Notes under the pieces: generated by a model
What the model saw: only the letters and a program-made list of their open reading frames with translations
What the model was told of the DNA's origin: nothing
Database searches by the model: none
Shown here: positions 1 through 47,318 of the stretch, piece after piece
Position numbering within the stretch: position 1 is the first letter of the stretch
Layout of the letters: the number at the start of each line of letters is the position of its first letter
Program-made: the position numbers and the translations under genes
IMG/VR virus record: IMGVR_UViG_2675903417_000001
Location: 1 to 47,318 of that record
From: a virus
Taxonomy: Duplodnaviria > Heunggongvirae > Uroviricota > Caudoviricetes
Direction: 5' to 3' (one strand)
DNA: 47,318 nt

Positions 1-281
1 CTTTACCTGCCACGGATCGGACAGGTTGAGAATATGAGCGTAGAGGGACTTTTCGTCCATGGCGGTGACCTCTGGCGATTAAATACACCATTATCATGCC
101 TTCAGCCACCACAACAAGGGAAGACCCTTTTATATACAGTAGTTTTAAAGTAGATTCAGATCAAGATGGCTAGGCCTATCAATGGAGCGACCATGAGATT
201 TAGCAGTTTGCGAACGCCGCTCCTCCCTCAAGCGAAACCACCGTGATATATTTACGCCACACACACTATAAGGATCTTAAG

Positions 282-1463
282 ATGAAAGTTGCTGTTTTGA
301 TGATGCAAAAGGATGAGTACCGGCTTCTTGAGCCATGGATACTGCATCATGCTGAGCTTTTTGGCCTTGAAAATTTATACGTCTACGATAACGGGTCGGC
401 AGATGAGCGATGCCTTAACGTTCTGAAGGAATATTCGGGAAAAGGGATGAATGTCGTTTATGACAGAAGCACCTTTGATGATTTCAATACCAGACATATC
501 TACTTCGTAGACAAATACGAAGAATTAAAGAATTCTCATGGCTATGATTTTATGATGCCACTTGATTGTGATGAGTTTGTTGGCGTTGAGTTTTCAAAAG
601 GCAAGGTGTCACTATCAAAAAATGATGTGTCGAATGAATTATCAAAATATATAGAAACCGATGCTACATTTAAAATTAAATATACATATGGCAACCACCC
701 GCTTAACCCAAAAGAATTTGTGCTAAGACCTAAACCTGAGAAAGTGTTCTTTCCTAAATCAAGAATAACTGCTCTGGGGAATGGTTTCCATCGCGGTGAA
801 GTTGAGTCAGGACAACAGGTTGATACTGATATCATTTACCTTCACTTCCATCATAAAAACTATGATGACTATATCGCCAGCGCCCGTAATAAACTGGAAG
901 GTCTTGTTGACGTTAATGATATTGAGGCTCTGAAGGCATTCAAAGGGGCGGGTCACCATTTAGTTAAAAAGTTCCTGATGACTCAGACCGAGTATTACGA
1001 TATGCATGCGGCTTCAAAGTCTATCAACCCGTCTAAGTTCTTTGTTATGGATGGCGTTTATGAATACCTGAAGGGTATAGGGCTGGATCTGGAGCAAACA
1101 TTAACTGTTGAACATGATGAAAGTCTAATAACATGGCATGGTTATGTAGACAAGGTGAGAGAAGATGATGGGTCATGCGTCTTCACGGGGTGGTGCTCTC
1201 CAAGCCTGAACGTTAATCAAGAGTTTTTTTTCCTGCGAGTAGGTCATGAAATACTCCCAGGATTCCTGGAGGGGAAAATACAGCGCTCAGATGTCGTAGC
1301 TAAATTCCCTGATTACAATCTCCAGTGTGGTTTCTCTGTAAGATTCTACGGGGTAACAAAGGGCTCTTTGCAGCGCAATGAGTGGGAGTTTCACGTTTCT
1401 GCTGGTCACAAAGGTACTGGCTCAAAGCTAAACAGAAAGAAAAACGAATCATACTTCCAGTAA
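282..1463 (+). CDS. putative glycosyltransferase (GT-A fold, GT2-like)
   Basis: ORF 243-1463 (GTG at 243); likely ATG at 282 with AAGGA 7 nt upstream. N-terminal 'VAVLMMQKDEYRLLEPWILHHAELFGLENLYVYDNGSAD' and DxD-like 'DCDEF' resemble GT2-like glycosyltransferases; visibly AT-rich; convergent with tailspike. Confidence 0.5.
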   Translation: MKVAVLMMQKDEYRLLEPWILHHAELFGLENLYVYDNGSADERCLNVLKEYSGKGMNVVYDRSTFDDFNTRHIYFVDKYEELKNSHGYDFMMPLDCDEFVGVEFSKGKVSLSKNDVSNELSKYIETDATFKIKYTYGNHPLNPKEFVLRPKPEKVFFPKSRITALGNGFHRGEVESGQQVDTDIIYLHFHHKNYDDYIASARNKLEGLVDVNDIEALKAFKGAGHHLVKKFLMTQTEYYDMHAASKSINPSKFFVMDGVYEYLKGIGLDLEQTLTVEHDESLITWHGYVDKVREDDGSCVFTGWCSPSLNVNQEFFFLRVGHEILPGFLEGKIQRSDVVAKFPDYNLQCGFSVRFYGVTKGSLQRNEWEFHVSAGHKGTGSKLNRKKNESYFQ

Positions 1464-1466
1464 AAG

Positions 1467-1493
1467 AAGGCGGGAAATCCCGCCTTTTACTTT
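1467..1493 (+). terminator. intrinsic terminator between convergent genes (possibly bidirectional)
   Basis: Hairpin AAGGCGGG-AAAT-CCCGCCTT followed by T-rich tract, 4 nt after the stop at 1463. Confidence 0.5.
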
Positions 1494-1607
1494 CTCAACC
1501 TTATAGCATCGAATGCTTCCCGTTAGCAGTCAATTGTCGCATAGGGCAGTTCTAATTTCGCATAATTATAACACTGCTCGAAGATATTAGGGCCATTCAG
1601 ATCGTAA

Positions 1608-1892
1608 TCACACTCCGTTGCCAACAACCTCCGCATTTGGTTCAACTGCATCGAACGCAATACACGCGGCGGCATATAGTGCGTCTATTGCAGACAATGG
1701 AAACATCGATAATGCGCAGGAATCACGAAACTCGTTCAGATCAGGCTTATTCCCATAGACTTTAACGGCAGTATTTGGTTTAAGATAAAAACCAGCGCTC
1801 CACCCGTTACCGCGCACTTCAACAATGGCAATGCTGTTAATTCCTTTAACCAATACACCGTCAAATTTGAAAGCACCGCTTGCTGTTTTCAT
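1608..1892 (-). CDS. hypothetical protein (accessory gene downstream of tailspike)
   Basis: ORF 1608-1931; probable start at internal ATG 1892 with GGAGA upstream; no recognisable motif. Confidence 0.35.
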   Translation of the reverse strand: MKTASGAFKFDGVLVKGINSIAIVEVRGNGWSAGFYLKPNTAVKVYGNKPDLNEFRDSCALSMFPLSAIDALYAAACIAFDAVEPNAEVVGNGV

Positions 1893-1893
1893 T

Positions 1894-2079
1894 TTAATCA
1901 TTCTCCGTAACAGTTTTATTGTGAGCAGCATTTAGTGCTCGCTGGAGTGGCTGGTCATTTTCGCGATCTAATTCTGCCTGCAATGCGTTCATAGCCACTG
2001 TAAAGGCAGGAACTTCCTGCCCGGTTAAATTAACTCTCAGCATGAACTGCATGATATTTTGAATAGTTTGCTTATCCAT
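1894..2079 (-). CDS. hypothetical protein (61 aa)
   Basis: ORF starting 12 nt after tailspike stop with AGGA upstream; no recognisable domain. Confidence 0.35.
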   Translation of the reverse strand: MDKQTIQNIMQFMLRVNLTGQEVPAFTVAMNALQAELDRENDQPLQRALNAAHNKTVTEND

Positions 2080-2091
2080 TTTATTGTCCTG

Positions 2092-3546
2092 TTAAGTTAA
2101 ACCAATTAATCCATGCCCGGTCGAAGCATGTAAGTCCTGAATTAATGCTGCAACTACCTTTGCTAAATCTTCGTGAGTTATTGTTCCAGAGTTAAATGCT
2201 GCTCGGGATACGGTGCCGGTTGGCGAACCCCATCCCGTTCTCCTCTCTGAAATAACTTGATTGCCATTAAGTCGTATTCTTAAGTTGGTGAAATTAGCCC
2301 AGTTCTCAGTCCTGTTGAAACTCAAATATGTTGTATTTGCCGGGCCCGTTCCTACCGTAATTCGTTGATTGTCGCCCAACAAAATAGCGCAATTGTTACT
2401 GAACCCGGATTCAGTTAACGAAAGTCCGACGCGGAAGTTGCCGCTTCTGAAACGAATTCCGTTCGCTGCGTTTGATAAAATGGAACCCTCAAGGCGCATA
2501 TACTCGCCATTGCCCACAACAGTGGTGACTTCCGTCGGTGCGACGATAGAGTCACCCCTGAACAACATGCCGGTCCAGATGAAACCGTTTGGCGCATTTA
2601 AGCCCCTGCCAATGTTGATCATGTGGGTTATGCGATTGCTACCGTCAGTGGTAGTGCATACCAGCCCCCTGGTGTTCCCTACATTCTCAGCGCCAACCAT
2701 CCACCCAGCGTCCACACTGCATCCATTATTCATGTTGAATTCATGGATAATTGCGGATTTTGCGCCAGTGTTTAATCCTCCTGACCCAGCAGGGCCAGAT
2801 ACAGCGCCGTAAGACCATCCCCCCCACACTTCTGCATCCGCATGTCTGGCTTCTCCCCGAAAATGCCCTCCTACTAACTGGCCTGTGCCGCCATTATGAC
2901 GAACGGCAGATGTCACTGCGGCGCCGTATGCTGATCCTCCTTGTTTCTCGAGATATCCGTAAAAGCAACCCTGTTCCCAGCGAGCTACGCCATCATCACG
3001 CGTGGCGTTGGATTTCTTTTCCACCCATAACACTGGATCCGGAGTATCAGTTAGCGGAATGGAAAATCTTTGGCGCATGGCGTTCGTATATTGAATTGAG
3101 CCGGTATTGTAAATATTCACGCCGCCTGCATCGGCTCCAGACCAGCCAGTGCCCCCATATAAATTGTTCAGTCCATCTCCAGCGGGGCCAGCCAGGATCA
3201 ATCGCAACTGGTCAGGGTCATATTTGAGTACATTCGGGAAATAATGTTGCCGAGCTCCGAAGGAGTCCAAGACCTCCATTGAATGTCCTTGCACGGTTAC
3301 AAATTTTGAAACCTTCCCGTTATATACCGGGTAACCAGCAGCGTTAATGATGATTGGTTGCGAAACAGGAACGTGAGAACCGTCTTCATTCTCTACATAA
3401 ACCTGAATCTGGTTTTCAGGATTTACCGGGTCAGTGTCAATTTTACCGATATAAATTTTGCCATTGGCTACGGCTTTAAAAGAACGAGCCATAGTGAAGA
3501 GTTGCGAAGGCATGCTTACCACAACATTTGCGGTGGTATCTGACAT
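2092..3546 (-). CDS. tailspike protein with P22 gp9-type head-binding domain and divergent receptor-binding domain
   Basis: ORF 2092-3678; real start most likely Met45 (ATG 3546, GGAG 7 nt upstream). N-terminal ~115 aa ('TANVVVS...[39 protein letters not shown]...VLKYDPDQ') match the P22 tailspike head-binding domain as I recall it; the rest is divergent. Confidence 0.85.
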
Positions 3547-3667
3547 TTCATTGCTCCAGACGAATGATATGATGCAACCATGATGTGATTGCATACCGAA
3601 ATGGTACTGTTGAGTATTTATCCAGTAGGTTACGATGCCATTCCACCCAACTGGTGAGGCATCAAGG
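3547..3667. promoter_or_regulatory. divergent promoter/operator region between tailspike and mnt (immI-like)
   Basis: 121-bp intergenic region between divergent starts; palindrome CACC-CAACT-GGTG at 3644-3656 is a candidate Mnt operator. Confidence 0.4.
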
Positions 3668-3928
3668 ATGTACAGCAAATACGACGAGGCGCAGTTTCAC
3701 TTGAGACTTCCGCATGAACTCCACGCGAAAATTAAGCAGCGTGCGAAGATGAATAACAGGTCGCTGAACTCAGAGATAATTGCAGCGATTGAAGAATCAT
3801 TGGCTAAACAAAGCTCTGCATCTGTTTACATTGACGATGCAGAGCGTATGGCAGAACAACAATCTGATATGGTTAAGAAAATTGTCTTTGATACGCTCAA
3901 AGAGCTATATAAAAAAGACAGCAGCTAA
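3668..3928 (+). CDS. mnt: Mnt repressor (ribbon-helix-helix)
   Basis: From Met12 of ORF 3635-3928 the protein aligns by eye with P22 Mnt; C-terminal '[28 protein letters not shown]' is near-identical to the Mnt C-terminus as recalled. Confidence 0.85.
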
Positions 3929-3948
3929 CTATCAGTTACGGAGGATTT

Positions 3949-4026
3949 ATGCAAAGAGATATGCTGAATATTGCGTTCTACATATTTGGTTTTTGCGCGT
4001 TCCTGGTGTTTGCGAAGCTATTCTGA
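3949..4026 (+). CDS. possible small hydrophobic peptide (25 aa)
   Basis: GGAGG 4 nt before ATG 3949; encodes MQRDMLNIAFYIFGFCAFLVFAKLF; below ORF-track size cutoff; overlaps 3' end of the convergent ejection gene. Confidence 0.25.
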   Translation: MQRDMLNIAFYIFGFCAFLVFAKLF

Positions 4027-6411
4027 CAACGCATCAGACTTGGCACCTTGAGTCAGGGCGTTAATTGCCTTTTGTGCCTGCTGCATTGCTTTCTCAAAGG
4101 CTGTTGATCCGCGTGGGGTGTTTGCCATTCGGAGCATTGCATTTCTGAATGGTTCGCTCTCATAGGCGCGAGTAAGAAGTCCGTAGCTTACCGCTGCGCC
4201 AGTTGTCGCCGGGTTCATTGCCGTCCCATACCCGATAATGAACGGGATGGTTTGCTGCCCTGTTGGTGTTGTTACTGCCGCTTTTGCAGCCTGCTGCGTG
4301 GATTGCAGGTAGTTTTTCAATCCTTTCAGATAAGCAGCGTCCTGCCCCTTAAATGTGATGCCAGTCTGGTTTTGCAGGATGTTAAGCTGTCGAAGGAACT
4401 GGTCAGGGGATCCGCCAGATTTCTCCATCGCCTTTCCAATGATGCCATTGCGCATTTGCGCCCTGCCAACACGACCAACTGAGTTATACAGCGTCTTAAT
4501 TTCAGATTTGTTCTTGCTGAATAGCATGTTGTTGACAACTTCCGGCGTCAGGTCGCCTTTCATGAGAACATTCTTCAGCCTGGTATTCTTTAGTTTCGCC
4601 GCTTCGTCAGCGTAGACGGCATTGGCCTGCTGATATTTACGGAGAGTATCGTTGCCAAGATTCTGACCAATGGCACCATTGATATCGTCTGTCATCGCCT
4701 TGTAAACGCGCTGAATGGCAGCATCGGAACGGTTTGGTAACACTGGTCGCTCACCCTTCACGTCCATTCTGAACTGGCTGCGCAGATCGCTTAATTGCTT
4801 CAAATCAAGATTTACCGGACCATCAGGACCAGCATTGCGAACAAGCTCATCACGATATGACTGAAGTTTTGAAATTGTCTCGTTATCAGCTACCTTACCA
4901 AGCTTCTGCAGATTAGATATTTCAGTATCAATCTGCTGAATTGCTCGCGCAGGATGAATGTTTACTCCAGCCATAGCATTCTGAACCTGCTCCAGTCGAT
5001 TACCTGCGGCACGACGAATTCCTGATGTTTTCGCTTTAAGGCTGTCAATAACAACAGATGGATCATACTCACCGAATTTATCAGCAAATCTCTGCACCAA
5101 CTGGCTTCTCGCTTCCTGTTGCGTTGCTCTCATTCCGCTTGTGCCAGCCAGAGGGATATTTTCCGCTGTCGTCTGCGCCATTTTCCCGACGCGGGAAGTA
5201 GGCTGTAACAGGTCTGTGGTGTGCAGAGGAACTCCTTCACGCTCTGCAAATCTGATAGCCTGCTGCGCTTCTGGCGCAATAGCACCACGAACGCCACGAT
5301 AAGCAGCACCTAATCCACGTCCGGCAGCGTTAATAGCACCGCCAGCCAGCACACCAACGCCTAAATCGGTAGCGAGTGCTTCCGCATCATCTTTCATACT
5401 GTTTGCAGCAAGTGATCCAACTGCGTTTTCTGCGAGAAGTCGTGTTGCCCCCTGAGCAATTCGACCAGCAAGTGTTGGTGCCTGTGCCGCCGCCCTCTCA
5501 ACGCCAGCAGGAGTGAGGTAAGGCAATGCCTCAGCAAATACCCTTCCCTCTGTAGTTTGTGGAGTCAGCGCGCCTTGCTGAAGGCCAAAGTCCCGCTCTA
5601 ATCCCTGCGTTGTTACTCGTGGTGCTGGTTGATATGTACCATCGCCAATGCCGAGTTTACCGCCAGCCCAAGCCGCCGCGCTTGTTACAGCATCAGTGAG
5701 TTCAGCAGGTATGTTCGCTACGTTGATTCCTGCCTGTAGTAAGCCGCGCCCGGTTTCAGCAAGTCCATTACCAAGGTCAGACATTATTCCGCCTTGCTGC
5801 TGAACAGGTTTCGGTGCGACAGAATTTACGGGTTGAGGTGGCTGCTGACTGGCTGCCTGCTGCTCAATCTGAGCAAATGGATTATTTGGGTCTGACTGCA
5901 CGCCTGATGCCGATACTTGTTCGGATGACTGTGCTTCCAGTTGTGCAAACGGGTTGTTAGGGTCTTGCTGAGGATGTACCTTTGCAGAGGTGGCGCGCTG
6001 TTCGACTGTTGAGTCTGTCACCGGGTCACCCGCCCATTGAGCAAAGCGATCATCAACGTAACCGCGGCCTTCAGGTCCTGGCGTATATTCACCACGCTTT
6101 GCCTTCATAACGTTGCCGGGACCGTCGTGATAAGCCTGAAGAGCGTCACGCCAGTTACCAAACTGCTGGTACATCTTTGCCAGATAGCGCGCGCCAGCGT
6201 CAGCCTGATATTCGGGGTTTTGCATTTGCTCATCGGTATAACCCATATCACGCCATGTCCCAGGCATGACCTGAGTCAATCCTACAGCCCCGGCGGAGCT
6301 TACTGCGGCAGGGTTGTAAGAAGACTCCTTGGCACCCAGTGCAGTCATCAACCCTTCTGGCACACCGTAACGTGCGCCAGCCTGCTCTAACAAATCACGG
6401 TAATTAGCCAT
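4018..6411 (-). CDS. ejection/DNA-transfer protein with N-terminal lytic transglycosylase (SLT) domain (P22 gene 16 position)
   Basis: 797-aa ORF; N-terminus 'GLMTALGAKESSYNPAAVSSAGAVGLTQVMPGTW' is an SLT-domain signature; last of three ejection genes in P22 order. Confidence 0.75.
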   Translation of the reverse strand: MANYRDLLEQAGARYGVPEGLMTALGAKESSYNPAAVSSAGAVGLTQVMPGTWRDMGYTDEQMQNPEYQADAGARYLAKMYQQFGNWRDALQAYHDGPGNVMKAKRGEYTPGPEGRGYVDDRFAQWAGDPVTDSTVEQRATSAKVHPQQDPNNPFAQLEAQSSEQVSASGVQSDPNNPFAQIEQQAASQQPPQPVNSVAPKPVQQQGGIMSDLGNGLAETGRGLLQAGINVANIPAELTDAVTSAAAWAGGKLGIGDGTYQPAPRVTTQGLERDFGLQQGALTPQTTEGRVFAEALPYLTPAGVERAAAQAPTLAGRIAQGATRLLAENAVGSLAANSMKDDAEALATDLGVGVLAGGAINAAGRGLGAAYRGVRGAIAPEAQQAIRFAEREGVPLHTTDLLQPTSRVGKMAQTTAENIPLAGTSGMRATQQEARSQLVQRFADKFGEYDPSVVIDSLKAKTSGIRRAAGNRLEQVQNAMAGVNIHPARAIQQIDTEISNLQKLGKVADNETISKLQSYRDELVRNAGPDGPVNLDLKQLSDLRSQFRMDVKGERPVLPNRSDAAIQRVYKAMTDDINGAIGQNLGNDTLRKYQQANAVYADEAAKLKNTRLKNVLMKGDLTPEVVNNMLFSKNKSEIKTLYNSVGRVGRAQMRNGIIGKAMEKSGGSPDQFLRQLNILQNQTGITFKGQDAAYLKGLKNYLQSTQQAAKAAVTTPTGQQTIPFIIGYGTAMNPATTGAAVSYGLLTRAYESEPFRNAMLRMANTPRGSTAFEKAMQQAQKAINALTQGAKSDALSE

Positions 6412-7743
6412 TTACTGCCCCAAAGATGGAAGATATCCGTAGCGATTAATGAAGTCGATTGACAGCTCGGGGTGCTGCTTCAGGTAATCTATAGAAGCCT
6501 GAGGCGCTTCCACTCGCTTGATACCGTTTTGCTGAACGTACTTACCAACCGCCTCATTACGCTTCTGGTTGAGCGTGTTCAGGATGACGCCAGCGTTGCG
6601 ACGAAAGGACTCCTCGCTCTGCGAGTTCTGCAGCGAACCAACAGCCTGGTCGAGCTTTTTGCCCTCGGCATCAGAAAGTGCGCCCATGCCTCGCATGGCC
6701 TGAACCGCTGTCATGTATGCTTGGGATTTAAAGGTATCAAGTCGTGCCTGAGTGTCTGCAGCCTGTGAGCCTGGAACGTTGGGGATTACTCCACGTAAGC
6801 CTGTAATGCTCTTAAGTGAAGGAGAACTAACGATATCGTTCAGAGTGAACATGCTGGTTGTGAGGGTGTTGATGCCGTCTTTGTAGCCATCATTTAGCGC
6901 TTGCTGCTTCTGCTGCAACTGCTGGTTGTTGGCTGCTATGCGGCTCTGTATTTCCTGGCGCTTCAGGTCGTTAGTTTCTGCTGATAGCATCCGGTCAAGG
7001 CGCTTATTTTCGTTGTTAATGCGGTTTGTTTCTGCGTCCAGATTAATGCGCTGCTGACCTAAATTCGCCTGGATATCTTGCCCGCGCATTGTGATTGCCT
7101 GATTCCGAGCGGCGGTTTGCGAATCCAGATCCTGACCGCGCATGGTAACCTGGCGACCCTGCATTTTATCCTGTAGGTCAAAGTATTTTTCGGGTCCGAG
7201 ACTGTTCATCCCCAGGTGATCGACAAATTCGCCGAACTGCCGCGGGTTCTGTTGGTACATCTGAGCGACGTCCTGAGGATTAACGCCAACACGAGCTAAC
7301 TCACCGGCGTTGTTTTGCAGCCATGATTGCATTGCTTCTGGAGACGATGACGCAAGGCGTGCGCCAGCCGCTAAGGTGCCGATAGAATTACGCTGATCTT
7401 CATCAATGAATCCCATGCCTTTACGAACGGATTCAATCTGTTCTGGATATTGAGTAGCCAACTGACGCAAAGCACCGCGATCACCAGACGCATAAGCATT
7501 AGCGTATGCCTGCTGAAATTCTTTCTGCCGCTGAGCCTGCTTTTCCTGCTGAAACACCCCCGCAATACCTGAAAGGCCTTGCAAAGCAGTCAGCCCAACA
7601 TTGTTAGCGCCTGAACGCTCAATATCATTGTTCTGCCTGATAAGCTGAAGCGTATTGCCGATGTCATTTACGCTCGGAGCGTTTGAGTTGACGCCGCCGA
7701 TACCAGCCAACAATCCGCCGTTTGTTCCTTGCCAAGTAGCCAT
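6412..7743 (-). CDS. ejection protein (P22 gp20-like)
   Basis: 443-aa ORF, coupled to flanking ejection genes; synteny with P22 7-20-16. Confidence 0.7.
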   Translation of the reverse strand: MATWQGTNGGLLAGIGGVNSNAPSVNDIGNTLQLIRQNNDIERSGANNVGLTALQGLSGIAGVFQQEKQAQRQKEFQQAYANAYASGDRGALRQLATQYPEQIESVRKGMGFIDEDQRNSIGTLAAGARLASSSPEAMQSWLQNNAGELARVGVNPQDVAQMYQQNPRQFGEFVDHLGMNSLGPEKYFDLQDKMQGRQVTMRGQDLDSQTAARNQAITMRGQDIQANLGQQRINLDAETNRINNENKRLDRMLSAETNDLKRQEIQSRIAANNQQLQQKQQALNDGYKDGINTLTTSMFTLNDIVSSPSLKSITGLRGVIPNVPGSQAADTQARLDTFKSQAYMTAVQAMRGMGALSDAEGKKLDQAVGSLQNSQSEESFRRNAGVILNTLNQKRNEAVGKYVQQNGIKRVEAPQASIDYLKQHPELSIDFINRYGYLPSLGQ

Positions 7744-7752
7744 GATTACCCC

Positions 7753-8445
7753 TTAAAACAACGAGCCAAGCAATCCGATACCAGCACCAATGCCAGCGCC
7801 CCAAGGCGTTGATGTTCCCAAAAGGCTGGCAAGACCTGCACCGGCAATCGCACCAGACGTGCCACCGCTAATTGCAGTCTGAAGACTTGATGGTTTATTG
7901 GCATTAGCAGCGGCAAGTGCTGCGCTTTGCTGTGCAATGCTGCTCATGTTGTTGGCGTATGTCTGCCCAGCGTTTGCCTGACCTTGCAGCGCACCAAGCC
8001 CAACGTTTGCCAGATTGTTGTAATTGCTCATCTGATTTGATAACCAAGACTGACCGAGTGTCGGCGCGATCGTAGCCAGTTGATTGCTTGTGGCTGTCGA
8101 ACCAAGTCCACCCGTCGCCTCCGCAGCAGCAAGACTCTGGTAACGAGCCTGACCTGCAAGGTCTTTATACTGCTGAGAGTTGTAATACTGATTAAGTGCC
8201 TGCCCCTGACCTTCTAAACTGGAAAGGTTCTGAAGCTGGTTAACATACTGCTCCGCAAGCGGCGTGAACGGAGCAAGGTTTTTCATGATCGTCTGCCACT
8301 GCTGATTTTGCAGGTCTGCGGCATACTTCTGAGCTTCTGCTGCATACTTTGCGCTTTTATCAGAGCTGCCACCTTTCCCGCCTTTTTCAGGGCAATAAGG
8401 TTCCTCGCCGCGCAGTTTTCTGCCCAGCTTAAATGCATATAACAT
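7753..8445 (-). CDS. ejection protein (P22 gp7-like)
   Basis: 230-aa ORF; N-terminus 'MLYAFKLGRKLRGEEPYCPEKGGKGGSS' matches P22 gp7 as recalled; C-terminal Gly/Ala-rich segment. Confidence 0.75.
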   Translation of the reverse strand: MLYAFKLGRKLRGEEPYCPEKGGKGGSSDKSAKYAAEAQKYAADLQNQQWQTIMKNLAPFTPLAEQYVNQLQNLSSLEGQGQALNQYYNSQQYKDLAGQARYQSLAAAEATGGLGSTATSNQLATIAPTLGQSWLSNQMSNYNNLANVGLGALQGQANAGQTYANNMSSIAQQSAALAAANANKPSSLQTAISGGTSGAIAGAGLASLLGTSTPWGAGIGAGIGLLGSLF

Positions 8446-8447
8446 GG

Positions 8448-8903
8448 CTATCTCCCGTGATTCAGGAAGTCGATTAGTTCTTCGCGTGTGGCGCTGTAAA
8501 ACGTCACGTCATCCACGCCTTTGAAGTATTTCTTGATGGTTCCTACACGCTTAAGGCCAATCATTGCGCAGTACATCTGCCCGTGGCGGAATTTGCGTGC
8601 AGCGAACGATGTGACGCACTGAACGGTGGTGTTAGTCAGAATGTATCGCCAGAAAGCCAGCCCGATTTCCTTGCTGAATCCGCGAATCTCTGGCAGGTAC
8701 ATGGCGTGGCAATCGAATGTAAGCGGCTGAATCTCCTGATAGTAAACAATGCCGCCGAACTGCCCGTGCACGTTCACCTCAAAGTAACGGCAATCAGGTT
8801 TGTAGTCGTATCCATCGCCGTTGTTGCTACCGGCGATAATGTCAGGGTGATTTCCGACTGCTTCTATCAGGTCGATGTTTCGCGTTGGTTTGAATGTAAT
8901 CAT
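8448..8903 (-). CDS. P22 gp14-like protein
   Basis: 151-aa ORF between needle and gp7, overlapping needle stop (ATGA); assigned by synteny only. Confidence 0.55.
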   Translation of the reverse strand: MITFKPTRNIDLIEAVGNHPDIIAGSNNGDGYDYKPDCRYFEVNVHGQFGGIVYYQEIQPLTFDCHAMYLPEIRGFSKEIGLAFWRYILTNTTVQCVTSFAARKFRHGQMYCAMIGLKRVGTIKKYFKGVDDVTFYSATREELIDFLNHGR

Positions 8904-9604
8904 CAGTCAATCAGCCCATGTAATCTAAGTGCCGTTTCAAGCGCCAGAATACGCTGCCGCGACTGCTGCAAACCTGTAGCGAGAGCTGCGACTTCGGATT
9001 GTGTGTACGTAGTGCCGACCGTGTATGACTGGTTAGCGTTGAATGAGCCAAGAAGAGGTGTACCTGTGGCTGCAGTCCATCCGGTATTTCTTGCTCCAAT
9101 AACCTGAATTCCATCAACTGAATATGATGTTTTTACATCCAGCGGTGACGCAAGAGACTGCGATTCTGTTACGGTTTTCGATACGTAATCACTCTTAATG
9201 CCAGATACATCGCTTTCTACGCCATCCAGTCTTTGGTCAACAGTGACCAGATGCGCCTGAATATCGATAACCTCATCCAGCAAGTAATCAACATCGCTAC
9301 GTAGTACGACTATCTTCCCTTCGGCGGTTGTTAACCTGACCTCAAGGAGATTTATCGCTTTTGTGTTTGCGGTGATTCTTGCATCGTGATCTGCCAGCTC
9401 GACGTCCTGTTCATCGTTTTTCACCTGAGCATCGTAAGCGCCCTGACCAGCCTGATTTGCCTTCCCGGCAATTGCGCCAACATCAGCACCCTGATTTATG
9501 ACATACAGCAGGTAAGACTGGCTGAATATATTGCGTGGCAAAATTGAAGCATCAAGGCGCGTAGCCTGAACCGCGACAGGATTATTCAGTGATGAATCAA
9601 CCAT
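8903..9604 (-). CDS. tail needle protein (P22 gp26-like)
   Basis: 233-aa ORF; '[69 protein letters not shown]' and C-terminal '...LRLHGLID' match P22 gp26 as recalled. Confidence 0.85.
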
Positions 9605-19882: not shown

Positions 19883-20320
19883 TCATCGAAGGCATTGCGT
19901 CCTGATGTATTCCTGCAGGTAGTTAACCTGCGCGGTTATCCTGTCGATTCCACTTCTGAGACGGTAATAATTGAGTTCAGCATCTGCTGTAAGTCTTGGG
20001 CTTTCTCCATCGCCCATGCTGCTGGCTCCGGTCGTTGACTTTGCACAGGTGGCGGCGACTTGCAGGCGCTTACGCCCAGCAGAAACATCAGCACGGAGGC
20101 TTTCGATAGTCGCGTTAGCATCAGCAAGCTCCTTTGTGTATCTGGCGTCAAGTTCTGCTACATCACGTTGACGCTTCTGCATGTCAGCGATTGTGGATGT
20201 GGCTTTATCGCGCTGCTCTTTGTAGGCGATTGCATTATCACGGTAATGATTAACAGCCCATGACAGGCTGACGATGATGCAGATAACCAGAGCGGAGATA
20301 ATCGCAGTTACTCTGCTCAT
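19883..20320 (-). CDS. Rz: i-spanin Rz
   Basis: 145-aa ORF after endolysin; N-terminal TM then coiled coil; overlaps R stop. Confidence 0.85.
19936..20121 (-). CDS. Rz1: o-spanin Rz1 (lipoprotein) embedded in Rz
   Basis: +1-frame ORF inside Rz; from Met11: signal peptide '[20 protein letters not shown]' with lipobox, Pro-rich mature part. Confidence 0.7.
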
Positions 20321-20793
20321 ACCTCAATCTCTCTGACCGTTCCGCCAGCTTCTTTGAATTTTGCAATCAGGCTGTCAGCCTTATGCTCGAACTGACCATA
20401 ACCAGCGCCCGGCAGTGAAGCCCAGATATTGCTGCAACGGTCGATAGCCTGACGGATATCACCGCGATCAATCATCGGTAAAGCGCCACGCTCTTTAATC
20501 TGTTGCAGTGCCACAGCGTCCTGGCTTTTCGGAGAGAAGTCTTTCAGGCCAAGCTGCTTACGATAGGCATCCCACCAACGGGAAAGAAGCTGGTAACGTC
20601 CGGCTGCTGTTGATTTGAGTTTTGGGTTTAGCGTGACAAGTTTGCGAGGGTGATCGGAGTAATCAGTGAATAGCTCTCCGCCAACAATGACGTCATAACC
20701 ATGATTTCTGGTTTTCTGACGTCCGTTATCAGTCCCCTCTGACCACGCCAGCATATCGAGGAACGCCTTACGTTGATTATTGATTTCCACCAT
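20317..20793 (-). CDS. R: endolysin (lambda R-type lytic transglycosylase)
   Basis: 158-aa ORF matching lambda R as recalled ('[68 protein letters not shown]'). Confidence 0.9.
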
Positions 20794-21100
20794 CTTCTAC
20801 TCCGGCTTTTTTAGCAGCGAAGCGTTTGATAAGCGAACCAATCGAGTCAGTACCGATGTAGCCGATGAACACGCTCGTTATATAAGCGAGATTGCTACTT
20901 AGTCCGGCGAAGTCGAGAAGGTCACGAATGAACCAGGCGATAATGGCGCACATCGTTGCGTCGATTACTGTTTTTGTAAACGCACCGCCATTATATCTGC
21001 CGCGAAGGTACGCCATTGCAAACGCAAGGATTGCCCCGATGCCTTGTTCCTTTGCCGCGAGAATGGCGGCTAACAGGTCATGTTTTTCTGGCATCTTCAT
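20777..21100 (-). CDS. S: holin (lambda S-type, dual-start 'MKM')
   Basis: 107-aa ORF, '[34 protein letters not shown]', three TM segments. Confidence 0.9.
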
Positions 21101-21219
21101 GTCTTACCCCCCAATAAGGGGATTTGCTCTATTTAATTAGGAATAAGGTCGATTACTGATAGAACAAATCCAGGCTACTGTGTTTAGTAATCAGATTTGT
21201 TCGTGACCGATATGCACGG

Positions 21220-21254
21220 GCAAAACGGCAGGAGGTTGTTAGCGCAACCTCCTG
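21220..21254 (-). terminator. hairpin in late leader (candidate tR'-like terminator)
   Basis: 10-bp perfect stem CAGGAGGTTG/CAACCTCCTG with 6-nt loop, followed on minus strand by CCGTTTTGCC; about 125 nt upstream of S. Confidence 0.4.
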
Positions 21255-21402
21255 TCACCAGCTTTCACGAAGCCAGACATTGAGCTAGTTTTCTTTTATG
21301 CAAAGCAAAGCACACCGCACCGTAGCCACAGCGGATAAGGTGATTATTTTTGTCTGTCTGGTATTTGGTTTGATGTGCTTTCAGAAAGGCCGTGCTTAAA
21401 AC

Positions 21403-21432
21403 GCAAAAAGCCCCGAGCTATTAACTCAGGGC
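21403..21432 (-). terminator. candidate intrinsic terminator shortly downstream of pR'
   Basis: Minus-strand hairpin GCCCTGAG-TTAATAG-CTCGGGGC followed by TTTTT. Confidence 0.45.
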
Positions 21433-21465
21433 TTTATTTAACGAGTGCATTTATCCATCGTTGAG

Positions 21466-21497
21466 TCAAATTTACCCAATTTTATTCAATAAGTCAA
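21466..21497 (-). promoter_or_regulatory. late promoter pR' with overlapping qut region (lambda-like)
   Basis: Minus strand reads TTGACTTATTGAATAAAATTGGGTAAATTTGACTCAACGATGG immediately downstream of Q; matches lambda pR' as recalled. Confidence 0.55.
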
Positions 21498-21539
21498 TAT
21501 CATGCCGTTAATATGTTGCCATCCGTGGCAATCATGCTG

Positions 21540-22163
21540 CTAACGTGTGACCGCGTTCAAAATGTTGTCTGCGATTGACTCTTCTTTGTGGCATTGCACC
21601 ACCAGAGCGTCATACAGCGGCTTAACAGTGCGTGACCAGGTGGGTTGGGTGAGGTTTGGGATTAGCATCGTTACAGCGCGATATGCGGCGCTTGCTGGCA
21701 TTCTTGAATAGCCGACACCTTTGCATCTTCCGCACTCTTTCTCAACAACTCTCCCCCACAGCTCTGTTTTGGCTATATCAACCGCACGGCCTGTACCGTG
21801 GCAATCTCTGCATCTTGCCCCCGGCGTCGCGGCACTACGGCAATAATCCGCATAAGCGAATGTTGCGAGCACTTGCAGTACCTTTGCCTTAGTATTTCCT
21901 TCGAGCTTTGCCACACCACGGTATTTCCCCGATACCTTGTGTGCAAATTGCATCAGATAGTTGATAGCCTTTTGTTTGTCATTCTGGCTGAGTTCGTGCT
22001 TACCACAGAATGCAGCCATTCCAAATCCGGCTTGTGATTGCGCCATCCCCATAGCAGCCATCACATCAGTACCGGAAAGAGAGTCAGAAGCCGTGGCCCG
22101 TGGTGAGTCGCTCATCATCGGGCTTTTTGGCGAATGAAATTTAGCTACGCTTTCGAGTCTCAT
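21540..22163 (-). CDS. Q: late antiterminator Q (lambda-type)
   Basis: 207-aa ORF 'MRLESVAKFHSPKSPMMSDSPRATASDSL...' matching lambda Q as recalled; zinc-binding Cys cluster. Confidence 0.9.
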   Translation of the reverse strand: MRLESVAKFHSPKSPMMSDSPRATASDSLSGTDVMAAMGMAQSQAGFGMAAFCGKHELSQNDKQKAINYLMQFAHKVSGKYRGVAKLEGNTKAKVLQVLATFAYADYCRSAATPGARCRDCHGTGRAVDIAKTELWGRVVEKECGRCKGVGYSRMPASAAYRAVTMLIPNLTQPTWSRTVKPLYDALVVQCHKEESIADNILNAVTR

Positions 22164-22348
22164 CGTCTTCCCCTCTTGCCCTGTTTGACCATCAGGACGC
22201 CGTTAACTATTACATGACGCTCGCCTTTGCTGTCTCGGTTGTACTTGAGCACTGTTCCTCTTGCGCAGGAAAGCATCCTTGCCACTTTAGTCTGATTGCC
22301 TCGTGTCTGGATAAGAAGCTCTGGTATCGTTTGAATTGTGGCGTTCAT
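22160..22348 (-). CDS. ninH: NinH-like protein
   Basis: 62-aa ORF '...GNQTKVARMLSCARGTVLKYNRD...' resembling lambda NinH; position just upstream of Q. Confidence 0.55.
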   Translation of the reverse strand: MNATIQTIPELLIQTRGNQTKVARMLSCARGTVLKYNRDSKGERHVIVNGVLMVKQGKRGRR

Positions 22349-22707
22349 ACGTTCTCCAGTTCGGTGATTTTTATTCCAAGCCTTCCGCCTGGTACTTTCA
22401 CACCACGAATTACGCGAATGTCATCGAATTGCTCGTCGTCTTCCGCAAATCCGGCGTGGATAAGTGAGTCGAGTAAACCTTTCAGGATGTTATCGAGGTC
22501 GCGGCGGCGGGAGTCTGGAACGTCTGCGATTACTTTGATGCGGAGTCGTGATTTGGTGAAAATGTCTAACTTGAGTTGGCGGATGATTTTCTGAACGTCT
22601 TTTCGGTATTTCTGGCCTTTATCGCTGATGTAGTATTGGCTTCCCCGTCTTCGCCAGTAGGTATTCACCGATGGCGGGTACGGAAGCACAAACTGATATT
22701 CGTTCAT
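22345..22707 (-). CDS. rusA: Holliday-junction resolvase RusA
   Basis: 120-aa ORF; 'PYPPSVNTYWRRRG...DSRRRDLDNILKGLLDSLIHAGF' RusA signature. Confidence 0.85.
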   Translation of the reverse strand: MNEYQFVLPYPPSVNTYWRRRGSQYYISDKGQKYRKDVQKIIRQLKLDIFTKSRLRIKVIADVPDSRRRDLDNILKGLLDSLIHAGFAEDDEQFDDIRVIRGVKVPGGRLGIKITELENV

Positions 22708-22994
22708 GACTTAATCTTCCCCTCCTTCAGCAGTATCGCCTGCGTCCTGATCACGCCTTCGAGGTGGTAAAGTCTGGCGTCTTTGTTGTCGAGATTATGG
22801 GTGCGTCGGTCGATTTCATCGTGACACGCGCTACAAGCCCATGCGCCGATCAGGTCGTCAGGCTTCATTCCCGTTCCGCAAATTCCAGCCATCCGGTAAT
22901 GTGCCAGAACTGTAGTTTCAGGATTGCCATTGCATACGCCGTAAATACGTACCTGGCATTCTCTGCCGCGTGCTTCTTTGCGTAGATTAGCCAT
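22704..22994 (-). CDS. DUF1364-family protein (YbcO-like, Cys-rich)
   Basis: 96-aa ORF immediately upstream of rusA as in DLP12 ybcO-rusA; Cys cluster 'CQVRIYGVC...CSACH'. Confidence 0.55.
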   Translation of the reverse strand: MANLRKEARGRECQVRIYGVCNGNPETTVLAHYRMAGICGTGMKPDDLIGAWACSACHDEIDRRTHNLDNKDARLYHLEGVIRTQAILLKEGKIKS

Positions 22995-23716
22995 TAAGCA
23001 GCCTCCCCGGTTGCTTTCAGCATTCCGTTATCGAGCAGCTTTCTGGTCAGCCACTGTTGACCACGCCCGGTGATTTTTGTGGTGAACGATATCTGTATTC
23101 CGTGATTTGTGTTGACCGCTGTTTCTTTCACTGTGAAATAGCCGCGATCCATATATTCCTGCATTGGCACATTGCGCCGGGAACCTGAAGCAATAAGGAT
23201 TTTGTGATCGCGCATCCATGCAAACAGTTTGTTTGGACCAATACCAACAACCTTTGCATAGTTTCCAATCAAAATTCCGCTGGCCTCGCCAACTCGATCG
23301 GCAAACTCAACTTTAGGTGCGGCAATTGCGAGCTGGTTTTCCAGTTGCATTTTCTGCTCAGCAAGATCAGCAGCAAGGCGCAACGCTTCCGGTAACGTTT
23401 TGGGGATATTAACCGCAGTTTCTTCAAGCTCTCGCCAACGGTCAACAAGACGAGCGGTGAATTCCGGAGACAACTGGGCTACAACGACAATACTGTCTCG
23501 CTTTCCTTGTTCGCCTTCGAATACATACACACAAAAACTTTGATTTAAGCCTAACCCATTGATTCTTCCACAATCCTCAATTTGAGGAAGCCGGATAACA
23601 CCATTTTTAGCCAGCGTTTCGATGGTACGTTTCACATTGTCATGACGCTTACCAACCAACTCAGCGATTTCAATGCTTGTCATTTTGATGGCATTGCCAT
23701 TTATTAACTCATTCAT
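22994..23716 (-). CDS. phage antirepressor-like protein (Rha-like N-terminus + KilAC-like C-terminus)
   Basis: 240-aa ORF; N-terminal 'MTSIEIAELVGKRHDNVKRTIETL'; C-terminal region typical of KilAC/Ant domains. Confidence 0.65.
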   Translation of the reverse strand: MNELINGNAIKMTSIEIAELVGKRHDNVKRTIETLAKNGVIRLPQIEDCGRINGLGLNQSFCVYVFEGEQGKRDSIVVVAQLSPEFTARLVDRWRELEETAVNIPKTLPEALRLAADLAEQKMQLENQLAIAAPKVEFADRVGEASGILIGNYAKVVGIGPNKLFAWMRDHKILIASGSRRNVPMQEYMDRGYFTVKETAVNTNHGIQISFTTKITGRGQQWLTRKLLDNGMLKATGEAA

Positions 23717-23885
23717 CGTCTTCTTCCTCGTACATTGAGCTATTCGGATCGCTCATCAGTTCTGCGCAGCAATCGGAGCACACGTGAACTTCCAGCACAT
23801 GCAGCTTCTGACCGCAGTTAGCGCACGTTAAAGCTCGCTCGACGCTTTCTTTCTGGTATTGGAGGGATTGGGATGGGCTAAGCAT
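23709..23885 (-). CDS. small zinc-ribbon protein
   Basis: ORF 23709-23942; likely start at internal ATG 23885; 'CANCGQKLHVLEVHVCSDCC'. Confidence 0.35.
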   Translation of the reverse strand: MLSPSQSLQYQKESVERALTCANCGQKLHVLEVHVCSDCCAELMSDPNSSMYEEEDDE

Positions 23886-24279
23886 GGCTTTCACCATTAA
23901 AAAGTCGCTTGTAAGCATCAATGTCTCGTTTTGCTTCACCAAGCTTTCGTCTTAATTCCATGTTTTCTGATTCAAGTTTTTCCATGTCTTGTTGGTATCG
24001 ATCGCGGTGTTCTTTCCATGCTTTTCGATACGCCTTCATGTATGTCGTATTGGCCTTTCTCTTTGCCTGACGAACTGCGTGGTGGTTTTCCACAAACCAG
24101 TCAGGGTCGTTAAATGCTGCTCTGGCGCATGTATACCAATAATTTGTTGCCTCCCTGTTTAGCCAACAAATACTGATAAATGGCAACTGGATAGACACCA
24201 TTTTTCGTTGAGACTCTTTCTCGCCAAACATGTGCCCTTTTTTGATGCTAAGGCCAAATCCAGGTTGAATTAAAAGCAT
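23878..24279 (-). CDS. hypothetical nin-region protein
   Basis: ORF 23878-24321; likely start ATG 24279 with GAGGA 8 nt upstream, just after ninE stop. Confidence 0.4.
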   Translation of the reverse strand: MLLIQPGFGLSIKKGHMFGEKESQRKMVSIQLPFISICWLNREATNYWYTCARAAFNDPDWFVENHHAVRQAKRKANTTYMKAYRKAWKEHRDRYQQDMEKLESENMELRRKLGEAKRDIDAYKRLFNGESHA

Positions 24280-24281
24280 TG

Positions 24282-24458
24282 TCATTTCCTCGCACGATGT
24301 CTTAGCCACCGGATATCCCACAGGTGAGCCGTGTAGTTGAAGGTTTTTACGTCAGATTCTTTTGGGATTGGCTTGCGTTTATTTCTGGAGCGTTTCGTTG
24401 GAAGGTATTTGCAGTTTTCGCAGATGATATCGGTGAAACTTCGTCGCTGTCGCCTCAT
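24282..24458 (-). CDS. ninE: NinE
   Basis: From internal Met: '[51 protein letters not shown]' matches lambda NinE as recalled; start overlaps ninB stop (ATGA). Confidence 0.7.
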
Positions 24459-24895
24459 GCCGCCCTGTCTCCCCATCTCGCTTTCCACTCCAGAGCCAGT
24501 CGCGCTTCGTCTGACCACTTAACGCCACGTTCTGTACCGAATGCCTGTATAAGCTCTAATAGCTCCGCAAATTCGCCTACCCGCATCCTGCTGGTTGACT
24601 GGCCTATTACCACAAAGCCATTCCCGGCAAGGTTAGGAACAACGTCCTGCTGCTTTAAGGCTGCGGTAAACACACACTTCCAGCTTTCTGCATCCAGCCA
24701 GCGACCATGCCATTCAACCTGACGCGAGACGTCACCTAAGCAGGCCCATAGCTTCCTGTTTTGGTCTAAGCTGCGGTTGCGTTCCTGAATGGTTACTACG
24801 ATTGGTTTGGTTGGATCTGGAAGGATTTGCTGTACTGCGTGAATAGCGTTTTGCTGATGTGCTGGAGATCGAATTTCAAAGGTCAGTTTTTTCAT
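24455..24895 (-). CDS. ninB: NinB (recombination mediator)
   Basis: From Met7 (ATG 24895, GAGGGAAG upstream): '[57 protein letters not shown]' matches lambda NinB. Confidence 0.85.
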
Positions 24896-24968
24896 GACTT
24901 CCCTCTCCCCCAAATAAAAAGGCCTGCGATTACCAGCAGGCCTGTTATTAGCTCAGTGATGTAGATGG

Positions 24969-25259
24969 TCATTGCCTTACCTCCATAAGCGCCCTATTAA
25001 TAAACGCCGTCATTGGATTTGCACATCCCCACCCCGTACCATCTGGATTTCTTTTAATTGGCTCCTTCTTCACTTTGCGTTTTGCATAAATAACCGTCTT
25101 CCACTTACGCTCAACAACACTCAAATACCCTTGTTTCACCATATGCCTTGCTGCTTGAGCGATTCTGTTATTTGGTATTCCGGTAATCAGAGCTAATTCA
25201 TGTGGGGAGAATTGTTCATGAGTTTTCAGATATTCCAGGATGATTTCTTTTCCAGTCAC
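24969..25259 (-). CDS. ren: Ren-like protein
   Basis: 96-aa ORF, N-terminal 'MTGKEIILEYLKTHEQFSPHELALITG' resembles lambda Ren; position after replication genes. Confidence 0.55.
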   Translation of the reverse strand: MTGKEIILEYLKTHEQFSPHELALITGIPNNRIAQAARHMVKQGYLSVVERKWKTVIYAKRKVKKEPIKRNPDGTGWGCANPMTAFINRALMEVRQ

Positions 25260-26101
25260 GATCTGCTCCTGTAACTATCCCATGTAAACGCAAGGGTGCA
25301 TCCGCCGCCATCATTCATCCTGTCAATAACACGCTCACCAATGAATGCAGACAGTTCATCTTTGCTCTGGTTGCTAATCAGGATTGTTGGCTTCATGCGC
25401 TCGTAGCGGGTGTTGATGATTTCGAACATGATCATCTTTTCCGCCTCGCTTCCAAACTGCACACCAACCTCATCGATAATTAGCAGGTCAGGTTTAGTGA
25501 ACTGTCGGATCACTTCATCCTCTGTGCGGGTGGAGTTTTTCGACCATGTTGATTTATATTCTCTGGCAATTTTCAGCGCCGTTGTGAAAATAGCTGAGCT
25601 TTGATGTTCCGTAATTGCGTGCCGGGCGATAGCCAGTGCAAGATGATTCTTTCCAGTACCAGGCTTTCCACACATAACCAGCCCACCGCCTTTCTGTAAC
25701 CTCTCAGGCCATTTGCTGGCGTATGCCTGACACACCCTGAGCACTCTCTTTGCATCGTCGTTGACTGGCTCGTAGTTCTGTAGTGTGCAACCCTTGAATC
25801 GTTCAGGAATATCAAGATTATTCAACAGAAACTCGACATTGCGCTTACGTGATTCCTCGTCGCTTTTAATCTTCTCCGCCTGTAGCCGAATAAGCTCATC
25901 TCTCATGCATTCCGGGCATTCGCTAGGTCTTGAGGCAAACTTAATTGGCCCAGTCGAGTAACGGTTACGCTGCTCAAACTCACCATGTTTTTCACAGATG
26001 CCAGTGCCAATTTCTACAGCTGTATGCTCGATAGCAATTGGCGGAGAACTCAATTCTGCAAGTTTTTTCTCCAGTTGGGAGATCTTTTCATCCAGCGTCA
26101 T
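25256..26101 (-). CDS. DnaC-like helicase loader (AAA+ ATPase)
   Basis: ORF 25256-26119; likely start ATG 26101 (2 nt after O stop); Walker A 'CGKPGTGKNHLALA', Walker B 'LLIIDEVG'. Confidence 0.8.
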   Translation of the reverse strand: MTLDEKISQLEKKLAELSSPPIAIEHTAVEIGTGICEKHGEFEQRNRYSTGPIKFASRPSECPECMRDELIRLQAEKIKSDEESRKRNVEFLLNNLDIPERFKGCTLQNYEPVNDDAKRVLRVCQAYASKWPERLQKGGGLVMCGKPGTGKNHLALAIARHAITEHQSSAIFTTALKIAREYKSTWSKNSTRTEDEVIRQFTKPDLLIIDEVGVQFGSEAEKMIMFEIINTRYERMKPTILISNQSKDELSAFIGERVIDRMNDGGGCTLAFTWDSYRSRS

Positions 26102-26103
26102 GT

Positions 26104-26979
26104 TCACTCCTGCGCCCATGAAGGCATTTCAGTTTGCCCGTAATCTTTGGCGGCAAAGTTTTCCTGCATAGCTCGCTGCTGCGGCCTCGGTTGAGATTTC
26201 CCCTTTGGAGTCTTGGGCTCAAAAATCCCCTGCCAACCACTGGCGATGCTCTGGTTTATAATTTCTTCAGGTGTATATCCCTTCTCCAGACTTCTGCTTA
26301 GAACGTTGATAGCCTGAGTAATACTTTGCTTAGACTTGATCGACTTACCTATCTCCTTGCGATAGGTAACCCACGACAACCATGTTTCTGCTGATAACCA
26401 ATCAGGCAACTCTGTTTCTAGCGGGTCGAACTTCTGAGAAACTTTTTTGGGGGATATAGGGGGTTTATTAATATTTTCTTTTGTCTTTAAAGAATGTCTT
26501 TTGTGTGTCTCTAACTTCGAGACATTGAGTGTCTCTAATTTGGAGACATTTTTTGTCTCTAACTTCGAGACAAAGTTGCTAACTTGGAGACACTTGCTGA
26601 ATTGCCACGCAGATACCTCACTGTTTACACCGATTTGATTTCCATCCATAAACAGGCAATTCATTGAAATCAGTTCTTTTTTAGCCTTGTTAACATTCTG
26701 CCTTGACAGTCCTGTTAACTGAGCAATTTGCTCATCGGCTATTCGATCTGTTTTCTTATTGAACCCATATGTTTTCCGGACGTAGGCCAGCATAACTTTC
26801 AACTGGCGAGCGGTTAAATCGGCACTTGCGATAGCTTCCAGCAGCTCGTTAGCGAATCTGGTGTAACCATCATCGATATCAGCCACTCTTCGCTCCTGTT
26901 CAACAGGTTCACTCTTCGGCAGGTAAAATACTTCAGCCAGGCTCATTTCCAACCTCCGCATCAAAGCATTGGGCTTCAA
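26104..26979 (-). CDS. O: replication initiator O-like protein (iteron-binding)
   Basis: 291-aa ORF upstream of DnaC-like gene; contains the ori iterons, encoded as 'VSKLETKNVSKLETLNVSKLET'; true start may be a later Met (26961 or 26946). Confidence 0.75.
   Translation of the reverse strand: MKPNALMRRLEMSLAEVFYLPKSEPVEQERRVADIDDGYTRFANELLEAIASADLTARQLKVMLAYVRKTYGFNKKTDRIADEQIAQLTGLSRQNVNKAKKELISMNCLFMDGNQIGVNSEVSAWQFSKCLQVSNFVSKLETKNVSKLETLNVSKLETHKRHSLKTKENINKPPISPKKVSQKFDPLETELPDWLSAETWLSWVTYRKEIGKSIKSKQSITQAINVLSRSLEKGYTPEEIINQSIASGWQGIFEPKTPKGKSQPRPQQRAMQENFAAKDYGQTEMPSWAQE
26506..26592. repeat. replication origin iterons inside O gene
   Basis: Four ~19-bp repeats TGTCTCTAACTTCGAGACA at 26506, 26530, 26554, 26577 (24-bp periodicity), each an inverted repeat (TGTCTC...GAGACA), with AT-rich tract 26461-26500 on the downstream side. 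Confidence 0.7.
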
Positions 26980-27577
26980 GAGACTTAACCATCACCACAC
27001 TGCCATCTGTATTAATAACTATCGATGAGTTATATTTGCTTATCAGTTGCTTCGCGTAATCAATTCCGGCGCGAATAAGGAAATTTTTCACCGCAGGAAG
27101 ATGACCAACTACACTACCCAGACCTTGCTCTATAAGCTCCTCATTAAGATCAAGCTCATTTTCATGGCGAAAAGAAATGAATGAGTCGTAAATTGCGTAT
27201 TCTGCCGTCTCGCCATTTCTTTCAGGGCCAACCAGCGCCCTTATTTCATTTAGAGATTCAGAAAGATCATTATCTTCAAGCTTGAAAAACTCTCGATTAT
27301 CACTAAGCCTCTCTTTTGCAAAGGCTTTATGAATGAGTTTTTCATCTGATGCGGGATTATTTGAATGAAAGGCTGCTATCACCTTAAATGGCTTAGGAAC
27401 GCCAGTAGAGGCTGAAATTTCTTTAGCCCTAACTTCTGGTGAATGCTTAGTCATCCCAATCTTATAAATTCCTGGCATACACTCATTCGAAAGCACATAA
27501 ACAAAGCCATTTGATTTAAAATCATCTGGCACCTTCATGCTCTTCAGAACCTGGAATTTGTCATTTTCGTATGTCAT
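26933..27577 (-). CDS. T5orf172 (GIY-YIG-like) domain protein
   Basis: 214-aa ORF; 'GFVYVLSNECMPGIYKIGMTKHSPEVRAKEISASTGVPKPFKV' fits the T5orf172/DUF1766 pattern; inserted between cII and O. Confidence 0.55.
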   Translation of the reverse strand: MTYENDKFQVLKSMKVPDDFKSNGFVYVLSNECMPGIYKIGMTKHSPEVRAKEISASTGVPKPFKVIAAFHSNNPASDEKLIHKAFAKERLSDNREFFKLEDNDLSESLNEIRALVGPERNGETAEYAIYDSFISFRHENELDLNEELIEQGLGSVVGHLPAVKNFLIRAGIDYAKQLISKYNSSIVINTDGSVVMVKSLEAQCFDAEVGNEPG

Positions 27578-27609
27578 AATGACTCCTGTGGATTGATCCA
27601 GTAATTACC

Positions 27610-27906
27610 TCAGAATTGCATATCAATTTGCTTAAAATCCTCGGTGGCGGCCGGGGATTTTTTCTTTGTGATTTCATCAAGCGCATACTTAAAAGCCCTA
27701 CTAATCGGACTGATGTCTGATGCCATTCCAAAAGCACACAAGACCGAAGCAATAAACCTCCAGTCCGTTCTGCTTATCTTCGATTCATGACAGCCAATCA
27801 TCTTTGCCAGACCGCGCTGGGTAAGCGTTGACAGGTTGATGAGTAAATCAGTTTCAGCGCGATCAATTTCTCGCTGTGTTGGCTTGCTGTAACTTGCTTG
27901 TGTCAT
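27610..27906 (-). CDS. cII: CII-like transcriptional activator
   Basis: 98-aa ORF; HTH plus C-terminal 'KKKSPAATEDFKQIDMQF' resembling lambda CII C-terminus; position downstream of cro. Confidence 0.7.
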   Translation of the reverse strand: MTQASYSKPTQREIDRAETDLLINLSTLTQRGLAKMIGCHESKISRTDWRFIASVLCAFGMASDISPISRAFKYALDEITKKKSPAATEDFKQIDMQF

Positions 27907-27991
27907 TTCTTAATATTTCCAATAGTGAATAGTTAGTTGAAAGGTATGCGTGGAAACGCATATGACCTTAGTTGGTCAGATATCTTGGGAC

Positions 27992-28037
27992 TCGCTTTGT
28001 CAGCGACGTAGGACGAATGTCCATTGTGAAAAGAGCG
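27992..28037 (-). promoter_or_regulatory. nutR-like site (boxA-like CGCTCTTT + boxB hairpin with GACAA loop)
   Basis: Immediately after cro stop on minus strand: CGCTCTTT (28030-28037 rc), then hairpin UCGCU-GACAA-AGCGA (27992-28006 rc). Confidence 0.5.
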
Positions 28038-28044
28038 GTGTTAC

Positions 28045-28272
28045 TTATGCAGCCAGAAGGTTCTTTTTGCTTATTTCAAGCATTTCGCTTGCTTGATATT
28101 TGCCACCAGAAATCTCTTCGATTTTTGATGCGTATTTCGTTTTCCCAAAAAACTCAGTCTTAGGGAGGAAGCCGTTTTTGAGCCACTTATAGACAGCCCT
28201 TTTGCTAACTCCACAAGCCTTCGCAACTTCAGGGATGCCGACACCTTTAATCGGCTCATCAAGATTTTGCAT
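28045..28272 (-). CDS. cro: Cro-like repressor (HTH)
   Basis: ORF 28045-28305; likely start ATG 28272 (AGGA 8 nt upstream); HTH 'IPEVAKACGVSKRAVYKWLKNG'; divergent from cI. Confidence 0.65.
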   Translation of the reverse strand: MQNLDEPIKGVGIPEVAKACGVSKRAVYKWLKNGFLPKTEFFGKTKYASKIEEISGGKYQASEMLEISKKNLLAA

Positions 28273-28350
28273 AGAGATATCCTTTTTCGTACTTTCAGTA
28301 CGCATTATGATTGAACTGAAAGTTTTTGCAAGTGCTTTAGTATCGTACTC
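28273..28350. promoter_or_regulatory. OR operator / pR-pRM region
   Basis: 78-bp divergent intergenic region with palindromes GTACTTTCAGTAC (28289-28301) and GAACTGAAAGTTT (28313-28325), 24 bp centre-to-centre; weaker AGTATCGTACT at 28339-28349. Confidence 0.6.
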
Positions 28351-29058
28351 ATGGTTCAGAATGAAAAAGTGCGCAAAGAATTCGCCCAGCGGCTAGCGCA
28401 AGCCTGTAAAGAAGCTGGTCTTGATGAACATGGTAGGGGAATGGCTATAGCCCGTGCCCTTTCTCTTTCGTCCAAAGGCGTTAGCAAATGGTTTAATGCT
28501 GAGTCTTTACCGCGTCAGGAAAAAATGAATGCGCTTGCGAAATTTCTAAACGTTGATGTTGTTTGGCTTCAGCACGGCACTTCGTTAAATGGAGCGAATG
28601 ATGAAGATACTCTTTCATTTGTTGGCAAATTAAAAAAAGGGTTAGTGCGCGTGGTTGGTGAGGCAATTCTTGGTGTTGATGGTGCCATCGAGATGACCGA
28701 AGAGCGCGATGGGTGGCTCAAAATTTATAGCGATGATCCAGATGCCTTTGGCCTTCGTGTGAAAGGAGACAGCATGTGGCCTAGAATAAAATCAGGAGAA
28801 TATGTACTCATTGAGCCTAACACCAAAGTATTCCCGGGTGATGAGGTGTTTGTCAGAACCGTTGAAGGACACAACATGATTAAGGTTCTTGGCTATGACA
28901 GAGATGGAGAATACCAATTTACAAGCATCAACCAAGACCACAGGCCAATAACGTTGCCTTATCATCAAGTAGCAAAGGTGGAGTATGTGGCTGGTATTCT
29001 GAAGCAATCTCGCCATCTGGATGACATCGAGGCAAGGGAGTGGCTGAAAAGTTCGTGA
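28351..29058 (+). CDS. cI: CI-type prophage repressor (HTH + S24 LexA-like peptidase domain)
   Basis: 235-aa ORF; N-terminal HTH, C-terminal 'GDSMWPRIKSGEYVLIEP' autocleavage motif. Confidence 0.85.
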   Translation: MVQNEKVRKEFAQRLAQACKEAGLDEHGRGMAIARALSLSSKGVSKWFNAESLPRQEKMNALAKFLNVDVVWLQHGTSLNGANDEDTLSFVGKLKKGLVRVVGEAILGVDGAIEMTEERDGWLKIYSDDPDAFGLRVKGDSMWPRIKSGEYVLIEPNTKVFPGDEVFVRTVEGHNMIKVLGYDRDGEYQFTSINQDHRPITLPYHQVAKVEYVAGILKQSRHLDDIEAREWLKSS

Positions 29059-29258
29059 CTTCATCGTCACATAGCTGATAGCCAGTGGCCTGAAGAGACG
29101 TTTGGGTGATGGGCAAGGTGTTCTGGTCGGCGCATAGCTGGTGAAAAAATTATTTAATGCGGTGTATTGGCTGATTGTAACCCCATGTAACATCTTGCCG
29201 TCACCATTTCGGTGGTTAGATTTTTAATAAAAAAAACAAATGTATAGCAAGGTTTTTT

Positions 29259-29738
29259 ATGGATAAAATTAATTACCCACCCCTGTTTGAGCCAGGGTTC
29301 CATGACATGGATGAAGCTGGATTAAAATCGTATTGTGTCGATTGCTTTCCTTCATCATCCAGGCGAGGCATGCTATACTGTAATTTTATACAGCTACTCG
29401 AATCTATTCGAGAATTATCTGCTCAATATGGCTGTTTTACAGAAATATGGGTTGATGGTTCATACACCACGTCTAAACCAGAGCCTGATGATATTGATAT
29501 TTTGTTGGTATGTGACTATAGCAATATAAACTCAATACCTGTCATGCTTCGGGGCCGCGTCGATAATTTGCTTGACCGAAACTACATCAAACAAAACTAC
29601 AAAATTGATGTCCTACTACTCATGAAGAATTTAGATGACCCTAACTATGATTATGAGTACTGGCGTAGCTACTGGCGCGGTTGGTTTGGTTTTGATCGCA
29701 GTGAAAACCCGAAAGGGTTAGTGAGGATTTTTTTATGA
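29259..29738 (+). CDS. minimal nucleotidyltransferase (MNT-fold) protein, accessory
   Basis: 159-aa ORF with AAGG RBS; 'EIWVDGSYTTSKPEPDDIDILLV' matches the GS-x9-DxD nucleotidyltransferase signature; AT-rich; stop overlaps next start (ATGA). Confidence 0.6.
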   Translation: MDKINYPPLFEPGFHDMDEAGLKSYCVDCFPSSSRRGMLYCNFIQLLESIRELSAQYGCFTEIWVDGSYTTSKPEPDDIDILLVCDYSNINSIPVMLRGRVDNLLDRNYIKQNYKIDVLLLMKNLDDPNYDYEYWRSYWRGWFGFDRSENPKGLVRIFL

Positions 29739-30667
29739 ATGATAAATCAATGTTTAAAAATTGCGATAAACGCATTGATTTCATTCAAAAAGAAGTCGAT
29801 GCAATGAAGCAAAACAAAACCAGGTCCTTTGCTGACATGCTTCTTTATCGCTCCATGGATTCTCATCTGAGCGATTTGAAGGCCGAAAAATTAAAGCAAG
29901 ATAGTCGGCACCCACTTATCGATTTTTTTGAGCTGCGGCTGAAAGGCTCTGAGGTTGACTTTGGCTCTATTCCTTTAGAGCTGCTTGGGGCTATTTCAAC
30001 AAATCTTGCAGCGCTAATACAAAGAGCAACACACAAAATTGCCTCAGGCAAGGACTCAAAAAAAGTTCCCTACGACGTGAAAAGCTCCTTAAACCTCAGG
30101 CTGGCTGATTTATCCCCTGGGTCTACAAAATTGGGCGTCACCTTCTCTACAGGAATAGCAGAATTAGTAGAAACAGTACCCAGCAAGGCTGTAAAAGGCA
30201 TATTCGATTTGTTGTTAAGCGATGACGACAACAACTTCATGAATCACGTCGCTGAAATTGGATACAATTCCACTGTAAGCCTTAAGAGAATCGTAGAGGA
30301 ATGCGATAAACACAACTTAACATTTGATGCAAGTTGGACCGGTCCATTTAGTAATGGCACCAAGGTGGCAACTATTGACTCCAATAAAATTAAGTACTTG
30401 GTGAGTAGACTTACATCAACCATTTCATCCCCTCCCATTACTGAAACGGTTACAGGCGAACTGGTCGTTCTATCCAAATATGGGAAGCTGGAGCTTGATG
30501 TTGGTGGTGAACATTTAAAGGCTTCCTATCCGATTGAAATGCTAGATTTAATACAAAAAAAACACAAGGTCGGACAGATTGTTTCTCTTTTAGTGGAGAC
30601 TACTGAGATTCACAATGATCGCATAGGTCTGTACCGTAAAAACCATCTTGTTAAATCGGTTCTTTAA
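29735..30667 (+). CDS. hypothetical 310-aa protein, partner of MNT-like gene
   Basis: ORF with GAGGA RBS, translationally coupled to upstream gene; no motif recognised; AT-rich. Confidence 0.6.
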   Translation: MNDKSMFKNCDKRIDFIQKEVDAMKQNKTRSFADMLLYRSMDSHLSDLKAEKLKQDSRHPLIDFFELRLKGSEVDFGSIPLELLGAISTNLAALIQRATHKIASGKDSKKVPYDVKSSLNLRLADLSPGSTKLGVTFSTGIAELVETVPSKAVKGIFDLLLSDDDNNFMNHVAEIGYNSTVSLKRIVEECDKHNLTFDASWTGPFSNGTKVATIDSNKIKYLVSRLTSTISSPPITETVTGELVVLSKYGKLELDVGGEHLKASYPIEMLDLIQKKHKVGQIVSLLVETTEIHNDRIGLYRKNHLVKSVL

Positions 30668-30673
30668 TATCTC

Positions 30674-30699
30674 ACCCGGCCACCGCGCCGGGTTTTCTT
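30674..30699 (+). terminator. intrinsic terminator after accessory cassette (tIMM-like)
   Basis: Hairpin ACCCGGC-CACCGC-GCCGGGT followed by TTTCTTT, 7 nt after stop. Confidence 0.5.
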
Positions 30700-30872
30700 T
30701 GCCTCTCGATCCCCCACCTAAAAACACATAACCAATTGTATTTATTGATGTAACTCGCTAAACCATGCAGTTCTGATCCCTGCCGCATAACCTTCATCAG
30801 CCACATTTTCAAAAATAAATTTCCTTATATATCAGAATTATACTTCGTATAGTTAATAAATCACCAAAATTC

Positions 30873-30914
30873 GTACCAATGGTTCTTGATAATGTCGAAC
30901 TATTGGTTCATTAT
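30873..30914 (+). promoter_or_regulatory. candidate pL promoter with two OL operators
   Basis: GTACCAATGGTTC (30873-30885) and GAACTATTGGTTC (30897-30909), 24 bp apart, same half-sites and spacing as OR; overlap TTGATA (30886-30891) - 17 bp - CATTAT (30909-30914). Confidence 0.45.
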
Positions 30915-30983
30915 TATCGTCATCAGCAGGACGCACTACTCACCATGGCGGTGAATATACAACGATTCGAATATGAATCTACG

Positions 30984-30998
30984 GCGCTGACAAAGCGC
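30984..30998 (+). promoter_or_regulatory. nutL boxB (P22-type, GACAA loop)
   Basis: GCGCTGACAAAGCGC: 5-bp GC stem with GACAA loop, same loop as nutR hairpin; upstream of N-like gene. Confidence 0.5.
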
Positions 30999-31259
30999 AA
31001 TAACCAAAGTGAACTTTGGGGTGTGGTGAAGCCAGCTAGTCACTGGCAAGTGCTTACCTACTGTTGAGCGGTGAAGCGCTCCCAACGCTAGCAATAGCGT
31101 GGACGAGATGGGGAGCCGCGGGCGATAAGGCCGCCATAACGCGCACGTTGTCGCATGGAAAAATCACTGGGGTGCCGGTTATACCCCTCCGAATGAGACT
31201 CAACAAGCTGGAGCTAGACTACCAGCCACCACACCACCAAAGTTCATCAGGAGGTCTAT

Positions 31260-31643
31260 ATGACACGCAGAACTCAGTTCAAAGGCAATTCACGTTCTCG
31301 TCGTCGTGAGCGTTTAAAGGCAAAGGCATTAGCTAACGGCGTACTGGCCCGCGAAGAAGCAATAAGTTCAGAAGTATTACACCGCCCTACTCTAAGCAGA
31401 GCGCAGATTCAGGCTAAAGGTACTCACGAAACGCCTGAGCGCATAGAAGACGCTAAGCCAATTAAGTTCATGGCACAGGACGTGATCTGGCAACAGAAAG
31501 AATACAGACGCAATCTGGAGCGAGCGGCCATTGTGTACGCGAATGAGTTTGGACATAAGCAACCAGAAACTGGTGTATGTCTTCCAAACGTAGCCATTTA
31601 CGCGGCAGGCTACCGGAAATCAAAACAACTGACAGCGAGGTAA
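31260..31643 (+). CDS. N-like transcription antiterminator (P22 gene 24-like)
   Basis: 127-aa ORF with GGAGG RBS; N-terminal arginine-rich motif 'RSRRRERLKAKA'; C-terminal 'VAIYAAGYRKSKQLTAR' resembles P22 gp24 C-terminus as recalled. Confidence 0.7.
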   Translation: MTRRTQFKGNSRSRRRERLKAKALANGVLAREEAISSEVLHRPTLSRAQIQAKGTHETPERIEDAKPIKFMAQDVIWQQKEYRRNLERAAIVYANEFGHKQPETGVCLPNVAIYAAGYRKSKQLTAR

Positions 31644-31871
31644 GTGGTGAATCAGACATACATTCCGGCGTGCTTGAGAAATCTGCCAAAGCAGAAAGCA
31701 AAGCCCCGAAAGCAAGCCATAAAGGACGCTAAGGCAGAGGTTATTGATCAAGCAATACAATTGCTCAGGGAGGAGTTAAGAAGTGGCAAGCTCGAAGGAA
31801 TGATGATGCCCTATCAGCGCGGATATCTATCGGCGATTAGTAAGTTGGAAGTATTGAAGAGTGAATTATGA
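31644..31871 (+). CDS. hypothetical early protein
   Basis: 75-aa ORF (GTG start directly after N stop). Confidence 0.3.
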   Translation: MVNQTYIPACLRNLPKQKAKPRKQAIKDAKAEVIDQAIQLLREELRSGKLEGMMMPYQRGYLSAISKLEVLKSEL

Positions 31872-31933
31872 ACTATCTGGAATTTCCTGATGGTTCATTG
31901 TTTTGGCAGCAAACCACTTATTTGAGGTGAAAT

Positions 31934-32101
31934 ATGGAAATTGAAATACCAGACAGCTTCGACCCTGAATGGCAAGCAATGATGCTTCGCCAGTTAGCTG
32001 GGAACATTGAGGCACTTAAAAATCGAGAAGATGAACCTGACGAACTACTTATCGACTGCGAGGAAATTATCGAATCTCTTCGCGAATATTCAGGATTTTA
32101 A
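31934..32101 (+). CDS. hypothetical small acidic protein (55 aa)
   Basis: ATG 31934 with GAGGTG RBS; not in ORF track (below cutoff); followed by terminator. Confidence 0.4.
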   Translation: MEIEIPDSFDPEWQAMMLRQLAGNIEALKNREDEPDELLIDCEEIIESLREYSGF

Positions 32102-32126
32102 GGCCGAATAGTCGGCCTTTATTTTT
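32101..32126 (+). terminator. intrinsic terminator
   Basis: Hairpin AGGCCG-AATAGT-CGGCCT followed by TTATTTTT. Confidence 0.45.
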
Positions 32127-32284
32127 GGCATAAACAACAGAATAAACACTGCACTGTGTATTCATTCCAACGAGTGAATACACGGAGCAATGTCGCTCGT
32201 AACTAAACAGGAGCCGACTTGTTCTGATTATTGGAAATCTTCTTTGCCCTCTAATGTGAGGGCGATTTTTTTGATGGAGGATAT

Positions 32285-33253
32285 ATGAGTGAAGTAACAG
32301 ATTTAGTTGTTATTGAAAAAGCAAATGCAATGACTGTATTTCAGTCTGCCGACCAGATTGAAGAAATCCTTCAAAAGGTTGAACGTGAAGTTATGTCCTT
32401 TGTGCCTGATATCACAACGGCAAAGGGCAGAAAGGAGATCGCTTCTCTGGCGTATAAAGTTGCGCAGACGAAAACATATCTCGATGGTCTTGGCAAAGAC
32501 CTTGTTGCTGAACTGAAGGAAATTCCAAAGCTAATTGATGCTAACCGCAAGACAGTGCGTGATCGCCTTGATGAGCTGAAAGCCAAGGCACGCCAGCCTC
32601 TTACTGATTATGAGGAAGAACAGGCGCGGATTAAAGCCGAAGAAGAAGCTAAGGCAGCAGCTGAAGCTCTCGCAAAGCAAATTGAGTCTGACCATGAAAT
32701 AGCTATTTTGATGGATCGCGAATTTGACCGCCAAAGAGAAGAGGCAAGACTCAAAGCGGAGCAGGAAAAGCGAGAGCATGAAGAACGCTTAAAAAGAGAA
32801 GCTGAAGAGAAAGCCAGAGCAGAAGCCGAAGCAAAGGCAAAAGCCGAAATTGAAGCAGCAGCAAGGCGAGAAGCAGAAGCTAAGGCCGCAGCGGAACGTG
32901 CAGAGCGTGAACGCATTGAAGCCGAGCAACGAGCACAGCGCGAAGCAAAAGAGGCAGCAGAACGAGCTGAAAGAGAAAAGCAGGCGGCAATTGAAGCAGA
33001 ACGCCGAAAAGCACAGGAGGAGGCTGAACGAATCCGGCGCGAGGCTAAAGCAAAAGAGCAAGCCAGAATCGCAGAAGAAAAAAGAATCAAGGACGAAGAA
33101 GAGCACAGAGCAAAGGATAAAGCTCGCCGGAAAGAAGTAAATAACAAAATACTTGCTGACCTTATCAAGGTTGGCGCATCAGAAGATGTTGCTAAAAATA
33201 TCATAACAGCCATCGTAAAAGGCGAAGTATTCGCAACAAAAATAACCTACTAA
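32285..33253 (+). CDS. coiled-coil protein with Ala/Glu/Lys/Arg-rich low-complexity core
   Basis: 322-aa ORF with GGAGG RBS; central ~180 aa of 'EAEAKAKAE / REAKEAAERAE' repeats. Confidence 0.6.
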   Translation: MSEVTDLVVIEKANAMTVFQSADQIEEILQKVEREVMSFVPDITTAKGRKEIASLAYKVAQTKTYLDGLGKDLVAELKEIPKLIDANRKTVRDRLDELKAKARQPLTDYEEEQARIKAEEEAKAAAEALAKQIESDHEIAILMDREFDRQREEARLKAEQEKREHEERLKREAEEKARAEAEAKAKAEIEAAARREAEAKAAAERAERERIEAEQRAQREAKEAAERAEREKQAAIEAERRKAQEEAERIRREAKAKEQARIAEEKRIKDEEEHRAKDKARRKEVNNKILADLIKVGASEDVAKNIITAIVKGEVFATKITY

Positions 33254-33542
33254 TAAAACCAACATAAGGAACCACCCATGATTTACGCAATCGCGGGAGG
33301 CGCTCGCATGGGTGCCTTCCAACTAAATGAATCTTTACTTGAACGAATCACCCGTAAATTACGTGACGGATGGAAAAGAGTTGAGGTCTTATTATGCGCA
33401 ATGAAATAGCCATCAATCACCAGATGCTTCGTGCTGCACAAAACAAAGCAGTAATAGCCAGATTTATTGGTGATTCCAAAATGTGGCTTGAAGCAAATAA
33501 AGCGATGAAATCAGCGATCAACATTCCGTGGTATCGCAGGAA

Positions 33543-33713
33543 ATGAGTTTTACAGATAACTGGTCAGACGAAGAATTCATTCGTCAGATGAAAGAATTAA
33601 TCGGTAACGAAGGAGATATTCATGTCACTTGCAACCACAGTGAAGGAGAGCAAGTTACAGAGACGCATGTACACGCAGCAGGCGTTAATGTATCGCCAGA
33701 AGGGAGATCGTGA
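33543..33713 (+). CDS. hypothetical small early protein
   Basis: ORF 33528-33713 in track, probable ATG 33543; two further unlisted small ORFs with RBS at 33278-33412 and 33394-33546. Confidence 0.3.
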   Translation: MSFTDNWSDEEFIRQMKELIGNEGDIHVTCNHSEGEQVTETHVHAAGVNVSPEGRS

Positions 33714-33800
33714 AGGTGTTCGCGTATTTTTAAATGCGGCAAAGGCTGAAGTATTAAATCAGCGTTATTTCCTTGGGCCGTGTCCATTCTGAGGTGAATT

Positions 33801-34508
33801 ATGGATTTGAATAAATTCGATGAGCCATTCAGCCCTGAAGATATCGAATGGCGAATACAGCAAAGCGGTAAAACACGCGATGGCAAGGTGTGGGCTATGG
33901 TGCTGGCTTATGTCACGAACCGGGCAATCATGAAACGCCTGGACGATGTTTGCGGCAAAGCAGGATGGCGCAATGAATACCGCGATATTCCCAACAACGG
34001 CGGCGTTGAATGCGGCATATCAATAAAGATTGATTCCGAATGGGTAACCAAATGGGATGCTGCTGAAAACACGCAGGTAGAAGCCGTCAAAGGTGGTCGT
34101 TCCGGTGCAATGAAGCGCGCTGCCGTTCAGTGGGGAATCGGTAGGTATCTGTATAACCTTGAGGAAGGTTTCGCACAAACATCTCTCGATAAAAAGCAGG
34201 GGTGGCACAGGGCAAAACTGAAGGATGGAACAGGGTTTTACTGGCTCCCTCCATCGCTGCCGGGATGGGCAATCCCAGCATCAGATAACAAACCATCGCC
34301 AGAAAATACCAACCAGAAATCTCCATCGGTTGACTGCGAGCAAATCCTGAAAGACTTCAGCGATTATGCGTCAACAGAAACTGACAAGAAAAAACTCATC
34401 GAGCGTTATCAGCGTGACTGGCAATTAATGGCTGGCAATGAGGAGGCGCAGGCTAAATGCGTTCAGGTAATGAACATCAGAGTTAACGAACTAAAACAGG
34501 CGGCATAA
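33801..34508 (+). CDS. Rad52-family single-strand annealing protein (Sak/Erf-like recombinase)
   Basis: 235-aa ORF; 'KWDAAENTQVEAVKGGRSGAMKRAAVQWGIGRYLY' fits the Rad52/Sak conserved core; followed by ssb and exonuclease. Confidence 0.65.
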   Translation: MDLNKFDEPFSPEDIEWRIQQSGKTRDGKVWAMVLAYVTNRAIMKRLDDVCGKAGWRNEYRDIPNNGGVECGISIKIDSEWVTKWDAAENTQVEAVKGGRSGAMKRAAVQWGIGRYLYNLEEGFAQTSLDKKQGWHRAKLKDGTGFYWLPPSLPGWAIPASDNKPSPENTNQKSPSVDCEQILKDFSDYASTETDKKKLIERYQRDWQLMAGNEEAQAKCVQVMNIRVNELKQAA

Positions 34509-35015
34509 ATGGCAAGCAGAGGCGTAAATAAGGTGATTATCCTTGGTCGGGTAGGACAAGACCCGGAAGTTCGATACTCACCATCAGGAACAGCGTTCGC
34601 TAACCTGACAATAGCCACGTCAGAACAATGGCGAGATAAAAATACTGGCGAGCAAAAGGAATTGACTGAATGGCATCGTGTTGCTGTATCCGGGAAACTG
34701 GCTGAGGTCGTGGGGCAGTATGTGAAAAAAGGTGATCAGATTTATTTCGAGGGAATGCTGAGAACCAGAAAGTGGAAAGACCAGTCAGGGCAAGACCGTT
34801 ACACAACCGAGGTTCATGTCGGAATTAATGGCGTGATGCAAATGCTTGGCGGCATTGGCGACAGCAAACAACAAGCAGCCAGCAGGCAATCACAGAAGCC
34901 ACAGCAGCAATCATCACCAGCACAACACAACGAACCTCCGATGGATTTTGACGACGATATACCCTTTGCACCAGTAACTCTCCCCTTCCCTCGTCACGCT
35001 ATTCACGCAATTTAA
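34509..35015 (+). CDS. ssb: single-stranded DNA-binding protein
   Basis: 168-aa ORF; OB-fold N-terminus '[36 protein letters not shown]', Gln-rich linker, acidic tail 'MDFDDDIPF'. Confidence 0.85.
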
Positions 35016-35023
35016 GGACTTAC

Positions 35024-35572
35024 ATGAATCACTTGATGGTTGACCTTGAAACAATGGGCAACGGGCCATACGCGCCAGTTATTTCTATTGGGGCGGTATT
35101 CTTTGACCCGAATACCGGAGAAACAGGAGAAGAGTTCTCGGTAAATATCTCGCTTGAGTCATCAATGCGATATCGGGCGCGTCCTGACGCTTCAACGATT
35201 TTATGGTGGCTGGAACAGAGTGAAGAAGCCAGAAAATCGCTAACCAGCAACACTCAGGAGCTTTCAACGGCTCTTTCATGGTTATCTGAATTCATCATAA
35301 AGAACGCTAACCACAAATTCGTTCAGGTTTGGGGGAATGGAGCATCATTTGACTGCGTTATTCTCCGAAACAGTTATTCGCTGACAGGGCAGCCAGTTCC
35401 ATGGCAGTGGTGGAATGACCGCGACGTAAGAACAATCGTCGAGCTTGGAAAGGTAATAGGATTCGACCCTAAGCGAGATATGCCATTCAAAGGAACTCGC
35501 CACAACGCTCTTGATGATGCCATTCACCAAGCCAAATACGTTTCAGCGATCTGGAAAAAGTTAGCTAAATAA
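35024..35572 (+). CDS. DEDDh-family 3'-5' exonuclease
   Basis: 182-aa ORF; 'MVDLETMG' (DxE) and 'HNALDDA' motifs. Confidence 0.75.
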   Translation: MNHLMVDLETMGNGPYAPVISIGAVFFDPNTGETGEEFSVNISLESSMRYRARPDASTILWWLEQSEEARKSLTSNTQELSTALSWLSEFIIKNANHKFVQVWGNGASFDCVILRNSYSLTGQPVPWQWWNDRDVRTIVELGKVIGFDPKRDMPFKGTRHNALDDAIHQAKYVSAIWKKLAK

Positions 35573-35588
35573 TCAACAGGAGAAAACC

Positions 35589-35882
35589 ATGCCAGCGCCT
35601 CTGTATGGTGCGGATGACCCGCGCCGCTGTTCCGGCAATTCCGTATCGGAGGTGCTGGATAAATTCAGAAAAAACTACGACCTGATAATGTCGCTACCGC
35701 AGGAAACGAAAGAGGAAAAGGAATTTCGCCATTGTATATGGCTTGCAGAGAAAGAAGAACGCGAGCGAATTTACCAGACATCAATCCGCCCATTCCGCAA
35801 AGCCACATATACCCACTTCCCTGAAATTGACCCGCGCCTGCGTAATTACCGCTCACGCTATGGCGCTATCAGTAATGACTGA
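35589..35882 (+). CDS. hypothetical protein
   Basis: 97-aa ORF in track. Confidence 0.4.
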
Positions 35883-35892
35883 GGAATTTACC

Positions 35893-36060
35893 ATGAGAGG
35901 ACTTGCATACAATCCCGGCATTCTTCCGGCAGAAATGATTATTCGCCAACGCGTAAAGCCAATGCCATCGAGAGAGGAGTTGCTTAAGAGAAATTCTTTT
36001 CCATCAGTAAATCAAAACAAATATCTGAATGCGATGTTGCGCAAAGGAGGCAACCAGTGA
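35893..36060 (+). CDS. hypothetical small protein (55 aa)
   Basis: ATG 35893 with GAGGA 7 nt upstream; stop overlaps next start (GTGA). Confidence 0.35.
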
Positions 36061-36542
36061 CTGGACATGCAGCAATCCTCGACATGTGCTGTGGCAGTCG
36101 CATGTTCTGGTTCGATAAGAAGGACGGCCGGGCGATATTTAGCGATATCAGAAAGGAAGAGCACACATTGTGTGATGGACGACGGCTGATAATTAGCCCT
36201 GACCTGATAGCAGATTTTCGTGCATTACCATTTGCAGACGCATCGTTTCCGGTTGTTGTATTCGACCCTCCGCATCTTGAGCGTGTTGGTGATAACGCCT
36301 GGATGGGAAAGAAATATGGACGGCTGAATAAAGATACCTGGCGTGATGATTTGCGGCAGGGATTTAAAGAAGCCTTTCGTGTGTTGCGGCCATACGGCGT
36401 TCTGATTTTTAAATGGAATGAAACGCAAATACCTGTTCGCCAGATATTGGCACTGACCGACAGAAAGCCTGTTATCGGTCAACGAACAGGAAAAGGTGAC
36501 AAGACCCACTGGATTATTTTTATGAAGGAGGGCAACCAGTGA
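36057..36542 (+). CDS. small DNA methyltransferase (DPPH motif; N6-adenine/N4-cytosine class)
   Basis: 161-aa ORF (GTG start, AGGAGG upstream); SAM motif 'ILDMCCGS' and catalytic 'VVFDPPH'. Confidence 0.7.
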
Positions 36543-37104
36543 GCAAGATTGATTATCAGGCACTGCGTGCTAAGGCAGAAAAAGCAACGTGTGGCGAGTG
36601 GTCGCTCGAATATGGAGAGAGCCGATTTGAGGTGATGATGCGCTAATTCATCGTGAAGTTGCTGGATATATTCCCATTTGCAGAATTGAAGGAGCGCATC
36701 CAGAAAGCGGTTTCGATGAAGATTTCCAAATGGAACAGCAGGCCAATGCTGAATTCATCGCTGCAGCCAATCCGGCTACCGTCTTGGCGCTGCTGGGCGA
36801 GCTGGAAACAGCAAAAAAGCGCATAGCAGAACTGGAAGCCGAACTCGTAAGCCAAACTTACAAGTTGAACGAGCTATCGGGCAACTCTCCGGTAACTCCG
36901 GATGGTTGGATAAGCTGTAGTGAGCGAATGCCGGATACCAAAACAGCCGTTCTTGTTGCCGTGGAGTTTGACAGGAAAGGTGACTGGCGAATGAAATGGG
37001 CGACTTACATCCCGGGTCATCCTGACGCTAATGATGGGTGGATAATTCCTGGTGCGTCGTGGAAACCGTCACACTGGATGCCGCTACCAGAGCCTCCACT
37101 TTGA
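36539..37104 (+). pseudogene. Ea22/Ead-like protein with C-terminal DUF551, apparently split by a frameshift
   Basis: GTG 36539 ORF '[22 protein letters not shown]...' stops at 36646; a second frame is open from 36631 and continues as ORF 36730-37104 ('ELETAKKRIAELEAEL...GWISCSERMPDT...SHWMPLPEPP' DUF551-like). Confidence 0.35.
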
Positions 37105-37200
37105 AAGCGAAGCTTATACATATCTTTTACATCAGCAATCTATTGTTAATCTCCAATCAATGTTACGTTGTCATCTCACTCATGCTTTGGAGGTAGTGAT

Positions 37201-37380
37201 ATGTCTTGTCCAAAATGCGGTTCTGGAAATATTGCAAAAGAAAAAACAATGCGTGGATGGTCTGGTGATTATGTGTGCTGCGATTGCGGATACAACGACT
37301 CTAAAGACGCATTTGGAGAGCGTGGTAAAAACGAGTTTGTCAAAATTAATAAAGAACGCGAAGGCAACGAAAAAAGCTAA
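37201..37380 (+). CDS. small zinc-ribbon protein
   Basis: ORF 37168-37380; likely start ATG 37201 with GGAGG 7 nt upstream; 'CPKCGSG...CCDCG'. Confidence 0.45.
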   Translation: MSCPKCGSGNIAKEKTMRGWSGDYVCCDCGYNDSKDAFGERGKNEFVKINKEREGNEKS

Positions 37381-37443
37381 TTTATTTATTCATATATGAA
37401 AACAATGTAACCAATATTCGAATTGAAGAACTGAAAGAACACC

Positions 37444-37468
37444 AAGCCGCCTGATGGCGGTTTTTTTA
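37444..37468 (+). terminator. strong intrinsic terminator at end of prophage early-left operon
   Basis: Hairpin CCGCC-TGAT-GGCGG followed by TTTTTTT. Confidence 0.6.
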
Positions 37469-37477
37469 TTACCTGAT

Positions 37478-37493
37478 TTGCAGGTTCGATTCC
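37478..37493 (+). other. tRNA-like fragment (T-arm/T-loop, TTGCAGGTTCGATTCC); candidate att-site remnant
   Basis: Contains T-loop consensus GGTTCGATTCC but flanks cannot fold into a T-stem or acceptor stem; matches part of the 3' half of tRNA-Arg(CCU) argW as I recall it. Confidence 0.35.
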
Positions 37494-37512
37494 CTATTCG
37501 GAGATAGCACTC

Positions 37513-37713
37513 ATGCAACACGAACTACAACCTGATTCACTGGTTGATTTGAAATTCATCATGGCTGATACTGGCTTTGGTAAAACCTTCATCTACGACC
37601 GGATTAAGTCCGGCGACCTGCCAAAAGCCAAAGTTATCCACGGGCGAGCAAGATGGTTATATCGTGACCATTGTGAATTCAAAAATAAGCTCTTAAGCCG
37701 CGCCAATGGGTAA
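37513..37713 (+). CDS. AlpA/Xis-like HTH DNA-binding protein
   Basis: 66-aa ORF; 'LKFIMADTGFGKTFIYDRIKSGDLPKAKVIHGRARWLYRDHCEF' fits the AlpA/excisionase pattern; lies between the two tRNA-like fragments. Confidence 0.55.
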   Translation: MQHELQPDSLVDLKFIMADTGFGKTFIYDRIKSGDLPKAKVIHGRARWLYRDHCEFKNKLLSRANG

Positions 37714-37786
37714 AATAGCGGGTAAAATATTTTTCACATCTAAAAAACACCATTCCAATCAATCCCCTGCTGCTTCAAGTAGATGT

Positions 37787-37799
37787 CTGCAGGGGACAC
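37787..37799 (+). other. tRNA 3'-acceptor-like fragment (CTGCAGGGGACAC); candidate attL core of the integrase element
   Basis: About 175 bp upstream of the integrase start; part of an 8-bp inverted repeat TCCCCTGC...GCAGGGGA (37763-37796); matches the 3' end of argW as recalled. Confidence 0.35.
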
Positions 37800-37972
37800 T
37801 TTAAAGACCTTTCTCTACATTTCACTTCATTACATAACCACTTAAAAAACAGTAAGTTATCACCGAATCGGCCTGATTTTCATTTCAGTTAATTTCATGA
37901 CATTACAACCTCGTGATGGTATAAGTGATGGTATTCCCCAGTTCGATATGCAGATACCATCAATTTACCAAA

Positions 37973-39259
37973 ATGAGTACAGATATGGCCATTAATGTGC
38001 TTTCCCCCAAACAGATAGAAAACGCCAAGCCGAAGACCAATGATTACAAACTTACCGATGGAGGGAGTTTGTATCTACTGGTACGAAAGACTGGTGGAAA
38101 ATACTGGCGTATGAATTATCGTTTTGATGGAAAACAAGTGACATTGGCATTAGGGGTCTACCCAGATGTCTCACTTGCAACAGCGCGGAAACGGCGTGAT
38201 GAAGCCAGGCAACTACTAACCGATGGTCGTGATCCTCGCGAAGCAAAGAAACCCAAAAAGGAAGACCCAATTTCCCCCACGTTCGAGAGTGTTGCCAGAG
38301 AGTGGCATAGTGGAACGATGGGGCATCCTGAGTGGAAAGAGATCACCCGTAAAAAAATTCTCCGAGAAATGGAAAACCACCTCTTTCCTGCCATCGGTTC
38401 AAAGCCTATCGATACGCTCAAAACCCGTGACTTGATGCCGATGCTGGTTGAGATGACTGAGAAAGGAATTGGTGCCACAACGAGCCGGGTAAAAACCACT
38501 ATGACGAGCATCTTCCGTTATGCAGTGCAACGTGGAATTGTCGATTACAACCCTGCCCACGATCTAAAAGGTGCAATTACGGCCCCCAAAGTACGACATC
38601 GCCCCGCACTACCTCTCGAACGTTTACCTGAACTGTTAGCGAAAACGAGAAGTTACACGGGAAGACCATTGACTCGCCTAGCAGTTCTCTTTTCCCTGCA
38701 CACTTTTGTGCGATCCAGCGAACTACGACATGCCAGATGGGAGGAGATCGACATTGAAAATGGGCTATGGACGATACCAGGACAACGTGAAGAGATCGCA
38801 GGGGTTAAATTCTCAGATCGGGGTGCAAAGATGGGGGCTGCTCATTATGTCCCGCTATCTAGTCAGGCTATCGGGGTACTGGAGGATATAAGGAAAATCA
38901 GTGGTGAATATCTGCTGGTTTTCCCCGGTGACAGCAACCCATATAAACCGATGAGCGAAAACACAGTTAATAAAGCACTGCGAACGATGGGTTACGACAC
39001 TCAAACTGATGTATGCTTGCATGGGTTCAGGGCGATGGCCTGCTCTGCACTGACCGAATCAGGACTCTGGTCACGCGATGCAGTTGAACGGCAGATGAGT
39101 CACCAAGAAAGAAACGAAGTGCGGGCAGCATATGTGCATCTTGCGCAGCACATGCAGGAACGCCGCAGAATGATGCAATGGTGGTCTAATTATCTGGAAC
39201 TAAATAAGGACGAATTTCATGCTCCTTATGACTTATCAGGTATTAACATTATCAATTAA
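37973..39259 (+). CDS. int: P4-type tyrosine integrase
   Basis: ORF 37925-39259 (GTG); likely start ATG 37973 or 37985. N-terminal 'AKPKTNDYKLTDGGSLYLLVRKTGGKYWRMNYRFDGKQVTLALGVYPDVSLATARKRRDEAR' is typical of the P4 integrase arm-binding domain; C-terminal catalytic region with 'HGFRAM' and 'RAAYVHL'. Confidence 0.85.
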   Translation: MSTDMAINVLSPKQIENAKPKTNDYKLTDGGSLYLLVRKTGGKYWRMNYRFDGKQVTLALGVYPDVSLATARKRRDEARQLLTDGRDPREAKKPKKEDPISPTFESVAREWHSGTMGHPEWKEITRKKILREMENHLFPAIGSKPIDTLKTRDLMPMLVEMTEKGIGATTSRVKTTMTSIFRYAVQRGIVDYNPAHDLKGAITAPKVRHRPALPLERLPELLAKTRSYTGRPLTRLAVLFSLHTFVRSSELRHARWEEIDIENGLWTIPGQREEIAGVKFSDRGAKMGAAHYVPLSSQAIGVLEDIRKISGEYLLVFPGDSNPYKPMSENTVNKALRTMGYDTQTDVCLHGFRAMACSALTESGLWSRDAVERQMSHQERNEVRAAYVHLAQHMQERRRMMQWWSNYLELNKDEFHAPYDLSGINIIN

Positions 39260-39289
39260 ATACTCTTATAATTTAAAACAGAGGTCATA

Positions 39290-40171
39290 ATGCAGCATTC
39301 AACAGAGAATGAAACTATATTCTTAGGAAATCTATGGATTGACAAAAAAATACCACCATTAGAATATTGTTCATTTGAACGCGCTTCAAGACTATTAGAA
39401 TGCGAGATTGATGATTTATTACACCTATACGAAATAGGCGCTTTTAATATCGCATTCAAGGCGGATGGACTTGCAGTTAGATTTAATGTTAATTTCCTCA
39501 ATAAAAATCAGAAAATGGAAATTGACTTAATTCATCCCGTATTAACTAATCAATCACTAGAGATGGAGTTTTCAACAATATGGTATGACCTTAAAGATGA
39601 TTCCTTTGAACATTTTGAAAATGGGCTTCAAATTATAGGATTTGCCTGTGGTATTTGGTACGCCGATGATATGATAAGTGACATAAAAAATGGATTAGCT
39701 ATAGATCCAGATTATGAATTCAGGCTTAAACCGGTAAAAATACGAGATAATGTTTTGATGGCAACGGCCTCATATGAAGGAAATAAGGTCATTGATATTC
39801 CATTTGAAGATCTTCTTATCATGCGAAGAGATTTAGAGTTAATATGGAAATCAGTAAAAACTGGAATTCCTATGCCAAGTTTACTTACGAAAAGAATTTC
39901 ATCTGAACCTAAAATCCCCAAGCGATTAAATAACACTGCTGAGCATCATGCAAAAAATAGGGAGGGGTTATTAAATGCAGCCATATATATTTTAGCAAAA
40001 TACCCAAGCGAATGTCGTGGTGAAAGAAAAGAGATAAGTCCTGAAAAGTGGACTAACGCCATAATTAAACATTTAGGAGAGCTACCTCCAATATTTATCA
40101 CTAATGAACAAGAAATCTTAAGAAAATTACGATTAGCGGTTAATCATGCGGGGTTAAAACAAAAGGGGTAG
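39290..40171 (+). CDS. hypothetical AT-rich cargo protein (293 aa)
   Basis: ORF starting 31 nt after int stop; visibly low GC relative to int and downstream satellite genes; no motif recognised. Confidence 0.6.
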   Translation: MQHSTENETIFLGNLWIDKKIPPLEYCSFERASRLLECEIDDLLHLYEIGAFNIAFKADGLAVRFNVNFLNKNQKMEIDLIHPVLTNQSLEMEFSTIWYDLKDDSFEHFENGLQIIGFACGIWYADDMISDIKNGLAIDPDYEFRLKPVKIRDNVLMATASYEGNKVIDIPFEDLLIMRRDLELIWKSVKTGIPMPSLLTKRISSEPKIPKRLNNTAEHHAKNREGLLNAAIYILAKYPSECRGERKEISPEKWTNAIIKHLGELPPIFITNEQEILRKLRLAVNHAGLKQKG

Positions 40172-40273
40172 ACTGAAACAATCTACAGGTAGAGTTGATT
40201 ACACTACCTTCACAGCATTTTGATATCCCCATAGTATCTGCCGTGTTCATTACATAACACGGCAGGTAATTTC

Positions 40274-40489
40274 ATGACATTAAAAACTTATCCTATCACT
40301 GGACATGCCCGCCCACGAGCTACTGCTGACTTTTTGCAAATAAGTACGGTTACTCTCTGGCGCTGGGAAAAGAACAATCCTGAATTTCCCAAATCTATAC
40401 GCATTTCAAAACGGGTATCTGTTTACGATGCACAAGAAATTAGGCAGTGGGTTAAAGCTCAATCAGCAGGATTGGAGGAAGTAGTGTAA
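40274..40489 (+). CDS. alpA: AlpA-family transcriptional regulator
   Basis: 71-aa ORF; 'DFLQISTVTLWRWEKNNPEFPKSIRISKRVSVYDAQEIRQWV' fits AlpA HTH pattern. Confidence 0.7.
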   Translation: MTLKTYPITGHARPRATADFLQISTVTLWRWEKNNPEFPKSIRISKRVSVYDAQEIRQWVKAQSAGLEEVV

Positions 40490-40538
40490 TGACAATATTA
40501 ACAAAGCTGGGGAGAAAAAAGCCTCCCCAACGTATTAA

Positions 40539-40733
40539 TCAATTCTTTGGTTCTAAACCTCGGCTTTGTAACTCTTTGCGTAGAATGCGCTTGATCCAAG
40601 CCGCTAGCGATTCATCGCCATCCTGCTGTTGTGCTTGTTCCATCAGTTCACGCAGTTCAGGGTCAAGTCGGAACTGGAATGGCGGATTCCCACGTCTTTC
40701 ATTTTTGTGTGTTGACACGTCAATTACACCCAT
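40539..40733 (-). CDS. possible ribbon-helix-helix regulator
   Basis: 64-aa ORF; 'PPFQFRLDPELRELMEQ' resembles an RHH strand-helix; divergent from icd-like gene. Confidence 0.4.
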   Translation of the reverse strand: MGVIDVSTHKNERRGNPPFQFRLDPELRELMEQAQQQDGDESLAAWIKRILRKELQSRGLEPKN

Positions 40734-40765
40734 TGTAATGTATTTATGTGTAATGACACATTACA
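40712..40765. promoter_or_regulatory. palindrome-rich divergent control region
   Basis: Perfect palindrome TTGACACGTCAA (40712-40723) and inverted repeat GTGTAATG-ACA-CATTACAC (40747-40765), plus repeated GTAATG motifs. Confidence 0.35.
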
Positions 40766-40849
40766 CACAGAAAAACAAAATAGCAACGCCCCGGAGTGTT
40801 TGCAGCAGCACCGAGGCGTCTGACCAGCACGTTATATGAGGTAACGAAG

Positions 40850-41026
40850 ATGGCTAAACAGAAGTGTACCTGGTTATTTGCGGCGATCAACCGCAGTCAA
40901 CGTAATGCCCGTCCGGTGATGTTAAGGATCATCGCAGATAACGAACGATCAGCGCGGCGCAGACTTGCCCCGGACTATGTACTGAGCTTTGCCGGGCGCA
41001 TTCCCTGCGGAGGTGAACATGCGTAA
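40850..41026 (+). CDS. Icd-like small protein
   Basis: ORF 40796-41026; likely start ATG 40850 with GAGG 8 nt upstream; 'WLFAAINRSQRNARPVMLRIIADNERSARRRLAPDYVLSFAGRIP' resembles Icd-like proteins of P4-like elements as recalled. Confidence 0.45.
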   Translation: MAKQKCTWLFAAINRSQRNARPVMLRIIADNERSARRRLAPDYVLSFAGRIPCGGEHA

Positions 41027-41378
41027 TTATCCGCACCCCGGCGAACGCTGGCAGCATGAACGTGGCTGGACGGTCACGATTATCCGATTAATAGAAGCCT
41101 CGCCCTCTGTGGCGCTGGTTAATCCTGAATTCAGCTGTGAAGTGCTGATACGTCATGACAGCGACAACCAGCTATCCTCCTGCCCTCTGGCATGGTTTGA
41201 ACAGCGGTATACGCGCCTGTTTGATGTACCGCTCTTTAAGCCTGCACCAGCTCCTGCAGGCGGTAGTGGTTCCGGCCCGCTGACACTGCATCCGTCTGTG
41301 CTATTTATCCGCTGGCGGGAGCGTAGCATATGGCGCTCTGCTGAGCCTGACGACGGTCACTATTCAAAGTTTCTCTGA
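41019..41378 (+). CDS. hypothetical protein
   Basis: ORF 40989-41378; likely start ATG 41019 with GGAGG 5 nt upstream, overlapping upstream stop. Confidence 0.4.
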   Translation: MRNYPHPGERWQHERGWTVTIIRLIEASPSVALVNPEFSCEVLIRHDSDNQLSSCPLAWFEQRYTRLFDVPLFKPAPAPAGGSGSGPLTLHPSVLFIRWRERSIWRSAEPDDGHYSKFL

Positions 41379-41409
41379 CAAAATACCGCTGAAAACGGAG
41401 TAATCCACG

Positions 41410-41694
41410 ATGAATATTTCAAACGGGCACAACGGTGCTCAGGGCCACACTTTGCCTGAAAAACACAATACCGGTGCTTTTGCCTATGGGTTGTCAGAGG
41501 ACAGTTTCGGAAAGCTGACCCGCGCAAGAAATGCCTGCGACATGCTCCAGCTTCTCTTTTCTGAATACCCGTCTCAGGCCGGAGCACTGGACGCTGGCTG
41601 TGCGCATGGTGTCGCCGCGCTGATGGAGTACCTGCTGGCAGATTTGACGGATATTGCACACAGCTGCGCACTGATTGAAGGAGGTGCCAGATGA
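41410..41694 (+). CDS. hypothetical protein
   Basis: 94-aa ORF upstream of primase; overlaps next start. Confidence 0.4.
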   Translation: MNISNGHNGAQGHTLPEKHNTGAFAYGLSEDSFGKLTRARNACDMLQLLFSEYPSQAGALDAGCAHGVAALMEYLLADLTDIAHSCALIEGGAR

Positions 41695-42074
41695 ACCAGC
41701 CGCAGGTTTCCATTTTCCCGGCAGAAATGACCACCGCGCTTTACCGGCGGGCTATTGCTTCAGCATGGCGGCAGAAAATGCTGAACGAAACTGGCAGTGA
41801 TCAGTATGGTCCGCACAGCCTGACGGTGGAGCGTATTGAAATGGCCATTGCGCTGCATATCGAGTGCGTACTGATTAACGAGTACGGCGAAGTGCAGGGC
41901 GCCGCTGCCGCGCTGGCACTGCTGACTGACATGCTGGAGCCGTCACTGCTGACCGCGCCGCCGGTACTGACCGCGCGCGGCTGTGAAGTGATGGCGGAGA
42001 TGTACCGCACGCTTCCGGCGGCCTTTGATGACTTCTGCAGTACCGGTGTGACGTTGTATGAGGGGGAAGTATGA
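41691..42074 (+). CDS. hypothetical protein
   Basis: 127-aa ORF coupled to primase gene (ATGA overlap). Confidence 0.4.
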   Translation: MNQPQVSIFPAEMTTALYRRAIASAWRQKMLNETGSDQYGPHSLTVERIEMAIALHIECVLINEYGEVQGAAAALALLTDMLEPSLLTAPPVLTARGCEVMAEMYRTLPAAFDDFCSTGVTLYEGEV

Positions 42075-44743
42075 CAATACAGACGGTTACGCAGATTTCA
42101 GCCGCCGCACGGGGGAAATGGCCCGTTATTCTGCAGATGCTGCGTATTGATGTACCTGAAAACGGCAGGCACGGTCCCTGCCCGAAATGTGGGGGCAAGG
42201 ATCGTTTTCGCCTTGATGACCTTGACGGGCGCGGGACGTGGATCTGCAGCCAGTGTGGCAATGGTGACGGTCTGGATCTGGTTAAGCTCGTAACCGGTTA
42301 CAGCGTCAGAAAGGCTGCGCAGGAGGTGGCGCAGGTGCTTAATGTGCCGGATGTGCAGGAACTGCCTGTTAAGCCTGCCAGACAAAAAGCCCCTAAACGC
42401 GACATGGGTCTTACCGTGGCGGCGCTGATGAAAGAGAGCCACACGGGAGAAAGCGCCTATCTGACAGGAAAAGGGTTCGCCGGATACCCGGCCTCTCTGA
42501 CCGGAAGCGTGCAGCATATCAGCGGTAAGGATTTTCCTGCCGGTTCCCTGCTGTTACCACTCACGACCAACACCGGAGCCGTGACCGGTGCACAGCTTAT
42601 CGCCCCGACGGGTGAAAAAAGCATACTGCCCGGCAGCACGATGAAAGGCGCGTTTGTGTCGCTCAGCCCGTTACCGTCTGAACCACCGGTACAGGTGGTG
42701 ATTACCGAAGGTTACGCTACGGCGCTGACGGTAAGCCAGCTCACTGCCGGATGCGTAGTGGCTGCCATATCTGCGGGCAACCTGCCCAATGTGGCGCAGT
42801 CGCTGCGGGCACGCTGGCCTGAGGTAAAAATTATCATCGCCGGTGATAACGATTTTCAGGACGGGGGTGAGAATCCCGGCAGAGCCTTTGCTGAACGGGC
42901 GGCAAAAGCTGTTGGCGGCTGGATGACGCTGCCACCAGGAGAGATTAAGGCTGACTGGAATGACTTTCATCGGGAGCACGGTATTACCCGTGCCCGTGAA
43001 GCCTTTCGCAACGGTCTGGTACTGTGCGGGGAAGGCCGCACGCAACTGCCGCACGGGTTCCGTCTTACCCAGGAATATCTCTGGTATGAAAAGCAGGTAC
43101 AGCGCAACGGTGAGACGGAGATCCAGAACGTCAAAATATGCAGCCCGCTGCGCGTGACGGCAATCACCTGCGATGCCGATGGCGGTAACTTCGGACGACT
43201 GCTGGAATGGGAAGATACGTGGGGTGAGTGTCGCCGCTGGGCGATGCCGATGGAAATGCTGAGCGGCAGTGGTGAGGAACTGCGCCGGGTACTGCTGGTT
43301 AACGGGCTGTCTTATATCAGCACCACCGGTGAGGCACGCGCACGCCTGATGGAATATATCTCACTGTGTAAACCGGAACGCCGCGTGACCTGCGTCAGTC
43401 GTACTGGCTGGCATGGTCAGGTTTACGTCCTGCAGGATGAGGTCAGCGGTGAAGGTGCAGAGGGTGTCATTCTCCAGACCACTTCCGTGCAGGGGCGTGA
43501 TTTCCGCGTGTCGGGCACAACAGAGGAATGGCGGGAGCATGTATCCCGCTACTGTACCGGCAACTCCCGCGTGGCATTTGCTGTCAGCCTGGCCTTTGCT
43601 GCACCACTGTTACGGCTGGTTGGTATGGACGGCGGCGGCTACCACCTCAAAGGGGAATCGACAGACGGTAAGACCACCACCATGAAAGCGGCAACCTCCG
43701 TCTGCGGCGGGCCTGACTACTGGCAGACATGGCGGGCCACCGGCAACGCGCTGGAGGGATGCGCCAGCCGCCGCAACGATGCTGCCATGATGCTTGATGA
43801 GATCCGGGAAGTTGACGGACGCGAGGCAGGCAATATCGCCTACATGCTGGCAAACGGTCAGGGCAAGGGCCGTGCCGGTACGGACGGTGAGCTGCGTACC
43901 CGTAAGCAGTGGCGCCTGTTGTTCTTTTCAACTGGCGAGTTGTCTCTGACCGAACATGCGGCAAAGGCCGGTGAGCGTACTTTTGCCGGGATGGAAGTCA
44001 GGATGATCCAGATCCCCAGCGATTCCGGGAAGTTTGGCGTTTTTGAGGAGCTGCACGGCTTCGACAGCGGCAAGGCTCTGGCAGAGCATCTTGAATGGGC
44101 CACGTCCTGCTACTACGGTTCGCCGTTCCGGGAGTGGCTGAAAGCACTGACCGCTGATCTTAACGGACTAACGGCACAGGCAAAATCGCTGATGAAGGAA
44201 TATGCTGCCGCCCTGACTCCTAAAGATGCAGGCAATCAGGTGGGCCGGGCTGTGAACCGCTTTGCACTGGTGGCGATGGCAGGTGAACTGGCAACCCGTC
44301 TGGGTATCACCGGCTGGCCTGAGGGTGAAGCACTGCGGGCAACCCGCGTCTGCCTGAACGCATGGCTGAAAGATCGCGGGCACACCGCCAATCAGGAAGA
44401 TATCGCCGCACTGGAGCAGGTTCGCAGTTTCTTTACCGCGAATCAGTACAGCCGCTTTGCAGACTGGTATGACGAGCGCAACCGCCCCGGCAATATGGTG
44501 GGCTGGCGCAGGGTGGAGAAAGGCAGTACCGCGCAGGGCACGGAAGCTGTCACTACGTTCTATGTCATGCCGTCCGGCTGGAAAGAAATCTGCAGGGGAT
44601 TTGACCCGCGCAAGGTGGCGCGTCTGTGCGTAGATCGTGGATACCTGCTGCCCTCCACTGATGGCAAACTCCAGACAACCATTCGCCCGCCAGAGATGAA
44701 TCCCCGCAGGCTCTATGTCTTCAACAGCGAGGTGCCGGGTTAA
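42071..44743 (+). CDS. primase/helicase-type replication protein (zinc-ribbon + TOPRIM + C-terminal NTPase; P4 alpha-like)
   Basis: 890-aa ORF; zinc ribbon 'CPKCGGKDRFRLDDLDGRGTWICSQCG', TOPRIM 'VVITEGYATALTV...IIAGDND', Walker A-like 'GESTDGKTT'. Confidence 0.85.
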   Translation: MTIQTVTQISAAARGKWPVILQMLRIDVPENGRHGPCPKCGGKDRFRLDDLDGRGTWICSQCGNGDGLDLVKLVTGYSVRKAAQEVAQVLNVPDVQELPVKPARQKAPKRDMGLTVAALMKESHTGESAYLTGKGFAGYPASLTGSVQHISGKDFPAGSLLLPLTTNTGAVTGAQLIAPTGEKSILPGSTMKGAFVSLSPLPSEPPVQVVITEGYATALTVSQLTAGCVVAAISAGNLPNVAQSLRARWPEVKIIIAGDNDFQDGGENPGRAFAERAAKAVGGWMTLPPGEIKADWNDFHREHGITRAREAFRNGLVLCGEGRTQLPHGFRLTQEYLWYEKQVQRNGETEIQNVKICSPLRVTAITCDADGGNFGRLLEWEDTWGECRRWAMPMEMLSGSGEELRRVLLVNGLSYISTTGEARARLMEYISLCKPERRVTCVSRTGWHGQVYVLQDEVSGEGAEGVILQTTSVQGRDFRVSGTTEEWREHVSRYCTGNSRVAFAVSLAFAAPLLRLVGMDGGGYHLKGESTDGKTTTMKAATSVCGGPDYWQTWRATGNALEGCASRRNDAAMMLDEIREVDGREAGNIAYMLANGQGKGRAGTDGELRTRKQWRLLFFSTGELSLTEHAAKAGERTFAGMEVRMIQIPSDSGKFGVFEELHGFDSGKALAEHLEWATSCYYGSPFREWLKALTADLNGLTAQAKSLMKEYAAALTPKDAGNQVGRAVNRFALVAMAGELATRLGITGWPEGEALRATRVCLNAWLKDRGHTANQEDIAALEQVRSFFTANQYSRFADWYDERNRPGNMVGWRRVEKGSTAQGTEAVTTFYVMPSGWKEICRGFDPRKVARLCVDRGYLLPSTDGKLQTTIRPPEMNPRRLYVFNSEVPG

Positions 44744-44777
44744 GGCTTTGCGTGAGTCTTATTTATTAAGGGTAACA

Positions 44778-44965
44778 GGTGAAACAGGTGGAACAACCGT
44801 ATTTTACAGGGCTGAACCTGATCCACCTTCTGAAATAGTGAGGTGGAACAGATGTAACGCCAGCCAATCCGCTGTTCCACCTTGTTACCCGCGATGTTCC
44901 ACCGGTGCAGTGTATATAAATGCCTTATAAAACAAAGCAGTAACACATGTTTCACCTGTTCCACC
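44778..44965. repeat. iteron cluster (TGTT[C/T]CACC x7, both orientations); candidate satellite ori
   Basis: GGTGAAACA 44778, GGTGGAACA 44787 and 44842, TGTTCCACC 44873, 44895 and 44957, TGTTTCACC 44948; downstream of primase; resembles P4 type I iterons (TGTTCACC) as recalled. Confidence 0.55.
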
Positions 44966-45053
44966 GCATCAGGGACATAAAGCAGACTGAAACAGAGGGT
45001 ATTTTTATCTGGCTGGCTTTCATAGCCACGTCTGAATAACCGCAAGCGCCCGT

Positions 45054-45109
45054 TGTGCCAGCCACCACACACTGAGCACCGATAGTGTGCTTGTGTCAGC
45101 CACGACACA
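45054..45109 (+). promoter_or_regulatory. candidate Ogr/Delta-dependent late promoter upstream of sid
   Basis: Two TGT-N12-ACA dyads (45054-45071 and 45092-45109) 35-90 bp upstream of the sid ATG. Confidence 0.45.
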
Positions 45110-45143
45110 ATTGACGTAACGAACCAACCCGACAGGAGAAGTC

Positions 45144-45887
45144 ATGAACAACACCGCAGTGAATAACAACCTTTCCACTTTTCCGGCTGTAACGCAGCGG
45201 GCACTGGAAACCATGAACACAGCCAGAAACGCATGGCTTGAAGCACGTCGTCAGCAGAAAGCGGCAGCGGATAATATTGCGACAATCCGCCAGCGTCGCG
45301 CTGAAATGGAAGCCACGACGAACACACTGAATGAGGAGTGGCGCACGCTGTTTCGTGAAAGTCAGGGCGTGGTCTCAAAGGAAATGAAAAAACTGCGCAC
45401 GGAAATTGCGCTGGGACGAGAAACGCTTGAGGATTTTGATGAGCTGCTGGCGGCTCAGGAAAGCGAAAATGCACTTTTGCCGCAGAAAGCTGCGGAATTA
45501 GCCGGAAAGTATATCCACGCGCATAACATTCTTGTGGATATTCGCGCAAAACAAATCTGGGAAGATTTTATGCAGTCGCATGGAAAAGCGCTTATTCAGA
45601 CGCTGAGCCTGCTTAAATCCACAATGGGCCGGGAAGCCAGTGCCGTTGTGGGTGTGGTGAATTCAGTTAATGACCCGGACACAGTGCTGAAAGACTTTAT
45701 TCATAAACATATCACCAGACCGGCTCTGGCTAACGATGCGATGCCTGAACAGGACCCGGTGTTTAAACTGGCGGGAGTTGCCCCGGATTATGCGGCGCGT
45801 CTGGATTTCAGTAATCAACTCTCTCCGGCAGCTATGCATAAAATAAAGGTTCGTCAGGAACTTGCTGAGAAGGAGAAAGCAGTATGA
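45144..45887 (+). CDS. sid: Sid-like capsid size-determination protein
   Basis: 247-aa helical ORF immediately upstream of psu; size and position as P4 Sid; sequence not independently recognised. Confidence 0.5.
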   Translation: MNNTAVNNNLSTFPAVTQRALETMNTARNAWLEARRQQKAAADNIATIRQRRAEMEATTNTLNEEWRTLFRESQGVVSKEMKKLRTEIALGRETLEDFDELLAAQESENALLPQKAAELAGKYIHAHNILVDIRAKQIWEDFMQSHGKALIQTLSLLKSTMGREASAVVGVVNSVNDPDTVLKDFIHKHITRPALANDAMPEQDPVFKLAGVAPDYAARLDFSNQLSPAAMHKIKVRQELAEKEKAV

Positions 45888-46435
45888 CGGCCCGAGGCAC
45901 ACCTGACCAGGCACTTACCAGTTTTCGGAATGCCCGTATTCTGTGGGCCGGACATAGTGAGAGCCGAAAAGCCGTTGAACAACAGATAACATCTCTCCTC
46001 GCTGCCACAGAAAAACCAGCAGATTATGCCCGACAGCTCGAATTACTGCGGGAACGTCTGGATGTGCTGAAATGGCAAATTAACTGTGCTGCTCGGGAAT
46101 GCATTTACTCGCAGCATTTATTGATGGAGGCCTGCACAGAAGCTGCTCTCAGCAATTTTATGCAGGCGAATGGGGCAGCCCTGACATCTGCACTGGCTCC
46201 GTTCCTGAAGGGGCGCGGAGGGGTTGACGTTGCGTCCCGTATATTACGCAGTGCTCTGGTTCGCCAGCTGGCAATAACACCGCCTGAAATTGCCGGGGAT
46301 TATCGTGAGATCCTGGATGAATCCGGTTTGATGCCAGACCCCGGGATGATTCGTGATTGCCAGGGCTCTTACACCCCGGCACAACATCTGCGTTTTCAGC
46401 AACGCCTGAATGACATTAACGATATACAGGAGTGA
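45884..46435 (+). CDS. psu: Psu (polarity suppression / capsid decoration) protein
   Basis: 183-aa ORF; 'LKWQINCAARECI', 'NFMQANGAALTSALAPFL', 'YTPAQHLRF' align by eye with P4 Psu as recalled. Confidence 0.7.
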   Translation: MTARGTPDQALTSFRNARILWAGHSESRKAVEQQITSLLAATEKPADYARQLELLRERLDVLKWQINCAARECIYSQHLLMEACTEAALSNFMQANGAALTSALAPFLKGRGGVDVASRILRSALVRQLAITPPEIAGDYREILDESGLMPDPGMIRDCQGSYTPAQHLRFQQRLNDINDIQE

Positions 46436-46440
46436 TATTA

Positions 46441-46713
46441 ATGGCACTTAAATGTCCGGAATGCGGTACAGTTGCACACGCCAGAACAGCAGCCTATGAA
46501 GCTCCGTCAGTTAAACGCTCGTGGTATCAGTGCCAGAATCTGGAATGTTCCTGCACATTTACGGCACTGGAGAGTGTGGATAAGATAATCATGAAACCCC
46601 GGCGCAATGAACAGGAACCAGACAAATCACAAACCCCGGTAAAACAACAGCAAACGCTCAATCGCTATGGCTCCGCGTCAAAACTGTCAAGCCGTCAGCA
46701 GATTCCTGTCTAA
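46441..46713 (+). CDS. delta: Ogr/Delta-family zinc-finger late transcription activator
   Basis: ORF 46432-46713; from ATG 46441: 'MALKCPECGTVAHARTAAYEAPSVKRSWYQCQNLECSCTF' is the Ogr/Delta C2C2 pattern. Confidence 0.75.
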   Translation: MALKCPECGTVAHARTAAYEAPSVKRSWYQCQNLECSCTFTALESVDKIIMKPRRNEQEPDKSQTPVKQQQTLNRYGSASKLSSRQQIPV

Positions 46714-46733
46714 TTAGAAAAAAACGCCCACGT

Positions 46734-46760
46734 AATCCCGGTCGAGTACCGGGATTTTTA
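46734..46760 (+). terminator. intrinsic terminator after delta
   Basis: Hairpin AATCCCGGT-CGAGT-ACCGGGATT followed by TTTT. Confidence 0.5.
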
Positions 46761-46787
46761 ACACCTTTTCCCTGGCTGGCCTGAGAG

Positions 46788-46900
46788 CGCATGAGTGCAT
46801 GTCTATAGCGCATGAAAACGCATGAACCTTATGCACCATTTTTGACGAGAAAGCCCTTGTGTGGTGGCTTCTGAGACGATTTATGAGGTGCATGAAAACC
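46788..46900. repeat. cluster of GCATGA(A) direct repeats
   Basis: GCGCATGAG, TGCATG, GCGCATGAAAAC, GCATGAACC, ATGCACC and GTGCATGAAAACC within ~115 bp of non-coding DNA. Confidence 0.3.
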
Positions 46901-47198
46901 AGTCTGTTAAGCGAAGCGGGCAGGCGTGCGGGGCTGTTCGCATCAACATAAAAATAACGGGCTGATATAGTTATAAAATCAAATGAACTCTTTTAGTACG
47001 ACATGGGTATGTGCGCCAGTAGCAACGTCAGCCCCCAAGCTTTCTATTGTTCTTTTCTGTTGTACCATCAATACGTACCGATTAGCTCCTAAGCATCAAT
47101 ATCAGTTTGAACGTATTGCTTTGAACTAATTTTTAGATGATTTTTTTCATTAAAAAATTATAATGTTGTAGATAAAAAGAGAATCTTATAGAGGCGTT

Positions 47199-47318
47199 AT
47201 GTCAAATAAAGTTGATGTTTTTTTGAGCCGAGTTAGCCATGTATCACAGTTTGTATTGGTGGCATTTGCTATTTTTGGATATTTTTATACAGTAAGACCA
47301 ATTTACCAAAAGGAACTT
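47199..47318 (+). CDS. 5' end of an AT-rich ORF running out of the window (hydrophobic N-terminus)
   Basis: ATG 47199 with GAGG upstream; 'MSNKVDVFLSRVSHVSQFVLVAFAIFGYFYTVRPIYQKEL' open to window end. Confidence 0.3.
   Translation, partial: MSNKVDVFLSRVSHVSQFVLVAFAIFGYFYTVRPIYQKEL

Follow-up and report, generated by a model that had tools for sequence, protein, structure and literature searches.

Organization of the cI-to-tIMM region

The window, i.e. the whole stretch of DNA that was analysed, is 47,318 nt in length (IMG/VR record IMGVR_UViG_2675903417_000001). It carries two adjacent open reading frames, here termed A and B, which lie between a cI-like repressor gene and a tIMM-like terminator hairpin (Table 1). 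A sequence-only reading of this DNA had proposed the arrangement, and the open reading frames and the hairpin agree with it. Conserved homologues of both A and B occur in Enterobacterales, Bacteroidota, Firmicutes and candidate phyla, and the two are thus real genes and not chance open reading frames.

Table 1. Features of the A-B cassette and its surroundings (positions in the window)
Feature	Position	Strand	Basis or remark
cI-like S24 (LexA-family) prophage repressor	28351-29058	+	ORF; LexA-family/S24 peptidase annotation in related prophages
cI-to-A spacer, 200 bp, AT-rich (GC 0.415)	29059-29258	+	Weak hairpin inside
Left junction	29083-29140	.	Local blastn; common to mEpX1-type cassettes and the L088/L089 prophages
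Gene A: DUF6932 / PDC-M63A, predicted 159-aa minimal Pol-beta-superfamily nucleotidyltransferase	29259-29738	+	ORF, Pfam, PADLOC, AF2, Foldseek
Putative catalytic motif of A, G67-S68-x9-D78-x-D80	29457-29498	+	GSYTTSKPEPDDID
D117 of A, putative third carboxylate	29607-29609	+	D/E in 71/82 homologues
C-terminal motif RSYWRGWFGF of A, aromatic and basic	29664-29693	+	Homologue conservation
ATGA stop/start overlap of A and B	29735-29738	+	Points to translational coupling
Gene B: PDC-M63B, 310 aa, predicted soluble	29735-30667	+	ORF, PADLOC, PHROG 6603, AF2
B residues 1-58, predicted N-terminal helical hairpin (helices 10-25, 32-57)	29735-29908	+	AF2 secondary structure
B residues 59-231, predicted alpha/beta middle region	29909-30427	+	Repeated motifs ELRLxG..GSxPL and LDLRLAG..GSTRL
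B residues 232-310, C-terminal OB fold (beta1-3, alpha, beta4-5)	30428-30664	+	Predicted fold
Intrinsic terminator hairpin, tIMM-like	30674-30693	+	Then UUUUCUUU; U-run to ~30701
Right junction	30674-30748	.	Blastn; kept in related-backbone prophages with rexAB or other cargo
N-like gene	31260-31643	+	ORF

The GC content of the cassette is 0.403 (40.3%), compared with 0.455 for cI, 0.487 for N and 0.477 (47.7%) for the whole window, and is in the lowest 2.4% among windows of the same size. The AT-richness relative to cI and N, as read earlier, is genuine yet modest. Both genes had also been credited with good ribosome-binding sites. This holds for B, where the RBS-like purine run GTGAGGA is located 7 nt 5′ of the start codon, but the start codon of A is preceded only by a weaker RBS-like run, AAGG.

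An independent promoter for the cassette, which the same reading assumed, is not supported. A promoter scan of the cI-to-A spacer displays no sigma-70-like promoter above the shuffled expectation, and homologous cassettes start just 46-82 bp after cI. Read-through of the cI transcript is thus the simpler reading, and the cI transcript most likely runs into the cassette. The hairpin within the spacer is at positions 29197-29216 (-7.2 kcal/mol, z = -1.5), and an Rfam scan of positions 27500-32500 gave no matches. The terminator hairpin has a predicted energy of -13.7 kcal/mol (z = -2.56 vs. shuffles), and the same hairpin is present 3′ of the rexB gene of a related prophage of E. coli.

That prophage (L088) has a related backbone, with about 96% DNA identity on the common flanks and differences in the cro/operator and the cI N-terminal region. 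It carries rexA-rexB between shared junctions at window positions 28631-29140 and 30674-30748. A second prophage of related backbone (L089) has other cargo, of no known function, in the same cI-to-tIMM slot. Homology at the left junction begins at position 29083 in mEpX1-type cassettes, and in L088 it extends to 29140 and in L089 to 29110; lambda, 434 and HK544 likewise match the left junction. On the right side, mEpX1-type homology stops at position 30703. The cassette thus represents exchangeable cargo of a lambdoid prophage of E. coli, placed in the cI-to-tIMM slot that rexAB occupies in lambda. The presence of rexA-rexB in the related prophage agrees with the earlier view of this lysogen-expressed slot as the one that holds rexAB in lambdoid prophages.

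Lambda rexA-rexB and A-B are alike in being two-gene, lysogen-expressed cargo that follows cI in the cI orientation, ends at the same terminator hairpin and has common junctions. However, the rex genes show no sequence similarity to A or B. RexB is a membrane protein, whereas B has no predicted transmembrane segment. Identity of the pair with RexAB is rejected, as neither protein has such a segment and PADLOC gave no Rex match, the only matches being PDC-M63, a weak PDC-M32A and a noise-level DrmC.

The cassette of phage mEpX1 displays 99.6-99.8% DNA identity over window positions 29083-30703, and its two proteins, XSB41150.1 and XSB41149.1 (RefSeq WP_016063144 and WP_016063143), are both 100% identical by tblastn to those of the window. 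In mEpX1 the cassette is likewise located after cI and before N, but these flanking immunity genes are unlike those of the window. Thus the cassette has moved as a unit from one immunity type to another. More widely, the gene directly upstream of the pair is cI-like in at least 45 of the 55 viral loci, and in phages of E. coli, Providencia and Erwinia the pair comes directly after S24 repressors that belong to several immunity types.

Predicted structures of the A and B proteins

The A protein matches the Pfam family DUF6932 (PF22014) at 1.7e-24 and the PADLOC model PDC-M63A (PDLC04744) at 1.8e-41, where residues 1-158 align with positions 1-148 of the 152-position profile. Residues G67, S68, D78 and D80 are kept in all 82 unique homologues. 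In the C-terminal RSYWRGWFGF motif, W139 is kept in 92% of the homologues and position 143 is F or Y in 79/82.

The AF2 model of A has a pLDDT of 96.4 and a predicted alpha-beta-alpha-beta-alpha-beta core, with D78, D80 and D117 placed on strands 79-86 and 116-123. The top Foldseek matches of the model are MNT nucleotidyltransferases, with CdnC and Pol beta also found. The nearest solved folds are MNT antitoxins of HEPN-MNT pairs (7ae2_B, 7ae9, 8xeo_B and 7bxo), and these structural matches are weak (TM 0.29-0.39, E >= 2.5e-3). There are weak matches of A to DNA_pol_B_palm and Pol beta, some homologues have precomputed PF01909 matches, and a PDB sequence-profile search of A gave just weak Pol beta or designed-protein matches. 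By its conserved residues and predicted fold, A is a minimal Pol-beta-type nucleotidyltransferase of the MNT type with its predicted catalytic residues intact. The sequence-only reading had reached the same assignment from the G-S, nine residues, D-x-D pattern, and the structural comparison it called for ranks MNT-type enzymes best.

The B protein matches PDC-M63B (PDLC04749) at 7.5e-45 (residues 23-304 with positions 20-300 of the 309-position profile) as well as five more M63B models of PADLOC, and belongs to PHROG 6603. No Pfam family is found for B among 73 diverse members, there being one noise-level HEPN match (E = 0.005), and NCBIfam gives nothing for A or B. Neither protein has a predicted transmembrane segment, the peak 19-residue hydropathy of B being 1.38.

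The AF2 model of B has a pLDDT of 80. B is predicted to be soluble and to comprise three parts: a helical hairpin at the N-terminus, a middle region of alpha/beta type and, at the C-terminus, an OB fold. In the model the OB fold resembles tRNA anticodon-binding domains, e.g. that of LysRS. For the N-terminal and middle regions, Foldseek finds only M16-peptidase/cytochrome bc1 core-like alpha/beta matches of high rmsd, which are unconvincing, and a PDB sequence-profile search of B gave only noise. Residues G129-S130 are invariant across the 73 diverse members and sit in a low-confidence loop of the model. Since conservation in B falls mostly on glycines and structural residues, no catalytic site is evident. 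Residues 62-146 have a weak PADLOC match to PDC-M32A (3.4e-5); a search of a 5.8-billion-protein set with a profile of residues 58-150, aimed at other architectures such as PDC-M32A, returned seven fragments only.

The similarity of A to MNT proteins raises the question of a HEPN-MNT toxin-antitoxin pair. In those systems (7ae2, 7bxo) the gene of a small GSx9DxD MNT-type enzyme likewise comes first and has an overlapping partner, and the sequence RSMDSH occurs in B, an R-x4-H that had been noted as possibly coincidental and that would hint at HEPN. The hint is coincidental, i.e. R40 is replaced by D or N and H45 by Y in close homologues. A HEPN reading of B is rejected on this variability, on the predicted alpha/beta and OB folds, and on the single noise-level Pfam match among the 73 members. 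As the partner is not a HEPN protein, it is extremely improbable that the pair is a HEPN-MNT system.

Relation to PDC-M63 and distribution of the pair

Judged from its profile matches, the A-B pair is a member of the PADLOC candidate PDC-M63. Both models are matched over nearly their full length, and the adjacency, strand and order of the two genes are as in PDC-M63. PDC-M63 is a computational candidate without an assigned mechanism (Payne et al., bioRxiv 10.1101/2024.01.29.577857). It is one of 145 "guilt-by-embedding" candidates, which were predicted from lying inside known defence operons, i.e. BREX, DISARM or type I RM (bioRxiv 10.1101/2024.01.29.577857). The earlier statement that the pair matches nothing described is thus incorrect, given the PDC-M63 matches and the identical genes of mEpX1. 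That reading had also allowed for confident homology to a characterised system; the pair shows none, the Pfam and PADLOC matches being to DUF6932 and a candidate, PDC-M63. The fold assignments, the prophage slot and an HsdR-linked variant (described below) are new relative to PDC-M63.

No anti-phage activity of PDC-M63 is reported in the literature found. In the sole test found there, PDC-M63AB was deleted from E. coli NILS69, its native host, and infection by 10 virulent dsDNA phages was unchanged. The literature searched has no mention of DUF6932 or of the RefSeq accessions of the pair, and they are absent from the DefensePredictor supplements.

All 55 viral loci have A and B as a pair. The 54 loci that were paired automatically show a measured overlap of 4 bp; in the remaining one (L125) the B open reading frame is extended upstream, and tblastn places A at positions 5531-6001 with the annotated start of B at 6001. 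In genomes, 61 of 72 loci from many phyla have B directly downstream on the same strand. The downstream partners are homologous (hhalign probability 98-99.5%). Pairing of A and B is near-obligate. With the ATGA overlap, this agrees with the translational coupling and joint inheritance that the sequence-only reading had put forward, and the possibility it had raised that the pair is not conserved together elsewhere does not hold.

There are departures from the pair. B is split with A intact at four loci (L025, L029, L045 and L060), A is present without B at three (L068, L073 and L083), and two loci (L047 and L052) encode mini-partners of 133-135 aa that retain only the hairpin and a portion of the OB fold. 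This pattern of split B with intact A and solo A genes is the one expected if B is harmful, and therefore bears on a type VII-like toxin-antitoxin or addiction role. Here B would inhibit growth, e.g. through sequestering of ssDNA or tRNA by its OB fold, and A would nucleotidylate B as an antitoxin in the manner of MNT acting on HEPN. Prophage maintenance would be the main function and abortive infection a possible by-product. The nearest solved folds of A are antitoxins from HEPN-MNT pairs, the order of nucleotidyltransferase first with an overlapping partner is as in those pairs, and the invariant G129-S130 in its low-confidence loop may be a modification site. However, B has no recognisable toxin domain or conserved catalytic residues. 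In addition, B is twice the length of A and hence would receive more mutations in any case, and metagenome bins, in which frameshifts can be assembly errors, are the source of several split-B loci. On balance such a role is considered unlikely.

The same loci bear on the inverse assignment, with A as a MenT/AbiEii-type toxin that adds nucleotides to tRNA 3′ ends and B as the antitoxin. MenT proteins are established nucleotidyltransferase toxins that extend tRNA acceptor stems and block translation (PMC7450476, PMC10435456). MenT/AbiEii systems share with A-B the Pol-beta nucleotidyltransferase superfamily and a two-gene organization, and their 3′-end tailing of nucleic acids can arrest growth (PMC7450476, PMC10435456). 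The resemblance of the B OB fold to the LysRS-type anticodon-binding domain would suit a tRNA substrate. However, MenT/AbiEii toxins are DUF1814 proteins of ~280-300 aa with the antitoxin gene upstream, whereas A belongs by Pfam to DUF6932 only, is half the toxin size at 159 aa and is encoded first, and PADLOC gives no AbiE match. Intact A also survives at loci that have a split B or none, and this would not be expected of a toxin left unneutralised. Identity with AbiE/MenT is rejected on the family, size, gene order and lack of an AbiE match, and a toxin role of this kind for A is very unlikely.

In Bacteroidota, three type I restriction loci (L063, L071 and L081) show an hsdM-hsdS fusion followed by DUF6932 and then by an hsdR-like gene. 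The HsdR-like protein has an N-terminal extension that is homologous to the B hairpin (HMM E-values of 4.5e-7 to 2e-3). With a phylum-wide B profile, hhalign gives a probability of 92.7% (E = 4.3e-7), but an enterobacterial-only B profile shows no signal against the HsdR-like N-termini. As the phylum-wide profile alone supports it, the homology is treated as moderate evidence. The hairpin region is coiled-coil-like, a property which can inflate scores.

About 2% of complete E. coli genomes carry the pair, always in the chromosome and as two alleles that are 55-60% diverged; in the contexts examined its settings are mobile elements. Outside of Enterobacterales, 148 flanking proteins show mixed neighbours with scattered defence matches and no clear defence-island signal; directly beside the pair, most genes have housekeeping functions or belong to assorted mobile elements. 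At one locus DUF6932 adjoins a NACHT STAND protein (L008), and at another the pair is located beside imuB/dnaE2 (L010).

These mixed and largely non-defence neighbourhoods beyond prophages, e.g. that of imuB/dnaE2, would fit an accessory that is not a defence system. It may act in repair or tailing of nucleic acid, in control of induction or as a helper of a restriction enzyme, in a slot that tolerates any cargo. The negative knockout in NILS69 is consistent with this, as is the cargo of no known function that fills the slot in L089. Against it are the embedding in known defence operons on which PDC-M63 is based, seen independently here in type I RM loci, and the presence of rexAB in the slot of the related-backbone prophage. 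The sporadic, chromosomal, two-allele distribution in E. coli is also typical of defence cargo. A non-defence role is considered rather unlikely.

A possible anti-phage role

The most likely role of the pair, held tentatively together with the mechanism that follows, is that of an anti-phage module expressed in the lysogen. This defence reading is reasonable but unproven. In the lysogen, the cI transcript would read through into A and B, giving both proteins, and would stop at the terminator hairpin at 30674-30693. The two proteins may form a complex by way of the N-terminal hairpin of B, the proposed docking module. The OB fold of B would bind single-stranded nucleic acid, either a phage replication or recombination intermediate or the 3′ end of an RNA or tRNA. 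A would then transfer nucleotides to the bound substrate or to B itself, e.g. to the invariant G129-S130 loop, and the superinfecting phage would be blocked by exclusion or abortive infection. Fusion of the hairpin to the type I restriction HsdR in Bacteroidota suggests that the nucleotidyltransferase is an accessory enzyme for partners that handle nucleic acids. We infer complex formation, substrate and trigger alike, and it counts against the mechanism that the OB fold is a generic binding fold.

Two other nucleotidyltransferase systems were considered and rejected. CBASS is rejected as there is no SMODS or CBASS match in Pfam or PADLOC and the structural match of A to CdnC is weak (E = 0.026); a SAVED-related PDB match of B is not significant (E = 0.84). 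In Hailong, as PMC13276650 summarises Tan et al. (2025), the HalB nucleotidyltransferase acts together with HalA, a membrane ion channel, and single-stranded DNA is bound by the partner of the nucleotidyltransferase. Hailong shares with A-B a two-gene organization that includes a nucleotidyltransferase, and it may be a functional analogue of A with the OB-fold protein B. However, HalA in that account is a membrane channel, whereas B appears soluble (hydropathy maximum 1.38). No HalB-named chain occurs in the PDB profile search of A at E <= 1 or among the top 50 Foldseek matches, and Hailong identity is rejected on the missing HalA-type channel.

A broader proposal is that DUF6932 represents a new anti-phage class, in which a minimal nucleotidyltransferase would be docked on the portable hairpin of interchangeable partners, i.e. 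the prophage OB-fold protein PDC-M63B or the Bacteroidota HsdR. It would add nucleotides, independently of a template, to the end of a phage or host nucleic acid or to the partner itself. To our knowledge no characterised defence system has such a nucleotidylation mechanism in such a configuration. The proposal is speculative and on present evidence improbable.

At present the PDC-M63 pair is a catalogued candidate and not a discovery. The identical cassette is found in mEpX1, a cultivable lambdoid phage of E. coli K-12, and thus a lysogen can be directly compared with a clean deletion. If PDC-M63 truly defends, a nucleotidyltransferase-based exclusion module would be added to the lambda rexAB slot, and a minimal Pol-beta-type enzyme would be tied to type I restriction.

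Anatomy and identity of the cassette

The cassette consists of a nucleotidyltransferase gene (gene A) and a partner gene (gene B), which share the bases ATGA at 29735–29738; GTGAGGA is located 7 nt upstream of the gene B start codon. Six bases past the gene B stop codon there is a GC-rich 7-bp hairpin at 30674–30693 (−13.7 kcal/mol, z = −2.56 against shuffles), followed by UUUUCUUU. The GC content of the cassette is 0.403, below that of cI (0.455), N (0.487) and the window (0.477), and is in the lowest 2.4% among windows of the same size. The sequence-only reading, which described two overlapping genes of low GC with a terminator-like hairpin, is thus borne out; its anatomy of the feature is correct and the feature is real. 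It had also proposed that the cassette has its own AT-rich upstream region. The spacer is present, but a scan of it for a promoter gave no promoter-like site. The distance from cI to the cassette in homologous loci is only 46–82 bp, and expression by read-through of the cI transcript is a simpler reading than a separate promoter.

Features of the cassette region and predicted parts of the gene B protein
Feature	Position	Strand	Size or basis
cI-like S24 repressor	28351–29058	+	ORF
Spacer between the cI-like gene and gene A			200 bp
Gene A	29259–29738	+	159 aa
Gene B	29735–30667	+	310 aa
Stretch with no gene assigned, between gene B and the N-like gene			592 bp
N-like gene	31260–31643	+	
Gene B protein, part 1: helical hairpin	helices 10–25 and 32–57		AF2 model
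Gene B protein, part 2: alpha/beta middle region			AF2 model
Gene B protein, part 3: C-terminal beta1-3/alpha/beta4-5 unit (OB fold)			AF2 model

The gene A protein matches Pfam DUF6932 (PF22014, 1.7e-24) and PADLOC PDC-M63A (1.8e-41). The gene B protein matches PDC-M63B (7.5e-45) and PHROG 6603, and shows zero matches in Pfam and NCBIfam. Escherichia phage mEpX1 carries the cassette between its cI and N genes with 99.8% DNA identity, both genes being annotated there as hypothetical. The sequence-only reading could not match the pair to a described system; the pair is not novel, being PDC-M63 and the same as the genes of mEpX1, and is still an unvalidated candidate. The PDC systems are 145 computational candidates, defined by a cassette embedded in a BREX, DISARM or type I RM operon (Payne et al., bioRxiv 10.1101/2024.01.29.577857). 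A literature search found zero mentions of DUF6932 and a single paper naming PDC-M63, which describes it as never verified and reports that its deletion in the native host E. coli NILS69 left infection by 10 virulent dsDNA phages unaltered (PMC12409345). This negative knockout, together with the mixed neighbourhoods of the pair outside prophages, lends support to an accessory function other than defence, a reading we consider possible but doubtful.

The two proteins

The motif G67-S68-x9-D78-x-D80 is retained in all 82 unique gene A homologues, which come from many phyla, and 71 of these have D or E at position 117. A second strongly conserved motif, RSYWRGWFGF, is C-terminal. With a pLDDT of 96.4 the AF2 model is of high confidence, and its best matches among solved structures are weak but consistent, i.e. 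Sulfolobus nucleotidyltransferase 2rff, CdnC and Pol beta, as well as the MNT antitoxins of HEPN-MNT pairs (7ae2_B, 8xeo_B, 7bxo). The MNT-fold assignment made from sequence therefore holds, and the gene A product is a predicted active minimal nucleotidyltransferase.

The gene B protein is predicted to be soluble, and its AF2 model (pLDDT 80) displays three parts. The family is compact and accounts for 269 clusters (50% identity) in a set of 1.84 billion representatives. The matches listed are 300–330 aa long with few exceptions, all of them short fragments; longer fusion proteins are absent from the list. Among 73 diverse members G129-S130 are the sole invariant positions, conservation elsewhere falls mainly on glycines, prolines and tryptophans, and no catalytic site is apparent from conservation. 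Pfam searches with these members gave nothing above noise, and zero sequence relatives were found in the PDB. The RSMDSH sequence (R-x4-H), earlier offered as a possible HEPN hint, is not conserved among homologues, and the HEPN reading is rejected because of this.

Residues 62–146 of gene B weakly match the N-terminus of another PADLOC candidate, PDC-M32A (3.4e-5), and contain two similar motifs, ELRLxG..GSxPL and LDLRLAG..GSTRL. This suggests a putative internal repeat or a domain common to candidate systems.

Conservation of the pair and the prophage slot

Gene A is directly upstream of gene B in all 55 IMG/VR viral loci found by searching from B; 54 of these have a measured 4-bp overlap, and in the remaining locus (L125) gene A was located by tblastn. 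In the search from A, a gene B homologue lies immediately downstream on the same strand in 61 of 72 species-representative genome loci, and several of the 11 unpaired loci are truncated by contig ends. The paired loci are from Bacteroidota, Proteobacteria, Firmicutes, Nitrospirae, Planctomycetota, Chloroflexi, Verrucomicrobia and one Parcubacteria genome, and distant gene B partners are homologous by hhalign (98.3% and 99.5% probability). Genes A and B are a near-obligate two-gene module, and the translationally coupled pair first noted in the window is conserved elsewhere.

The pair invariably lies between an S24 repressor gene, upstream, and N or recombination genes, downstream, in E. coli, Providencia and Erwinia phage vB_EhrS_59. 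A cI-like gene is found 56–676 bp upstream in at least 45 of the 55 viral loci, and these repressors belong to several immunity types. E. coli carries two cassette alleles, 55–61% identical, which are present in 18 (allele 1) and 98 (allele 2) of 5426 complete genomes, all copies being chromosomal.

An E. coli prophage of related backbone (L088) has rexA-rexB in the position of the PDC-M63 pair, between the same junctions, which supports the proposal that this is the rexAB slot; another (L089) has IS2 and two small hypothetical genes (122 and 118 aa) there. The flanks shared with L088 display ~96% DNA identity. Homology to L088 stops at 29140 and to L089 at 29110, and restarts at the terminator hairpin (30674). 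Cargo is exchanged at the cI-to-N slot, and the flanks of the slot are conserved. The mEpX1-type cassette extends from 29083 to 30703 and overlaps both junctions, thus providing short homologies for cassette exchange.

Positions 26933–27577 (−), between cII and the replication genes, encode a 214-aa T5orf172/MUG113 (GIY-YIG-like) protein. It matches PDC-S57 (6.4e-29), a PADLOC candidate made up of a single gene, and the C-terminal portion of PD-Lambda-1 (8e-12), and may be a second candidate defence cargo of the prophage. A 161-aa small DNA methyltransferase (PADLOC MTase_II 4.9e-74, orphan MTase 1.3e-50) is encoded at 36057–36542 (+) in the early-left region. An integrase gene (37925–39259) is followed by P4-like satellite genes (region 37925–47318), including a primase with Zn-ribbon, Toprim and DUF927 domains (42071–44743) and a Psu-like protein (45144–45887), and therefore the window appears to hold a prophage adjoining a satellite. 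Directly after the satellite integrase, a 293-aa ORF (39290–40171, +) has the lowest GC in the window (0.34) and no match in Pfam or PADLOC; possibly it belongs to the cargo of a satellite hotspot.

Partner variation and a proposed mechanism

In five Bacteroidota loci (L063, L067, L071, L072, L081) the DUF6932 gene is followed not by gene B but by a gene for an HsdR-like protein of ~855 aa with ResIII, Helicase_C and EcoEI_R_C domains and a PD-(D/E)xK motif. In the three scanned upstream (L063, L071, L081) the preceding gene encodes a large hsdM-type N6 DNA methylase (~1050–1100 aa); in L071 and L081 a type I specificity domain was found fused to it. The gene B hairpin, a coiled-coil-like region, matches the first ~58 residues of the HsdR-like proteins, N-terminus to N-terminus (HMM E-values 4.5e-7 to 2e-3). 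With a phylum-wide B profile hhalign gives 92.7% probability (E = 4.3e-7, 77 columns); a narrower enterobacterial profile gives no signal. These comparisons are moderate evidence for a putative homology. Two Chitinispirillia loci have partners of 133–135 aa that retain nothing but the hairpin and a portion of the OB fold. The hairpin, kept in the HsdR-like proteins and in these mini-partners, is therefore the constant element beside the nucleotidyltransferase, and the variable element is a nucleic-acid-binding or -processing module. From this we infer that the hairpin docks A, which would act on, or jointly with, the nucleic acid held by the partner.

NACHT STAND NTPases with SNaCT5 are a kind of protein often linked to defence, and in a Bacteroidota-type genome (L008, 2904–4829) the pair is directly downstream of one with this C-terminal domain. 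In Streptococcus phage MissE1 (L014, OL774874) a DUF6932 homologue with 32% identity and intact catalytic residues (3929–4405) sits in the lysogeny module of this Gram-positive phage near a RelE-family toxin and an ImmA gene, and is followed by a 55-aa ORF with no B-type partner.

Our tentative reading, held at somewhat less than even confidence, is that the pair is a lysogen-expressed anti-phage module, in which B would bind single-stranded nucleic acid and present it, or B itself, to A for nucleotidyl transfer. Folds, conservation and genomic contexts are what the analysis shows, and all steps of the mechanism are a proposal. The MNT-like fold of A, the split B beside an intact A in four loci (L025, L029, L045, L060) and the solo A genes in L068, L073, L083 and MissE1 agree with a type VII-like toxin-antitoxin in which A neutralises B, which we regard as unlikely. 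The same solo genes speak against a MenT-like toxin activity of A, which is very improbable. The PDC-M63 pair is of interest as a candidate in the rexAB slot that is easy to test, and for its link to the restriction enzyme HsdR.

Follow-up and report, generated by a model that had tools for sequence, protein, structure and literature searches.

The window analysed here, the whole stretch of 47,318 nucleotides, holds a prophage followed on its right by an integrase-bearing element. The prophage body was 95–97% identical to HK620/Sf6-type phages over the structural genes, and the window starts with an ISKox3-like end (1–148) beside a glycosyltransferase and a tailspike. The features around the seam and across the right-hand element are listed below.

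37201–37380, + strand: Eag-like small gene, last of the prophage early-left (ea) region (RefSeq 'Eag protein' in sibling genomes; hkaD in HK620)
37444–37470, + strand: intrinsic terminator with an 8-bp stem, 4-nt loop and T run, directly upstream of the box (terminator scan)
37478–37493, + strand: T-arm-like box TTGCAGGTTCGATTCC, identical to argW, with the conserved core CAGGTTCGATTCC at 37481–37493
37513–37713, + strand: torI (hkaC in HK620, gene 18 in Sf6), assigned as the excisionase, or recombination directionality factor (RDF), of the prophage
Up to 37786: phage P arm left of the junction, comprising torI, the two GGGTAAAATA repeats and the inverted repeat
37708–37717 and 37720–37729, + strand: two direct repeats GGGTAAAATA in the phage P arm (repeat search)
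37763–37796: inverted repeat TCCCCTGC / GCAGGGGA, 18 nt between the arms, right arm inside the core
37787–37799, + strand: shared att core CTGCAGGGGACAC, placed by the end of the HK620 match, the start of the match to genomes with the satellite at argW, the HK620 'attP core' and alignment
37800–37984, + strand: int-proximal arm of the satellite, near-identical to the sequence after argW in NCTC11023
37985–39259, + strand: satellite tyrosine integrase, P4 type (Pfam Arm-DNA-bind_3, Phage_int_M and Phage_integrase)
40274–40489, + strand: satellite AlpA-family gene (Pfam PF05930, 31.6 bits against a cut-off of 21)
40989–47318, + strand: rest of the satellite in the window, with Icd-like, DUF5375, primase, two Psu-like and Ogr/Delta genes
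42071–44743, + strand: TOPRIM/DUF927 primase

At the positions of the satellite int and AlpA genes, RefSeq annotates an integrase of 1275 nt and an 'AlpA family transcriptional regulator' in sibling genomes, and the satellite was 99.3% identical to annotated loci over 9.6 kb. Judged by this gene content, with a P4-type integrase, AlpA, primase, Psu and Ogr/Delta in conserved order, the right-hand element is a P4-like satellite, the right att site of which lies past the window end. PADLOC returned no matches for three of its ORFs. P4-like satellites use P2-like helpers, so the arrangement implies no helper relationship with the P22-like phage. At the other side of the seam, the terminator hairpin recurs in HK620 and at the end of the CUS-3 record; a weak minus-strand Rfam match to STnc130 (26 bits against 55) is essentially this hairpin.

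Two short strings flank torI. Each occurs once in the window, on the + strand, TTGCAGGTTCGATTCC at 37478–37493 and CTGCAGGGGACAC at 37787–37799; they share orientation and order, lie within 320 bp and are separated by 293 nt. Both are exact matches to E. coli tRNA-Arg(CCU) argW, the 3′ end of which we read as ...GGGCTAATTGCAGGTTCGATTCCTGCAGGGGACACCA in K-12, NCTC11023 and ETEC1720, and within argW they abut with a 1-nt overlap (one C common to both). Their co-occurrence is not due to chance, because by our own arithmetic the window is expected to contain only 94,636/4^16 = 2e-5 exact matches to the 16-mer and 1.4e-3 to the 13-mer. The first-pass annotation had given the same coordinates, sequences and orientation, and its attribution to the 3′ end of argW proved correct. 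It had also noted that no complete tRNA is present. Consistent with this, ARAGORN called 0 tRNA or tmRNA genes in the whole window, and Rfam yielded no family at the gathering score and no tRNA match even at E ≤ 10. Nor did a search that allowed up to 3 mismatches recover an uninterrupted argW 3′ half. We rejected a tRNA gene or pseudogene at the locus, as there was no cloverleaf or covariance match, just pieces of 16 and 13 nt. The 8-bp inverted repeat reported around the second string is real: its arms, TCCCCTGC at 37763–37770 and GCAGGGGA at 37789–37796, were 100% complementary in a repeat search. In loci of Edwardsiella and Rouxiella, changes in this repeat go together with changes in the tRNA 3′ end.

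By homology, the gene between the strings is torI, the RDF of the IntS–TorI module of KplE1, HK620 and Sf6. Its 66 codons specify a product that matched the 'Tor inhibition protein' of PDB 1Z4H over residues 1–66 (E = 6.6e-43), RefSeq names the gene torI in sibling genomes, and tblastn identity was 100% in E. coli loci. TorI is the excisionase of a module that integrates in argW (PMC2951348, PMC3509656). The gene had earlier been called AlpA/Xis-like. TorI is a winged-helix excisionase, so the functional half of that guess holds, whereas AlpA-family identity was rejected: the product gave no match to AlpA (Pfam PF05930) above threshold, its sole Pfam match, HTH_17, scored 16.9 bits and fell below the cut-off of 27, and BLASTP found no similarity between TorI and the satellite AlpA (40274–40489).

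The seam between prophage and satellite

Homology to HK620, HK633 and Sf6 covers torI and ends at 37799, on the annotated 'attP core', and homology to NCTC11023 and many other genomes with the satellite directly at argW begins at 37787. The 13 nt shared by the two matches, CTGCAGGGGACAC, form the start of the 16-nt IntS core and the end of the 21-nt direct repeat of the satellite. In the window, the first 13 nt of the published 16-nt core, CTGCAGGGGACACCAT (PMC2951348), are followed by TTT (TTTAAAG...) in place of CAT. This TTTAAAG... after CTGCAGGGGACAC is exactly what follows argW in NCTC11023, in which the satellite is flanked at both ends by a 21-bp direct repeat, TTCGATTCCTGCAGGGGACAC. 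Because 37787–37799 is sequence common to the att sites of both elements, we interpret it as a hybrid site, with the attR of the prophage fused to the attL of the satellite in a tandem array that runs from argW to dsdC. A partial core of 13 of 16 nt, not the canonical core, is the form expected of a hybrid site in such an array. Sequence comparison established the identity of both junction halves and the exact break-points, and the homology breaks at 37799 and 37787 bear out the earlier proposal that the second string marks an att junction between a P22-like (here HK620-like) prophage and an integrase-bearing, P4-like satellite. The same junction was present in 10 of 5,426 complete E. coli genomes; in sibling genomes, the array lies between yfdC–argW and dsdC.

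The best explanation, and in our view a very probable one, is that the right end of an HK620/Sf6-like prophage and the left end of a P4-like satellite lie together in argW, with the 16-mer being a native box of torI. As such the seam is ordinary, an HK620-like prophage and a P4-like satellite standing head to tail at the known argW hotspot. On its left, the HK620 counterpart of 37708–37729 is annotated as 'repeat_region attP' and the same motif also occurs before int; we read the two GGGTAAAATA repeats (the HK620 attP repeats GGGTAAAAT) as putative IntS arm-type sites of the P arm. On its right, the satellite arm contains TGATGGTAT repeats at 37914–37922 and 37926–37934 and, inverted, at 37954–37962. 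The window has 4 occurrences of the motif TGATGGTAY where 0.48 would be expected; in NCTC11023 this motif clusters at both satellite ends. The NCTC11023 counterpart of 37800–37984 has one extra A in an A run.

The attP of the IntS–TorI module lies between torI and int (HK620, Sf6; also PMC8787464), so that a lysogen has torI at attR and intS at attL, adjoining argW. ETEC1720, which carries the same junction, reads yfdC, argW (75 nt, ...GACACCAT) and intS, ~40 kb away, and then a partial ISKox3. Since the window begins in an ISKox3-like end, the intS/attL end would lie outside it. The window is without attL/intS and the right end of the satellite, and we infer the full array from sibling genomes. 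The first-pass annotation had suggested that one P4-type Int/AlpA pair serves both elements. The data do not support this: intS is at the far end (ETEC1720), the satellite integrase shares only 30% identity with IntS, and the satellite has an AlpA of its own. Prophage and satellite are independent, with nothing shared and nothing split. The locus is resolved into a prophage with its integrase at the far end and its excisionase here, and a satellite with its own Int and AlpA.

In all three of the junction-bearing genomes examined, IS1 or the csc locus has eroded the right side of the satellite; in the third of these, IS1 and the csc locus come after the satellite. A right-hand copy of the satellite core was found in neither of the two tandem-array genomes scanned. 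Two routes could have produced the junction. The satellite may have arrived first, followed by IntS-mediated integration of the phage into the satellite-modified argW, or the satellite may have integrated into the attR of the prophage. In either case strand exchange must have fallen within CTGCAGGGGACAC, and this natural hybrid site thereby confines the possible exchange points to these 13 nt. The junction sequences fit either order. We infer that satellite first, then phage, is most likely because arrays usually grow by newcomers that use the intact tRNA, and because this order also restores the CCA end; when the P4-like satellite is the sole occupant, argW ends in CTT and no longer encodes the CCA. 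An intact array would have argW...GACACCAT–intS on the left and ...TTCGATTCCTGCAGGGGACACCATCC, possibly eroded, on the right. Phage excision would yield an attP of GATGTCTGCAGGGGACACCATTTATCAG and leave a site of ...ATTCCTGCAGGGGACACTTTAAAG.

The T-arm-like box upstream of torI

The two strings abut in argW and flank one small gene in the window, which could suggest that a single tRNA 3′ half was cut by an AlpA/Xis-like gene or a remnant of a third element, as the first-pass annotation had raised for the att core. In that case, the attP of relatives would be expected to carry a contiguous CAGGTTCGATTCCTGCAGGGGACACCAT block, with torI elsewhere. Instead, the 16-mer already precedes torI where there is no satellite, both in K-12 KplE1 and in the genomes of free HK620 and Sf6, so the order box–torI–core is native to the module. 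Experiments have characterised torI as the RDF belonging to this module, and we rejected its identity as a third element. In other genera, moreover, a T-loop remnant belonging to the core adjoins it on the left, (A/G)TTCGATGT(A/C)TGCAGGGG or, in an alternative rendering, (A/G)TTCGATGT(A/C)TGCAGGGGACACCAT. Most of these modules carry both the upstream box and the core-adjacent TTCGAT remnant, which indicates that the T-loop was duplicated, not split. In the E. coli lineage, the core-adjacent copy has drifted to GTAGATGT, giving the illusion of a clean split. We therefore consider a split tRNA half very unlikely.

Excision works in vitro with a 135-bp attR amplified with a primer that starts at the torI end (PMC3509656), and the 16-mer lies >200 bp outside this fragment. 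Because an attR lacking the 16-mer recombines, we exclude the first string from the att site; the comparisons point to TTGCAGGTTCGATTCC as no part of the junction but a native, conserved box before the excisionase gene. The CUS-3 record could be taken to say otherwise, as its two ends are TTGCAGGTTCGATTCC within argW and the copy of this 16-mer before torI, both annotated as cores, so that the real route of excision would join the argW T-arm to the box. However, the CUS-3 Int is 99% identical to HK620 IntS, the experimentally used core is CTGCAGGGGACACCAT, and in S88 torI and then dsdC come after the point at which the CUS-3 record ends. Excision at the 16-mer would also truncate argW and leave torI behind, and other genera share ≤13 nt with the tRNA at the box. 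A second true core at this position is extremely unlikely.

Genomes and IMG/VR contigs supplied 201 loci of TorI homologues, with 87 distinct sequences upstream of the gene. A first IMG/VR scan had returned only sequences 100% identical to TorI, and the use of diverged homologues as queries added diversity. The motif GGTTCGATTCC, with ≤1 mismatch, was present in 56 of the 87 upstream sequences and started 27–30 nt before the ATG in 54 of these 56. The lineages with the box come from, or resemble, Escherichia, Citrobacter, Salmonella (phage g341c), Erwinia, Pantoea, Serratia, Edwardsiella and Hafnia, and among them the flanks on either side of the box are unrelated. When 12 lineages were aligned with MAFFT, anchored independently of the box, mean column conservation was 0.97 in the box, compared with 0.98 in the best coding stretch, and the 5′ flank was unconserved. 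Mean pairwise identity was 0.58 at third codon positions and 0.32 in the 5′ flank, compared with 0.90 in the box, a value inflated by anchoring on GTTCGATT. Two tandem copies of the box are present in Erwinia phage Midgardsormr38 and its relatives. Together, these comparisons describe CAGGTTCGATTCC as an island of conservation ~30 nt upstream of the torI ATG across many genera. The box was absent from Klebsiella phages, a Cronobacter-type TorI lineage (IMG/VR contigs), Dryocola, Tatumella and Arsenophonus. The same core lies downstream in the box-less Klebsiella, Dryocola and Tatumella loci and in one Arsenophonus locus, which argues that the box is dispensable for recombination. Single E. coli variants had point changes inside the box.

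Possible roles of the box

Public records disagree on the box, which HK620 presents as a cII-dependent promoter and CUS-3 as an att core. In the GenBank annotations of HK620 and Sf6 the 16-mer falls within a predicted cII-dependent, pI-type promoter, which would make its likeness to argW incidental; HK620 labels it 'promoter: phage integration' with a cII site, TTGCCTGATTTGC, the second TTGC of which begins the 16-mer. The half-sites of lambda and P22 cII/C1 have N6 spacing, whereas the spacing here is TTGC-N5-TTGC, and the first half-site is TTAC in the window and in K-12. Edwardsiella, Hafnia, Erwinia and Pantoea lineages have the box with no TTGC repeat, and a scan of 37100–38050 found no sigma-70-like promoter. 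Such a promoter would drive the excisionase gene, for which an integration promoter is unfit. We regard this reading as improbable. A role in RNA structure was rejected for 37440–37540, which offered the terminator hairpin and weak long-range pairs that, by eye, are unconserved elsewhere.

The position of the box suggests another function. It lies 6 nt upstream of the torI Shine–Dalgarno sequence GGAG (37500–37503), contains a GTTCG pentamer at 37484–37488 inside CAGGTTCGATTCC, and corresponds to the part of argW that borders the crossover region of attB and attL on its 5′ side. Five TorI sites have been mapped, in which the pentamers GTTCG, GATCG and GTCCG were mutated to CAAGC (PMC2951348). 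IntS and TorI repress intS at attL (module roles: PMC2951348, PMC3509656). The box could be a protein-binding site that mimics the left (tRNA) half of attB. IntS and/or TorI, the latter through GTTCG, would then modulate torI expression from this candidate site, and feedback on torI at the attR end would mirror the known repression of intS by IntS and TorI at attL. Reasoning by this analogy, we tentatively put forward CAGGTTCGATTCC as a possible cis-regulatory site copied from the tRNA half of attB, through which the core-binding domain of IntS and/or TorI would feed back on the excisionase. The box fits the extended context of TorI sites in the pentamer only and not in the flanks: its flanking bases (A at −2, A at +1 after the pentamer) occurred at 0 of 25 GTTCG sites of int-proximal arms, and this mismatch weakens the reading of the box as a TorI operator.

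A functionless origin was also considered, in which the 16-mer is an old duplication or capture of argW, from an old array or an imprecise excision, kept by linkage to torI. The identity to argW over 13–16 nt would fit this, as would the position of the 16-mer on the left edge of the conserved module, a place at which one expects mosaic joints, the several lineages that retain the module without the box, and the rare point variants of the box in E. coli. However, the box is a conserved island with unrelated flanks in lineages only 58% identical at synonymous sites, stands at a constant distance from the ATG and has undergone an independent tandem duplication. A fossil would fit this island-like pattern poorly, and we think it rather unlikely. 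A full-text search for the 16-mer returned only tRNA probe papers within the library searchable to us. The conserved T-arm box before torI is thus of modest novelty, with no earlier description found in that library; it flags a short, strongly conserved tRNA-like element before a well-studied excisionase gene.

Comparison with known systems

The argW–dsdCXA region is cited as a hypervariable island (Moritz & Welch 2006, as cited in PMC9659370 and PMC8787464). The attR of KplE1 (CPS-53) in K-12 and the attP of HK620 and Sf6 are the closest counterparts of the left half of the seam: their order of box, torI, GGGTAAAAT, inverted repeat and CTGCAGGGGACAC is 97–99% identical to the window, and the target argW and the RDF TorI are the same. 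The difference begins within the core, the last 3 nt of which (CAT), together with everything downstream, are replaced by the satellite (TTT AAAG...) in the window. Downstream of the core lies the dsdC side in K-12, the int arm in the free phages and the satellite in the window.

The right half of the seam matches the satellite at argW in NCTC11023, which from 37787 onwards has the same sequence and TGATGGTAT arm repeats and the same gene order of int, hypothetical gene, AlpA, Icd-like, primase, Psu and Ogr/Delta. By contrast, its left flank is the intact argW body with the full 21-bp TTCGATTCCTGCAGGGGACAC, whereas the window has the phage P arm and 13 of the 21 nt.

CUS-3 (GenBank CP000711) differs in its annotation. 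Its 16-nt attL and attR cores are exactly TTGCAGGTTCGATTCC, and the record stops just short of torI and the IntS core. The annotated 'att core' looks like a boundary call on a direct repeat and not a functional core, and the record as deposited, without torI and the real attR, is an inconsistency in public annotation.

As in tandem arrays of integrative elements at tRNA genes generally, a single tRNA 3′ end serves two elements, each with its own integrase, and the middle site combines the right arm of one with the left arm of the other; the window shows no essential departure from this.

The argW 3′ end and the inverted repeat at the core

Where a P4-like satellite lies directly at argW, as in NCTC11023, we found that the tRNA gene end reads ...GGGGACAC followed by TTTAAAG (L005 3941–4020; corresponding to window 37787–37806), with CTT in place of the genomically encoded CCA. 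In RefSeq, this satellite-occupied argW is annotated as a tRNA-Arg of 72 nt. When an IntS phage (KplE1/HK620/Sf6 type) integrates upstream of the satellite, ...GACACCAT is restored at the argW end.

[quoted passage not shown] The arms are TCCCTGCATA and TATGCAGGGA in Edwardsiella, and CCCCTACA and TGTAGGGG in Rouxiella. This co-variation suggests that the repeat is a functional site pair or hairpin rather than a coincidence.

The satellite and the left edge of the window

The window has three further features outside the junction.

39290–40171: 293-amino-acid ORF, flanked by the satellite integrase and AlpA
1–148: end of an ISL3-family ISKox3-like element, inside which the window begins
243–1463: glycosyltransferase-2 moron, adjoining the ISKox3-like end, with the tailspike also nearby

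The 293-amino-acid ORF had no match in Pfam or PADLOC; it is kept in sibling satellites, where it is annotated as 'hypothetical protein'. In ETEC1720, a partial ISKox3 occupies the place equivalent to the left edge, with intS on one side and the tailspike region on the other.

The right side of the satellite is eroded or replaced in three genomes that share the junction (ETEC1720, Z1322HEC0003 and CUVET17-972; L003, L004 and L214), by IS1 and by the csc sucrose locus, which stands where dsdC/dsdX would be expected. No right-hand core copy of the satellite was found in the two of these genomes that were scanned. These satellites probably cannot move by themselves.

Junction variants, tandem boxes and the CUS-3 record

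In some genomes of ST131 and other strains (hits H156–H168), the match to our query ends at window 37842, with approximately 92% identity. These genomes carry torI and the core, then approximately 43 nt resembling the satellite arm, then different sequence, and this locus may be a related island or remnant.

The box upstream of torI (in the window the T-arm 16-mer shared with argW, 37478–37493) occurs twice in tandem with a 16-nt period in Erwinia-type phages (L008 1765–1812; also L139 and L170), and twice at a 13-nt period in one IMG/VR contig (L124). The same 16-mer forms both limits of the CUS-3 GenBank record (CP000711), where it is annotated as the attL and attR core (L007 1538–1553; L011 1–16). 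Bounded in this way, the record therefore lacks torI and the real IntS core, both of which directly follow the point in S88 that corresponds to the CUS-3 record limit.

Follow-up and report, generated by a model that had tools for sequence, protein, structure and literature searches.

A P4-family satellite of variant layout beside an HK620-like prophage at argW

P4, its catalogued relatives and the argW site

The satellite P4 (NC_001609), of 11.6 kb, has leuX as its att site; its int and early operon are separated by the late operon, cos and cargo, which lie on the opposite strand. The catalogues of de Sousa and Rocha and of SatelliteFinder describe P4-like 'Type C' sub-families without recognisable epsilon and alpha as distinctive, clade-specific Escherichia variants that are probably functional, and report complementation of the missing functions as not known (PMC8628076, PMC10085698). 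At argW, KplE1, HK620 and Sf6 use the core CTGCAGGGGACACCAT (PMC2951348), and the IntS-TorI module of KplE1, HK620, Sf6 and CUS-3 has the core CTGCAGGGGACAC(CAT) with int and torI at opposite prophage ends.

We analysed a window of 47,318 nucleotides, the whole of the stretch taken from IMG/VR record IMGVR_UViG_2675903417_000001. The element at its right-hand side is an ordinary P4-family satellite, of a kind already described but varying in its layout, and homology to relatives identifies 37787-47318 as the left 9.5 kb of an integrated copy of ~11.6 kb. By the same comparison its order is attL, int, orf293, alpA, icd-like, small ORFs, DUF5375, primase-helicase, ori iterons, Psid, sid, psu, delta, cos, cargo and attR, with attR and most of the variable cargo falling past 47318 and placed from relatives. 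The preliminary description had called this order unlike that of P4, and comparison with NC_001609 confirms it: here the replicase is followed, without a change of strand, by late operon, cos and cargo, and the cargo slot therefore abuts attR. The named ORFs int, alpA, primase, sid, psu and delta all lie on the plus strand where they had been placed, in keeping with the co-directional arrangement claimed for them, and YlcI/YnfO (40539..40733) is the only minus-strand gene. Compared with catalogued P4-like families, as had been suggested, the element resembles the 'Type C' sub-families (PMC8628076, PMC10085698), with no epsilon match and only the primase third of alpha recognisable, and the lineage may belong among them.

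Extent of the element and the argW junction

At 37787 the satellite starts exactly with the att core CTGCAGGGGACAC (37787..37799, plus strand), which forms the 3' end of tRNA-Arg argW and has its sole exact copy in the window here. Homology to satellite-only E. coli genomes begins at this base, the core is identical to the argW end in those genomes, and its 13 nt equal the beginning of the published 16-nt KplE1/HK620 core (PMC2951348). While the left boundary of the previously proposed extent, 37787-47318, thus stands, its right boundary is only the window edge: the element continues, in its closest relatives for ~2.1 kb more to attR (TTCGATTCCTGCAGGGACACCA). From core to core the relatives measure 11,173 to 11,599 bp; P4 has 11,624 bp. 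All satellite genes in the window's ORF list are intact and uninterrupted; because attR and the end of the element lie beyond the window, we infer the completeness of this copy only from a relative 99.3% identical to it.

The proposal that the satellite stands in tandem with a P22-type podovirus prophage is borne out by its left neighbour, which is HK620/Sf6-like with 95-97% identity across the structural genes and which the satellite abuts at the TorI end. The TorI-type excisionase gene (37513..37713, plus strand) lies outside the satellite and encodes a protein 100% identical to HK620 TorI, and the DNA between torI and the core matches the attP arm of HK620 exactly. Since attP of HK620 sits between int and torI, torI is the last gene of the prophage. 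The IntS-TorI module is the neighbour's and not the satellite's, whose integrase is 30% identical to HK620 IntS and uses different arm sites. Both elements use the 3' end of argW as att site, and their adjacency is therefore a tandem integration; from these alignments, 37787-37799 is a hybrid junction of phage attR joined to satellite attL. In this tandem state the satellite attL retains just 13 bp of ~21 bp of tRNA-derived sequence, which might reduce excision.

Early region, replicase and late module

Integrase arm-type sites of the P' arm occupy 37914..37962 (plus strand), where TGATGGTAT stands twice, at 37914 and at 37926, and once inverted (ATACCATCA, 37954). TGATGGTAT is absent from the rest of the window, relatives carry a second pair beside attR, and the layout matches that of P4, in which paired arm repeats and an inverted copy likewise mark the int start. 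The P4-type tyrosine integrase (37985..39259, plus strand; 424 aa with the RefSeq start, in an ORF that opens with GTG at 37925) has Arm-DNA-bind_3, Phage_int_M and Phage_integrase domains (Pfam) and is 52% identical to P4 Int (E 1e-155). It belongs, on the sequence evidence, to the satellite, because it is found directly after argW in the phage-free genomes L001 and L004 and its arm repeats are P4-like. The int-proximal variable slot that follows holds orf293 (39290..40171, plus strand; 293 aa, 34% G+C), for which no match was found in Pfam, PHROGs, PADLOC or NCBIfam; the leuX version of the satellite has another gene here.

The remainder of the early region combines P4 homologues with other small genes. 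An AlpA/Vis-type regulator and excisionase (40274..40489, plus strand; PF05930, E 1.6e-7, over the curated cut-off) belongs, like P4 Vis, to phrog_66 ('excisionase and transcriptional regulator'). YlcI/YnfO, so named in RefSeq, is a small Arc-like protein (phrog_228 Arc-like repressor, E 9e-6), and an Icd-like protein (40850..41026, plus strand; NF033153, E 2e-23) has 54% identity to the P4 ORF annotated 'cI'. Two small ORFs of 119 and 94 aa (41019..41694, plus strand; phrog_30862 and phrog_14861), both kept across species, stand where P4 has epsilon and orf151, and they share neither the PHROG of P4 epsilon (phrog_10016) nor its Pfam family (PF25738). No epsilon (Ash) homologue was found in the satellite with Pfam, PHROGs or comparison with P4 proteins, nor was an orf151 homologue found; derepression of a resident helper is consequently unaccounted for, which counts against our preferred explanation. 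P4 CI or a C4-type RNA was not detected in the satellite, another point against it. A DUF5375 protein (41691..42074, plus strand; PF17345) is 40% identical to P4 orf106, both being in phrog_5991.

The replicase (42071..44743, plus strand; 890 aa) is a fusion of a P4-alpha-like primase with a DUF927-type helicase, with Zn_Ribbon_Prim, Toprim_3 and DUF927 domains, the last matching Pfam at E 2e-90. The protein has 38% identity to P4 alpha over residues 5-316 and shares with it the Zn-ribbon and Toprim primase; the remainder is unrelated to it, P4 alpha having the helicase domains D5_N, DUF5906 and Pox_D5 instead. Judged by these domains, the helicase half is not P4-like, a further point against our explanation. 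Downstream, seven copies of TGTTYCACC / GGTGRAACA fall within 190 bp (44778..44965), with one elsewhere in the 47 kb window. This cluster is presumed to be the replication origin; the P4 ori type-1 repeat, TGTTCACC, is similar and also lies immediately upstream of Psid.

In the Psid-type late promoter region (45054..45109, plus strand), two TGT-N12-ACA Ogr/Delta boxes at 45054-45071 and 45092-45109 begin 90 and 52 nt ahead of the sid ATG, a spacing identical to that of P4 (boxes 9493 and 9531, ATG 9583), with the P4-like iterons upstream of them. The assignments of sid, psu and delta hold under alignment. Sid, the external scaffold setting capsid size (45144..45887, plus strand), aligns with P4 Sid along 226 aa at 24% identity (E 1e-11); among solved structures it matches best, over almost its whole length, that of P4 Sid (7jw1, E 6e-10), and it falls with P4 Sid in phrog_6165 (E 9e-93). 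Psu, for polarity suppression and capsid decoration (45884..46435, plus strand; PF07455, E 1.5e-44; phrog_6366, E 3e-70), is 30% identical to P4 Psu. Delta, the late-gene activator (46432..46713, plus strand, RefSeq start 46441; PF04606, E 7e-16), has a single Ogr-type zinc finger and 45% identity to the first half of P4 Delta, which has two such domains; psu and delta are swapped in order relative to P4, and across all the proteins compared identity to P4 is just 24-52%.

A P2-family cos, TGCATGAAAACC...AAGCGGGCA|GGCGTGCGGGGCTGTTCGC, follows at 46889..46941 (plus strand), in which 46923-46941 would, if P4 is a guide, form the 19-nt cohesive end. It aligns with the cos of P4, P2 and the Peduoviridae RE-2010, MLG42 and 500465-1, whose cos is flanked by gpA or dinI on one side and by the portal gene on the other. 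The same variant (92% identity over 49 nt) occurs in an E. coli P2-family prophage, just past the 3' end of its portal gene (~160 bp) and beside genes for portal, terminase, GPO scaffold and P2-family capsid. Homology among satellite copies ends at 46936 or 46941, and a cos-adjacent variable cargo slot, also as in P4, starts at 46942..47318 (plus strand; 32% G+C), with an ORF from 47199 that exits the window. Its content differs among genomes L001, L002, L003/L004 and L011 and includes retron St85; in relatives attR is located after it.

Helper, neighbour phage and rival explanations

Cos, a late promoter of Ogr/Delta type and the trio Sid, Psu and Delta are all of P2/P4 type and point to dependence on a P2-family helper, not on the neighbouring phage, where the preliminary description had entertained a different helper relationship for this satellite family. 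That the element is a P4-family satellite with a P2-family helper, beside the phage through a shared argW address and not through partnership, is in our view very probable. A satellite that had switched helper to exploit the adjacent HK620-like phage, making the tandem a functional partnership, would agree with the physical adjacency and common att core, with the lack of a detected epsilon homologue for P2 derepression, and with a co-directional int, alpA and primase layout reminiscent of PICI satellites, a group with some members that rely on lambdoid helpers. HK620/P22-type phages, however, package headfuls from a pac site, whereas the satellite has a P2-family cos and P2 Ogr/Delta boxes in Psid, and no small terminase or packaging-redirection gene was found in it with Pfam or PHROGs. 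The tandem junction occurs in 10/5426 complete E. coli genomes, against about 62 with the argW satellite and 305/5426 with the satellite layout and backbone, most of them without such a neighbour; as the phage torI arm is present in 1467/5426, there is no enrichment for the pairing. The same satellite with and without the adjoining phage is 99.9% identical over 11.6 kb (L003 versus L004), and the backbone is found at leuX and thrW too, with other integrases. Such a switch is thus extremely improbable.

A different origin, outside the P4 family, as a PICI-type island or a PICI/P4 hybrid with an acquired sid-psu-delta cassette, is suggested by the co-directional int, alpA and primase, the arrangement of Gram-negative PICIs. 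The combination of int, AlpA and primase is scored as Type C PICI by SatelliteFinder (PMC10085698). The sid-psu-delta-cos DNA is also 92.6% identical to that of canonical-order P4-like satellites of E. coli (for example in O157:H7 strain F8797), which likewise have psu ahead of delta and a cargo slot after cos, while the early region differs: theirs is divergent from sid, with int past the cargo slot as in P4 and an alpha of P4 type (73% identity to that of P4). The early region here nevertheless holds P4 homologues (integrase, Icd-like ORF, DUF5375/orf106 and primase domain), a P4-like attP arm layout and TGTTCACC-like iterons, and no PICI capsid-morphogenesis or packaging-redirection genes were found with Pfam or PHROGs, leaving this origin very unlikely. 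Somewhat less remote, yet still unlikely, is a cryptic island, a P4-like remnant in decay that is grounded and has lost excision and transfer. In its favour, no epsilon homologue was found and the replicase is non-canonical, the attR of relatives is one G shorter than the tRNA, the window's hybrid attL lacks the tRNA-side core flank, and one catalogue debates whether P4-like sets without epsilon and alpha are defective (PMC8628076). Against decay, every gene is intact, length stays at 11.2-11.6 kb despite cargo changes, and the shorter G run is common to all attR copies and would fit attP-derived sequence with a crossover in GGGACAC; the other catalogue's authors argue that such clade-specific variants are functional (PMC10085698). 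The backbone, also present in other Enterobacterales (Shigella, Enterobacter, Citrobacter and Pantoea), is 98-99% identical in unrelated strains, several genera and three tRNA sites with differing integrases, which argues for recent mobility.

For a P4-family satellite with a P2-family helper, a cycle may be proposed whose observed basis comprises homologies, the geometry of the cis sites, the att sites and an occurrence both beside and apart from the phage, the activity of each step being modelled on P4. Int and AlpA would mediate integration and excision at the argW 3' end, and the primase-helicase would replicate the satellite starting from the iterons. With a P2-family helper (Peduoviridae) in the cell, helper Ogr and satellite Delta would fire Psid, Sid would push the helper capsid protein into small shells that Psu decorates, and the helper terminase would cut the P2-type cos to package the ~11.6 kb genome. 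The HK620/Sf6-like IntS/TorI acts on a core in this tRNA that overlaps the satellite's, and the phage would have entered the argW copy regenerated by the satellite, its insertion producing the hybrid junction of phage P arm, core and satellite P' arm. The tandem would then reflect an address that phage and satellite have in common, most carrier genomes holding the satellite without the phage.

Gene content of the satellite

P4-like membership was scored on the seven SatelliteFinder core components together with P4 cis features; SatelliteFinder accepts one or two absent components (Types B and C). ORF calling gives plus-strand ORFs uninterrupted over 37925-46713 of the window. The integrase carries Pfam Arm-DNA-bind_3, Phage_int_M and Phage_integrase domains and is 52% identical to P4 Int (BLASTP), which provides a P4-type tyrosine integrase at a tRNA attachment site, with its core at the argW 3′ end and P4-like arm repeats. 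An AlpA/Vis regulator is present (PF05930, 31.6 bits against a cut-off of 21), and BLASTP relates an Icd-like ORF to the P4 ORF annotated cI (54% identity) and a DUF5375 protein to P4 orf106 (40% identity). The 890-aa replicase combines Zn_Ribbon_Prim, Toprim_3 and DUF927 (Pfam). Its first 316 residues are 38% identical to P4 alpha (BLASTP, E 5e-48), while the remainder, a DUF927-type helicase and C-terminal part, shows no relationship to P4 alpha, so that homology is confined to the primase third. Compared with P4 alpha, the P4-type primase is kept and DUF927 stands in place of D5_N, DUF5906 and Pox_D5.

The hijack module of the satellite consists of sid, psu and delta, and these assignments, made in the preliminary description, survive alignment. 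Psu (PF07455, E 1.5e-44) is 30% identical to P4 Psu, and Delta, an Ogr-type zinc finger activator with one domain (PF04606, E 7e-16), is 45% identical to P4 Delta. The 247-aa Sid-like protein has a weak Psu match in Pfam, but its BLASTP match to P4 Sid (24% over 226 aa, E 1e-11) is stronger than that to Psu. Among solved structures it is matched best by P4 Sid of procapsid 7jw1 (E 6e-10, residues 12-230 against 5-222), and it falls in phrog_6165 (E 9e-93), a PHROG also matched by P4 Sid. The structure and PHROG matches give the Sid assignment independent support.

An epsilon/Ash derepression protein was not found, as the scanned satellite ORFs lacked matches to PF25738, phrog_10016 or, by BLASTP, P4 epsilon; P4 epsilon itself is assigned to both PF25738 and phrog_10016. 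For a P4 CI / C4-type immunity RNA, an Rfam scan returned nothing at E <= 0.1. PICI-specific packaging-redirection, small-terminase and capsid-morphogenesis genes had no Pfam or PHROG match in any satellite ORF. The sole minus-strand satellite gene (40539-40733), between alpA and the icd-like ORF, encodes a 64-aa YlcI/YnfO Arc-like protein; in this lineage, where the CI-type RNA went undetected, it may serve in repression or immunity. Between int and alpA lies a 293-aa ORF (39290-40171, 34% G+C) with no match in Pfam, PHROGs, PADLOC or NCBIfam. The same slot is filled by a different gene in L011, a copy at leuX (4343-4981 of that locus), and may be a second cargo position tied to the integrase module.

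The junction with the P22-type prophage at argW

The preliminary description set a P4-like satellite in tandem with a P22-type prophage that is not its cognate helper, a pairing borne out by the P4 homologies and by a neighbour that, over 3.2-25 kb of the window, shares 95-97% identity with HK620, Sf6 and their Lederbergvirus podovirus relatives. The product of the last phage gene, 37513-37713 (plus strand), is HK620 TorI at 100% identity, and from torI to 37799 the DNA is the same as the attP arm of HK620 as far as CTGCAGGGGACAC. Past CTGCAGGGGACAC, HK620 reads CATTTATC... whereas the window reads TTTAAAGACC.... In phage-free E. coli genomes the satellite starts directly after argW, where the tRNA ends in ...TTCGATTCCTGCAGGGGACAC and is followed by TTTAAAGACC.... 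With the HK620 arm to its left and argW-satellite sequence to its right, 37787-37799 is therefore a hybrid, phage attR on the left and satellite attL on the right. A tRNA scan of the window found none, which places argW itself outside it.

The att core is present as a single copy in the window (37787-37799), and a search allowing up to 3 mismatches found no second copy either there or in L001, a phage-free E. coli locus with the same satellite at argW. The attR has one nucleotide fewer than the tRNA and was located by k-mers; it reads TTCGATTCCTGCAGGGACACCA, lies beyond the cargo and is preceded by arm repeats. Its copies in L001 (15174) and in three further E. coli argW loci, L002 (17795), L003 (24429) and L004 (20598), all read CTGCAGGG-ACACCA, with one G fewer than argW. 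The shorter G run is consistent with an attP that carries an imperfect tRNA copy, with crossover in GGGACAC, and decay is not required.

As it follows an xis gene, the integrase was first suspected to be the P22-like phage's own. The HK620 attP sits between int and torI, so in a prophage of this type torI and IntS occupy the two opposite ends; the same int/torI arrangement, with the core CTGCAGGGGACACCAT, is described for KplE1, HK620 and Sf6 at argW (PMC2951348). Attribution to the phage was rejected because the HK620-type int belongs at the opposite prophage end, because identity to IntS is only 30%, and because the gene accompanies the satellite where the phage is lacking. The integrase is the satellite's own. 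Arm repeats TGATGGTAT at 37914 and 37926, 12 bp apart, with an inverted copy at 37954, lie just before the int start and a second pair adjoins attR; in P4, GGGGGCAT repeats occupy the same positions.

Complete E. coli genomes with the argW satellite at 80% or more of its length number about 62. Of 5426 genomes, 10 contain the exact tandem junction, made up of torI arm, core and satellite arm, and 1467 contain the torI arm as far as the core. The tandem share of satellites (16%) set against a torI-arm background of 27% of genomes indicates that the pairing is not enriched. The satellites of L003, which is in tandem, and L004, which is solo, are 99.9% identical over 11.6 kb, cargo included, consistent with the phage having recently inserted into the argW copy that the satellite had regenerated. 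Adjacency of satellite and phage is thus accounted for by the shared argW attachment site, and P4-like elements adjoining large prophages have been noted previously (PMC8628076). More speculatively, the hybrid attL left by the HK620-like insertion could alter or couple excision of the satellite.

At the far end of the neighbour, the argW-proximal part of the HK620-like prophage (IntS, attL and tRNA) is absent from the window, and positions 1-148 at the left edge match an ISL3-like ISKox3 transposase at 97-98%; this prophage end may have been disrupted by the IS. A GT2 glycosyltransferase gene (243-1463, ~41% G+C) sits beside that of a 528-aa tailspike (2092-3678, minus strand) whose N-terminal head-binding domain is of P22 type. 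Among complete E. coli genomes none matched window 1-3300 at 80% coverage or more, the best reaching 76% coverage at 85% identity, and the two genes may form an uncommon pair for O-antigen specificity and modification.

cos, late promoter and helper type

Adjoining a variable cargo slot, whose content turns over between copies, the satellite has a cos site of the P2 family. The site lies at 46889-46941 (TGCATGAAAACC...AAGCGGGCA|GGCGTGCGGGGCTGTTCGC) and aligns with the P4 and P2 cos junctions; for comparison with helper cos sites, the satellite sequence is GAAGCGGGCAGGCGTGCGGGGCTG. It also aligns with cos of the Peduoviridae RE-2010, MLG42 and 500465-1, in which the site is flanked by the portal gene on one side and by gpA/dinI on the other. 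Direct blastn of the satellite cos region against the P4 cos junction returned short seeds only, and the homology is clear only in multiple alignments with Peduoviridae. The same cos variant is carried by a P2-family prophage of E. coli Z1323PEC0014 (92% over 49 nt, the extra AAGYG and the CTG tail included), where it lies ~160 bp past the portal gene 3′ end. Genes for a replication endonuclease, a terminase, a GPO scaffold and a P2-family capsid protein are also found in this prophage.

The dyad TGT-N12-ACA is the Ogr/Delta binding site in P2 and P4 late promoters. Upstream of the satellite sid such dyads start at 45054 and 45092, 90 and 52 nt before the ATG, and those of P4 Psid start at 9493 and 9531, likewise 90 and 52 nt before the sid ATG (9583). 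An Ogr/Delta-dependent late promoter with P4 Psid geometry is therefore predicted from the sequence upstream of sid. Seven TGTTYCACC/GGTGRAACA repeats span 44778-44965, with one further copy in the rest of the window; these iterons resemble the P4 type-1 ori repeats TGTTCACC and occupy the same place, upstream of Psid.

HK620/P22-type phages package by the headful mechanism from a pac site. Pfam and PHROGs searches of the satellite revealed neither a terminase nor a packaging-redirection gene. P2-type cis features without such a gene, next to a pac-headful phage, argue that the neighbour is not the helper. By their sequence, the cos and late promoter of the satellite are P2-type. The new helper relationship that the preliminary description had entertained for this satellite family is uncalled for, given the P2-type cos, the P2-type late promoter and the shared argW att site. 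The apparent paradox, a P2-dependent satellite with a P22-type phage as its neighbour, dissolves into two elements using one tRNA integration site, and a helper relationship should not be read from adjacency.

Layout, cargo and distribution

A gene order unlike that of P4 had also been proposed, and comparison with the P4 record and with catalogued orders (PMC8628076) upholds it. The satellite runs att, int, orf293, alpA, ylcI (opposite strand), the icd-like ORF, two small ORFs, DUF5375, replicase, ori, Psid, sid, psu, delta, cos, cargo, att. In the int direction P4 runs att, int, cII, beta and gop, cos, then psu, delta and sid on the opposite strand, ori, vis, cI, epsilon, orf151, orf106, alpha, att. 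Both elements share ori, Psid, the late genes, cos and cargo as a collinear block, but in the satellite this block follows the replicase on the same strand whereas in P4 it lies between int and the early operon. The canonical P4-like core order is int, psu, delta, sid, alpA, epsilon, alpha, and for Types A and B the catalogue gives the P4 order in 77% of elements, a swap of psu and delta in 20%, alpA placed behind alpha in 1.2% and a reversed order in <1% (PMC8628076). The core order of the satellite (int, alpA, alpha, sid, psu, delta, on one strand) is not among these catalogued Type A/B orders (PMC8628076).

Homology among satellite copies ends at 46936 or 46941. Relatives 98.8-99.8% identical to the window measure 11,173, 11,415, 11,599 and 11,597 bp from core to core, and P4 measures 11,624 bp. 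As the 9,532 bp of satellite in the window are 99.3% identical to L003, ~2.1 kb of cargo together with attR is expected beyond 47318, and an ORF from 47199 that matches the start of the L003 cargo gene runs off the window. The satellite is cut by the window end. Past cos, L001 carries a SEC-C/YecA-like protein, L002 a DzbB-like protein, L003 and L004 an unannotated two-gene pair and the leuX copy retron St85. The pair that forms the cos-adjacent cargo of the present variant (46942-47318 in the window, 22242-23811 in L003) encodes proteins of 282 aa and 234 aa, has 32% G+C at its start and, in L003, lacks any PADLOC or Pfam match. Its position in the slot that sister copies fill with St85, the DzbB-like protein or the SEC-C protein makes it a candidate unknown defence cassette. 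Cos-adjacent cargo hotspots have already been noted (PMC9122126).

The stretch that starts at the replicase 3′ end, takes in sid, psu and delta and ends with cos has a coverage of at least 80% in 305 of 5426 complete E. coli genomes. The same backbone occurs at leuX with another integrase (L011), and at argW or thrW in Shigella flexneri, Enterobacter, Citrobacter, Pseudocitrobacter and Pantoea. Satellites of O157:H7 share the sid-psu-delta-cos module at 92.6% DNA identity but have a canonical divergent early operon and a P4-type alpha, which demonstrates modular exchange between layouts. In relatives from Enterobacter, Citrobacter, Pseudocitrobacter and Pantoea (L015-L020), delta directly follows sid, and psu is either absent or replaced in position by a distant sid/psu-like gene after delta (L016 and L018). 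The late operon of the backbone thus varies in psu content and position.

Published catalogues describe an abundant Type C variant without epsilon and alpha, including a distinctive all-Type-C Escherichia sub-family, and judge such variants probably functional although uncharacterised (PMC8628076, PMC10085698). A tentative identification, held at well short of even confidence, is that the co-directional, epsilon-less DUF927 lineage is that Escherichia sub-family, scored in the catalogues as lacking alpha and epsilon. If so, the lineage would be a fully functional re-ordered P4 relative, with its helicase swapped and its defence-cargo slot shifted to the attR end, and would depend on P2-family helpers that are incoming or self-inducing instead of derepressing a resident one. 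The re-ordered layout, the swapped helicase and the cargo slot at the attR end retain a mild interest of their own. They document a widespread P4-family layout, present in those 305 E. coli genomes and in several other genera, and cargo searches made 'between psu and int', or satellites delimited at alpha, would truncate or mis-score such elements.
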